Of a DNA stretch of 64,000 nucleotides, positions 1 to 64,000 are shown one piece after another (within the stretch, counting starts at the first letter, position 1; every line of letters begins with the position of its first letter). The notes under the pieces were generated by a model that was not told the origin of the DNA, made no database searches, and was given only the letters and a program-made list of their open reading frames with translations. Location: contig DATHAO010000049.1 of the NCBI GenBank assembly GCA_035296625.1, forward strand, positions 3,264 through 67,263, given 5' to 3'. The translations under genes and the position numbers were made by a program. The stretch is from Acidimicrobiales bacterium. Its GTDB lineage: Bacteria > Actinomycetota > Acidimicrobiia > Acidimicrobiales > VFJN01.

Positions 1-557
1 CAGCGGTCGCTCCCCGAGCGGGGGTCCTCGCCGGCGAGCAGCGGTCGGTGAGCGACGCGCAGTCCGGGGTAGCCCGCGTCCGCGTTGCTCAGGCGGGGAT
101 CGTCGCCAGGCGTGCCGAGGTCGCCGTGGCCGTCCCCGGCGGCGCTGTAGGACAGCGCGGCATAGGCTGGCCCGCGCCCGGCGCCGGGCTCGGCGTCGCG
201 CTCGGAGGCGGCGTCGCCGTAGAAGGCGGCGTCCGCGTCGAGGTAGGCGTCCTCGTCGTAGGCGGCCTCCCCGTACACGTCCGCGGGCACGCTCAGGTCG
301 GGCTCACCCTCGGCGCGCGGCTCGTCGACGAAGCGGGCCCGGCGGTTGCTCCACACCGTGCTGCGGACGCGCCGGTCGTCAGTGACGAAGCGGGTGGCAG
401 CGTGGTCGGGTGTGGTCCGCCCCAGCAGGGACAACTGCTCGTGGAACGAGCGGATCGTGTCGGTGGGCCGGCCCGCCCGACGGCTCTGCACCCAGGGCGG
501 CACGAGGACTGCGGCCCAGATCACTGCCAGGAGCACCAGTACGGGTATGGATTCCAC
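1..557 (-). CDS. membrane-anchored protein, N-terminal part only (gene runs off the left edge of the window)
   Basis: GTG at 557-555 with GGGAGGG about 9 nt upstream. Translates VESIPVLVLLAVIWAAVLVPPWVQSRRAGRPTDTIRSFHEQLSLLGR..., i.e. one N-terminal TM helix followed by an Asp/Ala-rich tail. The frame stays open to position 1 with high third-position GC. Absent from the ORF track because there is no stop inside the window. Confidence 0.45.
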   Translation of the reverse strand, partial: MESIPVLVLLAVIWAAVLVPPWVQSRRAGRPTDTIRSFHEQLSLLGRTTPDHAATRFVTDDRRVRSTVWSNRRARFVDEPRAEGEPDLSVPADVYGEAAYDEDAYLDADAAFYGDAASERDAEPGAGRGPAYAALSYSAAGDGHGDLGTPGDDPRLSNADAGYPGLRVAHRPLLAGEDPRSGSDR

Positions 558-662
558 TGTCCAACGCCCTCCCACTTGCGACCGTACCGGTCAGCGGGAA
601 GGCGCGGGTGGATGCCCGCTGAGCTGCGACTGCGCCCCCTGGCTACGCCTCGGGCGCGGGCG

Positions 663-1163
663 TCAGAGCCCGAAGTCGCCGTCGAGCTCTCTCCGGCGGA
701 ACGAGCCGCTGCGGCCGCCCGTCTTCTCCCACAGGGCGATCTCGCCGATCGTCATCCCCCGGTCGCTCGACTTGCACATGTCGTAGATGGTGAGGCACGC
801 CACCGAGCAGGCGGTCAGGGCTTCCATCTCGACGCCCGTGCGGTCGACGGTGTCGACCTGGGCCTCGACCTCGATGAAGTCGTCCTCGATGCGGAAGTTG
901 ACGAGCACCGAGCCCACGAGGAGGGGGTGGCACAGCGGGATCAGGTCGGGGGCGCGCTTGGCCGCCTGGATGCCGGCCACCCGGGCCACCGCCAGGACGT
1001 CACCCTTGGTGATCGCCCCGCGTGCGACGAGCGAGGCGGTCTCGGCCTTCATGTGCACCCGGCCGCGCACCACGGCTCGCCGATGCGACGGTTCCTTGGG
1101 GGTGACGTCGATCATCCGAGCCCGGCCGAGCGGGTCGAGGTGCGTGAGCCCGCGGTCAGACAT
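663..1163 (-). CDS. moaC: cyclic pyranopterin monophosphate synthase MoaC
   Basis: 166-aa product from ATG 1163-1161. Contains DLIPLCHPLL and VEMEALTACSVACLTIYDMCK, typical of MoaC. Track ORF 663..1613 is an upstream over-extension. Confidence 0.9.
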   Translation of the reverse strand: MSDRGLTHLDPLGRARMIDVTPKEPSHRRAVVRGRVHMKAETASLVARGAITKGDVLAVARVAGIQAAKRAPDLIPLCHPLLVGSVLVNFRIEDDFIEVEAQVDTVDRTGVEMEALTACSVACLTIYDMCKSSDRGMTIGEIALWEKTGGRSGSFRRRELDGDFGL

Positions 1164-1198
1164 GACGACCAGCCTAGACGGTCCCGGGCACCGCCTCG

Positions 1199-2287
1199 TC
1201 ACCCACCGATCTGGCTCATGCTGCGGCGGGGCCGCACGAACTGCACCTGGCCGATCATGTGGCCGGCGCCCTTGGCCGCGACGCAGCGCTGCACGACCTC
1301 GGCCAGTTGCTCGTCGGATGCGCCCGCCCGCATCGGCCCGCGCACGTCCGACTCGTCGGTGGCGAACAGGCACGAGCGCAGCTGACCGTCCGCGGTGAGG
1401 CGAATGCGGTCGCAGGTCGCACAGAACGGGCGGGTCACCGACGGGATCACGCCCACCTCGCCCCGGCCGTCGCGGTAGGCGAAGCGCTCGGCGGGCTCGC
1501 TGCCCCGCACGATCGCGTCGAGCGGGAAGCGGGCGCCGATGGCGGCCACGATCTCGGCCTGGCTGACGACGGCGCCGTCCGTCCAGCTGCCCTGGGCGTC
1601 GAGCGGCATCCACTCGATGAAGCGCACGGTGACGCCCCGCTCGCGCCCGAACGACGCCATGTCGACGATCTCGTCGTCGTTGACGCCACGCATCACCACG
1701 GCGTTGACCTTCACCGGGCCGAGGCCGGCCTCGAGCGCTGCGTCGATGCCGTCGAGCACCCGGACCAGCTCGTCACGCCGAGTCAGCTCGAAGAAGCGGT
1801 CGCGGCGCAGCGTGTCGAGCGAGACGTTGACCCGCCGCAGACCGGCGCCGGCCAGGTCGCCGGCCATCGGGCGCAGCATGGCGCCGTTCGTGGTGAGCGC
1901 GAGGTCGACGGGGCGCCCGTCGGCGGTCCTCAAGCGGGCGAGCTTCTCGACGAGCACCGGCAGGTGGGCGCGCACGGTGGGCTCGCCGCCGGTCAGGCGC
2001 AGGCTGTCGACGCCGAAGCGGTCGACGCACAGGCGGGCGACCCGCTCGATCTCCTCGAACGTGAGCACCTCGGACCGGGGAAGCCACTGCATCCCCTCTT
2101 CTGGCATGCAGTAGGTGCAGCGGAAGTTGCACCTGTCGGTCACCGAGATGCGTAGGTCGCGGTGAACGCGCCCGAAACCGTCGACGAGGGGGGTGAGGGG
2201 CACGACGGTCAGGGTACCGGCAGCCCCTGGTCCCTCGATAGGGGCCGCTCGCGTCCGCCCGCGTCCCGTGCCGTCCGCGAACGTCAC
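1199..2287 (-). CDS. moaA: GTP 3',8-cyclase MoaA (radical SAM)
   Basis: RISVTDRCNFRCTYCMP (CxxxCxxC radical-SAM cluster), a C-terminal second Cys cluster (FCATCDRIRLTADGQLRSCLF) and a terminal GG. An alternative, more typical GTG start lies at 2203 (VPLTPLVDGFGR). Confidence 0.9.
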   Translation of the reverse strand: MTFADGTGRGRTRAAPIEGPGAAGTLTVVPLTPLVDGFGRVHRDLRISVTDRCNFRCTYCMPEEGMQWLPRSEVLTFEEIERVARLCVDRFGVDSLRLTGGEPTVRAHLPVLVEKLARLRTADGRPVDLALTTNGAMLRPMAGDLAGAGLRRVNVSLDTLRRDRFFELTRRDELVRVLDGIDAALEAGLGPVKVNAVVMRGVNDDEIVDMASFGRERGVTVRFIEWMPLDAQGSWTDGAVVSQAEIVAAIGARFPLDAIVRGSEPAERFAYRDGRGEVGVIPSVTRPFCATCDRIRLTADGQLRSCLFATDESDVRGPMRAGASDEQLAEVVQRCVAAKGAGHMIGQVQFVRPRRSMSQIGG

Positions 2288-2404
2288 CCCACCGCGCTCG
2301 GCGCCACCCGGACGGACGGACGGGCGGGCGGCGGACGGCGGGCGGACGGACCCACGTGGAGCCGACCGGCGGGCCGGTGAGCGCCCGCGAGCGCCGGCGG
2401 AGGT

Positions 2405-3688
2405 TCAGCCGGCGAGTGCAGGCGGATCGCCGAGCAGCACGACCGTCACCGGGTCCCCTGCCGCCACCCCGTCGCCGTCGGGCAGCAGCGCCAGACCGTC
2501 GGCCCGCGAGGCGGCGGCGAGCTGATGGGAGCCCTGGCCCCCGGCGGAGCGGACGTGGAGCCGCCCGTCGGCATCCACGCCCACGAGCACCCGGGCGAGG
2601 TGCAGCTTGCCATCGGGGCGCCGGGGCAGGGCCTCGTCGGCCACGGCCGCCAGGCGTGGCCGGTGCAACCGGTCGGCGGGGTGGCCGGCCAGGCGCCGCA
2701 GCGCCGGACGGGCGAAGAGCTCGAAGCTGACCATCGACGACACCGGGTTGCCGGGCAGGCCGAACACCGGCACCCGCCGCTCGTCGCCGTCGACCTCGGT
2801 GCCCACGTCGGCGGGCACGACGCCGAAGGCCAGGGGCTTGGCGGGGCGGATGGCCACCTGCATCCAGCGCATGTCGCCGAGCCGGTCGAGGACGACCTTG
2901 ACGAGGTCGGTGTCGCCCATGGAGACGCCGCCGCTGGACAGCACGGCGTCGCACCCGGCGACGCCCCGTTCGAGGGCGGCGGTGATCGCCGCCTCGTCGT
3001 CGGGGGCCCGGCCGAGGTCGACCGGCGTGAACCCGGCCGCGGCCACCAGGGCCAGCAGCGTTGGCCGGTTGCTGTCGCGGATCTGGCCCGGCCGCAGCGC
3101 GACTCCGGGCTCGACCAGCTCGTCGCCGGTCGACAGCACCCCGACGCGCGGCCGAGGGCGGGCCTCGACCTCGGTGACCCCCAGCGACGCCAGCACGCCG
3201 AGGCGAGCGGGGGTCAGCTCGTCGCCCGCGGCGAACACGGCGTCACCCGCGCGCAGGTCGCCGCCCGCGGGACGGACGTGGTCGCCCACCTCGGCCACCC
3301 AGCCGATCTCGACCGCGTCGCCGCCATCGGGCGTGCGGCGCCGCTCGGTGCGCTCGACCATGACGACGGCGTCAGCGCCCTGGGGCATGACGGCGCCGGT
3401 GAAGATCCGCATGGCCTCCCCCGCGCCGAGCGGGTGGTCGGCCGGGTGGCCGGCGGCCACCTGGCCGACGACGGGCAGTGTGACGGGCACCTCGGCCAGA
3501 TCGGCGGCGCGCACGGCGTAGCCGTCCATCGCCGTGTTGGCGAACTCCGGGACGTCCTCGCGGGCCGCGACGGGACCGGCCAGCACGCACCCCGCGGCAT
3601 CCCCCACCGGGGTCGTCGCCGATGCGAGCGGCGGGCACCCGGCGAGCACGTGGGCCGTGGCCTCGTCGAGCGGGATCATGGGGCGCAC
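2405..3688 (-). CDS. moeA: molybdopterin molybdenumtransferase MoeA (gephyrin E-domain family)
   Basis: About 425 aa. Contains MIPLDEATAHVL, FANTAMDGYAVRA, SGGVSMGDTDLVK and GLPGNPVSS motifs of MoeA. Start is GTG 3688 or ATG 3679. Lies upstream of moaA-moaC on the same strand. Confidence 0.88.
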   Translation of the reverse strand: MRPMIPLDEATAHVLAGCPPLASATTPVGDAAGCVLAGPVAAREDVPEFANTAMDGYAVRAADLAEVPVTLPVVGQVAAGHPADHPLGAGEAMRIFTGAVMPQGADAVVMVERTERRRTPDGGDAVEIGWVAEVGDHVRPAGGDLRAGDAVFAAGDELTPARLGVLASLGVTEVEARPRPRVGVLSTGDELVEPGVALRPGQIRDSNRPTLLALVAAAGFTPVDLGRAPDDEAAITAALERGVAGCDAVLSSGGVSMGDTDLVKVVLDRLGDMRWMQVAIRPAKPLAFGVVPADVGTEVDGDERRVPVFGLPGNPVSSMVSFELFARPALRRLAGHPADRLHRPRLAAVADEALPRRPDGKLHLARVLVGVDADGRLHVRSAGGQGSHQLAAASRADGLALLPDGDGVAAGDPVTVVLLGDPPALAG

Positions 3689-3871
3689 GCTACCGGTGGG
3701 CCGGTCCGGTCCCGGCGGGCGATCCGCCGCAGCGGGACCCGGCTGCGCCGCCGCCCGGGGGCGGGCCAGCGGTGGCCCGATCCCGGGCGGTCCGAGAGCG
3801 GTCGGGCGGCGGTGGCGGCTGACGGCGGGCGCCGCGCCGTCGGACCGGTCGGGAGGACGGTCGGCTGGACG

Positions 3872-3894
3872 GTCGGACCGTCAGACGGTCCGAC
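3872..3894 (-). terminator. perfect 23-nt palindrome (hairpin) spanning the stop codon of the DUF4383 gene
   Basis: GTCGGACCGTC-A-GACGGTCCGAC is an 11-nt perfect inverted repeat. It contains the tca (TGA) stop at 3881-3883. There is no U-tract, which is common for GC-rich genomes. Confidence 0.35.
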
Positions 3895-4348
3895 GGACCG
3901 CCCGGCGATCGGTGAGGGCGACCCCAAGGGCGATCATGCCGACGCCGAGGACCAGGTGCAGCCAGTTGTCGGCCGTGTTGAACGGCACGAAGTTGGCGTC
4001 GTCGGCCAGGTCGATGACCGCGCCGTACAGCGTGAGCAGCAGGTACACGACGCCGCCGCCGATCAGGTAGAGGCGCGACGCGGGGACGGTGCGGCTGGCC
4101 ACGAGGCCGAGCACCCCGAACGCCAGGTGCACGAGGTTGTGGAGCACCGACACCTGGAACAGGCCGAGCAGCTCGGCGCGCGAGTCGGTTCCGGCGAACG
4201 TGAGGTCGTCGAAGTTCGTCGTGATGCCGGGGATGAAACCGGCGATCCCGACGAGCAGGAAGACCGCGCCGACGAGGGCGGCGGCCCTCTGGATCGTGGT
4301 GGCGTTACCGACGTCGAAGGAACGACCGGCACGATTGGCCTGAGCCAT
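3881..4348 (-). CDS. DUF4383 family membrane protein
   Basis: 155 aa from ATG 4348-4346. Contains AAALVGAVFLLVGIAGFIPGITT...LLGLFQVSVLHNLVHLAFGVLG, characteristic of DUF4383. Track ORF 3881..6046 is an artefactual extension antisense to ligD. Confidence 0.75.
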   Translation of the reverse strand: MAQANRAGRSFDVGNATTIQRAAALVGAVFLLVGIAGFIPGITTNFDDLTFAGTDSRAELLGLFQVSVLHNLVHLAFGVLGLVASRTVPASRLYLIGGGVVYLLLTLYGAVIDLADDANFVPFNTADNWLHLVLGVGMIALGVALTDRRAVRRTV

Positions 4349-4480
4349 GGGTGAACACCTCCGTATGAGAGCTGGCCGGGTCTTCCCGGGGCCCCGGGGG
4401 CGCAAACGCAGGTCGTGGCGGGCGTCACACAACCGGTCGGGGGCTGTTCCTGGAGCCCCGACATCGGGTAGGCCGGGGGC

Positions 4481-6148
4481 GTGGCCAAGGGATCGTCGTC
4501 GCCGGCGGAGCGGCTCGACCGGTACCGGTCGATGCGCGACTTCGACCGGACGGAGGAGCCGTCGGGCGAGGCGGCCCCCGACGGCGAGGCCCGGCCCGCC
4601 GCGCGCGGGCGCTTCGTGGTGCAGCGGCACCGGGCCCGGCGACTCCATTACGACCTGCGCCTCGAGGTCGATGGCGTGCTGGCCAGCTGGGCGGTGCCGA
4701 AGGGTCCGACGCTCGATCCCAAGGCCCGCCACCTGGCCGTGCACGTCGAGGACCACCCGATCGAGTACGCCGACTTCGAGGGGGTCATCCCGTCGGGCGA
4801 GTATGGCGGCGGCGACGTCATCGTGTGGGATCGGGGGACGTGGTCGCCGGTGCGCACCGACGACCCGGCAGCCGCCATCGCCGGGGGCGAGCTGCACTTC
4901 GACCTGGCCGGCGAGAAGCTGGCCGGCCGGTTCGTGCTGGTCCGCACCGACCGGGGCGGCGAGCGGTCGGGCAAGGAACAGTGGCTGCTGCTCCACAAGG
5001 ACGACGACGACGCCCAGCCCGGTTGGGATCCCGAGGACCATCCCCGGTCGGTCAAGTCGGGCCGCACCAACGAGGAGGTGAAGGCCGACCCCGAGTCGCT
5101 GTGGCACGGCGACCGGCCGGCTGCGGAGGCGGAGGTCAAGGTGAAGGCGGAGGGCGCACCCGAGGGGGCCTCGGCCGGGTGGCCGCCGCTCCCCACGTGG
5201 GACGGCCCCACAGAGGACGAGCTCGCCGCGCTTGACGCCCTCGGCGCCAAGGGCCGCTGGACGGTGCAGGGCCACGAGCTGGCGCTCACGAACCTCGACA
5301 AGGTGTTGTTCCCCGGACGCGACGACGAGGCGCCGGTCACCAAGCGCGACCTCATCCGCTACCACGCCGTGATCGCCCCCGTCCTGCTGCCCCACCTGGC
5401 CGACCGGCCCCTCAACACCCACCGGTACCCGAACGGCGTGGACAAGCCGGGCTTCTGGCACAAGGAGGTGCCGAGCCACGCTCCCGAATGGCTGAGCCGC
5501 TGGCGCAACGACGAGGCCGATCCCGGCGAGACCGAGTGGTACGCGGTGCCCGACAGCGTCGCGACGCTCGTGTGGCTGGCGAACTTCGCGGCCATCGAGC
5601 TGCACCCGTGGACCTCCCGCCTGGTCGACGTGCACCAGCCGACCTACGCCCTGTTCGACATCGACCCCGGCGCCAAGACGACGTGGGACGAGGTGCTGTT
5701 CCTGGCCCGCCTGCACCGCACGGCGCTCGAGCACCTCGGCGTCGAGGGCCTGCCCAAGGTGACGGGCCAGCGAGGCGTGCAGATCTGGGTGCCGGTGGCG
5801 CCGGGCTACACCTTCGAACAGACCCGGGCCTGGACCGAGTCGGTGTCCAAGGCCGTCGGCCGCACCGTGCCCGAGCTGATCAGCTGGGCGTGGACCAAGT
5901 CCGATCGGCGGGGCCTGGCCCGCCTCGACTACACCCAGAACGTGAAGAACAAGACGCTGGTGGCGCCCTACAGCGCCCGGCCGGCGCCGGGCGCCCCGGT
6001 CTCGGTGCCGATCGAGTGGGACGAGCTCGACGACCCCGACCTGCACCCCGACCGCTGGACCGTGCGCACCGTGGTCGACCGGGTGGCCGCGATCGGTGAC
6101 CCGTTCGCCCGCCTGCTCGGCGTCGATCAGGTCCTCCCCGACCTGTGA
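4481..6148 (+). CDS. ligD: LigD-type 3'-phosphoesterase + AEP polymerase/primase fusion (NHEJ end-processing enzyme, no ligase domain)
   Basis: The N-terminal half has RFVVQRHRARRLHYDLRLE...WAVPKGP...HPIEYADFEG...YGGGDVIVWD (LigD PE domain). The C-terminal half has LTNLDKVLFP...TKRDLIRYH...YALFDIDPG...KVTGQRGVQIWVP...RLDYTQN (LigD Pol domain). No adenylation KxDG motif is present. Confidence 0.85.
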   Translation: MAKGSSSPAERLDRYRSMRDFDRTEEPSGEAAPDGEARPAARGRFVVQRHRARRLHYDLRLEVDGVLASWAVPKGPTLDPKARHLAVHVEDHPIEYADFEGVIPSGEYGGGDVIVWDRGTWSPVRTDDPAAAIAGGELHFDLAGEKLAGRFVLVRTDRGGERSGKEQWLLLHKDDDDAQPGWDPEDHPRSVKSGRTNEEVKADPESLWHGDRPAAEAEVKVKAEGAPEGASAGWPPLPTWDGPTEDELAALDALGAKGRWTVQGHELALTNLDKVLFPGRDDEAPVTKRDLIRYHAVIAPVLLPHLADRPLNTHRYPNGVDKPGFWHKEVPSHAPEWLSRWRNDEADPGETEWYAVPDSVATLVWLANFAAIELHPWTSRLVDVHQPTYALFDIDPGAKTTWDEVLFLARLHRTALEHLGVEGLPKVTGQRGVQIWVPVAPGYTFEQTRAWTESVSKAVGRTVPELISWAWTKSDRRGLARLDYTQNVKNKTLVAPYSARPAPGAPVSVPIEWDELDDPDLHPDRWTVRTVVDRVAAIGDPFARLLGVDQVLPDL

Positions 6149-6222
6149 CGGGTGACCCGTGACCGGCTGCCCAGACGGCGTGCCGTGGGTGGCGCGTCCC
6201 GAGAGCGGCGGGGGGCAGGGCG

Positions 6223-7110
6223 TCAGACGATCTTGCGGCGGGTGACGACCTGGGCGAGGTAGGCGGCGAACTCGGGGCCGAGGTCCTCGCGGTCGAGCGC
6301 AAGCTCGACTGTCGCGCGGAGGTAGTCGAGCTTCTTGCCGATGTCGAAGCGACCCTCGTCGAACACGAAGCCGTAGACCGGCTGCTCGTCGAGCAGGATG
6401 GCGATGGCGTCGGTGAGCTGCATCTCACCACCGACGCCGGGCTCGATGCGGTCGAGCGCGTCGAAGATCTGCGGGGTGAACACGTAGCGCCCCATGACCG
6501 CCAGGTCCGACGGCGCGTCCTCGGGCTTGGGCTTCTCGACGATGCCGCGCAGGCGCACGAGCCCGCTCTCGTCGGGCGGGTCGACCGCCGCGCACCCGTA
6601 GGACGAGATCTCGTCGGGGGGGAACGACTTGAACGCGATCACCGAGCCGGAGGTGCGTTCGTGGGCGGCGATCATGTCCTCGAGCACGCGAGAGCGCTCG
6701 TCCATGATGTCGTCGCCGAGCATGACCACGAACGGGTCGTCGCCGACGTGCTTACGGGCGACCGACACGGCGTGGCCCAGGCCCAGCGCCTCGCCCTGCC
6801 GGACGTAGTGGATGTCGGCCAGCTGAGCCAGGCTCCGCACCTCGGCCAGCAGCTCGTGCTTGCCCGACGCCTCGAGCGACACCTCGAGCTCGATGGACCG
6901 GTCGAAGTGGTCCTCGAGGCTGCGCTTGCCCCGGCCGGTGATGATGAGGATGTCGTCGATGCCGGCCCGGACGGCCTCCTCCACCACGTACTGGATCGCG
7001 GGACGGTCGACGATCGGCAGCATCTCCTTGGGCTGGGCCTTCGTGGCCGGCAGGAAGCGGGTGCCGAGGCCGGCGGCCGGGATGACCGCCTTGCGCACTG
7101 AACTCGTCAT
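6223..7110 (-). CDS. galU: UTP--glucose-1-phosphate uridylyltransferase
   Basis: 295 aa from ATG 7110-7108. Contains VIPAAGLGTRFLPATKAQPKEMLPIVDRP and VEKP motifs. The track ORF start at 7326 is an over-extension. Confidence 0.9.
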   Translation of the reverse strand: MTSSVRKAVIPAAGLGTRFLPATKAQPKEMLPIVDRPAIQYVVEEAVRAGIDDILIITGRGKRSLEDHFDRSIELEVSLEASGKHELLAEVRSLAQLADIHYVRQGEALGLGHAVSVARKHVGDDPFVVMLGDDIMDERSRVLEDMIAAHERTSGSVIAFKSFPPDEISSYGCAAVDPPDESGLVRLRGIVEKPKPEDAPSDLAVMGRYVFTPQIFDALDRIEPGVGGEMQLTDAIAILLDEQPVYGFVFDEGRFDIGKKLDYLRATVELALDREDLGPEFAAYLAQVVTRRKIV

Positions 7111-7402
7111 CGTGAACACCTCGTGGTTTCGGGTCTGGTCGAGTCTTTGGCTGTCGGAGAGGCCCCTCCAGGCTCCGAGGCTGACAGACGCTACTTGTCG
7201 CCGACCCGCCCGGCCGCCACAGGCCCGGCGGGGGCCAACGCGGCGCGCACGGCCACCCGTCGTGCGATGGCGAACGGCGCCGGCCCGCCGGTACGCTTGG
7301 CACTCTCCCGGCCCGAGTGCCAACACCGGGCACGGGGCGCGAGAGCGAGTCGGCTACCGGTCGTCGAGGGCGACGACCGGTGTGACCCAGCGGAGAGGGT
7401 GC

Positions 7403-7753
7403 ATGCCCACGTACGAATATCGCTGCAAGGACTGCGGCGAGCTGCTCGAGGTCGTCCAGTCGTTCCGCGACGATCCCCTGACCGTCTGCCCGCGCTGCAC
7501 GGGCACCCTCAAGAAGGTGTTCCAGCCCGTGGGCATCGCCTTCAAGGGTCAGGGCTTCTACCGCAACGACGCCCGCTCGGCATCCTCCACGGTGGCCGGT
7601 GCCTCCAAGACCTCGGCGGACGGGTCGTCGTCGTCCGACTCGTCGTCGGGCTCGTCCGACTCCACCTCGGGCGGGTCGTCGGACTCGTCCTCCAGCTCGT
7701 CGTCGGACTCGTCCTCGTCGAGCGGGGCACCCTCCAAGGCCACGTCCGCGTGA
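7403..7753 (+). CDS. FmdB-family zinc-ribbon protein with Ser/Asp-rich tail
   Basis: MPTYEYRCKDCGELLEVVQSFRDDPLTVCPRCTG carries two CxxC pairs. It is followed by about 60 aa of SSSSDSSSGSSDS low complexity. ATG is at 7403. Confidence 0.85.
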   Translation: MPTYEYRCKDCGELLEVVQSFRDDPLTVCPRCTGTLKKVFQPVGIAFKGQGFYRNDARSASSTVAGASKTSADGSSSSDSSSGSSDSTSGGSSDSSSSSSSDSSSSSGAPSKATSA

Positions 7754-8556
7754 GCGCCGCCGCTGGGGACGGGCGCCGCGCCGACATCGGCGTCTACGGG
7801 GGCTCGGGGCTCTATTCCCTCCTCGACGACGTCGAGGTGCTCGAGATCGAGACGCCGTTCGGCCACCCCGCCGCGCCGGTCACGATCGGGTCGGTGGGCG
7901 GGCGCCGGGTGGCGTTCCTGCCCCGCCACGGGCTCGACCACACGCTTCCCCCGCACCGGGTGCCCTACCGGGCCAACGCCTGGGCGCTGCGCGAGCTGGG
8001 CGTGCGGGCGATCTTCGCCCCGTGCGCCTCGGGCTCGCTGCAGCCCGACATCCACCCGGGCGAGTTCGTCGTTCTCGACCAGATCGTCGACCGCACGGCC
8101 GGCCGCCCCTCGTCGTTCCACGACGGCCCGGGCTCGCCCGAGGGCCTGGCTGCGGTGGACCACGTCAGCTTCGCCGACCCCTACGACGCCGACCTGCGCA
8201 AGGTGGCGATCGAGGCGTGCCGGGCGGAGGGCGTCACCGTGCACGAGACCGGCACCGTGGTCGTCATCGAGGGTCCGCGGTTCTCGACCCGGGCCGAATC
8301 CCGCTGGTACGGCGCGCAGGGCTGGCACGTCATCAACATGACGCAGATGCCCGAAGCGGTGCTGGCCGCCGAGGCCGGCATACCGTACGTGTCGATCGCC
8401 CTCATCACCGACTACGACGCTGGGCTCGACGGGGCACCGGGCATCGAGCCGGTGACCATGGACGAGGTCTTCGCGACGCTCGAACGCAACGCCGAGGTCG
8501 TGCGCCGGGTGCTGTTCCGGGCTGTCGATCTCCTGGCCGACTCGGCCCTGGCGTAG
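7750..8556 (+). CDS. mtnP: S-methyl-5'-thioadenosine phosphorylase
   Basis: Contains IGVYGGSGLY, FLPRHG, YRANAWALRELGV and VINMTQMPEAVLAAEAG. The GTG at 7750 overlaps the FmdB stop (GTGA). Confidence 0.85.
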   Translation: MSAAAGDGRRADIGVYGGSGLYSLLDDVEVLEIETPFGHPAAPVTIGSVGGRRVAFLPRHGLDHTLPPHRVPYRANAWALRELGVRAIFAPCASGSLQPDIHPGEFVVLDQIVDRTAGRPSSFHDGPGSPEGLAAVDHVSFADPYDADLRKVAIEACRAEGVTVHETGTVVVIEGPRFSTRAESRWYGAQGWHVINMTQMPEAVLAAEAGIPYVSIALITDYDAGLDGAPGIEPVTMDEVFATLERNAEVVRRVLFRAVDLLADSALA

Positions 8557-8628
8557 CGCCACGCCCGTGGCGGCTAGCGTCGGCGCCACGGCTTCCCCCG
8601 CCTGATCCCCTCTTCGCGGAGGAACGCC

Positions 8629-9300
8629 GTGTCCCACCCCCCGTTCGTCGCCGTGCGCGCCCGGCGGGCGCTGGCCCGCCCCGTCGTGCGCCGCATCGCC
8701 GTCGCTGCCGTGGCCCTCGCAACCGGGCTCATCGTCACCTCGCTGGTGCAGTCGGCTGAGGCCGCCCGCTCGCGCTGGGGCGCCAGCCGCCCGGTGGCGG
8801 TCGCCACCCGTGACCTGGCCGCCGGCGAGGTCGTCGGCGCCGGCGGCGTCGCCGTCCGGATGCTGCCGGAGGCCGCCGTCCCCGAACGGGCGCTGTCCGG
8901 CGCGCCGCTGGGCCGGGTGGTCCGCCAGCCCGTCGCCCGCGGCGAGGCGCTGGTTCCCGACCGGCTGGCGCCCGACGGCCTGACGGGGGCCGCGGCGCTC
9001 GTCCCGGCGGGCCGGCTGGCCGTCGCCGTGCCGGTCGGCCCCGGCGGGGCGCCGCCGCTGGTCGTGGGCGACATCGTCGACGTGCTGGCTGTCGTGCCGG
9101 GCGGGACGGCATCGTCCACCGCCGCTGCAGGCGACGCGGGCACCGGCGGCGACGTGCCGGCGTTCCCGCTGGTGGCCGGCGCCGGCGTCGTGGACGTCGG
9201 CGAGGACGCCGTCACCGTCGCCGTGCCCCGTGACGACGCCCCGGCCGTCGCGGCCGCTCTCGCCCAAGGGGCCGTGGTGCTCGCCCTCGTCGGAGCGTGA
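8629..9300 (+). CDS. SAF-domain / CpaB-like membrane-anchored protein
   Basis: GTG start and an N-terminal TM helix (IAVAAVALATGLIVTSL). This is followed by VAVATRDLAAGEVV...GEALVPDRL, typical of SAF/CpaB-like proteins. Confidence 0.55.
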   Translation: MSHPPFVAVRARRALARPVVRRIAVAAVALATGLIVTSLVQSAEAARSRWGASRPVAVATRDLAAGEVVGAGGVAVRMLPEAAVPERALSGAPLGRVVRQPVARGEALVPDRLAPDGLTGAAALVPAGRLAVAVPVGPGGAPPLVVGDIVDVLAVVPGGTASSTAAAGDAGTGGDVPAFPLVAGAGVVDVGEDAVTVAVPRDDAPAVAAALAQGAVVLALVGA

Positions 9301-9367
9301 TCTCACGGGAGGCGCGACGGCGGCCGCGGGCAACCACCGCCGGCCGGGTTCGGGTGCGCCCCGCCGC

Positions 9368-10240
9368 TCAGCGGAACGGCGTGGCGAGCAGCACCAGCAC
9401 GAACGCGCCGAGCGTCAGGCGGTACAGCACGAACGGCAGGAACGACCGGGTCCGCACCAGCTTGAGCGTGCCCCACACCGCCAGGTAGCCGGTCACGGCC
9501 GAGGCGATGATGCCCCAGGCGAACGGCGCCAGGAAGTCCGACGGGATGCCGCCCTCATCCTGCACGTCGAGCGCCTTGTAGACGAGTGCGCCCGCCGTGA
9601 TGGGCAGGCTCATGAGGAACGCGAACCGGGCGGCCGCGTCGCGGTTCAGCCCGGCGTAGCGCCCGACCGTGATCGTCACGCCCGAGCGCGACACCCCCGG
9701 CTGCAGGGCGAGCGCCTGGCCGACGCCCATGAACAGGGCGTCACGCAGGCCGACCTCGTCGATCGTGCGCTTGCCGAGCGCGCCGTCGGCCCAGGCCAGG
9801 GCGAGCGCCCCGACGATCAGCATGACGGCGATCAGCCAGATCTGGTCGGTGCTGTCCTCGATCGGGCCCGACAGCAGGGCTCCGACCACGGCGGCGGGCA
9901 CGGCGGACAGGGCGATCAGCCAGGCCAGCCACCCGTCCCTGGACCGGGGCTCACGGACGGCCGCCCGCCCGAGCCGCACGATGTCGAACCGGAAGTACGC
10001 CACGGCCCCACCGAGGGTGCCCAGGTGTAGGGCGACGTCGAACGTCTTCTGGAGCGAGTCGTCGCCGGCGAAGTCGTCCCACCCGAACAGCCAGGGCACG
10101 AGCACGAGGTGCCCCGACGAGGAGATCGGAAGGTACTCGGCGAGCCCCTGGGTGATGCCCAAGACGATGGCGTGGAAGATCGACACGGGTGCGAGGTGGT
10201 GTGCGGGGCGGCCCAGCGGCCGGCGCTCGGCCCGGCCCAC
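9368..10240 (-). CDS. uppP: undecaprenyl-diphosphate phosphatase
   Basis: Polytopic membrane protein with GITQGLAEYLPISSSGHL and SRSG motifs of BacA/UppP. The true start may be the internal GTG at VSIFHAIVLG. Confidence 0.88.
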   Translation of the reverse strand: MGRAERRPLGRPAHHLAPVSIFHAIVLGITQGLAEYLPISSSGHLVLVPWLFGWDDFAGDDSLQKTFDVALHLGTLGGAVAYFRFDIVRLGRAAVREPRSRDGWLAWLIALSAVPAAVVGALLSGPIEDSTDQIWLIAVMLIVGALALAWADGALGKRTIDEVGLRDALFMGVGQALALQPGVSRSGVTITVGRYAGLNRDAAARFAFLMSLPITAGALVYKALDVQDEGGIPSDFLAPFAWGIIASAVTGYLAVWGTLKLVRTRSFLPFVLYRLTLGAFVLVLLATPFR

Positions 10241-10338
10241 CCGACGACGGGCGCAGGTTAGTGGTCACCCGCGACAGTCGGGGACGGACAGACCGCGCTT
10301 CGTTCGTCGCAGGCGAACAGAGCCGGGCGGAACGGCCG

Positions 10339-11679
10339 TCACGCCCCGCCGAGGCTGACGCCGGGGATGACGAGCGCCACTGCGCCGGTGCCGCCGGGCG
10401 TCCATTCGCGCTCGCCGCCCACGGCGCTCACGTCCAGCAGCAGGCGCTGCAGCGTCGAGGCGATCGTCGCCTCGCGCACGGGCTCGGCCAGGGCCCCGTC
10501 GCGCACCATCAGGCCCTCGATCCCGACGGAGAAGTCGCCCGAGACGGGGTTCACGCCCGAGTGCAACCCGTTCATGGACTGCACGAGGATGCCGTGGTCG
10601 ACGCCGGCGATCAGCTCGTCGAGCGACCCCGAGCCGAGCGCCAACTGCAGCGCCTGGGCGCCGACGCCGGGCGTCGAGCGGTAGCCCCGCACCGCCGAGG
10701 CGGTCGAGGGCACGCCGGCACGCCGGCCGGTGGCCGTGTTGTGCAGGAACCCCTGCAGCACGCCGCCCTCGATCAGGGCGGTGCGCCGGGTGGCGAGCCC
10801 CTCGCCGTCGTGGCTGTCGGCCCCAAGCGAGGCGGGGTCGGTGGCGTCGTCGACGACGGTGAGCAGCGGCGATGCAATCTGCTCGCCGACCCGGTCCGCG
10901 AAGGGCGAGCGGCCCTTCAGAACCGACTCGCCGTCCAGCGTGCCGCCCACCACGCCGAGCAGCGTGGCAGCCAGGCGCGGCTCGAGCACGAGCGTGACCG
11001 TGCCGCTGGCGGGCTGTACGGCGCCAAGCAGCCGGGTGGCCCGCTCGGCGGCGTCGAGCGCCGCCTCGTCGAGGTCGATGTCGGCCGGCTCGCGGCCCAC
11101 CGACACGCCGTACCCGGTCTGGGTCTCGTCACCGTCCTCGGCGAGCGCCATGACGGCCAGGTGGCACACGGTCGAACGGCCGCTCACGGCGATGCCGGTC
11201 GAGGTGGCGACCGCGCCCTCGCCGCTGCCGTCGCCCCACTGCGCGACCCGCACGCCGACGATGCGCGGATCGCGGGCCCTGACCGCTCGCTCGAGCTCGA
11301 TGGCCATGTCGACCTTGCGCTCGGTGGGCAGCTCTGCGAGGCCGTCGCGCCACAGGTCGATCGCCGGCGGGGCGACGCCGTCCGGCTCGGCCAGGCCGAT
11401 CCACGCCTCGGGCTCGGCGTAGGCGGCGTTGTCTCGGGCCTCGGCCAGCACGTCGGTCACGACGGCCTCGTCGAGCGAGCCGGCCCAGGCGAAACCCTGG
11501 CGCTTGTCGCGCACGACGCGGATGCCGACGCCGGCGGAGGTGGCCTGGGTCAGGGACTCGATCTCGCCGCCGTGCACCTTCACCGACGTGGACGTGCCCT
11601 GCGCGACGAAGGCCTCGACCTCCTCGCCGGGGACGGCCTGCCCGGCGATGCGCTGGGCCATGTCCAACAGATCGGTCAT
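10339..11679 (-). CDS. PmbA/TldE-family protein, paralog 2
   Basis: 446 aa from ATG 11679-11677. Begins MTDLLDMAQRIAG...GVGIRVVRDKRQGFAW...GNSV-type C-terminal beta domain. Collinear similarity to the upstream paralog. Confidence 0.85.
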   Translation of the reverse strand: MTDLLDMAQRIAGQAVPGEEVEAFVAQGTSTSVKVHGGEIESLTQATSAGVGIRVVRDKRQGFAWAGSLDEAVVTDVLAEARDNAAYAEPEAWIGLAEPDGVAPPAIDLWRDGLAELPTERKVDMAIELERAVRARDPRIVGVRVAQWGDGSGEGAVATSTGIAVSGRSTVCHLAVMALAEDGDETQTGYGVSVGREPADIDLDEAALDAAERATRLLGAVQPASGTVTLVLEPRLAATLLGVVGGTLDGESVLKGRSPFADRVGEQIASPLLTVVDDATDPASLGADSHDGEGLATRRTALIEGGVLQGFLHNTATGRRAGVPSTASAVRGYRSTPGVGAQALQLALGSGSLDELIAGVDHGILVQSMNGLHSGVNPVSGDFSVGIEGLMVRDGALAEPVREATIASTLQRLLLDVSAVGGEREWTPGGTGAVALVIPGVSLGGA

Positions 11680-11735
11680 CGGTGCCCTCCTGGCGTCGCG
11701 GATGGTCGGGGGTGGGGGACGGGGGGGACGGGGGC

Positions 11736-13079
11736 TCAGGCACCCGAGATCGAGACGTCGCCCACGACGAGGGTGACGCCGGCGGCGCTCATGGGCAGCC
11801 ACGTGAGGTCGTTGCCGACTGCGGTCACGTCGTGCAGCAGGCGCTGCAGCGTCGAGGCGATGGTGAACTCGCGCAGCGGCTCGGCCAGCTCGCCGCCGCG
11901 GATGCGGAGGCCCTGGGCGCCGGTCGACAGGTCGCCGGAGACGGCGTTCACGCCCGAGTGGAGGCCGGAGACGTCCTGGACGAGCACGCCGTCGTCGACG
12001 CCGGCCAGCAGCTCGGCGGGCCCGGTGGGGCCGGGCAGCAGGCGGGCGGCCCGACAGCCGGCGCTCGGGGTCGTCTTGAAGCCGCCGCGCACGGCCGAAC
12101 CGGTCGAGGTGGTGCCCGAGCGGCGGGCCGTCCAGGTGGAGTGCACGAAGCCGCGCAGCACTCCGTAGTCGACCAGCGGTACGCGCCGGGTGGCCAGGCC
12201 CTCGTCGTCGATCGTGGCGGCGCCCCACGCCCGGACGTCGGTCGGGTCCTCGAGGAGGGTGAGCGCCGGCGTGGCCACCTGCTCGCCGACGCGCTCGGCG
12301 AACAGCGAGCGGCCCTTGACCACCTCCTCGCCCGACAGCGTGCCGGCGACGACGCCCACGAGCTGGGCGGTCACCCAAGGGTCGAGCACGATCGTGAGCC
12401 GACCGGACGGGGGTTGGGTGGCGCCGAGCAGGCGCACCGAGCGCTCGACGGCCTCGCGCACGGTGGCGTCGAGGTCGAGCTCCTCGAACGCGCGCCCGAC
12501 CGAGAACCCGAAGCCGAGCTGGGTCTCGTCGCCGTCGGTGGCGAGCGGGTAGGCGACGATCTCGCAGCCGGTCGCCCGGGTGGCCCGGCGGATGCCGGTT
12601 GTGGTGACGACCGCCGACTCGCCGAGCACGTCGGCGTAGTCGCAGGACTCGAAGCCCGAGATGCGCCCGTCCGCGGCCCGCACGGCCCGCTCGAGCTCGA
12701 GCAGCAGGTCGACCTTGCGGTCGGTGGGTACCTCCGCCAGGCCGGGGCGCCACAGGTCGAGCGCCGCGGGCTCCACGCCGTCGGGCTTGGCCAGGCCGGC
12801 GAGGTCGTCGGGTTCGGCGAACGCGGCGTTGTCGCGGGCCTCGGCCACGGCCTCACCCAGGGCGCCGGCGTCGAACGTGCCGCAGTAGGCGAAGCCCTGG
12901 CGGTGGTCGCGCACGACCCGCACGCCAACCCCCAGCGACTCCGCCACGGCCAGCTGCTCGACGCCGCCGTCGTGGACGCGGACCTGCGTGTCGCGGGACC
13001 GCTCGACGTAGGCCTCGAGCTGCTCGCCGTCGTGCGCCAGCGCCGCCACGGCGTCGGCGACGTCGAGCAGATCCGTCAC
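11736..13079 (-). CDS. PmbA/TldE-family protein, paralog 1
   Basis: GTG 13079-13077 overlaps the tldD stop (GTGA). Contains VTDLLDVADAVAALA...GVGVRVVRDHRQGFAY...SGLHSGVNAVSGDLS. Confidence 0.85.
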   Translation of the reverse strand: MTDLLDVADAVAALAHDGEQLEAYVERSRDTQVRVHDGGVEQLAVAESLGVGVRVVRDHRQGFAYCGTFDAGALGEAVAEARDNAAFAEPDDLAGLAKPDGVEPAALDLWRPGLAEVPTDRKVDLLLELERAVRAADGRISGFESCDYADVLGESAVVTTTGIRRATRATGCEIVAYPLATDGDETQLGFGFSVGRAFEELDLDATVREAVERSVRLLGATQPPSGRLTIVLDPWVTAQLVGVVAGTLSGEEVVKGRSLFAERVGEQVATPALTLLEDPTDVRAWGAATIDDEGLATRRVPLVDYGVLRGFVHSTWTARRSGTTSTGSAVRGGFKTTPSAGCRAARLLPGPTGPAELLAGVDDGVLVQDVSGLHSGVNAVSGDLSTGAQGLRIRGGELAEPLREFTIASTLQRLLHDVTAVGNDLTWLPMSAAGVTLVVGDVSISGA

Positions 13080-14473
13080 GCCGCGGTGCCGCCGACCGTC
13101 AGCGCCTTGACCCGCAGCGTCGGCACGCCGTCGCCGACGGGGACGCCCTGGCCGTCCTTGCCGCATGTGCCGGGGTGGCCCATGGCGAAGTCGTTGCCGA
13201 CCGCGTCGATCTCGGCGAGCACCTTCGGACCGTTGCCGATGAGATTGCCCTCGCGGATCGGCTCGGTGATCTCGCCGCCCTCGATCAGGTACGCCTCGGT
13301 CATGCCGAACACGAAGTCGCCGCTCGCCGTGTTGACCTGGCCGCCGCCCAGCGAGGCGACGTACACGCCGCTCTCGGTGGACGACACGATGTCGGCCGGA
13401 TCGCTCTCGCCGCCGAGCAGATAGGTGTTCGTCATCCGGACCATCGGTAGGTGCTGGTAGCTCTGCCGGCGGCCGTTGCCCGACGTGGGCCGGCCCTCCT
13501 TGCGGGAGCGGAGGAAGTCCCACATGTAGTCGGTGAGCACGCCCTCCTCGATGAGCACGTTGCGCTGGGCGGGCGTGCCCTCGTCGTCGATCGAGAAGCA
13601 GCCCCACTCCTCGGCCATCGTGCCGTCGTCGACGAGCGTGACGAGGGGCGAGGCCACCTGCTGGCCGAGCCGGCCCTTGAAGACCGAGGCGCCCTTGTCG
13701 ACCAGGTCCTTCTCGAGGCCGTGGCCGCACGCCTCGTGGAACAGCACGCCGCCGCCCCCGGGGCCGATCACGACCGGCAGCGTGCCGGAGGGGGCGGGAC
13801 GGGCGGCCAGCTTGGTGATGGCGCGACGAGCGGAGGCCCGGGCGACGTCCTCGACCTCGTAGCGGTCGAACAGCTCGAAGCCGACGGTCCTGCCGATCGA
13901 CTCGTAGCCGGTCTGCATGCCGGTGTCGCCGAAGGCCACGGACGACACCACGAACAGCGTGCGGACTTGGTCGTCGCCGGCCAGCAGACCGTCGCTGTTG
14001 GCCACGAGGATCTGGCGGCGGGAGTCGCCGTAGCGGGCGCGCACCTGGCGGATCGCGCCGCCCTCGGCCCGCGCGGTCTCGTCCGCCCGGCGCAGCAGGT
14101 CGACCTTGGCGCCCTTGCCCACGGTCTCGGGCATGACCTCGATCTGGTTCGGGCGGGGGGCGGTGCGGCGGCTGAGCGCCACCTGGCGCACGCCTCCCCC
14201 GCCGGACCGCGCGGCGGCCGCTGCGGCCTCGGCTGCGGCCGACAGGCCGGCCGGCGTGAGGTCGGCGGTGTGGGCGAAGCCCGTGGTGTCGCCGACGACG
14301 ACCCGGATGCCGGCGCCGCGGTCGCGCCCCGAGGACAGCTCCTCGACGCGGCCGTCGTCGAGCATCGCCGCGGATGTCCTCTTGTCCTCGACGAACACCT
14401 CGGCGAAGTCGCCGCCGGTCCGCAGGGCAGCGGCCAGCGTGCGTTCGATGACGGACTCGTCGAGCACGGGCAC
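13076..14473 (-). CDS. tldD: TldD metalloprotease
   Basis: Contains the HEACGHGLE (HExxxH) motif, GAGIRVVVGDTTGFAHT, and C-terminal GTCGKDGQ...V. Start is GTG 14473 or 14467. The remainder of track ORF 13076..15589 is an artefact. Confidence 0.88.
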   Translation of the reverse strand: MPVLDESVIERTLAAALRTGGDFAEVFVEDKRTSAAMLDDGRVEELSSGRDRGAGIRVVVGDTTGFAHTADLTPAGLSAAAEAAAAAARSGGGGVRQVALSRRTAPRPNQIEVMPETVGKGAKVDLLRRADETARAEGGAIRQVRARYGDSRRQILVANSDGLLAGDDQVRTLFVVSSVAFGDTGMQTGYESIGRTVGFELFDRYEVEDVARASARRAITKLAARPAPSGTLPVVIGPGGGGVLFHEACGHGLEKDLVDKGASVFKGRLGQQVASPLVTLVDDGTMAEEWGCFSIDDEGTPAQRNVLIEEGVLTDYMWDFLRSRKEGRPTSGNGRRQSYQHLPMVRMTNTYLLGGESDPADIVSSTESGVYVASLGGGQVNTASGDFVFGMTEAYLIEGGEITEPIREGNLIGNGPKVLAEIDAVGNDFAMGHPGTCGKDGQGVPVGDGVPTLRVKALTVGGTAA

Positions 14474-14596
14474 CTCGCTCGGGGAAGTGGGGGTCAGCCT
14501 GCAGATCCGGGAGCCGGAACGAGCGTCCGGCGGCGACCGTGTACCGGCCCCGACACGGTTTCGCCCGGCGATGACGTAGCTGCGTACTGTACCCGC

Positions 14597-14974
14597 GTGC
14601 CCCTGGAACCCGGCTTGGCCGCCGCCATCTCCCTGGAGGTCGGGGACGGTGACACGGCGCTGGCGCTGCGGTCGGGTGAGGTCCCCGTGCTGGCCACGCC
14701 GCGCCTGATCGCGCTGTGCGAGGAGGCCTCGATGCGGGCCGTCGCCAGCATGGTGCCGCCCGGACACACGACCGTCGGAATGCGGGTGCAGTTCGACCAC
14801 CTCGCGCCGAGCGCGATCGGCGCCCACGTGACGGCCGAGGCGACGCTCGAGAAGGTCCAGGGTCGGCGCCTCACGTTCACGGTCTCGGCCAGCGACGAGC
14901 GGGGTCTGGTCGCCGCCGGCAAGGTCACCCGCGTGGTCGTCGACGTCGACCGCTTCCTCGACCACACCTCGTAA
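14597..14974 (+). CDS. hotdog-fold thioesterase (FlK-like family)
   Basis: 125 aa from GTG 14597. Contains LATPRLIALCEEASMRAV...TVGMRVQFDHLAPSAIGAHVTAEATLEKVQGRRLTF. Divergent from tldD. Confidence 0.65.
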   Translation: MPLEPGLAAAISLEVGDGDTALALRSGEVPVLATPRLIALCEEASMRAVASMVPPGHTTVGMRVQFDHLAPSAIGAHVTAEATLEKVQGRRLTFTVSASDERGLVAAGKVTRVVVDVDRFLDHTS

Positions 14975-14985
14975 CGCCGCGGGGT

Positions 14986-16050
14986 TCAGCCGCCTCCGAT
15001 GCGGGTGGCCAGCTCGTCGGGGTCGATGACGTCGGCGCCGGCGGGGACGGTGAGCTCGATCGGCTCGCCCACGTCGTAGACGTCGAACGTCGTCGTCATC
15101 GCGCCCGCCGAGCGGCGGCCGGTGGCGGCGCCGTCGATGCTGAACTCCAGGCGGCGGACGATCTGGTCGTCGCCGACCCACACGTCGACCGGCAGCTCGT
15201 CGAGGCCGAGGCTGCGGAAGCGCTCGCCGATCTGGCCGGCGGCCTCGGCGTCGGCCCGGGCCCGACCCGCGGCGCCGGCCGGGCCGCTGGCGTCGCGCCC
15301 CCCGAAGTCGCCGGCCATCGACGAGGCCGACGCCGGGTCGGAGTCGGAGGTCGACGAGGCCGACGCCGGGTCCGGGTCGGAGGTCGAGGAGGCCGACGCC
15401 GGGTCGAGGTCGACGGTGGCGGCAAGGTGGGTCGCGGGAGCACCCCGCACCCGGTCGACGCCCACGACGCGCACGTCGTCGAGCGGGAGGCGCAGCAGCT
15501 CGAGCATGCCCAGCGGTTCGAGCAGCAGGGCCATCGTCTCGTTGTCGACGGCCTGGCCGGCGAACGCCCCGAGGTCGCGCTCGATCCACGTGGAGGGATC
15601 GAGCCCGTAGGCCTCGGCCATCGGGCCGAGCTGGGCGTAGAACGTGTCGCCGTCGATCAGCATCCGCGCCGGTGCGCGGAAGTCGCCGGGCACGTCGTCG
15701 TCGGTGGCGCCGACGGCGGCGGCCAGCTCGGACATGTCGACCTCGGCCTGCGCCTGATGCGATCTGCGGTCGAACGACGCCCGCTGAACCATCCGCACGT
15801 CGTCGACGCCGGGCGGGGCGTCATCGAGCTGGTCGAGCCCCGTGTAGAGCGTCTGCAGCTCGACCCGGGCGCTGGGCGCCGCCCGGGTGGCCTCGACCGC
15901 CCGCTCGAAGGTGGCGGGGCCGGCGGCGTCGAGGTCGCCCACGCGCGCACCGGAGGGACGGGGCACGTCGTCGGCGTCATCGGCACAGCCGGACATCGCC
16001 ACCATCATGACCGCAGCCGCCGTCGCGGCGGCAAGCGCATGGCTCACCAC
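14986..16050 (-). CDS. secreted lipoprotein of unknown function
   Basis: GTG 16050 with GGAGG 5 nt upstream. Signal peptide plus lipobox (AAVMMVAMSGC). Contains an internal 11-aa x3 repeat, DPASASSTSDx. Confidence 0.7.
   Translation of the reverse strand: MVSHALAAATAAAVMMVAMSGCADDADDVPRPSGARVGDLDAAGPATFERAVEATRAAPSARVELQTLYTGLDQLDDAPPGVDDVRMVQRASFDRRSHQAQAEVDMSELAAAVGATDDDVPGDFRAPARMLIDGDTFYAQLGPMAEAYGLDPSTWIERDLGAFAGQAVDNETMALLLEPLGMLELLRLPLDDVRVVGVDRVRGAPATHLAATVDLDPASASSTSDPDPASASSTSDSDPASASSMAGDFGGRDASGPAGAAGRARADAEAAGQIGERFRSLGLDELPVDVWVGDDQIVRRLEFSIDGAATGRRSAGAMTTTFDVYDVGEPIELTVPAGADVIDPDELATRIGGG
15318..15410 (-). repeat. 33-bp tandem repeat x about 2.8 inside the lipoprotein CDS
   Basis: Units at 15318-15350, 15351-15383 and 15384-about 15410 (TCGACGAGGCCGACGCCGGGTCSGRGTCGGAGG). 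They encode (S/P)DPASASSTSD repeats. Confidence 0.85.
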
Positions 16051-16557
16051 GTGGACCTCCTCGCACGGATCGTGTCGTTGGGAGGTGGAGAAGCGTGCGC
16101 GGGTGTGGTCGTCGCCGGTGCCCCACCGAGCTGCGGCGACGATCCGACTCTAACAGACTTTCGTGCCATGTCGATGGCTCTACGTACCTCGCATAGCGCG
16201 ACACGAGCGGAGCGATGGCTTCCGAGCCGGCGGGCGCGGCGGTCAACCGCTGAACGGGCCACAGGGCGGCATGGTCCGGTCGCACTGGATGTCCCCCCGG
16301 CTACGCCGACCCGGTGGAACGCTGTCGGTGACCGGACCCGTCGGCCGTAGGATGAGTGTCGACCTCGGCCTAATGCCGTGGGCGTCGGTGTACCCCTCTG
16401 CGAGCCCGACGGTTCGACGTCTGACGCCGCTATCGACCCCCTGCGACGCTAGTGTCCGCCGCCGCGCAGCGGAAGTGGCGTGCCACTGCCGGCCGGGGGA
16501 AGCGACGACGATGGGTGGCGGCCACGGGTGGTGGCACGAACGAGGAGTGACGGAGCG

Positions 16558-17526
16558 GTGACAGGCAGGCAAGCGGTCTCGCTGAGCGTGCGCATCGTGG
16601 TGAGCGTCGTCATGCTGGCCGTCCTCGTCGGGCAGATCCCGTCGTTCGACATCGACGAGATGGTCCCCCGGTGGAACGTGGGCACCGCCCTGTGGCTCGT
16701 GGTGGCGGCGCTGTTCACGCTCGGCGGCATCGTGCTGTCCGCCGTGCGGTGGCAGAAGGTGCTCGAAGCGCTCGAGATCCGGGCCCGCCTGCCGCGGCTC
16801 GTGTCCCACAACCTCGCCGGGCAGTTCGTCTCGAACGTGCTGCCCACGACTATCGGCGGCGACGTGCTGCGGGTCAGCCGGCTGTCGCGCGACACGGGCG
16901 AGTCGCCCGGCACGTTCGCCTCGGTCGTGCTCGAACGACTGACAGGCTGGTTGGTGCTTCCTGTCATCACGGTCGTCGGCTTCACCGTGAACCCCGGCCT
17001 TCGCCACCTCGGCTCGGCCACGCGCGTGGCGCTCGGCCTGGCCCTGTCGACGCTCGTGCTGCTCGTCGCCGTGCTCGTCGCCGTCGCCAGCGACCGCCTC
17101 GGCGGTCGCTTCGCCAGCCGAGCCGACTGGCGCCGCTTCGCCGGGGCCGTCCACCTGGGCCTCAACCGGCTCCGCCAGCACCCGGTGGCCGCGGCCAACG
17201 TGCTGGCGGCAGGCTTCGCCTACCAGCTCGCCCTGGTGTTCTCGGCGGTGGCGGCCGCGCAGGCCCTGGGCGTGCGGGCGGCGGGCCTCACGGCGCTGCT
17301 GGCGTTCTTCCCGGCGGTCCTCATCGCCCAGGTGCTGCCCATCTCCATGGCGGGTCTGGGCGTGCGCGAGGGTGCGTTCGTGCTGTTCCTCGGTCCGCTG
17401 GGTGTCGCGAAGGAGGAGGCGATCGCCCTCGGGCTCCTCCTGTACCTGCTGAACGTCGCCGTCGGCCTGCTCGGCGCTCCGGCCTTCGCTGCGGGTGGAC
17501 GGGTGCGCCGGTCGCTGGTGGCATGA
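16558..17526 (+). CDS. UPF0104 / flippase-like (lysyl-PG synthase TM-region family) membrane protein
   Basis: Contains LSAVRWQKVLEALEI...LAGQFVSNVLPTTIGGDVLRV, typical of UPF0104. GTG 16558 is preferred, with AGGAG upstream. The track start at 16480 is also possible. Confidence 0.65.
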   Translation: MTGRQAVSLSVRIVVSVVMLAVLVGQIPSFDIDEMVPRWNVGTALWLVVAALFTLGGIVLSAVRWQKVLEALEIRARLPRLVSHNLAGQFVSNVLPTTIGGDVLRVSRLSRDTGESPGTFASVVLERLTGWLVLPVITVVGFTVNPGLRHLGSATRVALGLALSTLVLLVAVLVAVASDRLGGRFASRADWRRFAGAVHLGLNRLRQHPVAAANVLAAGFAYQLALVFSAVAAAQALGVRAAGLTALLAFFPAVLIAQVLPISMAGLGVREGAFVLFLGPLGVAKEEAIALGLLLYLLNVAVGLLGAPAFAAGGRVRRSLVA

Positions 17527-18728
17527 CAGGCACTGGCGACACCGAGACCGACCCGTCCGAGCCGGGGGTGAGCCGCCCGCCGAAGCGCCGGGTCGGCGCG
17601 CCCCTCGACGACGGGTTCGCCGCGGCCGACGGCTTCGACGAGCCCACGGGCCTGGTGAGGGCGGACGCGGCGCTCGCCGCCCCCACGGCCACGATCCACG
17701 ACCCCGACACGGCCCGGGCCCACCGGCTGGGCCTGCGCTGGTGGCACGAGCTCCTCTACATCGTGATCGTCTACGTGGCCTACTCGGCTGTGCGGAACCA
17801 GTTCGGCTCGGGCGCCGGCAACGTGGTCGACCCCGACCCGGCGTTCCACCACGCCGAGGCGATCATCCACGTGGAGCGGGCGATCGGGCTCTACGTCGAA
17901 CGGACCCTGCAGTCGTGGTACCTCGACCTGCCGGGGGACGGGCTGATCCGCTTCTGGAACGTGTACTACGGCATCTTCCACTTCGTGGTCACGGCCACGG
18001 CGCTGATCTGGCTCTACCGGGCCGCGCCGGCCCGCTACCGACTGTGGCGCAACACGCTCGCCCTCACCACGATGCTGGCGCTCATCGGCTTCGCCACGTT
18101 CTCGCTGATGCCGCCGCGCCTCATGGACGATCCCGGCATCTACGGCGGCTGCCCCGTCTACGCGGACGGTCCCCTGCCCGACGAGGCGGGACGCGAGCCG
18201 TGCGACGACTTCGGCTACGTCGACACGATCGCCGTCTACGGCGGCTGGGCCTCGTTCGGCAGCGACGAGATGGCGGCGGTGTCGAACCAGTACGCGGCGA
18301 TGCCGAGCATGCACATCGGCTGGTCGGCGTGGTGCTCGTTCGTGCTCGTGCCGCTGCTGCGGCGCCGCTGGCTCAAGGCCCTGGCGATCGCGTACCCGCT
18401 GTTCACCCTGTTCTGCATCGTGGTCACGGCGAACCACTACTGGATCGACGGGCTCGGCGGCCTGGCGTGCCTGGGCGTCGGATTCCTGCTGGCGCGGGCC
18501 TGCACGAGGTGGTTCGAGGCCCGGCATCGGGCCCGCCACGGCCTCACCGACCCGGCGGTGGACCCGTCGGTGGCGGTCGGCCCCGCCCTGCCTGGCGCGG
18601 CCCGGCTCGACCTGACGCGGCCCGCGCGGGCCCTCAGAGGCTCAGCCGGTAGCGCCGCGCTGGCGGACGGCGAGGGTGACCCGCCCGCTTCGGCGGGACA
18701 CCGGTCAGCACAATGGGCGACATGTTGA
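17523..18728 (+). CDS. PAP2-superfamily membrane protein (inositol-phosphorylceramide-synthase-like PAP2_3 type)
   Basis: ATG 17523 overlaps the upstream stop (ATGA). Polytopic, with AMPSMHIGWS (PSxH) and TANHYWIDG (HxxxD) phosphatase motifs. Confidence 0.7.
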   Translation: MTGTGDTETDPSEPGVSRPPKRRVGAPLDDGFAAADGFDEPTGLVRADAALAAPTATIHDPDTARAHRLGLRWWHELLYIVIVYVAYSAVRNQFGSGAGNVVDPDPAFHHAEAIIHVERAIGLYVERTLQSWYLDLPGDGLIRFWNVYYGIFHFVVTATALIWLYRAAPARYRLWRNTLALTTMLALIGFATFSLMPPRLMDDPGIYGGCPVYADGPLPDEAGREPCDDFGYVDTIAVYGGWASFGSDEMAAVSNQYAAMPSMHIGWSAWCSFVLVPLLRRRWLKALAIAYPLFTLFCIVVTANHYWIDGLGGLACLGVGFLLARACTRWFEARHRARHGLTDPAVDPSVAVGPALPGAARLDLTRPARALRGSAGSAALADGEGDPPASAGHRSAQWATC

Positions 18729-19330
18729 TCGAACATGCTGGGCGCCGGCCGTGGGTGCATCCCGACGCCTACGTCGCTCCTACCGCGGTTCTCTCCGGCG
18801 ACGTGCGCGTCGGGGCGGACAGCCGCGTGTTGTTCGGCGCGGTGGTGAGCGACGACGGCGGCCTGGTGGAGATCGGTCGCAGGTGCGTCGTCATGGAGCA
18901 TGCGGTGCTGCGGGGCACCGGCCGCCATGCGGTGACCGTCGGCGACGATGTGCTGATCGGTCCTCACGCCTACGTGTCCGGTGCCTCCCTGGCCGACGCT
19001 GTGTTCGTCGCCACGGGGGCCATGGTGTTCAACGGCGCCCGCATGGGCGCGGCGAGCAGTGTGGCCCTCGGCGGCGCCGTGCACATCGGGTGCCGGCTGG
19101 AGCCGGGGGCGCGCGTGCCGATCGGTTGGGTGGCGGTCGGAGACCCGGCCCGGCTCCATCCGCCGGACCATGTGGATGCGATCAGGGATGCGCTGGAGGA
19201 CCAGGGTGGGTTCCTGCCGTTCGTCTTCGGTACCGACCCGTCGCTCGCCCGGCCCGAAGCGATGAAGGCAGCCATGGGTCGGTATGTCCGCGGGCTGGAG
19301 GCCCACAAGTCCGACCAAGTCATCGGGTGA
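18713..19330 (+). CDS. hexapeptide-repeat (left-handed beta-helix) protein, gamma-carbonic-anhydrase/PaaY-like
   Basis: Has repeating [LIV]-G-x4 hexapeptides (VRVGADSRVLFGAVV..VEIGRRCVVMEHAVL..VTVGDDVLIGPHAYV). Overlaps the PAP2 gene end by 16 nt. Confidence 0.6.
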   Translation: MGDMLIEHAGRRPWVHPDAYVAPTAVLSGDVRVGADSRVLFGAVVSDDGGLVEIGRRCVVMEHAVLRGTGRHAVTVGDDVLIGPHAYVSGASLADAVFVATGAMVFNGARMGAASSVALGGAVHIGCRLEPGARVPIGWVAVGDPARLHPPDHVDAIRDALEDQGGFLPFVFGTDPSLARPEAMKAAMGRYVRGLEAHKSDQVIG

Positions 19331-19354
19331 GAGACCGGCCCCATCACCGGTCCG

Positions 19355-20416
19355 TCAGCTCCCGGCCCCCCAGCGGACGTCGTCGCCCTGGTAGCCGGTC
19401 GTGCCCACCACGTCCATGGTGCCGCCCGGCCACCAGGTGAGGCGCACGTCGGCAACGGGGCCGGCGGGTTCCATCCGCAACCACGCCACGGGCGCCTCGG
19501 CCGTGGCGGCCGCCCCGGCCCGGGCCAGCGCCGCTCGCAGGCGGTCGCGCGTCGCAGCGCCGACGTACTGCCAGACGATCGAGTGGACGACGACGGTGGC
19601 CACGCCGGGCACCGACGCCGCCAGCCGGTCCTCGGCCCAGGCCCCGAGGTCGGCGTCGTCGACCTGCGCCCGGGCCGGCGTGGCCACGACGATGTCGAGG
19701 GCTGCGGACAGGCGCTGGAGGCGGTCGACCTGGTCGGCCCACACGTAGGAGCGCAGCGTGCACCGCCCGTCCTCGGTCGTGGGGTCGAGCGGTGACCGGT
19801 CGCACCCGGCCCGTTCGGCGACCATGACGGCCACGTCGCCCAGCTCGGGCGGCGTTCCCCGCCACCCGCCGACGAAGCGCACGTCGCTCGCCGGATCGCC
19901 GAAGGTCGAGGCCCCCGTGTCGTACCAGTAACGGTCCCAGTACAGGTTGAGGCCCGCGCTGGCGCCCAGCTCGAGCACCCGGAGCGGCAGGCCGCTGCGG
20001 CGCACCACCTCGACGAACCCGCCGACCAGGGCTCGGCAGCGGCCGACCTCGTTCGTCTGCACCGGCCTATGGATGCGTGCCTCGATGGCGGGCGCCAGCT
20101 CGGCGACCGCCGCCAGGAAGTCGGCCACCAGGTTCGGACCGGGAGCGCCGCCGGCGGAGGGATAGTGGGCGGCCAGTCCCGGAGCCCGGCCGGCGAGCAC
20201 GAGCCAGTGCAGGGCGCCGAGGAACCGCAGAGGAAGCACCGAGCCGAACGGCTCCTGCTCGTGCGGCCGGAGCACGGCAGCACACGGTCCGCCGGCGGCC
20301 ACGTCGTCGATCGTGGCACCGAGGAGGTCGGCGTAGAGGGTCGATCCCAGCCGCGCACACGCCGTCCGCTGGTGGTCCAGCACCTCGGGCAGCGTCGTGG
20401 GTCCGCGAGTGGTCAC
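19355..20416 (-). CDS. DUF2332 family protein
   Basis: 353 aa. Contains STLYADLL, LRFLGALHWLVL, VQTNEVGR and ELGASAGLNLYWDRY, which match my memory of DUF2332 signatures. Confidence 0.55.
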   Translation of the reverse strand: MTTRGPTTLPEVLDHQRTACARLGSTLYADLLGATIDDVAAGGPCAAVLRPHEQEPFGSVLPLRFLGALHWLVLAGRAPGLAAHYPSAGGAPGPNLVADFLAAVAELAPAIEARIHRPVQTNEVGRCRALVGGFVEVVRRSGLPLRVLELGASAGLNLYWDRYWYDTGASTFGDPASDVRFVGGWRGTPPELGDVAVMVAERAGCDRSPLDPTTEDGRCTLRSYVWADQVDRLQRLSAALDIVVATPARAQVDDADLGAWAEDRLAASVPGVATVVVHSIVWQYVGAATRDRLRAALARAGAAATAEAPVAWLRMEPAGPVADVRLTWWPGGTMDVVGTTGYQGDDVRWGAGS

Positions 20417-20545
20417 GACAGCTCTCTACCAGAAAGGGTGGGGCCTGCCGGTGCGCCGCGTGGCCGGTTCGGGGGGCCGGAAGCTACCGTGAGTCCGTTC
20501 GGGACCAGCTCGGTCCGCTTCGATCTTCCGGCGGGAGCCGACTGC

Positions 20546-22441
20546 ATGCTCCTCGATGCGATCACCCAACCGTCCGATCTGCGGGCGCTCTCCGAGGAGC
20601 AGCTCGCGCAGCTCGCCGTCGAGATCCGCCAGCACATCGTCGACGCCGTCGAGCGCAACGGCGGTCACCTCGGGTCCAACCTGGGGGTGGTCGAGCTCAC
20701 CTTGGCTGTCCACCGGGTGTTCGAGTCGCCGCGCGACATCATCCTGTGGGACACCGGCCACCAGGCCTACGTGCACAAGATCCTCACCGGTCGCCGCGAC
20801 GCCTTCGCCACGCTCCGCCAGGCCGGAGGTCTGTCGGGCTATCCGTCGCGCGCCGAGAGCGAGCACGACTGGATCGAGAACAGCCACGCCTCTCCCGTCG
20901 TCAGCTACGCCCACGGCCTTGCCACCGCCCAGCGGGTGACCGGCCGGACCGACCGGCGCATCGTCGCCGTGCTGGGCGACGGCTCGCTGACGGGCGGCAT
21001 GGCGTTCGAGGGCCTGAACAACCTGGGCCACTCGGGGGCCCGGGCCGTCATCATCCTCAACGACAATGGCCGTTCGTACGCCCCGACGGTGTCGAAGTTG
21101 AGCGAGAGCCTGGCCCGGTTGCGCGCCAACCCGTCCTACATCCGCAAGCGCGCCCGGCTCGACAAGCTGTTGCACGAGGTGCCGGTGGTCGGCGGGCACC
21201 TCGAACGGGTGGGCGACGCAGCGTTCACGGCGCTGCGCGAGATGTTCGAGTCACCGGCGTTCTTCGAGACGCTCGGCGTGCGCTACGCGGGCCCCTTCGA
21301 CGGCCACGACATCGCCGGTATCGAGCGGGCGCTGCGCGATGCCGCGGAGTACGACGGGCCGATCGTCGTGCACGTCCTCACGCAGAAGGGCCGCGGCCAC
21401 GGCCCCGCCGAGAACGACCCGATCAAGCGGCTGCACGACATGGGCGAGGCCAAGCCCGGCAGCTACACCGCCGCGTTCACCGAGGCCGTGATCAAGGAGG
21501 CCGAGATCCGGCCCGAGCTGGTGGCGATCACCGCCGCCATGCCCGACTCGACCGGCCTGCTGCCGTTCAAGGAGCGGTTCCCCGACCGGTTCTTCGACGT
21601 GGGCATCGCCGAGCAGCACGCGGTCACCGCCGCGTCCGGCATGGCCATGGGCGGGCTGCGCCCGGTCGTCGCCATCTACTCGACGTTCCTCAGCCGGGCG
21701 TTCGACCAGGTCAACCTCGACGTGGCGCTGCACGGCCAGCCGGTCGTGTTCTGCCTCGACCGGGCCGGCATCACCGGCGACGACGGCGCCAGCCACCACG
21801 GCGTGCTCGACATGGTGCTCCTCACGAAGGTGCCGGGCATGACCATCTTCGCCCCGTCGTCCTACGCGGAGCTGGGCGTGATGCTGCACGACGCCCTCGA
21901 CCTGTGCACCGACGGCCCCTCGGCCGTGCGCTGGTCGAAGACGATGCCGCCCGATCCGGGGCCGACCGAGATCGGTCACGGCCTCACGGGCCGCAGGGTC
22001 CGCGGGGGTCGCGATGTGTGCCTGCTCGCCGTGGGCAAGACGCTCGCCGCCGCGGAGGACGCGGCCGACAGACTGGCGGCCGAGGGCGTCGAGGCGACGG
22101 TGTGGGACGTGCGCGTCGTGACCCCGCTCGACGAGGCGATGCTGGCCGACGCCGCCCGCCACCCGGCCGTCGTCACGATCGAGGACGGCTACCGCGACGG
22201 CGGTGCCGGCTCGCTGATCGCCACGCGGCTCGCCGACCTCCACGCGGCCGCCCGGGAGGCCGGTCCGGCCGACCCCGGCACGCCGCTCCCGCCGGTCGTG
22301 AACCTCGGGGTGCCGGTGCGCTTCATCCCGCAGGGCAAGCCCGACGCCATCCTGGCCGAGCTCGGCCTCGACGGCGCCGGCGTGGCCGCGTCGGTGCGGG
22401 CCACCCTGGCCGCGGCGGCCTCGGCGCCCACCGCCGGCTGA
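20546..22441 (+). CDS. dxs: 1-deoxy-D-xylulose-5-phosphate synthase
   Basis: 631 aa from ATG 20546. Contains GGHLGSNLGVVELT, WDTGHQAYVHKILTGR, GDGSLTGGMAFEGLN, DVGIAEQHAV and DRAGITGDDGASHHG. Confidence 0.93.
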   Translation: MLLDAITQPSDLRALSEEQLAQLAVEIRQHIVDAVERNGGHLGSNLGVVELTLAVHRVFESPRDIILWDTGHQAYVHKILTGRRDAFATLRQAGGLSGYPSRAESEHDWIENSHASPVVSYAHGLATAQRVTGRTDRRIVAVLGDGSLTGGMAFEGLNNLGHSGARAVIILNDNGRSYAPTVSKLSESLARLRANPSYIRKRARLDKLLHEVPVVGGHLERVGDAAFTALREMFESPAFFETLGVRYAGPFDGHDIAGIERALRDAAEYDGPIVVHVLTQKGRGHGPAENDPIKRLHDMGEAKPGSYTAAFTEAVIKEAEIRPELVAITAAMPDSTGLLPFKERFPDRFFDVGIAEQHAVTAASGMAMGGLRPVVAIYSTFLSRAFDQVNLDVALHGQPVVFCLDRAGITGDDGASHHGVLDMVLLTKVPGMTIFAPSSYAELGVMLHDALDLCTDGPSAVRWSKTMPPDPGPTEIGHGLTGRRVRGGRDVCLLAVGKTLAAAEDAADRLAAEGVEATVWDVRVVTPLDEAMLADAARHPAVVTIEDGYRDGGAGSLIATRLADLHAAAREAGPADPGTPLPPVVNLGVPVRFIPQGKPDAILAELGLDGAGVAASVRATLAAAASAPTAG

Positions 22442-22526
22442 GCGCCGGCTCGCCGGCCCGCGCCCGGTCTTCTCGCGTGCCCGGCCGGATCGGCGCAACC
22501 GGCGCGACCTCACGCCCGACGCGACA

Positions 22527-22558
22527 AGGCCCGGACCGGATTTCTCCGGCCCGGGCCT
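22527..22558. terminator. strong GC hairpin between convergent dxs and nfuA-like genes
   Basis: AGGCCCGGACCGGA-TTTC-TCCGGCCCGGGCCT forms 13 bp with one mismatch. There is no U-tract. Confidence 0.5.
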
Positions 22559-22644
22559 CTCCCCCTGGTCGCCCCCAGCGGACCTGGGTTCACCTTACCC
22601 TTTCCTGGTGTCGCCTGTCACATGGTGTAATCGACGTGCGCGCC

Positions 22645-22666
22645 GGAAAGGTAACGGCTCCTTTCC
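22645..22666 (-). terminator. hairpin immediately downstream of the nfuA-like stop
   Basis: GGAAAGG-8 nt loop-CCTTTCC lies 5 nt from the TAG stop at 22672-22674. Confidence 0.35.
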
Positions 22667-22671
22667 ATACC

Positions 22672-23274
22672 CTACGTGAAGTACGGGTTCTCGCCCAGTT
22701 CGTGTTCGGTGACGTCGATGACCTCGGAGACCTCGGGGATGGCCTCCTGGATCGAGCGGGCGATGCCCTCGCGCAGCGTCATCGCCGACACGGCGCACCC
22801 CTGGCAGCCGCCGCCCATGGTCACGAACACCTTGTCGCCCTCGACGCGGTCGAGGGCGGCGAACCCGCCGTGGGAGGCCAGAGCTGGGTTGATCTGCTGG
22901 TCGAGCAGCTGCCGGACCTTCTCGTCGACCGTGCCGGTCAACTCGACGTGGACGCCCGAGAGCGGATCAGGGCGGTTCGGGTTGCGCAGCACGAGCCCGG
23001 CCTGGCCGCCGTTGGACGGCAGGTCGAGCGTGGCGCCCCGCAGGGCGTCGAGGCTGTCGACCGGGATGATGACCGACAGGTCTCCGGCACGCTCGACGAC
23101 GTCGCCGGCGCCGGTGTCGGCCTCGGCGATCGGGTCGAACATGAGGTCGTAGGTGTACTCCACGCCGCGGACGCCGGTGACCTCGATGCGGAGGCCGAGA
23201 GCGTCTGGCTCGTCCTCTTGCGCCCGCAGCTCGAGGATCTTGTCCCGGGCGGGATCGGTGACGGTCAGAAGCAT
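22672..23274 (-). CDS. Fe-S cluster biogenesis protein, NfuA-like (HesB/IscA-like N-domain + NifU C-domain)
   Basis: 200 aa. The C-terminal domain has INPALASHGGFAALDRVEGDKVFVTMGGGCQGCAVSAMTL (CxxC NifU motif). Confidence 0.8.
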   Translation of the reverse strand: MLLTVTDPARDKILELRAQEDEPDALGLRIEVTGVRGVEYTYDLMFDPIAEADTGAGDVVERAGDLSVIIPVDSLDALRGATLDLPSNGGQAGLVLRNPNRPDPLSGVHVELTGTVDEKVRQLLDQQINPALASHGGFAALDRVEGDKVFVTMGGGCQGCAVSAMTLREGIARSIQEAIPEVSEVIDVTEHELGENPYFT

Positions 23275-23599
23275 GTGGCCAGGTTACCGCCGCCCTCCGC
23301 CAGGTAGAACGGCCACAGGGATCGGCGGGGCGGCTGCCCGGTCCGCGACGCCGCTTCGGTTGCGTCTCTCGGTGGCTTCACCGCTCCCGCATGCTCGACA
23401 CGGCCAAGGCCCACGCCGCCACGGCCACCGAGAAGCTGCCGGTAGCCACCCGGGTCCGGGCGTTCACCGACCGCCTGCCGCGCCCCAGCGCCGAGCCGTG
23501 GACCCCCCGAGCCCGTCGCCCTCGTCGAACCGGCGTCATCCGAGCCCGCTACCCGGGCCTGATCGACGCCGGATCGCCGAACGGGGCCGACCGGCGCCG

Positions 23600-25591
23600 T
23601 CAGTAGCGGGCGGCCTCGGCCTCGTCGGCCAGTTCGAGCCACGTCTCCTCGGCTGCGCTCAGCTCGGCGCTGACCGCCGCCATCTCCCGGCCGACGCGGG
23701 CCAGCTCGACGTGGTCGCCCGTGCCCGTGGCCGCGTGGAGCTCCTCGGCCAGGGCGGCGTGGCGCTTCTCGAGCGAGCGCATGGCCTTCTCGGCCTGCTT
23801 CATGAGGTGGCGGAGCGTGCTGGGCGATCGCCCGGGGCCCAGGTTCCGGCCGTTGCCGGCGTTGTCGCCGCCGGGCGTGGGGGGCGTGCCGCCGTCGCGA
23901 CCCACCGGCCCGCGCCCGACCCTCGGTCCGGCGCCGCGGCCGCCGGCACGCGTCGAGCCGCTCCCGCCTGCGGCGCGAGCTGTGGAGGCTGTGGACGCGG
24001 CGGCGGGTGTGGCCGCCGGGGCCGCCGCGGCGGTTCGGGCCGCTCGGGCCGCTCGGCTCGCCCTCGCCGTTCGGGCCGGCGCCGGGCCGGCCCCGCCCGC
24101 GGAGGTGGTGCGGCCCCGCTGGCGCTTCGCCCGGCGCTCCGCCTCGTAAGCGGCATGGCCCCCGGGGACCCGCCCGGCGTGGCCCTGGCCGTCGAGCACG
24201 ATCACGTCGGTGACCGTGCGCTCCAGGAACGCCCGGTCGTGGCTCACGACGACGAGGGCGCCGGGCCAGTCGTCGAGCATGTCCTCGAGGGCCCGGAGCG
24301 TGTCGAGGTCGAGGTCGTTGGTCGGCTCGTCGAGCAGCAGTACGTTCGGGGCCTGGCGAAGCAGCAGCACGAGCTGCAGGCGCCGCCGCTCGCCCCCCGA
24401 CAGCAGACCGATCGGCGCCCACTGGGCGTCGGTGCCGAACCAGAAGCGCTCGAGCAGGGCGGCGTCGGTCCAGTCGGGCTGGCGGGCCGGACCGGCCACG
24501 GCCTCGCGCACCCGCCGGTCGAGCGGCAGGTCGATGCCCCGCTGGTCGTAGACGCCGACTCGCACCGTCGACCCGGTCACGACCTGGCCCTCGCGTGGCG
24601 TGCGGCGGCCGGCGATCACGTCCAGCAGCGTCGTCTTGCCGCTGCCGTTCACGCCCACGACGCCGAGTCGCTCGCCGGGCCCGAGCGCCAGGTCGACGCC
24701 GCGGAACAGCATGCGGTCGCCGTAGCCGTCGGCGACGCCGTGCAGCTCGACGACGGTGTCACCGAGCCGAGGCATTTGGACCAGATCGGCCAGGGGGAGG
24801 TCGTCGGGCCGGTCCCTCTCGGGGGCGCGACCGTCGATCACGGCCCGGGCGCCGGCGATGTGGGCCTTCGGCTTGCGGGTGCGGGCCGGGGCGCCCCGGC
24901 GCAGCCAGGCCAGCTCGGCGCGGGCCAGGTTGCGGCGCTTGGTGTCGGCCGTGGACTCGCGTTCGGCCCGCTCGACTCGGGCGGCCAGGTAGGAGGCGTA
25001 GCCACCCTCGTGGACGTGGCCCGTTCCCCGGTCGAGCTCGAGGATGCGGGTCGTCACCCGGTCGAGCACGTGGCGGTCGTGAGTGACCAGGACGAGCCCG
25101 CCGCGAAAGGCGGCCAGGCGGTCCTCGAGCCAGGCGATGGCGTCGAGGTCGAGGTGGTTCGTCGGCTCGTCGAGGATCAGCAGATCGTTCTCCGTCGCCT
25201 CCCCGACCTCGACCAACGCTCGAGCCAACGCCACCCGCTTGGCCTCGCCACCCGACAGCGTGGCGACCTCGGTGTCGGCGAAGCCGGCCATGCCCAGGCG
25301 ATCGACGATGGCCTCCCCCTCCCAGCCGCCGCCGACGGCGTGGCGCACGCGGCCGGCGGGCAGGTCCGCCTGCTGGCCGAGGGTCACGACCCGGGCGCCC
25401 CGACCACGCCGGACCACGCCGTCCTCGGGCGCCACCGTGCCGGCGAGGACGCCGAGCAACGTGGACTTCCCGCCGCCGTTGATGCCCACGACCGCCAGCC
25501 GGTCACCGCTCGACACCGTGAGCGACAGGCCGGTGAACAGCGGCTTCCCGGGCCGGCTCACCGTCAGCTCGGCGGCGTCGACGAGGATCAC
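23600..25591 (-). CDS. ABC-F family ATPase (Uup-like, two ABC domains, C-terminal coiled coil)
   Basis: Has two Walker A motifs (GINGGGKST, GVNGSGKTT), two LSGGE signatures and two LLLDEPTN(D/H)LD Walker B motifs. GTG start at 25591. A 96-aa Ala/Arg/Gly-rich linker precedes the C-terminal helix. Confidence 0.88.
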   Translation of the reverse strand: MILVDAAELTVSRPGKPLFTGLSLTVSSGDRLAVVGINGGGKSTLLGVLAGTVAPEDGVVRRGRGARVVTLGQQADLPAGRVRHAVGGGWEGEAIVDRLGMAGFADTEVATLSGGEAKRVALARALVEVGEATENDLLILDEPTNHLDLDAIAWLEDRLAAFRGGLVLVTHDRHVLDRVTTRILELDRGTGHVHEGGYASYLAARVERAERESTADTKRRNLARAELAWLRRGAPARTRKPKAHIAGARAVIDGRAPERDRPDDLPLADLVQMPRLGDTVVELHGVADGYGDRMLFRGVDLALGPGERLGVVGVNGSGKTTLLDVIAGRRTPREGQVVTGSTVRVGVYDQRGIDLPLDRRVREAVAGPARQPDWTDAALLERFWFGTDAQWAPIGLLSGGERRRLQLVLLLRQAPNVLLLDEPTNDLDLDTLRALEDMLDDWPGALVVVSHDRAFLERTVTDVIVLDGQGHAGRVPGGHAAYEAERRAKRQRGRTTSAGGAGPAPARTARASRAARAARTAAAAPAATPAAASTASTARAAGGSGSTRAGGRGAGPRVGRGPVGRDGGTPPTPGGDNAGNGRNLGPGRSPSTLRHLMKQAEKAMRSLEKRHAALAEELHAATGTGDHVELARVGREMAAVSAELSAAEETWLELADEAEAARY

Positions 25592-25598
25592 GGGGGCC

Positions 25599-25861
25599 GA
25601 CGGTACCGGCTTCCCCAGCCGGACCGGTGCGGCCAGCGGCCCCCCGGACCGACCGGTACGGGGAGCGGCAGCCCCCAGGCCGCGGCCGGTGCGGTCGACG
25701 GCCAGTCCCCCGGCCCGACCGGTGCGGTCGACGGCCAGTCCCCGGCCCGACCGGTGCGGGGAGCGGCGGCTCCCCAGGCCGGACCGGTGCGGGGAGCGGC
25801 GGCTCCCCAGGCCGGACCGGCGCGGGGAGCGGCGGCTCCCCAGGCCGGACCCGTGCGGCGG
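25599..25861. repeat. intergenic minisatellite: about 8 tandem units of about 33 bp in three sub-families
   Basis: Units 25749-25781 and 25782-25814 are identical (GACCGGTGCGGGGAGCGGCGGCTCCCCAGGCCG). Unit 25815-25847 differs at 1 nt. Two units carry a CGGTGCGGTCGACGGCCAGTCCCC(C)GGCCCGAC variant (about 25687-25748). Further degenerate units extend to 25599. Confidence 0.9.
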
Positions 25862-25876
25862 TTAACGTCGGCGGCC

Positions 25877-26716
25877 ATGCGGCGAGACGGCATCCTCTCC
25901 GGCCCGCTCGACATCGACGGCCCCCGGCGGAAGCCGCCGACCAACCCCACGGTCGAGGGGCGGCCGGGCCTGGCGGTCCAGCACCGCTCGACCGGGGTCG
26001 AGGGCACGATCCTGCGATTCGAGCACGGCGGCGTGGCGGTGCGGGATCGCTACTCGAAGGCCCGCCGACTGCTCCGGCTGGACCCCGGCGGATTCGTGGT
26101 CGACGGGATCCGCGTCACGCTGGTCCCGCCGAAGGCGTCGCCGGCCGGCGCCACGCGGCCCGCTCGCACGGCGTCGGGCTCCACGGCGGTCGCGGGACGA
26201 ACTGCCCGTGTAGCCCGGGCCAGCCGCATCCTCGTCGAGGGCATCCACGACGCCGAGCTGGTCGAGAAGGTGTGGGGCGACGACCTACGAGTCGAGGGCG
26301 TCGTCGTCGAGCGGCTCGACGGCATGGACCACCTGGCGGACGTGCTACGCGAGCTGCAACCAGGCCCGGGCCGGCGCCTCGGCGTGCTGCTCGACCACCT
26401 GGTCGACGGCTCGAAGGAGTCGCGCGTCGCCGCTGCCGTCGCCCACCCCCACGTGCTCGTCAGGGGCACTCCGTTCGTCGACGTCTGGCAGGCGGTGCGG
26501 CCCCGGGCGGCCGGCGTCGCCGTCTGGCCCGACGTGCCGAAGGGCCAGCCCTGGAAGGAGGGGGTGATCGCCGCCCTCGACCTGCGGATGGCGCCCGGCG
26601 AGTTCTGGCGCACGCTGCTCGGGCGGGTGCGCAGCTTCGCCGACCTCGACCCGGCGCTCGTCGGGGCGGTCGAGCAGCTGATCGACTTCGTAACCGCCGC
26701 CTCCGAGGACGCCTGA
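25877..26716 (+). CDS. DUF3097 family protein
   Basis: 279 aa from ATG 25877. Contains GVEGTILRFEHGGVAVRDRYSKARRLLRLDPGGFVVDGIRVTLV and a C-terminal ILVEGIHDAELVEKVWGDDLRVEG region, as remembered for actinobacterial DUF3097. Upstream track ORF 23153.. is an artefact. Confidence 0.55.
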   Translation: MRRDGILSGPLDIDGPRRKPPTNPTVEGRPGLAVQHRSTGVEGTILRFEHGGVAVRDRYSKARRLLRLDPGGFVVDGIRVTLVPPKASPAGATRPARTASGSTAVAGRTARVARASRILVEGIHDAELVEKVWGDDLRVEGVVVERLDGMDHLADVLRELQPGPGRRLGVLLDHLVDGSKESRVAAAVAHPHVLVRGTPFVDVWQAVRPRAAGVAVWPDVPKGQPWKEGVIAALDLRMAPGEFWRTLLGRVRSFADLDPALVGAVEQLIDFVTAASEDA

Positions 26717-26986
26717 ACGGTCGGGCCCAACCCGAGGCCGCCGAACCGGCACCCGCCGCACCGCGGCACACGTGCGCCGCTGGAGGGCTGGGCGGCCGGG
26801 CGCCCTGGCGGCGCGCAGCGGTCTGGCCGACGGCGATGTTGTGCGCAGGGCGGGTGTGAGCCGCCGGTTCCGCACGACATTGCCGAACGACAGCGGTCGG
26901 ACAGCGCCGGGCGCGGGCCACCCAGGCGGTGCAGGGCGGAGGCCGGACGGGCACGCGGCCGGGCCGACGAGCTCGGGCGGGAGGGG

Positions 26987-28162
26987 TCAGGTGGGGGTGG
27001 CGGCGCGGCGGAGGGCGCGCTCGAGAAGGAGCGGGTCGCCGAGACGGCGGCGCAGCTCGCGTTCCAGTCCGGCGATCGGGTGCAGGTTCTGCGGCGCCCG
27101 GGCGTCGTTGTGGGGCTGGCTGGCGAAGCGGGGCAGAGTGGCGGTGACCCGATCCGCCACCCTCACGGCGTCGTCGCGGTTGAGCTCACCCGACAGCTCG
27201 CAGCGAACGACGCCCCACCAGGCATGGGTCGCAGGCCCCGGCAATCGGAAGTACCACGAGTACCGGAACCGGTGCGCTCCGGTGGCGAACAGCGGCGTGC
27301 GCTGCCCGGCCGCCAGCTGCGTCACGACCTCCTGGCGGGCGGGCGGCAGGTACGACACGTGGTGCGCCTTCACGTAGCCCACAGCCCCCGGGATGTGGCG
27401 GCGATCGCCGAGCGGACCGTCGACGACGAGCAGGTCGTCCTCGTCGAACCGGACGTCCGCTCGGCCCAGCGGGACGCCGACACCGGCGATGCCGTCGGCC
27501 TCCACCCCGTCCTCCACCTCCACCCCACCGGGGCCCGTCGGACCCACGCCCGCAGGCCCGACCGGCTCGACCGGCCCGACCGGCGCGCCGGCGCCGCCCG
27601 AACCCGAGCCCGTACCCGCACCCCAGCCCGCAGCCGTACCCGCACCCGCAGCGACCATCACGGAGACCGGCATGGGGGCGGAGCACGACGTCCCAGCCCG
27701 GGCCTCGACGGCCACGCGGCCCTCCAGGTCGCCTCGCCCCCGCCCGAGGGCCTGACCGAGGGGATCGCCGCCGCCGTCGGGCACCGGGTACGGGTGGTAG
27801 TCCCCATGCATGGTCAGGATCGGCTCGACGCCGTCCCCGGGGCACAACACCCCCCGCCGCACCTCGGCGACAACGACCTGGGCTCGGCCATCGCAGCGCA
27901 CGGCGCCGGCACCCCAGCTGGCGCACAGGCCCTGTCGCGTCGTGCCGTCGTCGCCGGTCACCCACACACGGGCGTCGACCCGCTGGACACCGTCGACGAA
28001 GTACACCGTCCGCGGCGGGGGCACCGGGCCCGGGTCGACCGGGGCCCAGTCGTCGGGCAGCGCCTCGACCGCCAGGTCGACCGTGGCGGTCGAGGCGTCG
28101 AGCACGGCGGCGTCGACCGGCGCACCGTAGTCGGGGGCCCAGGTCTCGACGGCGAAGCGCAT
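26987..28162 (-). CDS. NurA-like nuclease candidate (divergent; would otherwise be called hypothetical)
   Basis: 391 aa. ATG 28162-28160 shares 1 nt with the sbcC stop. Motif order is YFVDGVQ ... LLVVDGPL ... VGYVKAHH ... YSWYFRL ... PQNLHPIAGLERELRRRLG. Has an internal Gly/Ala/Pro/Val-rich insert. Confidence 0.45.
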   Translation of the reverse strand: MRFAVETWAPDYGAPVDAAVLDASTATVDLAVEALPDDWAPVDPGPVPPPRTVYFVDGVQRVDARVWVTGDDGTTRQGLCASWGAGAVRCDGRAQVVVAEVRRGVLCPGDGVEPILTMHGDYHPYPVPDGGGDPLGQALGRGRGDLEGRVAVEARAGTSCSAPMPVSVMVAAGAGTAAGWGAGTGSGSGGAGAPVGPVEPVGPAGVGPTGPGGVEVEDGVEADGIAGVGVPLGRADVRFDEDDLLVVDGPLGDRRHIPGAVGYVKAHHVSYLPPARQEVVTQLAAGQRTPLFATGAHRFRYSWYFRLPGPATHAWWGVVRCELSGELNRDDAVRVADRVTATLPRFASQPHNDARAPQNLHPIAGLERELRRRLGDPLLLERALRRAATPT

Positions 28163-30654
28163 CAGGCCTCCACCCGCTCGACCGTGGCGGCGCCGCCGAC
28201 CTTGCGCACCTCGAACCGAACCGGCAGCCGCTCGGCCAGCTCGCGCACGTGCGTCACCACACCCACCATGCGCCCGCGGGCGCCCAGCTCGTCGAGGGCG
28301 GCGGCCACGATGTCGAGCGTGTCCGGGTCGAGCGTGCCGAAGCCCTCGTCGAGGAACAGCGCTTCGAGATGGGCCGAGCCACCCACGGCCAGACCCGCCA
28401 CCTGATCGGCCAGCGCGAGCGCCAGCGCCAGCGACGCTAGGAAAGTCTCGCCCCCCGACAGCGTGCGGGCCGGGCGGGTCTGCGAGGCGTTCGTGTGGTC
28501 GACCACCAGGAAGCCGCCCGTCCTCGTGTCGACGGCCAGCGAGTACCCGCCGCCGCTCAGCTCGCCGAGGATGTCGGTGGCGCCGGCCACGAGTTGGTGG
28601 ACGGCCTCGTCGAGCAGCCACTTCTCGAACCGGTTGGCGGCGAGGTGAGCGGCCAGGGTGTCGGCGACCTGGTGCTGCTCGACGGCGGCCCCGGCGTCGG
28701 ACCGCAGGCGCTCGACCTCGGCGAGCTGGGCGTCGAGGTGGTCGACGGCCTCGTCGGCTCGGGCCCGGGCGGCGGCCACGGCCTCGCCCGGCCAGGACGC
28801 GCCGACGTCGGTCACTCCCGCATCGCGGCAGGCGGCCAGCAGGGCCTCGAGCTGGGTCGCCGCCTCGGCCCGTGCGGCATCGACGGCCCGGCGCCTCTCG
28901 GCGGCGGCCTCGGCGAGCACGGGGCGGCGCTCGGCGGCCCAGGCGAGCAGGGCGTGCCAGTCGGCCGCAAGGTCGCACCGTTCGGCCGCCGGGGGCGCGA
29001 GATCGGCGACCGTGTCGCGGGCGGTGTCGAACGCCCGGCGGGCCTCGCGCTCGCGCTCGACCAGCCCGGCGTACCGCCGCTCGGCCGCCCGCCGGGCGAG
29101 CCGCGCATCACGTTCGGCCCGCCGCGCCTTCTCGAGCGTCTCCTCGGCGTCGACCACGACGGCCAGCTGCGCCTCGATGGCCGCCACGTCGATCAGCGCC
29201 GCGCCCCCATCGACGCCGGTGCCGGTGCCGGCGGATTTGACCCGCCCCGGGCGGGAGGCCGCGGACGGGGCGAGCGCCGGAGCGAGCGACGCCAGCGCGG
29301 CCCCCAAGCGGGCGTCGAGCTCGGCCAGCTCGGCGCCCACCCGCATGAGCTTCTCGTCGATGCGGGCCTGGTGGGTGCGGGCCTCGGTCAGCGCCCGGCC
29401 GGCGGTGGCTACCACGGCGTCGGCCTCGGCCAGCGCCCGCTCGGCGGCGGACAGATCTGCGGGATGATGCCCGGCCGGCAGCTCCTCAACCGCCTGCTGG
29501 CACACCGGGCACGGCTCGCCGACCGCCAGCTCGGGGACGAGGGCCAGTGCCCGCAGCTCGGCCCGGACGCGCTCGAGGTCGGCGGCGCGCTCTTCGCGGG
29601 CCCGGCGTGCGGCCTCCTCGACCTCGGCCGCGATCGCGACCCGGTCGGCCGCCTCGGCCTCCGCGCCCCGGCCCCGGCCGAGCGTGTCGACCAGGCCGGC
29701 CCGCCGCCGGTGGTCGCCGAGCAGGGCGTCCAGGGTGCGCCGGTCGGGCAGGGCGGCCAACCTCTCCTCGCCCTCGGTGACCGCGGCCACGGCGTCGTCG
29801 TCGATCTCGGCGGCCTGGTGCCGGGCGTGGTCGGCCTCGCCGACCGCAGCGGCTAGCTCGTCGACCCCGTCCGGGGCGGTGAGCGCTCCGACCCGCTCGG
29901 CCTGCTCGGCCGCGAGCTCGGACCGCTCGGCCGCCTCGACGGCCCGGGCTGCCAGCTCGTCGAGCCGGGGGCGCTCGGCCGCCAACCGGTCGCCAAGCCG
30001 GGTGAGCCGGGCGATCCGCTCGACGGCGGCGGCCCGCGCTGCGGGGGTGGCCGCGGCCAGACGGTCGAGCTGCCCGGCGACGACGTCGGCCCGGTTGCGG
30101 GCGAGCGCACCCCGTTGGCGGGCGACACTCGCGACCCGGTCGTAGAGGCCGAGGTCGAGCAGGCGGACGAGAAGGTCCTGCCGGCTGCGGGGCTTGTCGT
30201 GCAGGAACCGGGCGAACTGGCCCTGGGGCAGCGACACGCACGTCGTGAAGTGCTCGAACGTGAGGCCGAGGCGCGCGGTGACCGCCGCCGTGACCTCGTC
30301 GGCCGTGCCGGCCAGCACCTCGCCGCCGCTCTCGAGACGGGCCTCCTTGGTGGTGGCGCCGCCCGCCTTGGTCGCCCGGACGACGCGCACGGCCGTGTGA
30401 GACACGCCGTCGATCGTGAAGTCGAGCCGGACCCGCGCCTCGTTGAGGTTCTGGCTGATGACCGGCGCCACCGCCCGCCTGTCGTCGAGGCGGGGCACCG
30501 AGCCGTAGAGCGCGAACGTGAGGGCGTCGATGACGCTGGTCTTGCCGGCGCCGGTCGGCCCCGCCAGCGCGAACAGGTCGGCGCCGGCGAAGTCGACGAC
30601 CGTCGGCGCCCGGAAGGCGGTGAAGCCCTCGATCTCCAGCCGCACCGGCCTCAT
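28162..30654 (-). CDS. sbcC: SbcC/Rad50-family DSB repair ATPase
   Basis: 830 aa. Has the N-terminal GPTGAGKTSVIDA Walker A, long Ala/Glu/Arg coiled coils, the central CPVCQQ zinc hook, the C-terminal LSGGETFLASLALALAL signature and the LFLDEGFGTLD Walker B. Confidence 0.9.
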   Translation of the reverse strand: MRPVRLEIEGFTAFRAPTVVDFAGADLFALAGPTGAGKTSVIDALTFALYGSVPRLDDRRAVAPVISQNLNEARVRLDFTIDGVSHTAVRVVRATKAGGATTKEARLESGGEVLAGTADEVTAAVTARLGLTFEHFTTCVSLPQGQFARFLHDKPRSRQDLLVRLLDLGLYDRVASVARQRGALARNRADVVAGQLDRLAAATPAARAAAVERIARLTRLGDRLAAERPRLDELAARAVEAAERSELAAEQAERVGALTAPDGVDELAAAVGEADHARHQAAEIDDDAVAAVTEGEERLAALPDRRTLDALLGDHRRRAGLVDTLGRGRGAEAEAADRVAIAAEVEEAARRAREERAADLERVRAELRALALVPELAVGEPCPVCQQAVEELPAGHHPADLSAAERALAEADAVVATAGRALTEARTHQARIDEKLMRVGAELAELDARLGAALASLAPALAPSAASRPGRVKSAGTGTGVDGGAALIDVAAIEAQLAVVVDAEETLEKARRAERDARLARRAAERRYAGLVEREREARRAFDTARDTVADLAPPAAERCDLAADWHALLAWAAERRPVLAEAAAERRRAVDAARAEAATQLEALLAACRDAGVTDVGASWPGEAVAAARARADEAVDHLDAQLAEVERLRSDAGAAVEQHQVADTLAAHLAANRFEKWLLDEAVHQLVAGATDILGELSGGGYSLAVDTRTGGFLVVDHTNASQTRPARTLSGGETFLASLALALALADQVAGLAVGGSAHLEALFLDEGFGTLDPDTLDIVAAALDELGARGRMVGVVTHVRELAERLPVRFEVRKVGGAATVERVEA

Positions 30655-32063
30655 AGCAGCCGCCGCTGGCCGGGTGCCCCGGACGGCCGCTCCGCGGCGC
30701 CGGCCGCCTCCGCCGGACGGCCGGACCGCCCGGCCCCGATCGCCACCGGCTCGGGCTCGGCCGAACGCCCGGCGTGCTCTCCATCGGGCTCGGCGGAGCG
30801 CCCGACCGGCGGGCCATCGGGCTCGGCGGCTCGCTCGGGATGGGCCCCGCCGGCGGAGTCGGGCGCGACGTCGTCGGCGGCGTCGACATCGATGTCGTCC
30901 TCGAGCGGCTCGCTGGTCATCTCGTCGACCAGCTCGTCGAACAGGCGGACCACCCGCTCGTCCGCGGCGTCATGGTCGTCGAGGTACTCGGCGAACAGGT
31001 CGTGCGGGGTCCGGCGCAGCCGGTCGGGATCGGACCGGCGCCGCGCCTCGTCGCCCTCCCGAGGCGCCAGCACGACCTCGACGGCGTCGGGTACTTGGGC
31101 CCGGATTTCGTCGGCGAGACCGGCCCGGGCGGACTCGTCCAGCACGATGCGCAGGTGGGCGTCGCCCACGACGGCCGGGTCGGCCGCCCGGGCCAGCACG
31201 TCGGCCAGCGTGCCCCGCAGCGTGCGCAGCCGGCGGCCGGCCCTGAGCGGGACACCCCGCACGGTCGCGGGTAGGCCGGGCCGCAGCTCCACCACGTTGA
31301 CCGCGGGGTCGTTGGCCGTCTCGCCGAAGTCGAGCTGCAACGGCGAGCCGCAGTAGTGCAGCGGCGCCGGCCCGGGCAACCGCTGGGCCCGGTGGAGGTG
31401 GCCGAGCGCCACGTACTGGGCGGCGCCGGGGAACGCGGTGGCCGGCACCCAGTAGTCGAACACCGTGTGAGCGCCGCGCTCGCCGCCGCCCAGCTCGCCG
31501 CCCATGACCGTGAGATGGGCGACGACGAGGTTCACCGTGTCGCCACGGAACCCGGCGGTGAGGGCGTGGAGGATGCGCCCGACCCGGTCGCGGTAGGTCT
31601 GGTTCGCGTCGGCGGCGTCGCCGGCGAGCAGCTGGTCGGCGGTGACGACGTAGCGCTGGGAGGGGAACGGCACCAGGGCGACGAGGGCCGTGTGGCCGCC
31701 GCCGTCGACCTCGAGCACGCCACCGTCGGTCGGCGGCCGGATGGACGGGGCCACGTGGATGCCGCTCGCCGAGGACAGCGGCGCCACCGCCCCGAGCCGC
31801 TGGGCCGAGTCGTGATTGCCGGAGATGACGACCACGGGCCGGCCACCGGCGGCCAGGTCGAGCAGCGCCCGGTAGACGATGCGCTCCGCCTCGGCTGTGG
31901 GGGTGGACGTGTCGAACAGGTCGCCGGCCACGATGACGAGGTCGACCGACTCGGCGTCGGCGATGCCGGCGATCTCGGTGAGCACGGCCTGGTGCTCGGC
32001 CGCCCGGGACCGCCCGCGCAGGGCCTTGCCGACGTGCCAGTCGGAGGTGTGGAGGAGCTTCAC
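30651..32063 (-). CDS. sbcD: SbcD/Mre11-family nuclease
   Basis: GTG 32063. Contains MKLLHTSDWHVG, VIVAGDLFD, SGNHD and GHLH phosphoesterase motifs. Shares an ATGA overlap with sbcC. Has an acidic/low-complexity C-terminal tail of about 90 aa. Confidence 0.9.
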   Translation of the reverse strand: MKLLHTSDWHVGKALRGRSRAAEHQAVLTEIAGIADAESVDLVIVAGDLFDTSTPTAEAERIVYRALLDLAAGGRPVVVISGNHDSAQRLGAVAPLSSASGIHVAPSIRPPTDGGVLEVDGGGHTALVALVPFPSQRYVVTADQLLAGDAADANQTYRDRVGRILHALTAGFRGDTVNLVVAHLTVMGGELGGGERGAHTVFDYWVPATAFPGAAQYVALGHLHRAQRLPGPAPLHYCGSPLQLDFGETANDPAVNVVELRPGLPATVRGVPLRAGRRLRTLRGTLADVLARAADPAVVGDAHLRIVLDESARAGLADEIRAQVPDAVEVVLAPREGDEARRRSDPDRLRRTPHDLFAEYLDDHDAADERVVRLFDELVDEMTSEPLEDDIDVDAADDVAPDSAGGAHPERAAEPDGPPVGRSAEPDGEHAGRSAEPEPVAIGAGRSGRPAEAAGAAERPSGAPGQRRLL

Positions 32064-32120
32064 GGCGCGACCGCCGTGACTCGCTCCGACGCCGAGAGGG
32101 CTTGCCGAACGGGCACCGGA

Positions 32121-33998
32121 TCAGCCCTGCGGGAAGCCGGCGAAGGGGTCGATCTCGGCGGGGCGCGTCGAGCCGTTCGTCCCGTGGCCGTTCGCGTGGC
32201 CGTTGCCGTTCGTGTGGCCGTGGCTGTTCGTGTGGCCGTCGCCGGCGCCCGCCTCGGCCCGGTCACCAGATCCGGCGGGGCCAGGACCGCCCGATCCGCC
32301 GGCCAGGCCCGTGGCCGCCTCGCTGGCCCGCGTGGCCCACGCCGGGAACGGGAACTGCACGACGAGCGGGATGGGCAGCTCGGGCTGGCTGACCAGCATC
32401 GTGCCCGGCTTGACGATCGTGGCCCGCAGGCGCTGCACGGGGGGCAGGAAGCCGTACTCGCCCCGAGTCGCCTCGGCCGAGTCGAGCCGGCCCACGACCC
32501 GGATGGCGGAGTTCGCCACGATGCGCCGCTCGACCTCGCTCGCCGTCTGCTGGGCGCCGACGAGGATGATGCCGAGGGACCGCCCCCGCTCGGCCACGTC
32601 GAGCAGGATCTCCTTGATCGGGCTCGATCCCTCGCGGGGGGCGTACTTGTTGAGCTCGTCGAGCACGACGAACTGCAGGGGCCGGGCCTGGCCGGACCGC
32701 TCCTTGCGCTCGAACGCCTGGCCGAGCACGACCCCCACCACGAAACGCTTGGCCCGGTCGTTGAGGTTGTGCAGGTCGACGACCGTCACCTGGGCCCGGT
32801 CGAAGTCGACCTGGTGGCGCTCGGGCCGGGGCACATCGGCCCGGATGAGTGAGCGTAGGTGGGGCCGGGCGCCGTGCAATCGCCGCAGGAACGCGTTGAT
32901 CGTGCCCGCACCGATCGCCCGGCCGCCCCACTGTTCGAGCCCGTCGAGGTCCACCTTGGCGCTGATCAGCTCGACGAGGTCGTCGAACGTGCGCACGACG
33001 ATGCCGTCGATCTCGACCATCCCGTCGTCGAGCGGCTTCGCCTCGTGCTTCAGCCTGGCGGAGACGTTGTGGACGACCATCGTGTACTGCTGGCGGTCGT
33101 CCTGGCTGTCGGCGAAGAGGAACGGCAGCAGCTCGTCGGCGCAGAACTGCTGGATCGTCCAGAAGAACGACGTGACGTCGCGGGCCCGGGAGGCCACGTC
33201 GGGGCTGGCGTTCGGGTCGTCGCGGGTGGGCGGGGCGAAGAACGCCACCGACCCGAACGGCCCGGCGGGCAGGCCGAGGCGGGCGTAGCGGGCCGGCTCG
33301 TGATCGCCCAGCTCGGTGTTCGCGTGGTCGAGGAAGAGGAGATCCTCGCCCTTCACGTTGAAGATCAGCGCCTTGGTGTTGGCCGACTCGGGGCCCAGCA
33401 CCCCCGAGTGGAAGACGCTGTAGAGCAGGAAGCTGGCGTACGTCGTCTTGGTCGCCACCCCCGAGACGCCGCTGATGTTGACGTGCGCGCCCCGCGTGCC
33501 GTCGAGGAACTCGAGGTTGAGGTAGAAGGGCTCGTCGTCGCGCGACAGGCCGGCCGGCAACCGCTGGCGCATCTGGGTGAACAGCAGGGCGTCGTCGCGG
33601 TCGGCCCCGACGGCCTTGCGGACCTCTTGCCCGGGCAGCGGCGGGACGAAGATCTCGGGCTCGAACCGGGTGGCCAGCACGAGCGCCGCCTCGCTCACCT
33701 GCGCCGGGAGAACGCCGTCGGCGACGAGGAACACGTCGGAATCCATCCGGGCGCCCTCATGGCGGGCCCGGACCTGCGACACGACGCCGGAGATGCGCAG
33801 CCGCTGGCCGTCGGGAAGGGCACGGTCGACGAAGACGACGTCGTCGAGCTGGAGGTAGGAGCCCTCACCCACCCCGACCCAGAACTCGAGAGGGGTGGCG
33901 GGCTCGGTGCCGATGACGCGCCCCACCACGGGCGAGGCGGACACGGCCCCGTCGGCCGCCGGCGGGACCGCGCTCGGGGAGGGGACTGCGCTGTCCAT
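32121..33998 (-). CDS. HerA-like FtsK/HerA-superfamily ATPase
   Basis: 625 aa. Has an N-terminal barrel-like region (VGRVIGTEP..LEFWV...YLQLDDVVFV), the P-loop segment NISGVSGVATKTT, the Walker B LQFVVLDELNKYAP, and GRSLGIILVGAQQ further downstream. Sits 57 nt upstream of sbcD. Confidence 0.65.
   Translation of the reverse strand: MDSAVPSPSAVPPAADGAVSASPVVGRVIGTEPATPLEFWVGVGEGSYLQLDDVVFVDRALPDGQRLRISGVVSQVRARHEGARMDSDVFLVADGVLPAQVSEAALVLATRFEPEIFVPPLPGQEVRKAVGADRDDALLFTQMRQRLPAGLSRDDEPFYLNLEFLDGTRGAHVNISGVSGVATKTTYASFLLYSVFHSGVLGPESANTKALIFNVKGEDLLFLDHANTELGDHEPARYARLGLPAGPFGSVAFFAPPTRDDPNASPDVASRARDVTSFFWTIQQFCADELLPFLFADSQDDRQQYTMVVHNVSARLKHEAKPLDDGMVEIDGIVVRTFDDLVELISAKVDLDGLEQWGGRAIGAGTINAFLRRLHGARPHLRSLIRADVPRPERHQVDFDRAQVTVVDLHNLNDRAKRFVVGVVLGQAFERKERSGQARPLQFVVLDELNKYAPREGSSPIKEILLDVAERGRSLGIILVGAQQTASEVERRIVANSAIRVVGRLDSAEATRGEYGFLPPVQRLRATIVKPGTMLVSQPELPIPLVVQFPFPAWATRASEAATGLAGGSGGPGPAGSGDRAEAGAGDGHTNSHGHTNGNGHANGHGTNGSTRPAEIDPFAGFPQG
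32173..32240 (-). repeat. short-period repeat (GTGGCCGTT-type) encoding the His/Asn/Gly-rich C-terminal tail of the HerA-like protein
   Basis: The DNA is ...CCGTGGCCGTTCGCGTGGCCGTTGCCGTTCGTGTGGCCGTGGCTGTTCGTGTGGCCGTC... It translates on the minus strand to GHTNSHGHTNGNGHANGHGTNG. Confidence 0.8.
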
Positions 33999-34083
33999 GC
34001 CGGGAACGCTAGTGGCGCCCTGTGACAGCGACGGTGACCCCCCGGCGCTGGTGCCGGAGCCGGCTCGCTCCTAGGGTCCGGGC

Positions 34084-34797
34084 ATGGTCGATGGCAGCGA
34101 GGTCGTGTCCACGACGATCGAGGACGGCGTGGCCGTCGTGCGGTTCGACGACGGGAAGGCCAACGTGCTGTCGCACGCCTCGATCGCGGCGCTCGGCCGC
34201 GCCCTCGACCGAGCCGAGCTCGACGCCCGGGCCGTCTGCATCGTCGGGCGGCCGGGGAGGATGTCGGCCGGCTTCGACCTCTCGGTCATGACCCAGGGTC
34301 CCAAGGCGGCCCGACACCTCGTCATGGAGGGCGGCGACCTGCTCATGCGGCTCTTCATGCACCCCCAGCCGGTGGTGGCGGCCGTGACCGGCCACGCCCT
34401 GGCCGCCGGGGCGCTCCTGGTGCTGTCCTGCGACGTGCGGATCGGGGCCGACGTGCCCGCGAAGATCGGGCTCAACGAGACGTCGATCGGCATGCCCCTC
34501 CCTCTCTTCGCGCTCGAGCTGGCCCGTGACCGGCTGGATCCCCGCCATCTGACCCGGGCCACGCTGGCGGCCGAGGTCTACGACCCCCACGGCGCCGTGG
34601 CCGCCGGCTACCTGGACCGGGTCGTCGCGGCGGACGCCCTCGTCGCCGAGGCCACGGCCGAGGCCGCGCGCCTCGGCGAGTACTCGACGTCGGCCTACGC
34701 CCAGAGCAAGCAGGTGCTGCGGCAGCCGACCATCGACCGGGTGACCGAGGGCGGGGCCGCGGACCTCGAGCGGTTCGTCGTCGAGACCGGCGGCTGA
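34084..34797 (+). CDS. enoyl-CoA hydratase/isomerase (crotonase) family protein
   Basis: 237 aa. Contains VVRFDDGKANVLS...IVGRPGRMSAGFDL...VAAVTGHALAAGALLVLSCD, a crotonase fold signature. Confidence 0.8.
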   Translation: MVDGSEVVSTTIEDGVAVVRFDDGKANVLSHASIAALGRALDRAELDARAVCIVGRPGRMSAGFDLSVMTQGPKAARHLVMEGGDLLMRLFMHPQPVVAAVTGHALAAGALLVLSCDVRIGADVPAKIGLNETSIGMPLPLFALELARDRLDPRHLTRATLAAEVYDPHGAVAAGYLDRVVAADALVAEATAEAARLGEYSTSAYAQSKQVLRQPTIDRVTEGGAADLERFVVETGG

Positions 34798-34859
34798 GGC
34801 CGGGCCCCCGGCGGTGGGACGCCCCGGCGGAGGGCACCCGCGGGCGCGCCGGACCGGCG

Positions 34860-35693
34860 CTACGCGGACGGGCGGGGGCGCTGCGGCGGGATGGTGTCGC
34901 CGACCATCTCGGCGGCCACCTCGGCCACCCGCCGGCGCTGCGACCGGGCCAGGCGGCGGACGTGCTCGAACGCGGTCACCGCGTCGAGGTCATGGCGTCC
35001 CATGACCAGGCCCACCGCCCGCTCGATGACGACCCGGCTCTCGAGTGCGTGCTGCAGCTGCTCGACGAGGCGGCCCTGGTGCTCGTTCAACACCGCCTCC
35101 CCGAGGTGCCCGTCGACCAGTCGGGTGAAGGCGCACAGGGCGTTCACCTCGCTGTCATCCCACTGGTGGGGTGCCTCGCAGTAGGCGTTGAGCGACCCGA
35201 CGGCGACCGGACCGACACGCACCGGCACGCCGAGCACCGAGCCGATTCCCGCGGGCACCACGATGTCGGCCAGCCCCGGCCACCGCTCGTCGTGAGTGAA
35301 GTCGTGCACGATCACGACGCGGTCGTGCACGAGCGAGTCGATGCAGGGCCCATAGCCGAGCTGCTCCTGCGCGACCTCGAGCACCCGTCCGGGCTCGTCG
35401 GTCGACACGACGTAGCGAGAGGTCTCGGTCTCGTCGACGAACATCAGCCCGGCGCCGGTCACGCCGAACACGGCGACCACCCCGTCGACGATCTGGCCGA
35501 GGGCGGCCTCGAGCCCACCGGCGTGCTCCAGGTCCTTCAGCCCCTTGAGCGTGGTCGCCAGGCCTGCCGCGTCGACGTGCGGGGTGCGGCGGCCCTCCCG
35601 CTCCATGTCTTCACGGTCCACGGCATCCACTTTGGCAGGCCGCCACCGACCGGCGCACCCCCCGATTCCGGCGGGCCCGCTGGGTGCCGCCAC
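34860..35693 (-). CDS. GAF + ANTAR domain RNA-binding regulator
   Basis: Has a central GAF-like region, then the C-terminal LQHALESRVVIERAVGLVMGRHDLDAVTAFEHVRRLARSQRRRVAEVA (ANTAR). The start is uncertain; the internal MEREGRR at about 35600 is possible. Confidence 0.8.
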   Translation of the reverse strand: MAAPSGPAGIGGCAGRWRPAKVDAVDREDMEREGRRTPHVDAAGLATTLKGLKDLEHAGGLEAALGQIVDGVVAVFGVTGAGLMFVDETETSRYVVSTDEPGRVLEVAQEQLGYGPCIDSLVHDRVVIVHDFTHDERWPGLADIVVPAGIGSVLGVPVRVGPVAVGSLNAYCEAPHQWDDSEVNALCAFTRLVDGHLGEAVLNEHQGRLVEQLQHALESRVVIERAVGLVMGRHDLDAVTAFEHVRRLARSQRRRVAEVAAEMVGDTIPPQRPRPSA

Positions 35694-35720
35694 GCCGCCG
35701 CGGCGTGGCGGACCCGTCGA

Positions 35721-36098
35721 TCACTCGGCGACCGTCATCTCGTCGCGGGTGAAGAGGGGCCCGAAGCCCAGCCTGGCGATCAGGCGCTGCACCAGGGGCG
35801 GTACGCCGCGCAGGGTCACGCCCCGCCCTGTGTTCGCGGCCGCCGCCGCCACGAGCGCCCGCAGCCCGTCGGCCCCGATGAAGTCGGCCCCGGCGAGGTC
35901 GACCACGAGGCGGCGCCCGGTCGGGGTGGAGCGCGACGCCGCGTCGGCCAGCCCGTCGATCAGGATGCCGGCCGTGAAGCGGTCGACGTCGCCATGGACG
36001 ATCACCGCCACGGCATCTTCGGTCTCGAGGACCATTACGTCACAGGGTTGCGCGATCACGCTTGACCACCTCTCGCCGGAGCGACCTCGGGTCTGCAC
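35721..36098 (-). CDS. STAS-domain anti-sigma-factor antagonist
   Basis: Contains AVAVIVHGDVDRFTAGIL...LVVDLAGADFIGADGLRALV...GVTLRGVPPLVQRLI. The start is uncertain; the internal GTG/ATG near VMVLETE is plausible. Confidence 0.75.
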   Translation of the reverse strand: MQTRGRSGERWSSVIAQPCDVMVLETEDAVAVIVHGDVDRFTAGILIDGLADAASRSTPTGRRLVVDLAGADFIGADGLRALVAAAAANTGRGVTLRGVPPLVQRLIARLGFGPLFTRDEMTVAE

Positions 36099-36197
36099 AA
36101 GGCCGGTTCGCAGGGGTCAAGGCGAGCCGCGCCCTCACCCTAGCGGGTGACCGGCGAGACCACGCGTCCCCGCAGGGTCCGGCGGTAGCTTGCCGGC

Positions 36198-36887
36198 GTG
36201 GACCTGATCGATGCCCTGCGCAGCACGGGTGCGGCGCGGGCGTTCCGGCCCGACCCCGTCCCGGACGAGGTCCTGGCCAGGGTGCTCGACACCGCTCGCT
36301 TCGCGCCCAGCGGCGGCAACCGGCAGGGCTGGCGGGTCGTCGTGGTACACGACCCGGCCACGCGGCGGGCCATGCGCGACCTGTATGTCGACGCCTGGTA
36401 CGACTACCTCGCCCTCGGCGCCGCGGGGCTCACACCCTGGGCCCCCACGAACGACCGTGCGGCCGAGGCCCGGGCTCTGGCCGCCGCCCCGGGCATCGCC
36501 GAGGCGGCCCGGGCGGGCAGCGGCGGGTTCGCCGAGCACCTCGACGAGGTGCCGGTCCTGCTGGTCGTGCTCGCCGACCTCGGGGCGCTGGCCGCCGTCG
36601 ACCGCGACCTCGACCGGTACACGTTCGCCGGCGGGGCGTCGATCTACCCGTTCACCTGGAGCGTGCTGCTCGCCGCCCGGGCCGAGGGCCTCGGCGGAGT
36701 GGTCACCACCATGTCGATCCGCAGCGAGGACCGGCTCAAGGCCCTGCTCGGCGCCGCCGACCACCACGCCGTGGCGGCCGTCGTGGCCCTCGGCCGCCCG
36801 GTCCACCAACCGACCCGGCTACGACGTCAGGCCGTGGCCGACTTCACCACCGTCGACCGCGTCGACGGCCCGCCGTTCTCGGCGTGA
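36198..36887 (+). CDS. nitroreductase family protein
   Basis: GTG start. Contains LIDALRSTGAARAFRPDPVPDEVLARVLDTARFAPSGGNRQGWRVVVV. Confidence 0.82.
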   Translation: MDLIDALRSTGAARAFRPDPVPDEVLARVLDTARFAPSGGNRQGWRVVVVHDPATRRAMRDLYVDAWYDYLALGAAGLTPWAPTNDRAAEARALAAAPGIAEAARAGSGGFAEHLDEVPVLLVVLADLGALAAVDRDLDRYTFAGGASIYPFTWSVLLAARAEGLGGVVTTMSIRSEDRLKALLGAADHHAVAAVVALGRPVHQPTRLRRQAVADFTTVDRVDGPPFSA

Positions 36888-36906
36888 GCCCGGCCGGCGG
36901 CCGCCC

Positions 36907-37926
36907 GTGACGGCAGCGGAGGCCGTGCTCGTCGTGCTCGCCGGCGTGTTCGCCGGGACGGTGAACACGGTGGTCGGATCGGGCTCGCTGGTGACGTTTC
37001 CCGTGCTGCTGGCCGTGGGCTACCCGGCGCTCGTCGCCAACGTGTCCAACACGGTCGGCCTCGTGCCGGGCTCGATCAGCGGCTCGTGGGGCTACCGGCG
37101 CGAGCTGGCGGGCCAGCGGCACCGGGCCCGGGTGCTGGGCGCGGCCTCGACGACGGGCGGCCTCACGGGCGGCGTGCTGCTGCTGTCGCTGCCGGGCAGC
37201 GTGTTCGAGCAGGTCGTGCCCGTGCTGATCCTCGTGGCGTCCGGGCTGATGGCGGCCCAGCCCCGCATCACCCGGCAGATGGCCCGGCGCCGGGCCGCGG
37301 CCGCCTCGACCGGCGGCAGGGACGGCGCCGACGACGGCCCGTCCCACCCCGATGCGGACGACCCCGGCGGGGGTGACCCCGGCTCGGGCATCGGCGATGG
37401 CACCGGCACCGGCGACCCCGGAGCCGGCCCAGGCGACCCCGGAGCCGGCCTACGCGACGCCGGAGCCGGCCTACGCGACACCGGAGCCGACGGACCTGCC
37501 CGAGGAACGGGCACGCCGGTCGCCCGAGGGACGGGCAGGCCGGGCGGGACGGCGTCCACCGGCGGCGGCGCCGAGCGGACCAGCCCGCTGCTCGTCGCGG
37601 GCGTCTTCGCCACCGGCGTCTACGGCGGCTACTTCGGGGCCGCCCAGGGGATCATCCTGCTCTCGCTGCTCGGCATCTTCGTGGCCGACCACCTCCAGCG
37701 GCTCAACGCCCTCAAGAACGTGCTGGCCGCGCTCGTCAACGGGGTGGCCGCCGTGCTGTTCATCACCACGAGCGACGTGGCGTGGGAGGCGGCCGGTCTG
37801 CTCGCTGTCGGTGCGACGGTGGGCGGCCAGATTGGCGCGCACGTGGGCCGCCGCATCCCGGCAGCCGCGCTGCGGATCGTGGTCGTGGTGGTCGGCGTCG
37901 TGGTCGCGCTGCACTTCTGGCTCTGA
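36907..37926 (+). CDS. TauE/SafE (TSUP) family anion exporter with a large low-complexity loop
   Basis: GTG 36907. Contains AGVFAGTVNTVVGSGSLVTFPVLL and, in the second half, GVYGGYFGAAQGIILL. The two halves are split by a Gly/Asp/Pro/Ala-rich loop of about 100 aa. Confidence 0.78.
   Translation: MTAAEAVLVVLAGVFAGTVNTVVGSGSLVTFPVLLAVGYPALVANVSNTVGLVPGSISGSWGYRRELAGQRHRARVLGAASTTGGLTGGVLLLSLPGSVFEQVVPVLILVASGLMAAQPRITRQMARRRAAAASTGGRDGADDGPSHPDADDPGGGDPGSGIGDGTGTGDPGAGPGDPGAGLRDAGAGLRDTGADGPARGTGTPVARGTGRPGGTASTGGGAERTSPLLVAGVFATGVYGGYFGAAQGIILLSLLGIFVADHLQRLNALKNVLAALVNGVAAVLFITTSDVAWEAAGLLAVGATVGGQIGAHVGRRIPAAALRIVVVVVGVVVALHFWL
37411..37494 (+). repeat. 21-bp tandem repeat x4 inside the TSUP loop
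   Basis: Units at 37411, 37432, 37453 and 37474 (SGCGACVCCGGAGCCGRCSNA). They encode GDPGAGP / GDPGAGL / RDAGAGL / RDTGADG. Confidence 0.85.
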
Positions 37927-38042
37927 CGCGGCTCGGCGTCGTCCGGCGCCCGGCCCGAGGCCATGCGTGCCCGACCCGTGCCCCCTCGACGGGCGGTGAA
38001 CGCCGTTCGCGTGGTAGCAACGAAACCGGGAAGGGGGGTCAC

Positions 38043-39728
38043 ATGGACACCACGTACGACGCCGCCGCCGCCCGGGTGACGGCCCCGGGCCAGCGCTTCG
38101 AGACGGGCCAGGTCGACGTCGACGGCCGCACGTACACGACGTTCGTGAACGCGCCCCCGACACTACGCCCGCTGTTCGCGTCCGCCCGCGAACGGGGCGA
38201 CCGCGACTTCCTCGTCTACGAGGACGAGCGCTGGTCGTTCGCCGAGGTCATGGCCCAGGTCGACGCGCTCGGCCACCTGCTGGTCCACGAGCACGGCGTG
38301 CACGTCGGCGACCGCGTGGCGATCGCGATGCGCAACTACCCCGAGTGGATCGTCTCGTTCGCCGCCATCACGTCGATCGGCGCCATCGCCGTGGCCCTCA
38401 ACGCCTGGTGGACGGCGGATGAGCTGGAGTACGCCCTCGACGACAGCACCCCCACGGTCCTCATGGGCGACCGCGAGCGGATCGAGCGGGCCTGGCCGGG
38501 ATGTGAGCGGCGGGGCATCGCAGCCATAGCCGTCCGCCAGGGGGAGGCCGAACCGCCCGCCGGCGTGTCCCGCTGGGAGGACGTGCTGCCCCTGGGCGAG
38601 GCGCTGCCCGACCAGGCGCCGGGTCCGGACGACGACGCCACGATCCTCTACACCTCGGGCACGACCGGGAACCCGAAGGGCGCCGTGTCGACGCACCGGG
38701 CGCTCGTCCAGTCGCTCATGGGCTTCGGTTGCCGGGTCGCGATCGAGCGGGCGCGCACGGGCGCGGCCGCGGCGCCCGAGCCCGAGGCCCCCGCCGATCC
38801 GCCGGTGCTCATCCTCGTCGTGCCGCTCTTCCACGTCACCGGGCTCGTGCCGGTCATGCTGTCGTGCTTCGCGGCGGGCGTGAAGCTCGTGATCATGTAC
38901 AAGTGGCACGCCGAGCGGGCCCTCGAGCTGATCGAGCGCGAGCGGGTCACGAGCTTCGTCGGCGTGCCGACCCAGAGCTGGGACCTGCTCGAGTCGCCCC
39001 GCTTCGCCGAGTTCGACACGTCGAGCCTGGTGTCGGTGGGCGGCGGCGGCGCCCCGATGCCGCCGAAGATGGTCGCCCGGGTCGAGCGCAGCTTCAGCAA
39101 GGGCCGGCCGTCGATCGGCTACGGCTTGACCGAGACGAACGCGTACGGGCCCGGCCACTCGGGCGACGACTTCGTCCGCAAGCCGACGAGCACGGGCCGC
39201 GGCACGCCGATCCTGCAGGTCGAGGTGCGCGACGAGGACGGCAACGCCCTGCCGCCCGGCGGCGTGGGCGAGATCTGGTTCAAGGGCCCCCACCTCATCC
39301 GGGGCTACTGGGGCAAGCCCGAGGCCACGGCCGAGACGATCGTCGACGGCTGGCTGCGCACCGGCGACCTGGGCCGGGTCGACGACGAGGGCTTCGTCTA
39401 CGTGCAGGACCGCCTCAAGGACATCATCCTGCGCGGCGGCGAGAACGTGTACTGCGCCGAGGTCGAGGCCGCGCTCTACGAGCACCCGTCGGTCCTCGAG
39501 GCCGCCGTGTTCGGCGTGCCCCACGAGCGCCTCGGCGAGGAGGTGGCCGCCGCCGTCGTGCCCAAGCCGGGTGCCAGGCTGACCGTGGCCGACCTCGAGG
39601 GCCTCCTCGGGGCCCACCTCGCCCCGTTCAAGGTGCCGAGCCGGTGGCTGCTCGCCGAGGCGCCGCTGCCCCGCAACGCAGCGGGCAAGGTGCTCAAGCG
39701 CTCGCTGCGCGACGAGCTGGCCAGCTGA
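38043..39728 (+). CDS. AMP-dependent acyl-CoA synthetase/ligase
   Basis: 561 aa from ATG 38043. Contains the YTSGTTGNPKG AMP-binding motif, GYGLTET, and TGDLGRVDDEGFVYVQDRLKDII...GKVLK. Confidence 0.88.
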   Translation: MDTTYDAAAARVTAPGQRFETGQVDVDGRTYTTFVNAPPTLRPLFASARERGDRDFLVYEDERWSFAEVMAQVDALGHLLVHEHGVHVGDRVAIAMRNYPEWIVSFAAITSIGAIAVALNAWWTADELEYALDDSTPTVLMGDRERIERAWPGCERRGIAAIAVRQGEAEPPAGVSRWEDVLPLGEALPDQAPGPDDDATILYTSGTTGNPKGAVSTHRALVQSLMGFGCRVAIERARTGAAAAPEPEAPADPPVLILVVPLFHVTGLVPVMLSCFAAGVKLVIMYKWHAERALELIERERVTSFVGVPTQSWDLLESPRFAEFDTSSLVSVGGGGAPMPPKMVARVERSFSKGRPSIGYGLTETNAYGPGHSGDDFVRKPTSTGRGTPILQVEVRDEDGNALPPGGVGEIWFKGPHLIRGYWGKPEATAETIVDGWLRTGDLGRVDDEGFVYVQDRLKDIILRGGENVYCAEVEAALYEHPSVLEAAVFGVPHERLGEEVAAAVVPKPGARLTVADLEGLLGAHLAPFKVPSRWLLAEAPLPRNAAGKVLKRSLRDELAS

Positions 39729-40472
39729 CTACGAGGGCTGGTCGACCCGGGGGCCGGGCACCCGGCGGAACGCGAACGGCTCGCTGCGCCTCCCGGCCTG
39801 CACGAACCAGCACTCGCCGGTACCGTCGCCGTCGATGATCGCCTCGAACGCCGTCACGACGTCGGCGACCGGGATGATCGGGAAGCCGGCCTCGCGCAGC
39901 AGGTCGTGGGCGCCGGCGATCAGCGGCGTGTCGGCGAAGCCCGGGCACAGGGCGTTGATGCGCAACCCCTGACCGCCGTAGGCCAGGCCGAGCGAGCGGA
40001 CGAGACCGACCACGGCGTGCTTGTTCGCCACGTAGAGCGGGTCGTTGGGCACGGCGACGAGGCCGGCGAGGCTGGCCGTGGCGACGATCTGGCCGGCGCC
40101 CCGGGCGAGCAGCGCCGGCAGGGCGGCAACGACGCCGAACACGACGCCGTCCAGGTTGACGCCCATGACCGTGCGGTACCGCTCGACGGAGAAGTCGTCG
40201 CCGAGCGTCATCTGGCTGGTCACCCCGGCGTTGAGGAACGCCAGGTCGAGGCCGCCGAAGCGCTCGACGGCGGCGGCCACCGCCGCCTTGCTGGCGTCGG
40301 GGTCGCGCACGTCGGTGGGGACGAACAGCCCGTCGATCTCGTCCGCCACGGCCTCGCCGGCCGGGTCGATGTCGGCCACGACCACGGCGGCGCCGCGCTC
40401 GTGCAGGCGGCGGGCCACGGCGGAGCCGAAGCCGCCGGCCCCACCGGTGACGAGCGCAACCTGATCCGTCAT
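39729..40472 (-). CDS. short-chain dehydrogenase/reductase (SDR)
   Basis: 247 aa from ATG 40472. Contains the TGGAGGFG Rossmann motif, NAG, and the YVANKHAV (YxxxK) catalytic motif. Abuts the convergent ligase gene with no gap. Confidence 0.88.
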   Translation of the reverse strand: MTDQVALVTGGAGGFGSAVARRLHERGAAVVVADIDPAGEAVADEIDGLFVPTDVRDPDASKAAVAAAVERFGGLDLAFLNAGVTSQMTLGDDFSVERYRTVMGVNLDGVVFGVVAALPALLARGAGQIVATASLAGLVAVPNDPLYVANKHAVVGLVRSLGLAYGGQGLRINALCPGFADTPLIAGAHDLLREAGFPIIPVADVVTAFEAIIDGDGTGECWFVQAGRRSEPFAFRRVPGPRVDQPS

Positions 40473-40606
40473 GTGCCCTCCCGTGGCGCGATCGCGCCAG
40501 CCAACCACACCAGGCCCCGTCCCACCCAGGCGAGGGCGCAGCAGCCGGACCGTCGCTACGATCCGTCGCAGGGCGGACCGGCGGAGGGCCGCCCCGAGGA
40601 GGGACC

Positions 40607-41644
40607 ATGGCCGAGGCGCTCACGTGGGATCCGCTCGACGGCGCGGGCGGGCGGGTGGCGGGCGTCGCCCTGCCGGTGACGTACGCCGTCGGCACGGTGA
40701 ACTGCTGGATCTTCCCCGACCGGCCCGTCACGCTGGTCGACCCCGGCATGCTCCACGCCGGCGGCTTCGAGCGGTTGCAGGCGGCGCTCGCCGAGCGGGG
40801 CCTGGCGCTGGCGGACGTCGACCAGGTCGTCGTGACCCACGGCCACCCGGACCATTGGGGCGCGGTGGGCGCCGTGGTCGAGGCGTCGGACGCCGTCGTG
40901 CTCGGGACGGCCGAGGAGCTGCGCAAGATCACCGCCATGAGTCGGTGGGACTTCCCGCCCGACGAGATCGACCTGCTCGTCCGCATGATCGCCCGCCTGG
41001 GTTTTCCTCCCGAGGTGGCGGCTCTGGCCCCGGACCTGATGCGGGCAACGATCACCGCGGCCACCGCACCGCTGGACCCGGCCAGCACCCGCGCCGTGCA
41101 CGAGGGCGACACGGTGGCGCTCGGCGCGTACGCCACCGTCGCCGGGATCCACGCGGGCCACGTCACCGCGCACCTGTGCCTCGACGCCGACGTGTTCTAC
41201 GTGAGCGGCGACCACCTGCTGGCCGACATCACGCCGAACCCGTTCTTCGAGCTCGACGCCACCCGCCCCGAGCTGCGGCGGGCCAGCCTGCCCGAGTACC
41301 TCGACTCGCTCCCCCTCCTGGCGGACCAGATCGGCGCCGCACCGGTCCTGCCCGGCCACGGGCCCACGTTCGACGACGCCGCCGCCGTGGTCGCCGTCCT
41401 GCGCCGCAAGGCCGACGCGCGCACGGAGGAGATGCTGGCGCTGCTCGCCGGGGCGGGGCCCGAGGGCTGGACCCCGGTCGAGCTGGCCGAGCGGGCGTTC
41501 CCCGACGAGGCTGGCGGCGACGTGTTCCTGGCCGTGGCCGAATGCGCCGGCCACCTGGACCGCCTCGTGGCCGACGGCCGAGCCCACGTCGACCCCACCG
41601 GCCGCTACGCGGTCACGTCCGGCTCCTCGCCAGCGCCCGCCTGA
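40607..41644 (+). CDS. MBL-fold metallo-hydrolase
   Basis: Contains the VVVTHGHPDHWG (HxHxDH) motif and a C-terminal winged-helix-like tail. Confidence 0.8.
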   Translation: MAEALTWDPLDGAGGRVAGVALPVTYAVGTVNCWIFPDRPVTLVDPGMLHAGGFERLQAALAERGLALADVDQVVVTHGHPDHWGAVGAVVEASDAVVLGTAEELRKITAMSRWDFPPDEIDLLVRMIARLGFPPEVAALAPDLMRATITAATAPLDPASTRAVHEGDTVALGAYATVAGIHAGHVTAHLCLDADVFYVSGDHLLADITPNPFFELDATRPELRRASLPEYLDSLPLLADQIGAAPVLPGHGPTFDDAAAVVAVLRRKADARTEEMLALLAGAGPEGWTPVELAERAFPDEAGGDVFLAVAECAGHLDRLVADGRAHVDPTGRYAVTSGSSPAPA

Positions 41645-41732
41645 CGCCGGCCCCGGCGGGCAAGTGTTGTGCGGACAGTGCGGCCCCCGGCACAACGTCC
41701 TGCACAATGTGCGGGAGCGGGAAAACCGGGGG

Positions 41733-42296
41733 ATGCCCGGCCAGGATGGGCGCGTGTCCGGGATCGTCGAGGCCGTCCACCGCAGCGCCCGCCACACCAT
41801 GGCCAAGGCCGGGGCGGGTGCCATCGAGCTCGTCGCCGGCTTGGGCGTCCAGGGCGACGCCCATCTGGGCGCCACCGTCAAGCACCGCTCCCGCGTGCGG
41901 CGCGATCCCACGGCGCCGAACCTGCGCCAGGTGCACCTGATCCACGCCGAGCTGCACGACGAGCTCCGGGCCCGGGGCTTCGCCGTCGCCTCCGGGGCCA
42001 TGGGCGAGAACGTCACGACCCGCGGCCTCGACGTGCTTGCCCTGCCCACCGGCACCCGGTTGCGCCTCGGCGAGACGGCGGTCGTCGAGGTCACGGGCCT
42101 GCGCACCCCCTGCCGCCAGCTCGAGGGCGTGGCGTCGGGCCTGATGGCCGCCGTGCTCGACCGCGACGCCGACGGCGGGGTGGTCCGCCGGGCCGGTGTC
42201 ATGGCGATCGTGCTGGCCGGCGGCGAGGTCCGGCCCGGCGATCCCATCGAGGTCGGCCTGCCGGCAGCGCCCCACCGTGCTCTGCAACCGGTCTGA
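41733..42296 (+). CDS. MOSC domain-containing protein
   Basis: Contains GLGVQGDAH, GENVTTRGLD, and VEVTGLRTPCRQLE with the conserved Cys. The start could instead be GTG at VSGIVEAV. Confidence 0.75.
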   Translation: MPGQDGRVSGIVEAVHRSARHTMAKAGAGAIELVAGLGVQGDAHLGATVKHRSRVRRDPTAPNLRQVHLIHAELHDELRARGFAVASGAMGENVTTRGLDVLALPTGTRLRLGETAVVEVTGLRTPCRQLEGVASGLMAAVLDRDADGGVVRRAGVMAIVLAGGEVRPGDPIEVGLPAAPHRALQPV

Positions 42297-42379
42297 CACC
42301 CATGGGAGGTGTCCGGCGGCCCCGCAGCGGGGATGGTTCTGTTTCGGACGATTCACCGTCGCGCCGGAGGGCCGCACAC

Positions 42380-43111
42380 ATGGCCGGTCGTGAGGCCACT
42401 CTGATCCTGCTGCGCCACGGGCGGACGGCGTGGTCGGACCGTCAGGTGTTCACCGGGCAGGTCGACGTCCCCCTCAGCGACGACGGACGCGCGCAGGCCC
42501 GCGCCGCCGCACGGCGCCTCGCCGCGTTCCGTCCCGACCTGGTGTTGAGCAGCGACCTGCGGCGGGCCACGGACACCGCCCGAGCCGTCGGCGCCGCCTC
42601 CGGGGCCCGCGTGGCCGAGGACCCGCGCCTCCGCGAGGAGCGCCTCGGCGGCTGGGAGGGCCTCACCCGCCATGAGGTCGCGCAGCTCTACCCCCGAGAG
42701 TACGCGCGCTGGCGGGTCCACCACCTGGCCGCCTCTGCGAACCGCGAGGGCATGCCGGCCGTGGCCACCCGCGCCCTCGACGCCATCGGCGAGGCCCTCG
42801 ACGCCTTGCCCGGCCGTGCGCCCACCCTCGTGGCGGTGACCCACCTGAACACGGCCCTCGCCCTGACCGGCCGGCTGCTCGGCTTGGCCGGCCGGGGCCT
42901 GGTGGCGGTGGGCAGCCTGCGGCCCGGGGCGTTCTCGGTGCTCGTGCAGCAGGAGTCGGGCGGCTGGACGCTCTGCGCCCACGACGTGGGCGTGAACGAC
43001 CCCGCCGACCTCCCCGAGGCGGCCGCGCCGGCCACCGGGGACGAGCCTGACCCCTCGACCCCGGCCCCCGGCGACTCCCGCGGGCGCGTAGATCTGCGGG
43101 GATACTGCTGA
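42380..43111 (+). CDS. histidine phosphatase (phosphoglycerate-mutase-like) family protein
   Basis: Contains the LILLRHGRTAWS (RHG motif), then LSDDGRAQA and, further downstream, VTHLN. Confidence 0.85.
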   Translation: MAGREATLILLRHGRTAWSDRQVFTGQVDVPLSDDGRAQARAAARRLAAFRPDLVLSSDLRRATDTARAVGAASGARVAEDPRLREERLGGWEGLTRHEVAQLYPREYARWRVHHLAASANREGMPAVATRALDAIGEALDALPGRAPTLVAVTHLNTALALTGRLLGLAGRGLVAVGSLRPGAFSVLVQQESGGWTLCAHDVGVNDPADLPEAAAPATGDEPDPSTPAPGDSRGRVDLRGYC

Positions 43112-43143
43112 GCACGCCGGACGCTCGGGTACCGTCGGCATCG

Positions 43144-45135
43144 ATGGCCACCGGGACCGGACCGGCGTCGCAGCGGTCGGATGGGCGGCCGACGGCCGGC
43201 GTCCCGAGTCCGCCCGGCGCCCGGCGGTCCGGCCCCGTGCCGGGCACGGGTACCCGTCCCACTGCGGGCAGCGACCCCACCACGGGCACTAGCCCCGCCA
43301 CAGGAAGGCGGCCCACGAGGCGAGCGACGGGCGCCCGCCCCGCCGCGGCTAGCGACCCAGCCACAGGCGCCTTCCCCACCACGGGCTCCAGCCCCGCGGC
43401 AGGAAGGCGGCCCACAAGGCGGGCGCCGGGCACTCGTCCCCCCAGGGGCAGCGACCTCACCACGGGAAGCCATCCCACGACGAGAACGCGCGCCGAGCCG
43501 CGGTACCGCACGGGAACCGACCCCGCCGTCGACGCCGACGCCCGGCCCGCCGCACACGCCCCGCCTGGTCCCGTCCGCCGGTCGCTGGTCGTGGTGGCTG
43601 CGCTCGTCGTGCTGGCCGGCCTGGGCCTGCGGGCCTACGTGTGGAGCACCGCCCTCGGCGAGCCCGACCTCGACGAGGCCACGGTCGGGGTGCAGGCCGA
43701 GGCGTTTCTCGACGGCGACGTGGCCGTGTTCTTCCCCAACCAGGCCTACGGCGGCACGCTGGAGACCGGACTCGTCGCCGTGGCGTTCGCGGTCCTCGGC
43801 ACCTCGACGTTCGTGCTCAAGCTCGTGCCCGTGGCGCTCGCGGTGGCCGCCACGGCACTCACTTGGCGCGCCGCGCGCCGGGTCGTGCCGAGCCGGCTCG
43901 GGCAGTGGTGCGTGCCGGCGCTCATGTGGTGCTGGCCGGCCTCGGCCGTGCTGTTCTCGACGAAGGAGCGTGGCTTCTACGGCGTCGCGCTCGTGCTCGC
44001 CGCCGCCATCGTGCTTCTCGTCCTGCGCCTCGACGCCGAACCGACCGCCCGCGACATCGTGCTGGTCGGCCTCTGCCTCGGCCTCGGCTGGTGGACCACC
44101 CCGCTGTCGCTGCTCGTGGCGGTGCCCGCCCTGGCCTGGCTGATCGCACGCCACCCGGCCCTGGTCCGCGCCACCCGGCCCGTCGCCCTGGCCGCCCTGG
44201 CCGCGGGCCTGCCCTGGATCCTCCACAACGTCACGCACGGGTTCTCCTCACTGGAGGCGCCGTCCGGTTTCGGCACCAGCTGGGCGGACCGCACCGGCGA
44301 CTTCCTCGACAAGCTGCCGATCGTCGCCGGGCTCGAGACACCGTGGGACCCCGACCGGCGCCTGCTGCCCTGGAGCCTCGCCCTCCAGGCCGTGGTCGTG
44401 GTCGTCGTCGTGGTGGCCACCCTCCGCACGCGTCGCCGGGCGCCCGGCCTGCTGGCCACGATCCTCGTGGGCTACGGCGTGCTCTACGGGCTGAACGGCC
44501 TCGTGGCCGGCGTCGGCGGCGACCCGCGCTACCTCTACCCGCTGCTGCCCGTGCTCGCCCTATCCGTGGGATCGCTGATTCCCGACCCGGTGCCCGCCGC
44601 GTCGGACCACCTGGTCGGCGCCGGCATTGTCGTGGCCGACGAGGACCGCGACCTCCGCATGCTCCTCGCCGTCACGGCCGCGGCCGTGGGGCTCACCGTG
44701 TGGGGCCTGGTGGGTACGCGCGCCGTGGCCTCCGCGCCGGACCCCGACAGCTTCCTGTCCTCCGACGGCATCGAGGGGGTGACCGACCTGCTGGAGGACC
44801 GCGGCGTCGGCACGGCGATCACCGACGTTTCCGGGATGCAAATCACCTTCCTGTCCGACCGCCGCGTCGAGGCGAGCTCGTTCGTCGTGCCCCGCGTGCC
44901 CGCCGTCGAGCGCGGCGCCCGGGCCGACCCGACGAGCACCTACGTGCTCGACGCCGACCTCTACGGCAACGCCGACCGGCTCGACGCCTGGCTCACCGCC
45001 CGGGGGGTCGCCGCCGAGCGCCACCGCATCGGGCGCTGGCGGGTGTTCCTGCTCGACCAGCGGGTCCTCCCCGAAGACGCGGGACTGCTCGAAGCCTTCG
45101 GTCCCGTGCCGCCTCTGCCGGCCGAGCGTCGATAG
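43144..45135 (+). CDS. GT-C fold membrane glycosyltransferase (GT39/PMT_2-like) with a repeat-rich N-terminal extension
   Basis: Has multiple TM helices after aa 140, a first-loop LDEATVG acidic motif and a large C-terminal soluble domain. The true start is uncertain because the first 130 aa or so are Pro/Thr/Arg/Gly repeats. Confidence 0.55.
   Translation: MATGTGPASQRSDGRPTAGVPSPPGARRSGPVPGTGTRPTAGSDPTTGTSPATGRRPTRRATGARPAAASDPATGAFPTTGSSPAAGRRPTRRAPGTRPPRGSDLTTGSHPTTRTRAEPRYRTGTDPAVDADARPAAHAPPGPVRRSLVVVAALVVLAGLGLRAYVWSTALGEPDLDEATVGVQAEAFLDGDVAVFFPNQAYGGTLETGLVAVAFAVLGTSTFVLKLVPVALAVAATALTWRAARRVVPSRLGQWCVPALMWCWPASAVLFSTKERGFYGVALVLAAAIVLLVLRLDAEPTARDIVLVGLCLGLGWWTTPLSLLVAVPALAWLIARHPALVRATRPVALAALAAGLPWILHNVTHGFSSLEAPSGFGTSWADRTGDFLDKLPIVAGLETPWDPDRRLLPWSLALQAVVVVVVVVATLRTRRRAPGLLATILVGYGVLYGLNGLVAGVGGDPRYLYPLLPVLALSVGSLIPDPVPAASDHLVGAGIVVADEDRDLRMLLAVTAAAVGLTVWGLVGTRAVASAPDPDSFLSSDGIEGVTDLLEDRGVGTAITDVSGMQITFLSDRRVEASSFVVPRVPAVERGARADPTSTYVLDADLYGNADRLDAWLTARGVAAERHRIGRWRVFLLDQRVLPEDAGLLEAFGPVPPLPAERR
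43243..43483 (+). repeat. about 87-99-bp imperfect tandem repeat x about 2.6 in the 5' end of the glycosyltransferase ORF
   Basis: Units run about 43243-43329, 43330-43428 and 43429-43483. They encode G(T/A)RP..(G/A)SDP(T/A)TG...SPA(T/A)GRRPTRRA(T/P). Confidence 0.75.
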
Positions 45136-45136
45136 G

Positions 45137-45700
45137 TTGGCGCGTGTGACCGACGTCAGCGACCCTCAGACCGACGAGACCCCTGCGAGCGGCCAGGAGA
45201 TCATCGTCGTGGCTCTCGACAAGCCGTCCCGGGCCTCCGAGCTGCTGCTGGCGCTGACGAACCTGGCCGGCGAGGGCAAGGTACGCATGCACGACGCCGT
45301 CATCGTCGCCAAGGACGAGGGCGGGCGCAGCCGCACGGTGCAGACCGTCGACGTCACCCCGGCCAAGGGGGCGCTCGCCGGCACCTGGTGGGGCATGCTC
45401 GGCGGCCTGCTCATCGGCGGCCCGGCGTTCCTCGCCGCCGCCGTCGGCGGGGCGGCCGCCGGGGCGCTCTACGGCAAGCTCATCGACAAGGGCCTCGATG
45501 ACGGCTGGGTTAAGGAGATGGCCCAGTGGGTCGAGCCGGGCCGGTCGGCCTTGCTCCTGCTCGTCGACTCGGGCTTCGACCACGCCGTCATCACCGAGCT
45601 GCGCCGCTTCGAGGGCATCGGGCACCTCTCGTACACGACGCTGCCCGCCGATGCCCGGGCCGAGGTCGAGCGGGCCCTGTCCGGCACGCCCGAGCCCTGA
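45137..45700 (+). CDS. DUF1269 family membrane protein
   Basis: Contains GALAGTWWGMLGGLLIGGPAFLAAAVGGAAAGALYGKLIDKGLDDGWVKEM...GRSALLLLV. Start is TTG 45137 or GTG 45146. Confidence 0.65.
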   Translation: MARVTDVSDPQTDETPASGQEIIVVALDKPSRASELLLALTNLAGEGKVRMHDAVIVAKDEGGRSRTVQTVDVTPAKGALAGTWWGMLGGLLIGGPAFLAAAVGGAAAGALYGKLIDKGLDDGWVKEMAQWVEPGRSALLLLVDSGFDHAVITELRRFEGIGHLSYTTLPADARAEVERALSGTPEP

Positions 45701-45819
45701 CGAGACCGGTCCGGCGCGGCCGGCGACGACACCGCCGATCCGGTGGCCACCACCGCGGGGCGACGGCCGGCCCGCCGTCAGGCCCCGTCGCCGCGATCCG
45801 CACCGCACCCGGTCGGTCA

Positions 45820-47382
45820 TCAGCCCACCTGTCGGCCGGCCGCCGCCCAGTACGGCTCGCGCAGCTCGCGCTTGAGCAGCTTGCCCGACGGGTTGCGGGG
45901 CAGGACCTCGGCGAGGTCAGTGGACTTGGGCAGCTTGTAGCCGGCGAGGTGCTGCCGGGCGAAGGCCACGACGTCGTCGTGGCTGGGCGGGGCGGCGGCG
46001 TCCACCGGCACCACGACCGCCTTGACGGCCTCGCCCCAGCGCTCGTCGGGCACGCCGAACACGGCCACGTCCGCGATCCCCGGGTGCTTCATCAGCACGT
46101 TCTCCACCTCGGCCGGGTACACGTTCTCGCCGCCGGTGACGATCATGTCCTTCACCCGGTCGTGCAGGTAGAGGTAGCCCTCGTCGTCCGCGTAGGCCAC
46201 GTCGCCGGTCTTGAACCAGCCGTCCGGCGTAACGGCCTGGGCCGTGGCCTCCCGGTTGCGCCAGTATCCGGCCATGTTCTGGTGCGAGCGGGTCCACAGC
46301 TCGCCGACGATGCCCGTCGGGGCGTCCCGGTCGGTGCCGAGCTCGACGATGCGCATCTCGACCCACGGGTAGGGGCGCCCGCACGAGCGCAGCAGGTGCG
46401 GTCGGCCGACCGGGTCGTGGTCGGCGCCGCCGAGCTGCGTGATCGCGCCGGTCGTCTCGGTCAGCCCGTAGAGCTGCACGAACTCGCACCCGAAGGTCTC
46501 CATTGCCCGCACGAGAACGGTGTCGGTGATCGGCGAGGCCCCGTAGGCGAGCAGGCGCAACGTCGAGAAGTCGGTAGTCTCCACGCCGGGCGTGGCCAGC
46601 AGGAACTGGATGACGGCCGGCACGAGGAACGCGTTCGTGACGCCGAAGGCCGGCACGACGCGGAGGATCTCGGCGGGGTCGATGTCGCGCAGCACGACCG
46701 TGCGGCACCCGTGGTAAAGGCCCACCATCGACCAGCCGGCGCCGGCGATGTGGAACATCGGCATCATGGCGAGGTTGACGGAGTCCGGCGTGAACCGCCA
46801 CTGCTCGGACAGACCGCCCACGCCCTTGAAGAAGTTGTCGTTCGTGAGCATCACGCCCTTGGGCAGGCCGGTCGTGCCGGACGTGTAGAGCTGGAACGCG
46901 ACGTCGTCGCCGGTCGTGGCCACGCCCGGGTCGTCGGGCGGCTGCGCCCCGATCCAGTCGTCGTAGGCCGGCCAGCGCTCGTGGCCCCCGATCGCCACGA
47001 TCGTGCGCACGCCGTCGAGCCCGGCCTCGATCTGCTCGACGTGGCCGACGTGCTCGGGACCGACGATCACCACCTCGGCGCCAGCGTCCCCGATGATCGT
47101 AGCCATCTCGGCCGGGGCCAGCCGCCAGTTGACCGACACGTTGACGGCCCCGAGCTTGGCGAGGCCGAACGTGACGTCGAACCACTCGAGGCCGTTCTTG
47201 TCGATGAACGCGACGCGGTCGCCGGGGCCGACGCCCGCGGCGCGCAACGCCTGGGCCGCGCGGCTCGACCGCCGGTCGAGCTCGCCGAAGGCGATCGAGC
47301 GGCCGCCCACCTCGAGCGCCGGGGCGTCGGGCCGCTCGGCGGCGTGCGTGCGGACGATGTCGGCGATGGTGCTGATGGTCAT
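45820..47382 (-). CDS. long-chain fatty-acid--CoA ligase (FadD-type)
   Basis: 520 aa. Contains YTSGTTGLPKG, YGLTETTG and TGDVAYADDEGYLYLHDRVKDMI...GKLLK. Confidence 0.88.
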   Translation of the reverse strand: MTISTIADIVRTHAAERPDAPALEVGGRSIAFGELDRRSSRAAQALRAAGVGPGDRVAFIDKNGLEWFDVTFGLAKLGAVNVSVNWRLAPAEMATIIGDAGAEVVIVGPEHVGHVEQIEAGLDGVRTIVAIGGHERWPAYDDWIGAQPPDDPGVATTGDDVAFQLYTSGTTGLPKGVMLTNDNFFKGVGGLSEQWRFTPDSVNLAMMPMFHIAGAGWSMVGLYHGCRTVVLRDIDPAEILRVVPAFGVTNAFLVPAVIQFLLATPGVETTDFSTLRLLAYGASPITDTVLVRAMETFGCEFVQLYGLTETTGAITQLGGADHDPVGRPHLLRSCGRPYPWVEMRIVELGTDRDAPTGIVGELWTRSHQNMAGYWRNREATAQAVTPDGWFKTGDVAYADDEGYLYLHDRVKDMIVTGGENVYPAEVENVLMKHPGIADVAVFGVPDERWGEAVKAVVVPVDAAAPPSHDDVVAFARQHLAGYKLPKSTDLAEVLPRNPSGKLLKRELREPYWAAAGRQVG

Positions 47383-47409
47383 GGTTCCCTCCCCCGGTGA
47401 CGTCCGATG

Positions 47410-48135
47410 TCACCCGTTGTCATACGATCGCCGTCCCGCCAGGCCGGCGGCGGCGTCGCCGACGGCGAGAAACAGCACGGTGGCGTCGTCCACCAGCTGG
47501 TCGCGGCCCACGTCGATGCGGCCGGCCAGCCAGGCGACCAGCAACTCGCTGAAGCCCCCGACCAGGATCGCGGCGCTGATGCGGCCCACCTGGTCGGCTC
47601 CCGGGGGCGGCGGCCGGCGGCGGGCGGCATCGCGTTCGACGAGCTCGACCAGCTCGTGGCCGGTCTCGACCCGGCGCCGGTTCAGCGCCTCGTTCCCGAG
47701 CGCCTCGACGTACAGCACCCGGGCGCAGCGCCGGTCCTCGTCGACGAAGCGCACGATGTGGTCGACGACGGTCCGCGTGCGGGCGGCCGGGTCGGGCGCC
47801 GAGGCCGCGAGCGCGGCGCCCAGGCCGGTGAGCAGGTCGTCGACGATCCGGTCGTAGACGGTCACCACCAGGTCGTCGAGGTCGGGGAAGCTCTCGTAGA
47901 AATAGCGGGCGTTCAACCGGGCCCGCTGGCACACGGCTCGCACGGTGGTGCCCGCCCAGCCCTCGGTGCCGAGCAGCTCGAACGCGGCGTCCAGCAGCAG
48001 GGAGCGACGCTGCGCCCGGCGATGCTCGGCGGGCACGCCCGCCCAGCGCGAGCGATCGGCGGCGCCCGGCGGGCCGCTGGTGGCCACGTCAGAGCTCTCG
48101 TCGGCGGTCCCGTCGGCGGCGGTCAGGCTTGGCAA
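47410..48135 (-). CDS. TetR-family transcriptional regulator
   Basis: Has the HTH region RRSLLLDAAFELLGTEGWAGTTVRAVCQRARLNARYFYESF. The TTG at 48135 is the longest start; a shorter GTG start (VATSG) is plausible. Lies 27 nt upstream of fadD. Confidence 0.85.
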   Translation of the reverse strand: MPSLTAADGTADESSDVATSGPPGAADRSRWAGVPAEHRRAQRRSLLLDAAFELLGTEGWAGTTVRAVCQRARLNARYFYESFPDLDDLVVTVYDRIVDDLLTGLGAALAASAPDPAARTRTVVDHIVRFVDEDRRCARVLYVEALGNEALNRRRVETGHELVELVERDAARRRPPPPGADQVGRISAAILVGGFSELLVAWLAGRIDVGRDQLVDDATVLFLAVGDAAAGLAGRRSYDNG

Positions 48136-48178
48136 CGGTCGTTACCATACCTTAGGGTCCGGGCAGCGGCCGTTGCCG
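48130..48178. promoter_or_regulatory. candidate TetR operator region in the divergent tetR / FAD-oxidoreductase promoter
   Basis: TGGCAACGGTCG (48130-48141) and CGGCCGTTGCCG (48167-48178) form an inverted repeat (10/12). In addition, GGCAACGGTCGTTACC (48131-48146) is a local imperfect palindrome. The AT-richer spacer is TTACCATACCTTAGGG. Confidence 0.3.
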
Positions 48179-48222
48179 TGGGTGGTGGGCGGTCGTCGTG
48201 AGGCCCGAGGGGAGGCAACTCC

Positions 48223-49764
48223 GTGGCGCAGCGCGTGGTGATCGTGGGCGGCGGCGTCGGCGGGGCGGCCACGGCCCTGGCCCTGGCCGACGGCGGTCAC
48301 CGCGTGACGCTGATCGAGCGCGACGACCTGGGCCCGCTGGCCGACCCCGAGGCCGCGTTCACGGCAGAGTGCCCGGGCGCCCCGCAGGTGCACCACACCC
48401 ACGCCTTCCTGGCCCGCCTGGCCGTGGTGCTACGCGACCGGTTCCCGGACGTGCTCGACGCGCTGATGGCCGCCGGAGGCACGACTCTTCCGGCGAGCGC
48501 CGACCTCGGCGACCCTCGCCCGGGCGACGAGGACCTGGCCGTGCTCGTCGTGCGGCGGACCACGCTCGAATGGGTCCTGCGCCGGGCGGTGGCGTCCCGC
48601 CCGGCGATCGACGTGCGCACCGGCGTGGGCGTCACCGGCCTGGTCGCGGTGCCCGGCGACGCCGCGGACGAGGAGAGCGCGACGGGGCCGACGGGCGCGG
48701 CCGCCGGGGTCGGGGGCGCCGGCGTCCCGGTCGTCACGGGGGTGCGGCTCCACGACGGCACCGTGCTCGACGCCGACGTGGTAGTCGCGGCCAACGGGCG
48801 CCGCTCGGACGTGCCAGCCTGGTTGGCCCCGTTCGGCGTCGAGGTGCCCGAGACGGTCCACGAGAGCGGCCTCATGTACCTGTCGCGCTGGTACCGGCCG
48901 CCGGCCGGCCACGATCTCGTGCTCGACTTCCGCCTCGGCGACCTGGGCTTCGTGAAGTACCTGGGCGTTCCCGGCGACGGCGGCACGCTGTCGGTGACGC
49001 TCGCCATCCGGGTGGCCGACGCCGAGCTGCGGGCCCACCTCGCCGATCCGGACGTCTTCGACCGGGCCTGCCACTTGCTGCCGGGCCCCGACCGCTTCTT
49101 CGCCCACGGTCCGCTCGAACCACTCGGGCCGGTCCTCCCCATGGGCGGGCTGCTCAACCGCCTCCGCCGCTTCGTCGCCGGCACCGGTGAGCCGACCGTC
49201 GCCGGCTTCCACGCCGTCGGCGACGCCCACACCTGCACGAACCCGCTCTACGGGCGGGGCTGCTCGCTGGCCGTCGTGCAGGCGGTCGAGCTGGCCGATG
49301 CCCTCGCCGCCAACCCCGACGACCCGATCGCCCGAGCCCGGCGCTACGAGCAGGCGTCCACGCGCGAGGTCGAGCCGTGGTTCGACGTGGCCGTGCAGAT
49401 GGATGCCCTCGGCTCGGACCGCGGCCCGGAAGACGGGGACGGGCGCCCCGGCGGGTCGGGCGCCGGGTCCAGCAAGGCGCTCGTCGCCCTGCGCGTGGCG
49501 GCCGCGACCGACCCGGTGATCGCCCGGGCGCTGGTCCGCTTCTGGAACGTCCTGGCGACGCCCGCCGACCTCATGGCCGATCCCGAGTTCCTGGCTCGGG
49601 CGGCGGCCGTCATGGCCGACGCCGACGCCCACCCGGCTCCGCCCCGTAGCGGTCCGTCGCGGACCGAACTGCTCGCGTCCCTTGCCCCACCTGATCGGAG
49701 CGCCCCCGCATGCCCGACGCCAACCGCCCCGCCGACGCCCCACTCGTGCGGTCGCGCCCGGTGA
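48223..49764 (+). CDS. FAD-dependent oxidoreductase/monooxygenase
   Basis: GTG start. Contains the RVVIVGGGVGGAATALALADGGHRVTLIERDD dinucleotide-binding fold and, later, GDAHTCTNPLYGRG. Confidence 0.78.
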   Translation: MAQRVVIVGGGVGGAATALALADGGHRVTLIERDDLGPLADPEAAFTAECPGAPQVHHTHAFLARLAVVLRDRFPDVLDALMAAGGTTLPASADLGDPRPGDEDLAVLVVRRTTLEWVLRRAVASRPAIDVRTGVGVTGLVAVPGDAADEESATGPTGAAAGVGGAGVPVVTGVRLHDGTVLDADVVVAANGRRSDVPAWLAPFGVEVPETVHESGLMYLSRWYRPPAGHDLVLDFRLGDLGFVKYLGVPGDGGTLSVTLAIRVADAELRAHLADPDVFDRACHLLPGPDRFFAHGPLEPLGPVLPMGGLLNRLRRFVAGTGEPTVAGFHAVGDAHTCTNPLYGRGCSLAVVQAVELADALAANPDDPIARARRYEQASTREVEPWFDVAVQMDALGSDRGPEDGDGRPGGSGAGSSKALVALRVAAATDPVIARALVRFWNVLATPADLMADPEFLARAAAVMADADAHPAPPRSGPSRTELLASLAPPDRSAPACPTPTAPPTPHSCGRAR

Positions 49765-50735
49765 CCACGAACGGCGTCGAGCTGCACGTCGACGAATGCG
49801 GCGAGGGACCACCCGTGATCTTCGCCCACGGGTTCCCCGAGCTGGCGTTCTCGTGGCGCCACCAGCTGCCCGCCCTCGCTGCCGCGGGCTACCACGCCGT
49901 CGCCCCGGACCAGCGGGGCTACGGGCGCTCGTCCCGTCCCGCGGCGATCGCCGACTACGACGTCGCCCACCTCACCGGCGATCTCGTCGGCCTGCTGGAC
50001 GACATCGGCGAGGATCGGGCCGTGTTCGTCGGCCACGACTGGGGCGCCATGGTGGTGTGGGCACTGTCGCTGCTGCACGCCGACCGGGTCGCCGGCGTGG
50101 TCGGCATGAGCGTGCCGTTCCTGCACCGGGCGCCGATGCCACCGACCGAGCTGATGCGTCAGGTCTTCGGGGATGCGTTCTTCTACATCCTCTACTTCCA
50201 GGAGCCCGAGGTCGCCGACGCCGACCTCGGCCGCGACCCGGCGACCACGATGCGGCGCATGCTCGCCGGGCTGTCCGGCGACCGGGCGATGGACAGCCTG
50301 GCCGACGCCCTGGCGCCCGACGCGCGGGGCTTCGTCGAGCGGCTGCCCGAGCCGGACAACCTGCCGGCCTGGCTGCACCCGGACGATCTCGACCGCTACG
50401 TCGACGCGTTCACCCGGACCGGGTTCACGGGCGCCATCAACTGGTACCGCAACGTCGACCGCAACTGGGAGCTCACCGAGCCGGTGGCGGACGCCCAGGT
50501 GGCGGCCCCGTCGCTGTTCGTCGGCGGCCGCCTCGATCCGGTGCTGCTCATGACCCCACCCGACTCCCAGGAACCCTGGCTGTCCGACCACCGCGGGACC
50601 GTGCTCGTCGAGGGCGCCGGCCACTGGGTGCAACAAGAGGCGCCCGCCGAGGTCAACGACGCCCTGCTCGGCTTCCTCGCCGGCCTCGACAGCCCGTACG
50701 GCCGGCCCGGCGGTGCCGCCCGGGGGTCGGCCTGA
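49761..50735 (+). CDS. alpha/beta hydrolase, epoxide-hydrolase-like
   Basis: Contains NGVELHVDECGEGPPVIFAHGFPELAFSWRHQ (HGFP oxyanion motif), the GHDWGA nucleophile elbow and GHWVQQE. I prefer GTG 49761, which overlaps the upstream stop (GTGA). The track start at 49710 is also possible. Confidence 0.8.
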   Translation: MTTNGVELHVDECGEGPPVIFAHGFPELAFSWRHQLPALAAAGYHAVAPDQRGYGRSSRPAAIADYDVAHLTGDLVGLLDDIGEDRAVFVGHDWGAMVVWALSLLHADRVAGVVGMSVPFLHRAPMPPTELMRQVFGDAFFYILYFQEPEVADADLGRDPATTMRRMLAGLSGDRAMDSLADALAPDARGFVERLPEPDNLPAWLHPDDLDRYVDAFTRTGFTGAINWYRNVDRNWELTEPVADAQVAAPSLFVGGRLDPVLLMTPPDSQEPWLSDHRGTVLVEGAGHWVQQEAPAEVNDALLGFLAGLDSPYGRPGGAARGSA

Positions 50736-51772
50736 TGCGGGCGGTCGCCCTGCGGGCCGGCAAGCTCGTCGTGCGCGACGACGTGCCGGATCCCCGGCCC
50801 GGACTCGGTCAGGTGCTCGCCCGGGTCGAGGCGTGCGGCATCTGCGGGTCGGACCTGCACTTCGCCCGGCACGGCGCCCGGATGCTCGACCTCACCGCCC
50901 GCATGTCGGGGTTGCCCGAGATCGGCACCCCCTTGGTGGACCTCGACCGCGACGTGTTCATGGGCCACGAGTTCGCCGCCGAGGTGCTGGAGGCGGGGCC
51001 CGACACGGCCGCGCCGGCGCCGGGCACGCTCGTCACGTCCATCCCGATGATGATCACCGCCACCGGCCTGAGCGACCTCGTCTACAGCAACGAGCTGCCG
51101 GCGGGCTACGGCGAGCAGATCCTGCTCTCGGCACCGCTGCTGCTGGAGGTGCCGAACGGGCTCGACGCCCGGCGGGCGGCCCTCACCGAGCCGATGGCGG
51201 TGGGCCTGCACGCCGTGAACCGCTCGGGCATCGCCGCGGGGGACGGCGCCCTGGTCATGGGCTGCGGCCCGGTCGGCCTCGCCGTGATCGCGGCGCTCGG
51301 CCTGCGGGGCGTCGAGCCCATCGTGGCCAGCGACCTCTCCCCCGCCCGCCGCGCGCTCGCTGCGACGATGGGCGCCCACGAGGTCGTCGACCCGACGGTC
51401 GAGCCGGCGTTCGAGGCCTGGGCGCGATCCGGCCGGGGCCGGCCGCTCGTCGTCTTCGAGGCGATCGGCGTGCCCGGCATCATCGACGACGCCATGCGCG
51501 ACGCTCCGGCCGGATCGCGGCTCGTCGTCGCGGGCGTGTGCATGGAGGCAGACCGGATCAACCCGCTCTTCGGCATCGCGAAGGAGCTGAACGTGCAGTT
51601 CGTGCTGGGCTACGACCCCGAGGAGTTCGCCGCCACCCTGCGCTCGATCGCCGAGGGCGAACTCGACGTCGAGCCGCTGATCACCGGCGAGGTCGACCTC
51701 GACGGCGTGCCCGGGGCGTTCGCCGAGCTGGCCGACCCGCAGCGGCAGTGCAAGGTGCTGGTGGTGCCCTGA
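50735..51772 (+). CDS. zinc-dependent alcohol dehydrogenase (MDR family)
   Basis: ATG shares 1 nt with the upstream TGA. Contains the ACGICGSDLH zinc motif, GHEF and the GCGPVGL Rossmann motif. Confidence 0.85.
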   Translation: MRAVALRAGKLVVRDDVPDPRPGLGQVLARVEACGICGSDLHFARHGARMLDLTARMSGLPEIGTPLVDLDRDVFMGHEFAAEVLEAGPDTAAPAPGTLVTSIPMMITATGLSDLVYSNELPAGYGEQILLSAPLLLEVPNGLDARRAALTEPMAVGLHAVNRSGIAAGDGALVMGCGPVGLAVIAALGLRGVEPIVASDLSPARRALAATMGAHEVVDPTVEPAFEAWARSGRGRPLVVFEAIGVPGIIDDAMRDAPAGSRLVVAGVCMEADRINPLFGIAKELNVQFVLGYDPEEFAATLRSIAEGELDVEPLITGEVDLDGVPGAFAELADPQRQCKVLVVP

Positions 51773-52794
51773 TGCGCCTGCGCCTCACGCCCGACGACGA
51801 CCTCCTCCACCCGGTGGAGGCCGCCACCAACTTCAACGAGAGCCGCTACTACAACTTCTACGAGCCGGCATGCGGGCTGGGCGGCTGGGTGCGCATGGGC
51901 AACCGGCCGAACGAGGGCTACGCCGAGATGACCGTGTGCCTCTACCTGCCGGACGGCTCGGTGGCGTTCACCTACGGCCGCCCCGGCATCACCGGCCACG
52001 AGGCGCACGACGCCGGGGGCCTGCGGTTCGAGGTCGTCGAGCCCTACGTCGAGCACCACGTCACCTACGACGGCCGGGTCGCCCTGCTCGACCGTCCCCG
52101 CGCGATGGAGGACCCGCGCGCCGCGTTCGCCGACAGCCCCCGGGCCGGGTGCCACCTCGACCTGGCGGTGCGGGCCGTCGCCCGGCCCTGGGGCGGCGAG
52201 CCCGAGGCCGAGGAGGGCGAGGTGCTGCCGACCGAGGACCCCGAGCGATCCTTCGCCCGCGGTCACACCGAGCAGCACATCGCCTCGACGGGCACGGTGC
52301 GGGTCGGTGACCGGACGTTCACGGTGGTGGACGCGCTCGGCCTGCGTGACCACTCGTGGGGCCCGCGCTACTGGCAGGCCATCTGGTGGTACCGGTGGCT
52401 CACGATCAACCTCGGCCGGGACCTGGGCATGGCCTGCACGGTGTCGGGCACCGAGGGCGGCGAGCGCAGGGCGCACGGCTTCCTCTTCGACCGGGCGCGG
52501 TACGGCGACGACCGGTGGGTGCCCATCCGGGGCGTCGAGCTGACCAGCGACTACGACGAGGGCTGGTACCACCGGGCCGTGCACGCCGTCGTCAGCACCG
52601 ACGACCACACGTACCGGGTGGAGGGCGCGGTGTGGTCCGACATCCCGCTGCGCAACCGGCGCGAGGGGCTGGTCACCCGGATCACCGAGGGCATGACGAC
52701 GTGGCGGTGCGGCGACCTCGTCGGCTCGGGCCTGGCCGAGTACCTCGACCAGATCGTCGACGGCCGCCCCGTCGGCGCCGCCGCCGGTGCCTGA
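51772..52794 (+). CDS. conserved hypothetical protein (340 aa, probably beta-rich)
   Basis: ATG shares 1 nt with the upstream TGA. Contains NFNESRYYNFYEP...RDHSWGPRYWQ...WYRWLT. No catalytic motif that I recognise. Codon usage is good. Confidence 0.6.
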   Translation: MRLRLTPDDDLLHPVEAATNFNESRYYNFYEPACGLGGWVRMGNRPNEGYAEMTVCLYLPDGSVAFTYGRPGITGHEAHDAGGLRFEVVEPYVEHHVTYDGRVALLDRPRAMEDPRAAFADSPRAGCHLDLAVRAVARPWGGEPEAEEGEVLPTEDPERSFARGHTEQHIASTGTVRVGDRTFTVVDALGLRDHSWGPRYWQAIWWYRWLTINLGRDLGMACTVSGTEGGERRAHGFLFDRARYGDDRWVPIRGVELTSDYDEGWYHRAVHAVVSTDDHTYRVEGAVWSDIPLRNRREGLVTRITEGMTTWRCGDLVGSGLAEYLDQIVDGRPVGAAAGA

Positions 52795-54367
52795 CGCCCA
52801 CACGACCGAGGGGTCCGGCGCCGGGCCCGAGGCGACGGGTGCCCCCCCGGAGGCGGGGCGCGGCGGGTCCGAGGCGGCGGTTGCCCGCCCGGAGGCGGGG
52901 CCCGCCGGGCCGGCGAGTGCCGGACCCGACTCGGCGGGTGCCGGCGCGGAGGCGGCGATCGCCGCCGGAGTGGCCCGGGCCCTGACCGCCCGGCTCGGGC
53001 CGGTCCGCATCGAGGGGCTGGAGCGCCTGACCGGCGGGGCATCGCGCGAGACGTGGCGGGTCGACGCGGTCGACGCCGCCGGCGCGGTCCACCCGCTGGT
53101 GCTGCGCCGGGACCCGCCCGGACGGCCCGGTCCGTCCGGCGCCATGCGCCGCGAGGCCGACGCCTTGCGCGTCGCGGGCGCCGCCGGGCTCGCCGTGCCC
53201 GAGGTGGTAGCCGCCAGCGAGGACCCGGCGTGCTGGGGCTCGGCCGGGATCGTCATGGCCCGCGTCGAGGGGCAGGCGCTGGCCCGGCGCATCCTGCGCG
53301 ACGACGCCTACGCCGGGGCCCGGGCGCGCCTGGCCGGCGACTGCGGGCGCTTCCTCGCCGGCCTCCACGCCCTCGACCCCGGCGCCGTCCCCGGCCTGGA
53401 GGCCGGCGACCAGCTGGCGAGGTGGCGCGACGCCCTCGATTTCACCGGCGGCAGCAGCCCCACCTTCGAGCTGGCGCTGCGCTGGCTCGACGCTCACCGG
53501 CCGCCCGCCTCCGGGACGCTCGCGCGCCCGGCGATCGTCCATGGCGATTTCCGCCTCGGCAACCTGCTGGTCGGCCCGGACGGTCTACGGGCGGTGCTCG
53601 ACTGGGAGCTCGTCCACGCCGGCGACCCCATCGAGGATCTCGGTTGGCTGTGCGTTCGGGCGTGGCGCTTCGGCGCCGAACCGCCGGTGGGGGGGTTCGG
53701 CCGCCGCGAGCAGCTCGTCGAGGCGTACGTCGCCGCCGGCGGCCGCCCGGTCGACCCGGAAGCGCTGCGCTGGTGGGAGGTGTTCGGCACGCTGCGCTGG
53801 GGTGTCATCTGCCTCGGCCAGGTCGACGCCCACCTCACCGGGGCGCTGCGGTCCGTCGAGCTAGCCGCCATCGGTCGCCGGGTCTGCGAGCAGGAGTGGG
53901 ACCTGCTCCTGCTGCTCGCCCCCGATGCCGTCGCCGCCGTCGCGCCCCGCCTGGCGGCGGCCGACCGGTCCGACGCGACGGCTCCGACCGCCGACCCGGG
54001 GTTGCACGGGCGCCCCACGGCCGGTGAGCTGCTCGCGGCCGTGCGCGAGTACCTGCGTGACGATGTGATGCCGGGTACGACCGGGCGCCTGGCGTACCAC
54101 GCCCGGGTCGCGGCGAACGTGCTCGCGGTGGTCGAGCGCGAGCTCGTCGCGGGCCCCGATCCGGTCGGCGCGCACCGGACGGGCCTTGCCCTCCTCGGCG
54201 CCGCGTCCGACGCCGAACTGGCCGCCGCCCTGCGCTCCGGCGCGCTGGCCGGCCGTGACGGCGACGTGATCGGCGTGCTCGCCCGCGCCGTGGCTGACAA
54301 GCTGGCGGTGGCGAACCCGCGGTACGCGGGGACGTCGGCCGGCGCGGGAGGGGGCTCCGATGGGTGA
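52787..54367 (+). CDS. phosphotransferase (APH/choline-kinase-like kinase fold) family protein
   Basis: GTG start with an 8-nt overlap on the upstream gene. Contains LTGGASRETW, the IVHGDFRLGNLLV catalytic loop and LDWELVHAGDPIEDL. Has an additional C-terminal domain of about 180 aa. Confidence 0.75.
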   Translation: MPDAHTTEGSGAGPEATGAPPEAGRGGSEAAVARPEAGPAGPASAGPDSAGAGAEAAIAAGVARALTARLGPVRIEGLERLTGGASRETWRVDAVDAAGAVHPLVLRRDPPGRPGPSGAMRREADALRVAGAAGLAVPEVVAASEDPACWGSAGIVMARVEGQALARRILRDDAYAGARARLAGDCGRFLAGLHALDPGAVPGLEAGDQLARWRDALDFTGGSSPTFELALRWLDAHRPPASGTLARPAIVHGDFRLGNLLVGPDGLRAVLDWELVHAGDPIEDLGWLCVRAWRFGAEPPVGGFGRREQLVEAYVAAGGRPVDPEALRWWEVFGTLRWGVICLGQVDAHLTGALRSVELAAIGRRVCEQEWDLLLLLAPDAVAAVAPRLAAADRSDATAPTADPGLHGRPTAGELLAAVREYLRDDVMPGTTGRLAYHARVAANVLAVVERELVAGPDPVGAHRTGLALLGAASDAELAAALRSGALAGRDGDVIGVLARAVADKLAVANPRYAGTSAGAGGGSDG

Positions 54368-56084
54368 CGCAGGCGGTGGTGACCTGTTCGCCATCGAGGA
54401 ACGCGAGGTCGACGGCCGGCCACTGCGGGTTTTCACGAACGCCCCGCCGTCGCTGCGTACCATCTGGCAGCTGAGCGCCGGGCACGGCGACGCGACCTAC
54501 CTCGTCTACGAGGGCGAACGCACCTCCTACGCCGAGGCGCACACACAGGTCGCCGCCCTGGCCCACCACCTGGCCGGCTCTCTCCGCGTCACCAAGGGGG
54601 ATCGTGTTGCGATCGCCATGCGCAACTACCCCGAGTGGGTCGTGGCGTTCTGGGCGGCCGCCGCGGTCGGGGCCGTGGTCGTGCCGCTCAACGCCTGGTG
54701 GACGGGACCCGAGCTGGCCTACGGCCTGACCGACTCGGGCGCCAAGGTGCTCGTGGCCGACGGCGAGCGGCTCGAGCGGCTCGGGCCGCACCTCGCGGGC
54801 ACGGGCGTCGAGGCGGTCATCGCCGCCCGGACCGACGCGCCCGTCCCACCGGGCACGCGCGCCTGGGCCGACGTGCTGGACGAGGCGCTCGACCGCAGCG
54901 GCGGCGACGCCACGCTGCCGCCGGCCGAGGTCGGTCCCGACGACGACGCCACGATCATGTACACCTCGGGCACGACCGGCCGGCCCAAGGGCGCGGTCGG
55001 TACGAATCGCAACGTCGGCGCCCACATCATGAACGTGATCTACGCCACCACGGCCCCGCCGGCGGACGCCGTGGAGCCGGCCGGGTCGGGCGGGTCGGCC
55101 CCGGCGGGCGGGGCGAGCGGACTAGTCGGGGAGCGGCCCGTCACGCTGCTCACGTTCCCGCTGTTCCACGTCGGCGGGCTGCACTCGTTCCTGCTCCCCT
55201 ACACGGTGGCGGGCGGCACGGTCGTGCTGCTCTACCGGTGGGACACCGCCACCGCCCTCGACCTGGTCGAGCGCGAGGGCGTGACCGCCATCGGCGGCGT
55301 GCCCACCACGATGTTCGAGCTACTCGACGAGGCTCGTCGCCAGGGCCGGGACCTGCCCACGCTGACCGGGGTGGCGTCGGGCGCCACGTTGGTCCCGCCC
55401 GAGTTGGTGCGCCGCATCGACGGCCAGCTCGGCTCGCGGGCGGCGCCCACGAACGGCTACGGGCTCACCGAGACGGCGGGCGCCGCGATCGCCAACGTAG
55501 GCCGCCGCTACCTCGACCGGCCGAACAGCGTGGGCCAGCCGATCTCACCGGTGATGGAGGTGCGCATCGCCGACCCCGACGGGCGGCCCGTGCCCGCCGG
55601 CGAGACCGGCGAGGTCTGGCTGCGGGGGCCGACGGTGTTCCGCGGGTACCACGGCAACTCCGGGGCGACCGCGGCCGCCCTCACCGACGACGGCTGGTTC
55701 CGCACAGGCGACGCCGGCATGCTCGACGACGACGGCTACCTCTACGTCGTCGACCGGCTGAAGGACGTGATCATCCGCGGGGGCGAGAACGTCTACGCCG
55801 CCGAGGTCGAGGCGGTGCTCTACGAGCACCCCGACGTGGCGGAGGCCGCCATCGTCGGCGTGCCCGACGAGCGCCTCGGCGAGCAGGTCGCCGCCGTCGT
55901 GCGGTTGCGGCCGGGCGCGGTGACCGGGGCCGAGGCGGTCCGGGCGCACGTGGCGGCCCGGCTGGCAGCGTTCAAGGTGCCGTCGGTCGTGCACCTCACG
56001 CCGGACGCGCTGCCCCGCAACGCCGCGGGCAAGGTCCTCAAGCGGGAACTGCGGACGCAGCTCGCGGGCGAGCCGGTGGCCTGA
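54360..56084 (+). CDS. AMP-dependent acyl-CoA synthetase/ligase
   Basis: ATG has an 8-nt overlap with the upstream gene. Contains YTSGTTGRPKG, GYGLTETAG and TGDAGMLDDDGYLYVVDRLKDVI...GKVLK. Confidence 0.88.
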   Translation: MGDAGGGDLFAIEEREVDGRPLRVFTNAPPSLRTIWQLSAGHGDATYLVYEGERTSYAEAHTQVAALAHHLAGSLRVTKGDRVAIAMRNYPEWVVAFWAAAAVGAVVVPLNAWWTGPELAYGLTDSGAKVLVADGERLERLGPHLAGTGVEAVIAARTDAPVPPGTRAWADVLDEALDRSGGDATLPPAEVGPDDDATIMYTSGTTGRPKGAVGTNRNVGAHIMNVIYATTAPPADAVEPAGSGGSAPAGGASGLVGERPVTLLTFPLFHVGGLHSFLLPYTVAGGTVVLLYRWDTATALDLVEREGVTAIGGVPTTMFELLDEARRQGRDLPTLTGVASGATLVPPELVRRIDGQLGSRAAPTNGYGLTETAGAAIANVGRRYLDRPNSVGQPISPVMEVRIADPDGRPVPAGETGEVWLRGPTVFRGYHGNSGATAAALTDDGWFRTGDAGMLDDDGYLYVVDRLKDVIIRGGENVYAAEVEAVLYEHPDVAEAAIVGVPDERLGEQVAAVVRLRPGAVTGAEAVRAHVAARLAAFKVPSVVHLTPDALPRNAAGKVLKRELRTQLAGEPVA

Positions 56085-57563
56085 GTGACCACCTCGGACA
56101 TCACGGGCGAGGGCGTGACCGGGGACGGCGCTGGCGCCGAGCGGGTGACCGACGACGGCGCCACCGGCGAGCGGGTGACCGGCGACGGCGCCACCGGCGA
56201 GCGGGTGACCGGCGACGACGCCGCAGATGGATCCCCGGTCGCCGAGCCGAGCGGGGGGGTGCCGCCCGAGGTGGCGGCCCGCCTGGTGCGGGCGCTCGAC
56301 CGGGCGCCGTCGATGTTCGTGACGCTCATCGACGCCAACATGCACTCCGCCTGGCTGAGCACCTCGGCCACGTGGATCACCGGCACCGATCCCGTGAGCC
56401 GGCCGGGCCGTCACGCGCTCGAGCGCATCCACCCCGACGACGTCCCCCGGCTGATCCACGGCATGGAGCAGCTCCGGGCGGTGCCGCCCCGGGGCGGGAC
56501 CGGCGTGCCGGTCGTCGAACCGCTCCGCTACCGCATCCGGCGCCCGGACGACACGTGGATCACCGTCGAGGCCTTCGCCCAGAACCTTCTCGAGGACCCC
56601 GAGGTCCAGGGCCTGCTGGTCATGGGACGCCGGGTCGGCGGCGAACTCGACGGCGTGGGCCACGTCGTCGACCTGCTGGTATCGGACGCCGCGCTGCCCT
56701 GCGTGCTCGCCGCCTGCGCGGACCTCGTCCCCCACTACCTCGGCGCGGCCGCGGTCGTGGGGCTGGTCGACGGCGACGTCGTGGTCGGCACGCCGGCCGG
56801 CAGCCCGGTCGGGCGGCTGGCCGCCGACGAGCGGTGGTGGCGCGACGCCGTCGGCGACTGCAAGACCCGGACCACCGCCGGCTTCGCCGGCTTCCCCGAC
56901 GACCTGGCTGCCGAGGCGTACGACGCGGGCTTCCGCTCGGTGTGGGTCGTGCCGCTGACCGACGCCACCAGCGGCGACGCCCTCGGAGCGGTCGTCGCCT
57001 GGGTGCGCCTCGACGTCGAGCTGAACATCGCCACCGAGGACGGGCTGCGCCAGGCGGCCCGCCTGGCCACGCTCGTCATCGGCGAGCAACGCCGCCACGA
57101 GGCACTGCGGCGGGAGGCGATGACCGACCCGCTGACCGGGCTCGGGAACCGCTCCGCACTGCGGCGGCGCCTCGATGCCGACCACAGCCCGGTGACTGTG
57201 GCGCTCGTCGATCTCGACGGGTTCAAACCGGTGAACGACACCCACGGCCACGAGGTCGGCGACGAGGTGCTCCGGGTCGTCGGCCGGCGCCTGCTGGCCG
57301 CCGTGCGCGAGGACGACTGCGTGGTTCGCTTCGGCGGCGACGAGTTCGCCGTCGTGTTCGCGGACGGCACGACGCCCGACGGCGTGTCGCGGGCGACCGA
57401 GCGGATCGCCGCCGCAATCGGGACGCCCCTCGAAGCCGCCGGCGGCCTGACCCTGGCGGTGACCGCCAGTATCGGCGTGGCGACGGCGCCGCCGACCGAG
57501 GTGGTCCCGTTGGCCGACCGCGCCCTCTACCAGGCGAAGGCCCGGCGGGACACGCCCCGCTGA
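56085..57563 (+). CDS. sensor diguanylate cyclase (PAS/GAF-like N-region + GGDEF)
   Basis: The GTG immediately follows the upstream TGA. Contains DPLTGLGNR, and REDD-CVVRF-GGDEF (an RxxD I-site 5 aa before GGDEF). A PAS-like segment is HPDDVPRLIHGMEQL...YRIRRPDDTWITVEA. Confidence 0.85.
   Translation: MTTSDITGEGVTGDGAGAERVTDDGATGERVTGDGATGERVTGDDAADGSPVAEPSGGVPPEVAARLVRALDRAPSMFVTLIDANMHSAWLSTSATWITGTDPVSRPGRHALERIHPDDVPRLIHGMEQLRAVPPRGGTGVPVVEPLRYRIRRPDDTWITVEAFAQNLLEDPEVQGLLVMGRRVGGELDGVGHVVDLLVSDAALPCVLAACADLVPHYLGAAAVVGLVDGDVVVGTPAGSPVGRLAADERWWRDAVGDCKTRTTAGFAGFPDDLAAEAYDAGFRSVWVVPLTDATSGDALGAVVAWVRLDVELNIATEDGLRQAARLATLVIGEQRRHEALRREAMTDPLTGLGNRSALRRRLDADHSPVTVALVDLDGFKPVNDTHGHEVGDEVLRVVGRRLLAAVREDDCVVRFGGDEFAVVFADGTTPDGVSRATERIAAAIGTPLEAAGGLTLAVTASIGVATAPPTEVVPLADRALYQAKARRDTPR
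56109..56222 (+). repeat. 30-bp tandem repeat x about 3.8 at the 5' end of the GGDEF gene
   Basis: Units start at 56109, 56139, 56169 and 56199 (GAGCGGGTGACCGRCGACGGCGCCACCGGC). They encode GE(G/R)VTGDGA(G/T) decapeptides. Confidence 0.85.
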
Positions 57564-57612
57564 GCCCGCCGGGACACCCCCGCTGAGCCCGGCGGGACAC
57601 CCCCGCTGAGCC
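57544..57612 (+). repeat. 23-bp tandem triplication covering the stop codon and 3' flank of the GGDEF gene
   Basis: Units are 57544-57566, 57567-57589 and 57590-57612 (SGSCGGGACACSCCCGCTGAGCC). The functional TGA (57561-57563) lies in unit 1, and each copy carries its own TGA. Confidence 0.85.
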
Positions 57613-57789
57613 AGGCGGCCCGGCGCGTCCGTGTCCGGTGACGGATCGGGTCGCCAACCGACCGGATGCGTCAGCGGACCCGACCGACCCGGCCCGCCGA
57701 CGCCGAGACCGCCGTGCCACGGCTCCGCCGGAGCTCGCTGCGGTGCGCGTGCCCGTCGGCCCACGGCCCGCCGGCTCGCAGTCGGCCGC

Positions 57790-58404
57790 TCACGGTCGTC
57801 GGCGCAGCGTCGCCTCGAGGTGGTGCTGGTGGGGCTGGCCCACGGCGCCCATCGCCACCTCGTAGCGCAGCTCGTCGCCGACCACGACGATGCGGCGCTC
57901 CGTCGTGAGGACCTCCTTGGCCGTGGCCGTCCGGGCGACCTCGGTCGAGCGGACGTGCACGGTGAGCCCGTCGGCGGTGGCGACCGCCTCCCCGGCGGCC
58001 AGCTCGGCGAGGCCCGTCGGGTGGGCCAGTACCAGCTCCACGGCGATACCGACGGCCGCGCCGCCTTCCGGGGCGCCGGCGACGTCGGTCGGCTCGGCGA
58101 CGTTGCCGCCGGCCGTCGGGACGACGTCGGTGGGGGCGGCGGGGGCGGTGCCGGCGGCCGTCGGGCCGACGCCGCGCAGGTAGCCCGACTCGGCGTGGGC
58201 CGGCAGACCGGTATCGAGGCGCCGGGTGGCCTGGCGGTAGGCGAGGAACGGCTTGCCGACGTGCCCGAACGAGATCTCTTCGCGGTAGGAGAAACCCTCG
58301 ATCGTGGGGTAGGTGCCCACCCCCTCGCCGACCCACGTGCCGAGCAACGGAGCGAGCACGGCGACGTCGGGGTGCAGTGCCGGCGACGGTGTCTCAGTAC
58401 CCAT
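57790..58404 (-). CDS. nitrobindin / FABP-like (DUF1794) beta-barrel protein
   Basis: 204 aa from ATG 58404. Contains LAPLLGTWVGEGVGTYPTIEGFSYREEISFGHVGKPFLAYRQ...HAESGYLR. Has an extra Ala/Pro/Gly/Thr-rich insert of about 40 aa. Confidence 0.72.
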   Translation of the reverse strand: MGTETPSPALHPDVAVLAPLLGTWVGEGVGTYPTIEGFSYREEISFGHVGKPFLAYRQATRRLDTGLPAHAESGYLRGVGPTAAGTAPAAPTDVVPTAGGNVAEPTDVAGAPEGGAAVGIAVELVLAHPTGLAELAAGEAVATADGLTVHVRSTEVARTATAKEVLTTERRIVVVGDELRYEVAMGAVGQPHQHHLEATLRRRP

Positions 58405-58523
58405 GCGCCGGACCGTACCCACGGCTGCCCGACTGCGCGGGCTCCGAGCGGCCCGACTGTGCGCAGGCTGTACGGCCGCCGGTGTAGGCATGGGTCCCGC
58501 AGCCGGTCCCGAGGAGGCAGACG

Positions 58524-59225
58524 ATGCCGCAACGCCCTCCGTCCGTCCGCCCGCTCGCGGGCATCGCCGCGGGGCTCGTGCTCGTGACGCTCGACTTCCG
58601 CACGCGGGCGCTCGACCTGCTGCCCGATCCGCTCGGGTGGGCCCTCCTGGCCGTCGGCGCCGCCGAGCTGTCGCTGGTCGTGCCGGCCCGGGCGGCGGTG
58701 GCCGCCGCCGTGGCGAGTCTCGGGGACGTGGTGCTGCCGTACCGGTGGGTGCGCATCGACCCCCTCACCGGTGAGGTGGTCGACCGGCCGAGCGAGGTTT
58801 CCCTCGACTATCCCGAGCACCTGCGGTGGGACGGCCTGTCGGACCAACGGGCGCTCGTCCTCGCGGCCGCCGTGCTGCTCGGCGGGGTGGCCGTGTGGAG
58901 CCTGCTCGACGGGCTCGCCCGCCGCGCCGACCGGGCGGGCGCCGCGGCGGCGCGCCGGCGATGGCGTGTCCTGCAGGTCGTCGTCCCGGCCGTCTGGGCG
59001 CTCCCCCACCTGGTGATCGTGCTCGTGGGGGTGCTGGGGTCGGCCCGCTACGACCCGGTGTGGGACGGCCAGCTCGAACTGTTGTCCCTCGCCGGCGTCG
59101 TCGCCGTGGCCTGGCTCGTCGTCACGCTGGTCCGCGAGCGGGACGCGTCCTGGGCACTGCGCCCGGACACCGTCCGGCCGTCCCCGTGGCGCCAGCGCCG
59201 GCCCGGCGGCGCCGTCAGCGGCTGA
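58524..59225 (+). CDS. hypothetical polytopic membrane protein
   Basis: 233 aa from ATG 58524, with 4-5 predicted hydrophobic helices. High GC3. No family recognised. Confidence 0.55.
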   Translation: MPQRPPSVRPLAGIAAGLVLVTLDFRTRALDLLPDPLGWALLAVGAAELSLVVPARAAVAAAVASLGDVVLPYRWVRIDPLTGEVVDRPSEVSLDYPEHLRWDGLSDQRALVLAAAVLLGGVAVWSLLDGLARRADRAGAAAARRRWRVLQVVVPAVWALPHLVIVLVGVLGSARYDPVWDGQLELLSLAGVVAVAWLVVTLVRERDASWALRPDTVRPSPWRQRRPGGAVSG

Positions 59226-59607
59226 CGCCCGGCCCCGGCTCGGGCCCGCGCCCCCATACCGCACCGACGGTGGCCAGCAGCTTCGCCAGAAAGCGACCGA
59301 GGTGGGGGTCGAACCGGGCGGGATCCGCCCGGCGGACCGCGTCGACGGACCACCACCGGACGGCGGCGAGCTCACGCGGGTCTGGACGCAAGACGCGGTC
59401 CTCGTCGCCGCGGCACGCGAACCAAAGGCTGACGTCACGGTGTCGGGCACCGGTTCCCACGGTCGTCGCCTCGGTGACGAACAGCGGGCGGGGGCCGGGC
59501 GGGTCGAGGAAGCGTGGCGCGATGCCGAGCTCCTCCCGGGCCTCGCGGAGGGCTGTGGCGGCCGGGGCCTCGCCGGCGTCGACGTGGCCGCCGGCGGGCA
59601 GCCACAA
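59215..59607 (-). CDS. NUDIX hydrolase, N-terminally short (possible pseudogene or extension of the upstream ORF)
   Basis: Has the Nudix box GGHVDAGEAPAATALREAREELGI (GX5EX7REUXEEXGU). The only canonical start (TTG 59607) lies just before the box. The frame is open back to the in-frame TGA at 59659-59661. Confidence 0.5.
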   Translation of the reverse strand: MWLPAGGHVDAGEAPAATALREAREELGIAPRFLDPPGPRPLFVTEATTVGTGARHRDVSLWFACRGDEDRVLRPDPRELAAVRWWSVDAVRRADPARFDPHLGRFLAKLLATVGAVWGRGPEPGPGVSR

Positions 59608-59658
59608 GGCCGCCTTGCGGTGCTCGACGAGCAGGACGCTTCGGCGGCCGGTGTCCGG

Positions 59659-60141
59659 TCAAGCGACGCGCTGGGCGATCGTGAACAGGGCCGCCGCGGC
59701 GATGCAGGCGACGGTCCGCACGTGGTTCCAGGCCGTCCACGCCGAGACATAGCGGTCCCAGTCCGCTGGCGCCCCGGCGGCGCCCGGGTCGACGGCGTCG
59801 AGGGCGTCGTTGCGGGGCACGTGGTACACGATCGTCAGTACGACCGCGACCAGGTAGAGGGCGCTGCCGGCCACGCGGTACCAGGCGGCGGCATCGTCCA
59901 TCCCGTCGGCCAGCGACGCCACGGCGAGCGCGAGGCACGTCAGCGCGGTTCCGAACAGCGCCGCCATGAACCACGGCGTGGGCGCCGCCCGGTTCACCTC
60001 CTGCATGGCGGCGATGCCCTGCGGCTTGGGCCGGCGGGAGAGCGCCGTCATCACGAACACCGAGAAGGCGAAGAACACCCCGCCGACCACGCCGCTGCCG
60101 ACGGCCGAGACGGCCGTGAGCGGGACCAGCGATCGATCCAT
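59659..60141 (-). CDS. DUF1772 (anthrone-oxygenase-like) membrane protein
   Basis: 160 aa from ATG 60141. Contains GGVFFAFSVFVMTAL...GIAAMQEVNRAA...FMAALFG and four hydrophobic helices. Confidence 0.68.
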   Translation of the reverse strand: MDRSLVPLTAVSAVGSGVVGGVFFAFSVFVMTALSRRPKPQGIAAMQEVNRAAPTPWFMAALFGTALTCLALAVASLADGMDDAAAWYRVAGSALYLVAVVLTIVYHVPRNDALDAVDPGAAGAPADWDRYVSAWTAWNHVRTVACIAAAALFTIAQRVA

Positions 60142-60148
60142 CGTCGCC

Positions 60149-60982
60149 TCAGACCGCCCACACGCCGGTGGCGGCGGTGTCGCGGGCGTAGTCCGTGAAG
60201 TCTCGGGCCTCGCGGCCCAGCGCCTCGCGCACACCGTCGGCAACCTCGGCGTTGCGCCCATCGAGGACGCGGGTGAACAGCTCGGTGAGCGGCCCGACCT
60301 CCTCGGAGGGCACGCCGTGCCCGATGGCCGCCGCCGCGTACTCGCGTGGCGTGACCGGCAGGTACACGATCTCCCGGTCGAGGACCTTCGTGAGCTCGTC
60401 GGCCACGTCACCGAACGTCAGCGACCGCGGCCCGGTCAGCTCGTAGAGCCGGCCGGCATGCCCGTCCCCGGCGAGCACGGCGACGGCCACGTCCGCGATG
60501 TCCTCGGCGTCGACGAACGGCTCGGGGACCTCGCCCGCCGGTAGCGCGATCACGCCGTCGAGCACCGGCTGGAGCAGGAAGTGCTCGCTGAAGTTCTGCG
60601 CGAGCCAACTCGCCCGCAGGATCGTCCACTCGGCGCCGCTCTGCTGCACGGCTCGCTCGCTCGCCTGCGCCTCCTCCTCGCCCCGCCCGGAGAGGAGCAC
60701 GAGGCGCCGCACTCCGCTCGCCACCGCCCGGTCGGCGAACGCCCGGATCGTGTCGGCGGCGCCGGGGAACGCGAGGTCGGGGTAGTACACGACGTACGCC
60801 GCGGTCACGTCCGCGAGGACGGGGCCCCAGGTGGCCTCGTCCTCCCAGACGAACGGGGGCGCGCCGGCCCGTGACCCGATCCGGGTCGGCACGCCGCGCC
60901 TGGCGAGCCGCTCCGCCACCCGCCGACCGGTCTTGCCGGTGCCGCCGAGGACCAACGTCGTCTGCTCTCTGGTGTCTGCCAT
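60149..60982 (-). CDS. NmrA-family NAD(P)H-binding protein
   Basis: 277 aa from ATG 60982. Contains the LVLGGTGKTGRRV Rossmann motif and LLSGRG...WTILRASWLAQNF. Confidence 0.8.
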   Translation of the reverse strand: MADTREQTTLVLGGTGKTGRRVAERLARRGVPTRIGSRAGAPPFVWEDEATWGPVLADVTAAYVVYYPDLAFPGAADTIRAFADRAVASGVRRLVLLSGRGEEEAQASERAVQQSGAEWTILRASWLAQNFSEHFLLQPVLDGVIALPAGEVPEPFVDAEDIADVAVAVLAGDGHAGRLYELTGPRSLTFGDVADELTKVLDREIVYLPVTPREYAAAAIGHGVPSEEVGPLTELFTRVLDGRNAEVADGVREALGREARDFTDYARDTAATGVWAV

Positions 60983-61063
60983 GCCGCCAGTGAACGCTGG
61001 GCAGGTGAGATGGTCCATCGCTCAGAGGCTCGAATGCATGCGTCAGCGTCTACGTTTGGCCAG

Positions 61064-62005
61064 ATGGACGCGCTCGCCGGGCTGCTCGACGGCCCCCGGA
61101 CCCACGGGGCGTTCCTGCTCCGCGTCGTCATGGACCCGCCGTGGTCCATCCGCATCCAGGACGAGGCACCGCTCTCCCTTATGGCCGTGGTGCGCGGCGG
61201 GGCCTGGGTCCTCCCCGACGGCGGCGAGCCGCGGGCGCTGCACCCCGGCGACATCGCGGTGGCCCGCGGCCCGGAGGCCTACACCGTGGCCGACGACCCG
61301 GCCACGGCGCCCCAGGCGATCATCGACACGGGCCAGGTCTGCACCACCGTCGACGGCGTCGACCTCGCCCAGGCCATGGACCTCGGCGTCCGCACGTGGG
61401 GCAACGATCCCGATGGGTCGACGATGATGCTGACCGGCACCTACGAGACGACCACGGCCATCGGCCAGCGCCTGCTCGGGGCGCTCCCGCCGCTGCTCGT
61501 CCTGCCCGCCGGCGCCTGGGACAACCCCCTCGTCCCGTTCCTCGCCGGCGAGATCGTCAAGGAGCAACCCGGTCAGGAGGTCGTGCTCGACCGCCTGCTC
61601 GACCTGCTCGTCGTCGCCGCCGTGCGGGCCTGGTTCGCCCGGCCGGAGGCCGACGCGCCCGCCTGGTACCGGGCCCACACCGATCCGGTCGTCGGCCGGG
61701 CCCTGCGCATGCTGCAGAACGCCCCCGCCCACCCGTGGACCGTCGCGGAGCTGGCCGCCGAGACCGGCCTCTCGCGGGCCGCGCTGGCCCGGCGCTTCAC
61801 CGAGCTCGTCGGCGAGCCGCCGATGACGTTCCTCACAGGATGGCGCCTGGCGCTCGCCGCCGACCTGCTCCGCGAGCCCGACGCGACCGTCGGCGCGGTC
61901 GCCCGCGAGGTGGGCTACGGCAGTCCGTTCGCCCTCAGCACCGCGTTCAAGCGCGTGCACGGCGTCAGCCCCCACCAACACCGGCGACGGGCGCTGCAGG
62001 GGTGA
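61064..62005 (+). CDS. AraC-family transcriptional regulator (cupin-type N-domain)
   Basis: The C-terminal HTH pair is WTVAELAAETGLSRAALARRFTELVGEPPMTFLTGWRLALAADLL...VGAVAREVGYGSPFALSTAFKR. Divergent from the NmrA gene. Confidence 0.85.
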   Translation: MDALAGLLDGPRTHGAFLLRVVMDPPWSIRIQDEAPLSLMAVVRGGAWVLPDGGEPRALHPGDIAVARGPEAYTVADDPATAPQAIIDTGQVCTTVDGVDLAQAMDLGVRTWGNDPDGSTMMLTGTYETTTAIGQRLLGALPPLLVLPAGAWDNPLVPFLAGEIVKEQPGQEVVLDRLLDLLVVAAVRAWFARPEADAPAWYRAHTDPVVGRALRMLQNAPAHPWTVAELAAETGLSRAALARRFTELVGEPPMTFLTGWRLALAADLLREPDATVGAVAREVGYGSPFALSTAFKRVHGVSPHQHRRRALQG

Positions 62006-62103
62006 CGCGGCGCTTTCAGTCGGCCAGGTCGCGGGTCGGCGTGGATCCAGGCCCTTCCTGCAGGCACGTCCGGTGGAAGGCCCCCGGTGCGGGGGCGGCG
62101 GGC

Positions 62104-62610
62104 TCAGGCGCCCAGCAGGCCGCGCACGTAGCGCGCCTGGCCGGCGTGCTGCAGGCTGTCCTCCGCGACGCTGACCAGGCGCACGCCGAGCGTGACGGGC
62201 GGATGCCACCCCCGGTCGACGATGCGGTCGAGGTCGTCGGACGACAGCCCGCCCAGCATCGCGAGCGTGCGGGCGCCCACGGAGTCGAGGTGGTCGAGCA
62301 GCACCTGCGGGGACTCGGGCCGGACGGTGAGCACGTCCTCGGTCGAGTGGCCGTAGCCGGTGTTCGACGGGTCGGCGTCGAGGCCGAACCGGGGCGCCCA
62401 GTCGCCCGTCACCCAGAGCTGGTCGGCCCCGAGCAGCTCGGCGACGTGGCTGTCCTGCACGCGGGCGATGTGCCAGACGAGCCAGGCGATCGTGTTGGCG
62501 CCTGGGGCGGGAGCCTCGGTGAGCCGGCCGACGTCGAGTTCGTCGACGGCGTCCCGGGCGACCTCGGGGATGCGGCCGTAGAGGTCGATGAGCAGGGAGG
62601 AGACGTCCAC
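62104..62610 (-). CDS. DinB-family (DinB_2 / mycothiol-transferase-like) protein
   Basis: 168 aa from GTG 62610. Contains NTIAWLVWHIARVQDSHV...LVSVAEDSLQHAGQARY, a four-helix-bundle His triad pattern. Confidence 0.7.
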   Translation of the reverse strand: MDVSSLLIDLYGRIPEVARDAVDELDVGRLTEAPAPGANTIAWLVWHIARVQDSHVAELLGADQLWVTGDWAPRFGLDADPSNTGYGHSTEDVLTVRPESPQVLLDHLDSVGARTLAMLGGLSSDDLDRIVDRGWHPPVTLGVRLVSVAEDSLQHAGQARYVRGLLGA

Positions 62611-62776
62611 GACCGCGAGTCCACCACACGCCCGGGCCGGGCCGGCCACGTCGGCCTGTACCGCCGGCACGTAGGCTCTCGAGGACATCATCGGGAACCG
62701 GGCCCCCGGGGCGGGGCGCCGCCGACGCCATGTCCTCGCCCGATGGGCCGTCCCGCGAGGCTCGGCACCGAGCACC

Positions 62777-63226
62777 CTAGGCGAGGCCGACCGAGCCCCC
62801 GGTGCCGGTCGCCGTGAGCCGTCGCAGCGCGTCCCCGACCTGTCGAACCTCGTCGCCCGTGAGCTGGGCATCGATGTGTTCGTTGATGACCGAGAAGGCG
62901 GTGTCGACGGACCCGAGCGCGGCTGCTCCGCTCTCGGTGAGGACCAACGCCCGAGCACGCCCGTCGCCCGGGTCGACGGTGCGGTCGACGAGTCCAGCGG
63001 CGATCAGGCGCCGCACGAGGGTCGTGATCGACGGTTCGGCCTGTCGCAGCGTCCTTGCGAGCGCTCGCTGGGAGATACCCGGCCGTTCGTGGATCACGGC
63101 CAGCGCTGCTGCCTGAGCCGTGGTGATGCCCGCCTGATCGATGCAGTGCCGGTCGGCCTCGGTCCGGAGTCGCGCCGCGGCGACCTGGAGGTGGAAGTAC
63201 AGACGCTCATCGCGTGCCGCGGGCAT
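62777..63226 (-). CDS. MarR-family transcriptional regulator
   Basis: 149 aa. The winged HTH is ITTAQAAALAVIHERPGISQRALARTLRQAEPSITTLVRRLIAAGLVDRTVDPGDGRARAL. Confidence 0.88.
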   Translation of the reverse strand: MPAARDERLYFHLQVAAARLRTEADRHCIDQAGITTAQAAALAVIHERPGISQRALARTLRQAEPSITTLVRRLIAAGLVDRTVDPGDGRARALVLTESGAAALGSVDTAFSVINEHIDAQLTGDEVRQVGDALRRLTATGTGGSVGLA

Positions 63227-63236
63227 GCCTGGATAT

Positions 63237-63254
63237 TACTTAGCATCCTAAGTA
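63237..63254. promoter_or_regulatory. candidate MarR operator (perfect 7-4-7 inverted repeat)
   Basis: TACTTAG-CATC-CTAAGTA lies in the 38-nt divergent spacer between marR (start 63226) and the amidohydrolase gene (start 63265). It is strikingly AT-rich for this genome. Confidence 0.5.
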
Positions 63255-63264
63255 CTGTGCACGG

Positions 63265-64000
63265 ATGATCATCGACGTGTGGGCGCAGCAGCCGAATCCG
63301 ACGTTCGCCGCGCAGCCGTGGCTGGACACACTCCTGGCCTGGACAGGCCAGGAGCGCACTGGTGTGGTCGACGCGGAGGCGACCGTCGCGGCGATGGATG
63401 CCGGCGGCGTGGACGTCGCCCTGATGAGCGCCTGGTGCGGACCGGCCGGGGAGTTGATCGGCAACGACGAGGTCGCGGAGCTGGTAGGGCGGTACCCGGA
63501 TCGCTTCCGCGGGGTCGGCACGGCGGACATCCGGTCGCCGGCGGCTGCGTGCCGGGAGAGCCGGCGTTGCGTCGACGATCTCGGGTTCGTGGCGATTCGC
63601 GTGGTGCCCTGGCTGTGGAACCTGCCGCCGAACGACCGCAGGTACTACCCGCTGTACGCGACGTGCGTCGAGCTCGGTGTGCCGCTGTGCACGCAGATCG
63701 GCCACACCGGCCCCCTCTGCCCCTCGGAACCGGGGCGACCGATCCCGTACCTCGACGACGTGCTGTTGGAGTTCCCGGAGCTGGTCGTGGTGGGCGGCCA
63801 CGTCGGTTACCCGTGGATCGACGAGGTCCTCTCCCTGGCGACCAAGTACCCCAACTTCTACGTCGACACGTCGGCGTACGTGGTGCATCGGCTTCCCGCC
63901 CCCCTGGTGGAGTACATGCGGGGACGAGGACGCACCCGTGTCCTGTTCGGCACGAACTGGCCGATGCTCAGTGCGCGGCGAGCACTCGCCCGTCTCGGCG
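63265..64000 (+). CDS. amidohydrolase-2 (ACMSD-like metal-dependent hydrolase/decarboxylase) family protein, 3' end outside the window
   Basis: My own translation from ATG 63265 reads MIIDVWAQQPNP...VALMSAW...YPDRFRGVG...LGVPLCTQIGHTG...VVVGGHVGYPW...NFYVDTSAY...VLFGTNWP. There is no stop before position 64000. Not in the ORF track. Confidence 0.75.
   Translation, partial: MIIDVWAQQPNPTFAAQPWLDTLLAWTGQERTGVVDAEATVAAMDAGGVDVALMSAWCGPAGELIGNDEVAELVGRYPDRFRGVGTADIRSPAAACRESRRCVDDLGFVAIRVVPWLWNLPPNDRRYYPLYATCVELGVPLCTQIGHTGPLCPSEPGRPIPYLDDVLLEFPELVVVGGHVGYPWIDEVLSLATKYPNFYVDTSAYVVHRLPAPLVEYMRGRGRTRVLFGTNWPMLSARRALARLG

Follow-up and report, generated by a model that had tools for sequence, protein, structure and literature searches.

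Long-range resection of DNA ends in bacteria is the work of RecBCD, AddAB or AdnAB in textbook accounts, where HerA-NurA belongs to archaea. To our knowledge, the Deinococcus NurA-HerA pair is the only bacterial one that has been studied biochemically; it is unlinked to SbcCD and has puzzling knockout phenotypes. An Acidimicrobiales locus in which sbcD and sbcC lie between genes resembling herA and nurA raises the question of whether the four genes act as one unit in DNA end processing, and of whether that unit is archaeal in ancestry as well as in layout. The locus is located in a window of 64,000 nucleotides (the whole stretch of DNA that was analysed) and comprises four minus-strand open reading frames in the order herA-sbcD-sbcC-nurA, spanning positions 26987-33998. 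The genes and their surroundings are listed here in the direction of transcription of the unit.

34084-34797, plus strand: gene of the enoyl-CoA hydratase family (ECH), the divergent upstream neighbour and 5' boundary of the unit
32121-33998, minus strand: herA, 625 aa, ATG start
32064-32120, minus strand: herA-sbcD spacer, 57 nt
30651-32063, minus strand: sbcD, 470 aa, GTG start
28162-30654, minus strand: sbcC, 830 aa, ATG start
26987-28162, minus strand: nurA, 391 aa, starting at an ATG within the longer mechanical open reading frame 26987-28978
25877-26716, plus strand: DUF3097 gene, the convergent downstream neighbour and 3' boundary of the unit

A public gene call made independently on this contig agrees on all four products (625, 470, 830 and 391 aa). 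The tight junctions reported in the preliminary description were confirmed exactly from the sequence. The herA stop codon TGA ends at position 32121 and the GTG of sbcD is at 32063, which leaves 57 nt between the two genes; the end of sbcD overlaps the start of sbcC by 4 nt through the ATGA in CTATGAGG; and the end of sbcC overlaps the start of nurA by 1 nt through the TGATG in GCCTGATGC. Neither a terminator-like nor a sigma-70-like promoter site was found in the spacer, no intrinsic-terminator-like site was found on the minus strand within the four-gene unit, and an Rfam search of the unit gave no match.

Of 80 related loci that were compared, 58 match this one in the order and strand of all four genes, 20 more are cut by contig ends yet consistent, and only two are exceptions. 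In 49 of 67 loci sbcD and sbcC likewise overlap, by either 4 or 1 nt. Because order, strand and overlap are retained to this extent, the arrangement is not a product of chance, and the locus is a real operon built from known families. The order seen in Acidimicrobiales is also present in Nonomuraea and on a Streptomyces plasmid, and a cyanobacterial plasmid (AP018315) carries the genes as nurA-herA-sbcD-sbcC. The module is near-universal among the sampled Actinomycetota relatives and is found in cyanobacteria as well.

The assignment of the first gene as HerA-like was borne out over the full length of the protein by single-sequence and profile searches. A phmmer search against PDB aligned residues 18-567, which cover both halves of the protein, with HerA of Deinococcus radiodurans (DrHerA; 7f6d_B) at E=9.3e-144, and a profile search recovered DrHerA (7F6D) at E=1.1e-199. 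The match to the Pfam HAS-barrel model PF09378 (E=0.033, 14.7 bits) is under the 25.2-bit cutoff; the N-terminal region aligns to DrHerA residues 9-328, a span that includes the DrHerA HAS barrel (PMC9960219). In the alignment, K184 and T185 of the Walker A segment GVATKT (180-185) correspond to DrHerA K175 and T176, and D447 and E448 of the Walker B segment VVLDE (444-448) correspond to D487 and E488; the Walker A and Walker B residues are invariant in alignment A2. The protein is recognised by neither Pfam nor NCBIfam, and no archaeal HerA structure was retrieved from PDB with it as the query in either the single-sequence or the profile search. Judged by sequence, gene 1 is a bacterial-type HerA, a predicted hexameric ATPase/translocase of the FtsK/HerA superfamily.

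The fourth gene, previously described as NurA-like, is assigned by sequence, profile, predicted fold and catalytic residues, all of which agree. Its product matches D. radiodurans NurA (DrNurA; 7f6d_H) at E=1.7e-16 with phmmer and at E=2.4e-27 with a profile, and the profile search also reaches TM1739 (1zup) at E=5.6e-4. An AlphaFold model has a mean pLDDT of 68.6, with values of 80-95 in the core, and the best Foldseek matches to this model are DrNurA (7f6d_G, E=1.2e-13) followed by TM1739 (1zup, 4.3e-10), both with probability 1.00. Residues D57, K265 and R355 align with DrNurA D53, K201 and R309, the numbering of the DrNurA chain being offset by 20 in a way that fits all three. Mutation of these DrNurA residues abolishes nuclease activity (PMC9960219), and their counterparts are invariant across 41 homologues. 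No archaeal NurA structure was retrieved by single-sequence or profile search, and none is present among the significant Foldseek matches of the model. Gene 4 is therefore classed, from its sequence and predicted fold, as a bacterial-type NurA nuclease with the RNase H-like NurA fold. There was no match at E<=0.1 to the Pfam NurA model or to any NCBIfam model. More than 5,600 NurA relatives were found, and the best 120 of these carry no precomputed Pfam domain; they lack a family assignment because the Pfam and NCBIfam models miss them. This branch of NurA, beyond the reach of curated models, represents an annotation gap.

The two central genes are SbcD and SbcC, as family models and motifs confirm. 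SbcD scores 189.2 bits against TIGR00619 (E=1e-55; cutoff 77.65), matches Pfam Metallophos at E=1.9e-13, and carries phosphoesterase motifs I-V (SDWH at 7, GDLFD at 47, GNHD at 82, AHL at 182 and GHLH at 221) together with an additional low-complexity C-terminal extension of ~85 aa. SbcC has a Walker A motif (GPTGAGKT at 32), a CPVC zinc hook at 382, LSGGE at 732 and a Walker B motif at 766. Its matches to the Pfam models AAA_23, SbcC_Walker_B and SMC_N are each above cutoff; TIGR00618 matches at E=3e-79 but with 267 bits, under the NCBIfam trusted cutoff of 478.5 bits. For both proteins, bacterial models score far above the archaeal Mre11 and Rad50 models, which marks them, on this evidence, as bacterial-type SbcD (an Mre11-type nuclease) and SbcC (a Rad50-type SMC-like ATPase). 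All motifs quoted earlier for SbcD, SbcC and HerA were located at confirmed positions in the translations, and the catalytic motifs are intact in all four products (HerA, SbcD, SbcC and NurA).

Two segments distinguish the HerA and NurA products from their D. radiodurans counterparts.

32124-32153, minus strand: C-terminal tip of HerA, aa 616-625, IDPFAGFPQG, after a His/Asn/Gly-rich low-complexity linker
27449-27682, minus strand: Gly/Ala-rich insertion of NurA, aa 161-238, 78 aa, predicted disordered with pLDDT <50

The tip sequence DPFAGFPxG is kept across Acidimicrobiales, with variable linkers before it, and HerA of Micromonosporaceae and Nonomuraea ends in DDDIPF or DDDIPPF. The disordered tail of actinobacterial HerA is long and its tip conserved, in contrast to only ~14 disordered residues in DrHerA. 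The tip may be a partner-tethering peptide. The 78-aa insertion is absent from DrNurA and from most homologues, which are ~308 aa long. In other respects the D. radiodurans NurA-HerA complex (7F6D, 7WRW, 7WRX; Xu et al. 2023, PMC9960219) belongs to the same families and has the same conserved Walker and NurA residues, and the Acidimicrobiales proteins are expected to form the same HerA6-NurA2 translocase-nuclease. The genes are arranged differently: in Deinococcus, nurA and herA make up an operon of two genes at a distance from sbcCD, and in Acidimicrobiales herA and nurA enclose sbcD and sbcC.

The closest likeness in layout is the archaeal herA-mre11-rad50-nurA operon of Sulfolobus and Pyrococcus, for which gene order, co-transcription and damage induction have been described (PMC4351679, PMC2288612, PMC8708640). 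The Acidimicrobiales locus places the same four functions in one unit and in the order listed for the Sulfolobus mre11 operon (PMC4351679), as the preliminary description had stated. Its characterization as archaeal-style holds for this layout and fails for ancestry, since the archaeal operon encodes archaeal-type proteins whereas HerA, SbcD, SbcC and NurA are here all of bacterial type. The far better scores of the bacterial SbcCD models and the failure to retrieve any archaeal HerA or NurA chain speak against orthology to archaeal HerA, NurA, Mre11 and Rad50. By these comparisons, the likeness is one of shared layout and not of recent shared ancestry.

Among bacteria, HerA and NurA are also physically linked to sbcD and sbcC in Oceanithermus profundus and on the cyanobacterial plasmid, both of which, compared from their genes alone, have the order nurA-herA-sbcD-sbcC in place of herA-sbcD-sbcC-nurA. 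The Oceanithermus linkage (nurA-hepA-sbcD-sbcC) was pointed out by Blesa et al. 2017 (PMC5448004). This precedent and the wide occurrence in Actinomycetota and cyanobacteria mean that the novelty first claimed for a four-gene bacterial module was overstated. Our literature search turned up no experimental work on a bacterial HerA-NurA linked to sbcCD. The SbcCD component shares with E. coli SbcCD and Mre11-Rad50 the phosphoesterase motifs, the ABC-type ATPase head, the coiled coil and the CxxC zinc hook. It differs from E. coli SbcCD in that its genes are flanked by herA and nurA and that its SbcC is shorter (830 aa), which predicts a coiled coil shorter than that of E. coli SbcC.

A further feature is located upstream of herA.

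34006-34027, minus strand: promoter-like 22-nt motif TGTCACAGGGCGCCACTAGCGT, composed of a TGTC element, 12 nt and the -10 hexamer TAGCGT

This motif ends 7 nt before the herA ATG, and a conserved motif is present 7-8 nt ahead of the herA start codon in related loci. The strict pattern TGTC-N12-TAnnnT has 57 matches in 2.56 Mb of related loci, 40 of which lie just upstream of herA in ~1% of the searched sequence. A position weight matrix (PWM) built from these 40 sites puts 53 of 77 loci beyond the 99th percentile of the background; since the same 40 sites served to train the PWM, the independent part of this evidence is the strict-pattern count together with the 13 additional sites. Roughly one locus in four lacks the TGTC element. 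In loci L054, L056 and L057, which have a split or spaced operon, the 22-nt motif stands ahead of sbcD. No LexA box was found at the operon.

PafBC-dependent (RecA-NDp) promoters of mycobacteria and Streptomyces share this bipartite architecture of 22 nt (TGTC, 12 nt, TAnnnT). The in-vivo PafBC motif is tGTCgg(N10)tA(N3)T (PMC8635444), and the Streptomyces recA damage promoter reads TTGTCAGTGGC-N6-TAGggT (PMC2375139). The herA motif agrees with the PafBC motif in TGTC, spacing and TAnnnT, but the bases after TGTC are mostly AC, in contrast to the gg or AGTGGC of PafBC-dependent promoters. Its position 7 nt before the ATG predicts a leaderless transcript, and its geometry predicts a damage-induced one. 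To have a conserved motif of PafBC-type geometry (a -26 and a -10 element) before herA is a new observation, and the promoter itself is putative.

We consider it probable that herA-sbcD-sbcC-nurA is a single transcription unit that processes DNA double-strand ends, most likely as a damage-induced end-resection module. In the mechanism we propose, DNA damage would act through a WYL-type activator (PafBC or an equivalent) to switch on a leaderless herA-sbcD-sbcC-nurA mRNA, and translational coupling would provide the subunits in matched amounts. SbcC2D2 might then recognise blocked, hairpinned or protein-bound ends and open or clean them, after which a HerA hexamer, with a NurA dimer as its cap, would thread the duplex. 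During ATP-driven translocation NurA would cut the 5' strand, as in the D. radiodurans complex, leaving a 3' tail onto which RecA could be loaded. Precedents are the 5'-strand resection by translocating DrNurA-HerA (PMC9960219) and, in archaea, the binding of HerA to Mre11 and the co-transcription of the four genes (PMC2288612). It is gene linkage that suggests physical cooperation between bacterial SbcCD and HerA-NurA. Deletion of nurA-herA in D. radiodurans raised UV and mitomycin C resistance about 10-fold, and the pair makes a small contribution to radioresistance (PMC9960219, PMC4663267); because of this phenotype, the in-vivo role of bacterial HerA-NurA is not simply pro-repair.

The resemblance to PafBC promoters could be coincidental; TGTC-N12-TAnnnT would in that case be an ordinary lineage-specific constitutive promoter or be bound by a different regulator, and damage would not induce the operon. 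The AC at motif positions 5-6 would fit this explanation, as would the finding of just one other strict match in the 64-kb window, upstream of a BacA gene. We nevertheless regard it as rather unlikely given the exact 22-nt geometry, the extreme enrichment at herA and the recurrence of the motif ahead of sbcD. That recurrence, which places sbcD of split operons in the same regulon, also bears on whether the four genes are merely co-expressed and encode two independent machines with no joint complex or hand-off. SbcCD would then act on hairpins and palindromes at replication forks, and HerA-NurA in another transaction such as RecJ/SSB modulation or chromosome segregation. Such a division of labour is in keeping with the separation of nurA-herA from sbcCD in Deinococcus and Thermus, with the interaction of DrHerA with RecJ (PMC4663267), with the insertion of unrelated genes that some loci tolerate at the herA-sbcD or the sbcC-nurA junction, and with the SSB-like DDDIPF tip of HerA in several Actinomycetes, which hints at partners outside the operon. 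However, sbcDC parts nurA from its obligate partner herA in 58 loci, which would be hard to maintain unless all four genes were needed jointly; the linkage arose in two orders in different phyla, which argues for selection on co-function; and archaeal HerA binds Mre11. We regard two separate machines as an improbable explanation.

We judge it very unlikely that the main task of the module is to destroy foreign or linear DNA (plasmids, phage or incoming DNA) in a RecBCD-like or defence-like manner rather than to repair the chromosome. HerA-like and NurA-like pairs do serve in defence, and weak matches to TdpAB (8wet_G) and to defence HerA structures (8xau, 8yho and 9c1m) were obtained. The cyanobacterial copy sits on a conjugative plasmid, and that of Streptomyces sp. 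BB1-1-1 is on a linear plasmid beside TIGR02680, TIGR02678, DUF2397 and ImmA/IrrE genes. The first three of these neighbours we take to be Wadjet-like. Genome protection has been raised as a possible role of HerA-NurA by Blackwood et al. (PMC3326311), and mutation of hepA in Thermus alters both the uptake and the donation of DNA (PMC5448004). Against such a function, PADLOC models gave only weak, partial matches to generic ATPase domains (HerA models, 9e-9; mad3, 1e-23, to the C-terminal head; LmuB, 9e-15), with no specific defence-system model matching the four components and none of any kind matching NurA. A search of 2.9 M viral contigs found no close homologue. The Acidimicrobiales operon occupies a conserved chromosomal setting and not a variable island: ECH is the upstream neighbour in 34 loci, and many Acidimicrobiales loci keep ECH upstream and DUF3097, ABC-F, NifU and DXS downstream. 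The kept flanks, the lack of a specific PADLOC match and the lack of viral relatives give the operon a housekeeping character, and its promoter-like motif resembles that of DNA-damage promoters.

With damage-induced end resection as the preferred reading, the genes for HerA and NurA flank those for SbcCD, in a large bacterial phylum, as one tight unit behind a damage-type promoter-like motif. We advance more tentatively the possibility that in Actinomycetota, and separately in some cyanobacteria and Thermales, SbcCD-HerA-NurA forms a genuine resection machine of four components that is induced by ssDNA-sensing PafBC from a leaderless promoter and is linked to the SSB network by the tip of the HerA tail. 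The SSB link would be made by the conserved acidic-aromatic tip on the flexible tail, which is DDDIPF in several Actinomycetes. Whether SbcCD and HerA-NurA act jointly can now be tested directly in carriers that grow in culture, among them Nonomuraea, Micromonosporaceae and Streptomyces sp. BB1-1-1. If the four-component machine is real, SbcCD-HerA-NurA would add another resection pathway to the RecBCD, AddAB and AdnAB pathways of bacteria, and its operon would have converged on the archaeal layout with parts of bacterial type.

The herA-sbcD-sbcC-nurA genes are a real operon made of known families, which the preliminary description had correctly identified. The four tightly packed minus-strand genes that it reported are found as ORFs, and the same four products appear in an independent public gene call of the same contig. 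The junctions also read exactly as it had given them, with a 57-nt gap between herA and sbcD, an ATGA overlap between sbcD and sbcC, and a 1-nt overlap (TGATG) between sbcC and nurA. The window has a G+C content of ~75% and belongs to an Acidimicrobiales metagenome-assembled genome, as established by the 100% identity of the gene 4 product to an NCBI hypothetical protein labelled 'MAG TPA: Acidimicrobiales bacterium'.

Features of the operon and its upstream neighbour
34084-34797, plus strand: enoyl-CoA-hydratase gene, upstream divergent neighbour (public gene call)
34027-34006, minus strand: promoter-like motif TGTCACAGGGCGCCACTAGCGT, directly upstream of herA, 7 nt before the ATG
32121-33998, minus strand: herA ORF (gene 1), 625 aa
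32124-32153, minus strand: C-terminal tip of HerA, aa 616-625
30651-32063, minus strand: sbcD ORF (gene 2), 470 aa, GTG start
28162-30654, minus strand: sbcC ORF (gene 3), 830 aa
26987-28162, minus strand: nurA ORF (gene 4), 391 aa
27449-27682, minus strand: NurA insert, aa 161-238, low-complexity and predicted to be disordered, lacking in most homologues

The boundaries of the unit are marked by the enoyl-CoA-hydratase gene and by a DUF3097 gene that, in the public gene call, converges on the operon from downstream. Two minus-strand ORFs upstream of herA (34071-34562 and 34009-34590) were candidates for a fifth gene of the operon, but were rejected because the real gene at this location is the plus-strand enoyl-CoA hydratase. 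No terminator-like site is present on the minus strand inside the four-gene unit, and an Rfam search of 24000-37000 gave no match. A scan for the sigma-70 consensus did not find a promoter, as expected from the G+C content of this genome.

From their sequences, genes 2 and 3 can clearly be assigned as SbcD and SbcC, and family models and motifs agree with the names first given to them. SbcD matches Metallophos and TIGR00619 (1e-55, 189 bits against a cutoff of 78), and SbcC exceeds the Pfam cutoffs for AAA_23, SbcC_Walker_B and SMC_N and matches TIGR00618 at 3e-79. Catalytic motifs are complete in both proteins, and SbcC carries a central CPVC zinc hook.

Genes 1 and 4 were identified solely by searching the sequences of solved structures. 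Pfam and NCBIfam yielded nothing usable for gene 1, where the sole match was a sub-threshold HAS-barrel, and zero matches for gene 4. Residues 18-567 of gene 1 align with Deinococcus radiodurans HerA (DrHerA, 7F6D chain B) at E=9e-144, and a 13-sequence profile raised this match to 1e-199, in agreement with the HerA-like layout noticed initially. The Walker A residues K175/T176 of DrHerA correspond to K184/T185 of gene 1, and the Walker B residues D487/E488 to D447/E448. For gene 4, whose NurA-like motif order had been remarked on, sequence, profile and fold searches all lead to D. radiodurans NurA (DrNurA, 7F6D chain H). The sequence match has E=1.7e-16, and a 41-sequence profile retrieves DrNurA at 2.4e-27, followed by Thermotoga TM1739 at 5.6e-4. 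When gene 4 was modelled with AlphaFold, the core reached pLDDT values of 80-95 and residues 161-238 formed a disordered insert; the best Foldseek matches of the model are again DrNurA (E=1.2e-13) and TM1739 (E=4e-10). Mutation of D53, K201 or R309 abolishes the nuclease activity of DrNurA (PMC9960219). These residues correspond to D57, K265 and R355 of gene 4, which are invariant in the family alignment.

The preliminary description viewed the operon as archaeal in style. The gene identities hold, but the proteins are not of archaeal type, as all four fit bacterial types. SbcD and SbcC score far higher with bacterial SbcCD models than with archaeal Mre11/Rad50 models. Sequence and profile searches retrieved no archaeal HerA structure with gene 1 and no archaeal NurA with gene 4, and none of the significant fold matches of the latter is an archaeal NurA. 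HerA and NurA are therefore 'bacterial-type' as Xu et al. 2023 use the term.

In every homologue examined (loci L001-L083), the HerA core ends in FPFPAWATR and is followed by a variable low-complexity linker and a conserved acidic-aromatic tip, whereas the disordered tail of DrHerA is merely short. Acidimicrobiales have the tip DPFAGFPxG and other Acidimicrobiia have EDPFEDL; in Micromonosporaceae, Nonomuraea and related lineages it is DPFAVVG...TD(D/E)DIPF, DDDIPPF or DDDVPPF. We take the TD(D/E)DIPF, DDDIPPF and DDDVPPF forms to resemble the C-terminal tip of SSB (DDDIPF, DDEPPF), and the HerA tip may be a partner-tethering peptide.

Some low-complexity segments of the window's proteins are extra relative to most homologues. 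These are the HerA linker (about 32154-32330), the C-terminal ~85 aa of SbcD (about 30651-30910) and the NurA insert, which belongs to a protein of 391 aa compared to ~308 aa typically. The segments are rich in Gly/Ala/Pro or His/Asn/Gly.

The breadth of conservation was assessed by scanning the HerA protein against one genome per GTDB species, keeping the best 80 loci, and reading their gene order by tblastn with the four window proteins. These loci are mostly from Acidimicrobiia, including Microthrixaceae, Iamiaceae and Acidimicrobiaceae, with others from Egibacteraceae, Euzebyales and Micromonosporaceae/Rugosimonospora. This neighbourhood survey, which had been proposed at the outset, found herA-sbcD-sbcC-nurA on one strand in 58 of the 80 loci. 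Another 20 end at a contig edge with a consistent order as far as seen, and two (L055 and L060) are exceptions. The inferred sbcD-sbcC junction is an overlap of -4 or -1 in 49 of 67 loci, and the median spacers are 13 nt for herA-sbcD and 11 nt for sbcC-nurA. Many Acidimicrobiales loci keep the flanking genes (ECH upstream; DUF3097, ABC-F, NifU and DXS downstream), which points to a stable place on the chromosome and not to a mobile island.

Some loci hold secondary insertions of unrelated genes. Four (L003, L007, L010 and L026) have about 2.3 kb between sbcC and nurA; the only one of these inspected, L003, carries PhoX and DUF1707 genes (15434-17657). In L056, the stretch from herA to sbcD is interrupted by a methyltransferase gene and a DUF222-HNH gene (11832-16223). 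These were rejected as extra components, being unrelated genes on the opposite strand (PhoX, DUF1707, methyltransferase) or, for DUF222-HNH, on the same strand.

The same order is also found in Nonomuraea gerenzanensis and on a linear plasmid of Streptomyces sp. BB1-1-1, and a plasmid of the cyanobacterium Sphaerospermopsis carries nurA-herA-sbcD-sbcC. On the Streptomyces plasmid (NZ_CP134205, 412760-430367), a 'helicase associated domain' gene comes after the operon, which adjoins TIGR02680, TIGR02678, DUF2397 and ImmA/IrrE peptidase genes. The first three are presumably a Wadjet-like set, and these surroundings are consistent with an island for plasmid maintenance or defence.

The 22-nt motif before herA is newly described in this analysis. 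Its strict form (TGTC-N12-TAnnnT) has 57 matches in 2.56 Mb of related loci, both strands counted; 40 of these are just upstream of herA, with the TAnnnT hexamer always 6-9 nt from the start codon. A weight matrix puts 53 of 77 loci above the 99th percentile of background maxima, and 13 of these 53 sites were left out of matrix building. The motif, reading TGTCAC...TAnnnT, also occurs on the plus strand directly before sbcD in some Acidimicrobiia, namely in L054 (11722), L056 (16290) and L057 (11725). In L056, sbcD is 4.7 kb from herA with unrelated genes between them. These copies suggest that splitting the operon does not take the genes out of their common regulon. The sole other strict match in the 64-kb window (TGTCGCGGGTGACCACTAACCT, 10255-10276, minus strand) lies upstream of a BacA/undecaprenyl-diphosphatase ORF (9368-10240) and may be functional or a chance match.

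The geometry of the herA motif is that of the in-vivo binding motif of PafBC, a WYL-type DNA-damage activator. This motif, tGTCgg(N10)tA(N3)T, consists of a -26 element and a canonical -10 element and is read by 'sigma adaptation' (PMC8635444). PafBC is activated by single-stranded DNA (PMC11804915). The window lacks a LexA/SOS box upstream of herA, as do 76 of 77 loci. We infer that the operon probably yields a leaderless, damage-induced transcript. This prediction is weakened because TGTC is followed by AC rather than the gg of the mycobacterial consensus; the rival reading is a promoter unrelated to damage.

SbcCD/Mre11-Rad50 recognises blocked or hairpinned ends and opens them nucleolytically. 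In D. radiodurans, a HerA hexamer and a NurA dimer translocate on duplex DNA and cut its 5' strand, so that a 3' tail remains (PMC9960219). The most likely reading of the operon is a damage-induced, two-stage resection module, in which translational coupling would give a fixed stoichiometry of the products. Alternatively, SbcCD and HerA-NurA might be two independent machines. Among the genomic arguments for joint action, the strongest is that nearly all Actinomycetota sampled keep sbcDC between nurA and herA, its obligate partner; the second is that in cyanobacteria and Thermales linkage to sbcCD arose with another gene order. Counter-evidence to a resection module comes from Deinococcus, where loss of nurA-herA increases resistance to UV and mitomycin C and barely changes radioresistance (PMC9960219, PMC4663267). 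Thermus hepA mutants are sensitive to UV and heat, but their DNA uptake and donation are changed as well (PMC5448004). A further rival, degradation of foreign DNA in a defence role, gained no specific support from PADLOC or viral-contig searches. Distant HerA-like ATPases (26-34% identity) are encoded by 17 IMG/VR viral contigs, but no relative of SbcC, SbcD or NurA is detectable near these genes.

The novelty implied for the four-gene operon is reduced, as linkage of herA/nurA to sbcCD in bacteria is common and, though uncharacterised, has been remarked on earlier, by Blesa et al. for Oceanithermus profundus (PMC5448004). A connection with sbcCD, if any, 'remained to be uncovered' in the words of Cheng et al. 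(PMC4663267). Our literature search found no study of an actinobacterial HerA or NurA; the actinobacterial arrangement may be listed by Iyer et al. 2004 or Constantinesco et al. 2004, the likeliest places for a mention of bacterial herA-sbcCD neighbourhoods. More than 5,600 relatives of the window NurA exist in public data, and all 120 matches listed are 'hypothetical' or unnamed and lack a Pfam domain. There is thus an annotation gap, in which NurA and HerA are missed by Pfam and NCBIfam despite the solved structure of close homologues. Together with the promoter motif, the breadth of conservation and the HerA tail, this gap raises the usefulness of the finding more than its surprise.

Follow-up and report, generated by a model that had tools for sequence, protein, structure and literature searches.

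An open reading frame at positions 26987 to 28162 of a 64,000-nucleotide stretch of an Acidimicrobiales contig (the whole stretch is here called the window) raises the question of whether a protein that standard family models do not recognise, and that carries a long run of Gly, Ala, Val and Pro residues close to its putative active site, is a working NurA nuclease and, if so, with which partners and in which process it acts. A first-pass annotation, made from the DNA letters and their translations, had proposed a divergent NurA-like protein with a HerA-like partner and a repeat-encoded insert. The analysis described here upholds that identification and places the gene last in a tightly packed operon behind herA, sbcD and sbcC. 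The product is very probably a catalytically competent NurA of the bacterial type, partnered with HerA, and its most likely place is as the nuclease in a DNA-end resection machine driven by HerA.

The reading frame

26987..28162, minus strand: nurA, coding sequence of a bacterial-type NurA nuclease, 391 aa plus stop codon

The open reading frame is present as first described, on the minus strand and with 391 codons before the stop. Its start codon is supported by the sequence MRFAVETW at the beginning of the protein, which is the conserved N-terminus among the homologues. Reading from the coordinates, the ATG shares one nucleotide with the stop codon of sbcC. GC3 lies between 0.77 and 1.0 over the full length of the frame, the insert included, and the reading frame is thus real throughout. 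The host genome has one copy of the gene.

Assignment to the bacterial NurA family

Sequence and profile searches of the PDB gave matches to bacterial NurA structures only, which agrees with the proposal of a divergent NurA. With the single sequence as query, phmmer found the NurA of 7F6D (7f6d_H) as its sole match (E=1.7e-16). The A1 family profile reached the same 7F6D protein at E=2.2e-27, and the A2 profile, which represents a 38-sequence family alignment with members down to 36% identity, reached 7f6d_H at E=1.1e-48, with positions 26-305 of the 308 in the profile aligned, and the Thermotoga maritima NurA structure 1ZUP at E=9e-14.

It had been predicted that automated annotation would pass the protein over, and this is what is seen: Pfam and NCBIfam scans of the window NurA gave no match, and all of the named homologues carry the annotation 'hypothetical protein'. 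The Pfam NurA model, PF09376, does not match the window protein either with or without its insert. An explanation of the Pfam miss by the insert alone was rejected on this ground, since its excision rescued no match, and divergence of the whole clade, rather than the insert, explains the miss. The same model matches 23 of the 38 family members at E<=1 (best 2e-12), some of them above the 21-bit cut-off. The clade is thus at the edge of the Pfam NurA model, and the miss is a limit of model sensitivity and not the absence of a biological feature. Because PF09376 fails to detect the window protein, its membership of the family rests on the PDB-sequence, profile and fold matches.

The fold matches point in the same direction. 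An AlphaFold2 model made with a more diverse alignment has a pLDDT of 81.3 and a pTM of 0.78 (the first model, made with a shallow alignment of 26 sequences, had a pLDDT of 63), and its only Foldseek matches in the PDB at E<=1e-3 are 7f6d_G (E=1.5e-17, TM 0.67) and 1zup_A/B (TM 0.70-0.71), with RNase H domains among the weaker matches. The RNase-H-like NurA fold that had been suggested as a check of the annotation is therefore the one predicted. The archaeal NurA structures 2YGK and 3TAI were recovered by neither the sequence nor the fold searches at E<=1e-3, and the model contains an N-terminal strand (aa 2-5), probably the equivalent of the bacterial-type one, and a beta3-alpha1 insertion. 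The assignment of the gene as a divergent member of the bacterial NurA family (the Deinococcus/Thermotoga type), not of the archaeal type, is supported.

Active-site and DNA-contact residues

28118..28159, minus strand: putative N-terminal beta* strand (aa 2-5), W8 and pin-like segment (aa 9-15); the strand is present in the model and W8 is invariant
27980..28003, minus strand: motif I, YFVDGVQR (aa 54-61), with putative catalytic D57, aligned with D53 of Deinococcus radiodurans NurA (drNurA) and D49 of T. maritima NurA (TmNurA)
27722..27724, minus strand: E147 in helix alpha1, putative second active-site carboxylate, invariant in A2 and aligned with TmNurA E140 (chain E152) and a drNurA Glu
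27410..27433, minus strand: motif II, LLVVDGPL (aa 244-251), with putative catalytic D248, aligned with TmNurA D157 (chain D169) and with LVLQDGPV of drNurA
27359..27382, minus strand: VGYVKAHH strand (aa 261-268), with K265 aligned with drNurA K201
27053..27100, minus strand: C-terminal motif RAPQNLHPIAGLEREL (aa 355-370), with R355 aligned with drNurA R309 and E367 with TmNurA E280

All five of the motifs first noticed are found at the residues given for them, these being motifs I and II, the VGYVKAHH strand, YSWYFRL at aa 301-307 and PQNLHPIAGLERELRRRLG at aa 357-375. In the A2 alignment, F55, D57, G58 and R61 of motif I are invariant, as are D248, G249 and P250 of motif II, G262 and K265 of the following strand and, in the C-terminal motif, R355 through L360, P362, I363, L366, E367 and L370. 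The two Asp residues proposed as catalytic are matched in the alignment to those of the NurA structures, D57 in motif I and D248 in motif II, and the acidic or His residue expected in the C-terminal helix is E367, the counterpart of TmNurA E280. K265 and R355 stand at the positions of the phosphate-binding Lys and Arg. The proposed catalytic set stood as far as it went, but it lacked a fourth residue, E147 in helix alpha1. With E147 included, the tetrad D57/E147/D248/E367 aligns with D49/E140/D157/E280 of TmNurA. A lack of conservation of the acidic residues among homologues, which would have told against the annotation, was not observed; seven residues (W8, D57, E147, D248, K265, R355 and E367) are invariant in the 38 homologues, at identities down to 36%. 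Alignment to the solved structures suggests that the catalytic residues would cluster round a metal site.

The importance of several of these positions is known from other NurA proteins. The D53 mutant of drNurA is nuclease-dead, as is R309A, and K201A has wholly lost nuclease activity, K201 being the equivalent of SsoNurA K202 (PMC9960219). In TmNurA, E140 is listed as a conserved active-site residue and E280 occupies the place of PfNurA H411 (PMC3300031). At its N-terminus, drNurA dimerises through the first 7 residues, requires W8 for resection and has its unwinding pin at residues 10-15 (PMC9960219). Because the HMM alignments do not reach the first 25-30 residues, we infer the corresponding beta* and pin regions of the window protein from equal residue numbers and the conserved W.

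The low-complexity insert

27449..27697 (approximate), minus strand: Gly/Ala/Val/Pro insert, about aa 156-238, in the alpha1-beta4 loop, as judged against insert-free relatives

The insert that had been described is real, although the length first given to it, 73 aa, is too short; against insert-free relatives it comes to about 83 aa, of which 23 are Gly, 14 Ala, 13 Val and 9 Pro. It lies between helix alpha1 and the motif-II strand, a few residues ahead of the strand that bears D248, and disorder is predicted for it (pLDDT <50 at aa 164-233), with the core at pLDDT >90 on either side. Part of it is made of short in-frame repeats with period lengths of 6, 9 and 18 nt, which Tandem Repeats Finder places at 27499-27529, 27551-27592 and 27597-27650; this fits the earlier remark that the segment is encoded by short GC repeats. 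Composition and in-frame microsatellite structure point to replication slippage as the source.

Most homologues have no insert and are 305-330 aa long. Inserts at the same loop recur in several lineages (the window, P0005, P0006, P0018, P0024 and G402), and genomes of a single genus can have 0, about 83 or about 155 residues at this site, mutually unrelated in sequence. The relatives with the longer inserts (proteins of 456-465 aa) retain every motif. Since relatives in the same genus either do without the insert or carry about 155 residues of unrelated sequence in its place, the insert is likely to be tolerated rather than required. It is probably a disordered, repeat-generated surface loop.

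The operon and its distribution

32121..33998, minus strand: herA, 625 aa, which opens the operon and encodes the predicted motor for NurA
30651..32063, minus strand: sbcD, Mre11-like nuclease, 470 aa (TIGR00619, E=1e-55; Pfam Metallophos)
28162..30654, minus strand: sbcC, Rad50-like ATPase, 830 aa, directly upstream of nurA (TIGR00618, E=3e-79)

The HerA-like partner that had been postulated is encoded in the same operon. The window HerA matches drHerA (7f6d_B) over nearly its full length (E=9.3e-144), and its P-loop NISGVSGVATKTT and Walker B sequence VVLDELNKYAP are nearly identical to those of drHerA. The acidic patch through which drHerA contacts NurA (D78/E80/D81) is partly kept in the window HerA, as D-x-F-L, and the NurA-HerA interface may thus differ. 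Downstream, sbcD and sbcC share 4 nt, and SbcC also matches Pfam AAA_23 and SbcC_Walker_B. A promoter and terminator scan of the operon gave nothing exceeding the shuffled background.

The order herA-sbcD-sbcC-nurA is found in 46 of the 54 related loci with enough flanking sequence. Three others, L076-L078, from Solirubrobacterales and Vicinamibacteria, have nurA-herA-sbcD-sbcC, and the remaining five have sbcD-sbcC-nurA without an adjacent herA; herA is thus linked to nurA in 49 of the 54. Of the 75 related loci that could be tested, 53 have an SbcC homologue that ends no more than 700 nt upstream of nurA. A literature search found no paper describing an actinobacterial herA-sbcD-sbcC-nurA operon; the sole related reports were PMC8708640, which mentions Actinobacteria in general terms, and PMC5448004, with the Oceanithermus cluster discussed below.

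The neighbours of the window locus are housekeeping genes, for DXP synthase, NifU, ABC-F, DUF3097 and enoyl-CoA hydratase. Close relatives keep these flanks, with enoyl-CoA hydratase on one side and DUF3097, ABC-F and NifU on the other, and no mobile-element genes were found near the locus. Of 401 genomes sampled from the phylum (Actinomycetota), 89 contain a member of the family, as do 12 of the 18 from the host's own taxonomic family, with high retention in several taxonomic families (23/26 and 16/22, for example) and a patchy distribution within the order. Horizontal transfer into the host genome was suspected because many genomes of the same order do not have the gene, and was rejected on the presence of the gene in those 12 own-family genomes and on the conserved flanking synteny. 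For other end-resection genes in the host genome (a MAG that is 81% complete), the models for RecJ (TIGR00644) and RecC (PF04257) gave no match, and two PDDEXK_1 domains are present.

Proposed mechanism and cellular role

Its sequence and modelled fold suggest that the window NurA acts as an RNase-H-fold, metal-dependent DNA nuclease. By analogy with the drNurA-HerA complex, a NurA dimer joined by the N-terminal strand would cap a HerA hexamer, and HerA, fuelled by ATP, would drive duplex DNA into the dimer. There the pin/W8 region may separate the strands, and the NurA active sites may degrade chiefly the 5' strand, so that a 3' tail would be left for RecA. SbcCD made from the same transcript could first recognise and clean the DNA ends, in the manner of Mre11-Rad50 in the archaeal herA-mre11-rad50-nurA system. 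End resection is, on balance, the probable primary role of the module in the cell.

Two alternatives concern the insert. It could have disabled the enzyme and left a NurA remnant, decaying or non-catalytic, that is kept only as a structural subunit. The placing of an 83-aa low-complexity segment just ahead of the D248 strand, in a protein that Pfam does not recognise, would fit such a remnant, but all catalytic and DNA-contact residues are intact and invariant, the frame is open with coding-type GC3 throughout, the core is predicted at pLDDT >90 on both flanks, the relatives with even longer inserts keep all motifs, and the Pfam miss, which remains without the insert, reflects clade divergence; inactivation is most improbable. 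The opposite reading, also very unlikely, gives the insert a function, as a flexible tether or a region of interaction (with SbcCD, SSB or RecA, for example) that adapts NurA to the co-encoded SbcCD. Although translational coupling of nurA to sbcC and the recurrence of inserts at one loop in several lineages would be expected of such a tether, the inserts show no sequence conservation even inside one genus, most family members in the same operon do without any, and repeat structure and composition suggest slippage. A broader proposal, which we consider quite unlikely, is that NurA in Actinomycetota is wired primarily to SbcCD rather than to HerA, with a bacterial SbcCD-NurA(-HerA) supercomplex as a main route of double-strand-break resection, hitherto unrecognised, in those lineages in which RecJ and RecC were not found, and with the hypervariable alpha1-beta4 loop as a lineage-specific tether.

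The remaining alternative accepts a true NurA and concerns the substrate: the four-gene module might mainly degrade incoming foreign DNA (phage, plasmid or transforming DNA) rather than serve in the repair of chromosomal breaks. Thermus NurA-HepA has been assigned such a role, as have defence pairs of the HerA/NurA-like kind, TdpAB among them. The nuclease subunit of TdpAB (8wfd_G) is a weak fold match to the window protein (E=1.2e-3, TM 0.35), and the window HerA and SbcC have partial PADLOC matches (mad8 4e-9, HerA model 9e-9, mad3 1e-23). These span only generic ATPase cores, however, and the PADLOC-DB models give no match to the window NurA. The patchy occurrence of the family within the order could also suit a defence function, but the locus sits amid housekeeping genes with the same flanks across many species and no mobile-element genes nearby, the gene is single-copy and frequent in several families, and nurA has as its operon partner SbcCD, which belongs to the core of DNA repair. 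On the side of defence, a 2026 review sees protection against exogenous DNA as the main task of bacterial NurA-HerA (PMC13748450), and a D. radiodurans nurA-herA double knockout is not damage-sensitive, showing instead about 10-fold higher, not lower, resistance to UV and mitomycin C (PMC9960219). For the window module, a main role against foreign DNA is unlikely, and end resection is the reading that we prefer.

The window NurA result reveals no new mechanism. It does assign a function to many 'hypothetical' proteins (1678 clusters at 50% identity, E<=1e-3), of a family that is present in about one-fifth of sampled Actinomycetota genomes, and shows that a major lineage of bacteria has stably kept a four-gene HerA-Mre11-Rad50-NurA arrangement of the archaeal style. 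A NurA loop that tolerates insertions of 0 to about 155 residues may be of use for protein engineering and for improvement of the Pfam model.

Comparison with known NurA-HerA systems

The closest characterised relative is D. radiodurans NurA (DR_0836; chains G and H of 7F6D, in complex with HerA), which in the profile search is homologous to the window NurA over almost its full length (E=1.1e-48) and which heads the fold matches (TM 0.67), at about 22% identity in the structural alignment. Residues D53, K201, R309 and W8 of drNurA correspond to D57, K265, R355 and W8, and the RAPQNL...LE C-terminal motif is common to both, as are, probably, the N-terminal strand and the pin region. The HerA partners are also very similar (E=9e-144) and have the same P-loop, with the acidic contact patch only partly shared. 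The window NurA differs in its extra 83-aa disordered insert in the alpha1-beta4 loop. The window has all four genes (herA, sbcD, sbcC and nurA) in one operon, whereas the D. radiodurans nurA-herA pair is not known to share an operon with sbcCD.

T. maritima TM1739 (TmNurA, 1ZUP) is more distant (16-17% identity; profile E=9e-14) and is without an insert, but its RNase-H-like fold is the same (TM 0.70-0.71). Each of the active-site residues of TmNurA (D49, E140, D157 and E280) has an invariant counterpart in the family, and both proteins have Glu, not His, at the C-terminal helix position.

The gene order of the window operon is identical to that of the archaeal herA-mre11-rad50-nurA operon of Sulfolobus and Pyrococcus, and the same four roles are represented: hexameric translocase, Mre11/SbcD nuclease, Rad50/SbcC ATPase and NurA nuclease. 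Tight gene packing in the window operon, as in the archaeal one, implies co-translation. In contrast to the archaeal operon, all four window proteins are of bacterial type, and motif III has Glu where archaeal NurA has His. Bacterial NurA proteins are distinguished by N-terminal-strand dimerisation and the pin motif, and do not have the archaeal beta4-beta5 or M-domain insertions (PMC9960219). Among bacteria, Oceanithermus profundus, from a different phylum, has a nurA-hepA-sbcD-sbcC cluster (PMC5448004), which, as described, is likewise a four-gene combination of NurA, HerA, SbcD and SbcC; its gene order differs from that of the window, where nurA comes last, and equals that of loci L076-L078.

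Identity of the NurA candidate

The protein encoded at 26987-28162, put forward in the first-pass annotation as a divergent NurA-like candidate, is very probably a NurA of the bacterial type. Both PDB searches and the predicted fold bear the proposal out. Against all PDB chain sequences, phmmer gave a single match, Deinococcus radiodurans NurA (drNurA; 7F6D chain H, from the HerA-NurA complex; E=1.7e-16). A profile of 26 close homologues matched 7F6D NurA at E=2.2e-27 and also recovered Thermotoga maritima TM1739 (TmNurA; 1ZUP), while a broader profile, built from 38 homologues with identities as low as 36%, matched 7F6D NurA at E=1.1e-48 (profile positions 26-305 of 308) and 1ZUP at E=9e-14. 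The AlphaFold2 model made with the 38-homologue alignment has a pLDDT of 81.3 and a pTM of 0.78, with pLDDT <50 confined to residues 164-233. At E<=1e-3, Foldseek retrieved only 7f6d_G (E=1.5e-17, TM 0.67) and 1zup_A/B (TM 0.70-0.71) from the PDB, the next match, the TdpAB nuclease subunit, lying just past that threshold (E=1.2e-3). Neither the sequence searches nor Foldseek recovered an archaeal NurA structure from the PDB at E<=1e-3, which argues for the bacterial type.

Features of the nurA operon
26987-28162, minus strand: nurA open reading frame, 391 codons, N-terminus MRFAVETW
nurA residues ~156-238: insert of 83 residues relative to insert-free relatives (23 Gly, 14 Ala, 13 Val, 9 Pro)
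28162-30654, minus strand: SbcC (TIGR00618, E=3e-79)
30651-32063, minus strand: SbcD (TIGR00619, E=1e-55)
32121-33998, minus strand: HerA, 625 aa, matching D. radiodurans HerA (drHerA)

The window has a G+C content of ~75%, and the nurA ATG and the TGA stop of sbcC, the next gene upstream, have one base in common. GC3 is 0.77-1.0 in each 30-codon window of nurA, the low-complexity stretch included, and this uniformly high value indicates that the reading frame is coding along its full length. The five motifs quoted for the candidate are all found at the residue numbers originally assigned to them.

The active site of TmNurA consists of D49, E140, D157 and E280, the last in place of H411 of the archaeal PfNurA (PMC3300031); in the profile alignment, allowing for a 12-residue tag offset in the PDB chain, these correspond to D57, E147, D248 and E367 of the window protein. 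In drNurA, the D53A, K201A and R309A changes wholly abolish nuclease activity and W8A impairs resection (PMC9960219). The first three residues align with D57, K265 and R355 (20-residue offset of chain 7f6d_H), and W8 is W8 in the window protein too. All seven positions (D57, E147, D248, E367, K265, R355 and W8) are invariant in the 38-sequence alignment, and the active site is thus predicted from sequence to be intact. The expectation of an RNase-H-like fold with conserved acidic residues was in this way upheld, the predicted fold being that of NurA.

The protein escapes standard annotation, having no match in Pfam or NCBIfam even at E<=1. The Pfam NurA model detects NurA in the D. radiodurans and T. 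maritima control genomes and finds nothing in the window's own genome; it matches 23 of the 38 family members at E<=1, a few of them above the 21-bit cut-off and others narrowly below. The insert was considered as the cause of the miss and rejected, since the window protein still gives no match with the insert cut out. The close Acidimicrobiales clade is simply out of range of the model. An automated pipeline had been expected to call the protein hypothetical, and wherever a homologue has a name, it is indeed 'hypothetical protein'.

Low-complexity insert

The Gly/Ala/Pro/Val-rich insert noted at first pass is real, although at 83 aa it is slightly longer than the 73 aa originally given. In the model it connects alpha1, a long helix (aa 134-159) on which E147 is found, to the strand of motif II (aa 243-249), and the NurA core is confidently modelled to either side. 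The best 120 homologues are mostly 305-330 aa long, with 2-8 residues at this site. P0005, a homologue with 87% identity in the 26-homologue alignment, has the PVEPVG...AGVGVP part of the insert, its own insert being ~20 aa shorter. Of the two same-genus genomes compared, one encodes an insert-free NurA of 313 aa and the other (G402:C163:12600-14500) a NurA of 465 aa, with an unrelated ~155-aa insert of D/P/W/G-rich repeats of the DPD(G/A)WPASYD type in the same loop. With no insert, 83 aa or an unrelated ~155 aa within one genus, this loop is a hot spot of rapid, lineage-specific, repeat-driven expansion. Tandem Repeats Finder detects arrays of period 6, 9 and 18 nt in the insert, each a multiple of three, so the insert is likely to have arisen at least partly by in-frame slippage. 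The drNurA motifs that contact HerA are the beta2-beta3, beta3-alpha1, alpha3-alpha4 and alpha4-alpha5 loops and do not include the alpha1-beta4 loop; by analogy the insert may therefore face away from HerA. The expansion is unusual and probably without function.

Operon and distribution

The three genes upstream of nurA on the same strand are sbcC, sbcD and herA. HerA matches drHerA over nearly its full length (E=9.3e-144). Its P-loop (33441-33473), NISGVSGVATKTT, appears non-canonical; it is nearly identical to the drHerA counterpart NISGISGVATKTS, which has functional Walker A residues (K175 and T176), and is therefore typical of the family rather than deviant. Walker B is the same in both. 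Past the drHerA-aligned region, the HerA C-terminus (32121-32240) has a Gly/His/Asn-rich tail (…GHTNSHGHTNGNGHANGHGTNG…), a second low-complexity extension within the operon.

Related loci were collected from species-representative genomes (80 loci, mainly Acidimicrobiales, with Microthrixaceae, Nitriliruptorales, Egibacteraceae, Solirubrobacterales, Nakamurella, one Mycobacteriales MAG and Vicinamibacteria). Upstream sequence of >=6 kb is available for 54 of them: 46 share the herA-sbcD-sbcC-nurA order of the window, three have nurA-herA-sbcD-sbcC, and five have sbcD-sbcC-nurA with unrelated genes in the herA position. In these five (L046, L049, L058, L062 and L064; ~1-4400 upstream of sbcD), the place directly upstream is taken by genes such as those for a thiolase-like protein, a sulfotransferase or an amidohydrolase. 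Within this family, the linkage of nurA to sbcC is tighter than its linkage to herA. Loci L076-L079, from Solirubrobacterales and Vicinamibacteria-labelled (Acidobacteriota) MAGs, encode family members of 40-51% identity in the order nurA-herA-sbcD-sbcC; the Vicinamibacteria label implies either spread across phyla or mislabelled bins.

Closer relatives keep the flanking genes, with enoyl-CoA hydratase at one end of the operon and DUF3097, ABC-F and NifU at the other; the locus is a stable chromosomal site amid housekeeping genes rather than a mobile island. Only one copy of nurA is present in its own genome (a 3.45-Mb MAG, 79 contigs, 81% complete), and the family is represented in 12 of the 18 genomes from the same taxonomic family, in 89 of 401 sampled genomes of the phylum and in 1678 clusters (50% identity, E<=1e-3) of a representative library.

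Proposed role

Homology and fold place the window NurA with drNurA, and its operon links it to HerA, SbcD and SbcC. A mechanism can be proposed from the drNurA-HerA complex (PMC9960219). SbcCD may first open or clean DNA ends. NurA would dimerise via the strand modelled at its N-terminus (aa 2-5) and cap the HerA hexamer, whose ATP-powered translocation would drive duplex DNA into the NurA dimer. The pin/W8 region would separate the strands, and the D-E-D-E site, with phosphates held by K265 and R355, would chiefly cut the 5' strand, producing a 3' tail.

End resection is the role we favour as primary, with some reserve. D. radiodurans nurA-herA mutants are more, not less, resistant to UV and mitomycin C, and for the bacterial NurA-HerA complexes a recent review prefers a function against foreign DNA; both points weaken a simple repair reading. 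However, a role mainly against foreign DNA seems unlikely here, given that a PADLOC search gives no match for the window NurA and only generic ATPase cores for the neighbouring genes, that the neighbourhood is housekeeping and syntenic, and that the family is highly retained within taxonomic families. The PADLOC matches are partial, of SbcC to MADS mad3 (E=1e-23, C-terminal ATPase half only) and of HerA to mad8 (E=4e-9); they probably reflect common ATPase cores and are no evidence for MADS membership.

As to other resection enzymes, RecJ and RecC models find no match in the window's own genome, which says little for a MAG 81% complete. Two PDDEXK_1 nuclease domains in this genome (G000:C31:4768-5499 and C76:33466-34161) are possibly AdnAB/AddAB-like.

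Comparison with known systems

NurA/HerA homologues in Actinobacteria have been mentioned in general terms (PMC8708640), and a bacterial nurA-hepA-sbcD-sbcC cluster is known from Oceanithermus (PMC5448004). The distribution of the family found here contradicts the statement that the NurA-HerA system occurs in 'only a few bacteria' (PMC9960219). The window NurA is a divergent, new addition to an established family, encoded in an operon of an already known type, rather than a new kind of system, and its herA-sbcD-sbcC-nurA gene order equals that of the archaeal herA-mre11-rad50-nurA operon.
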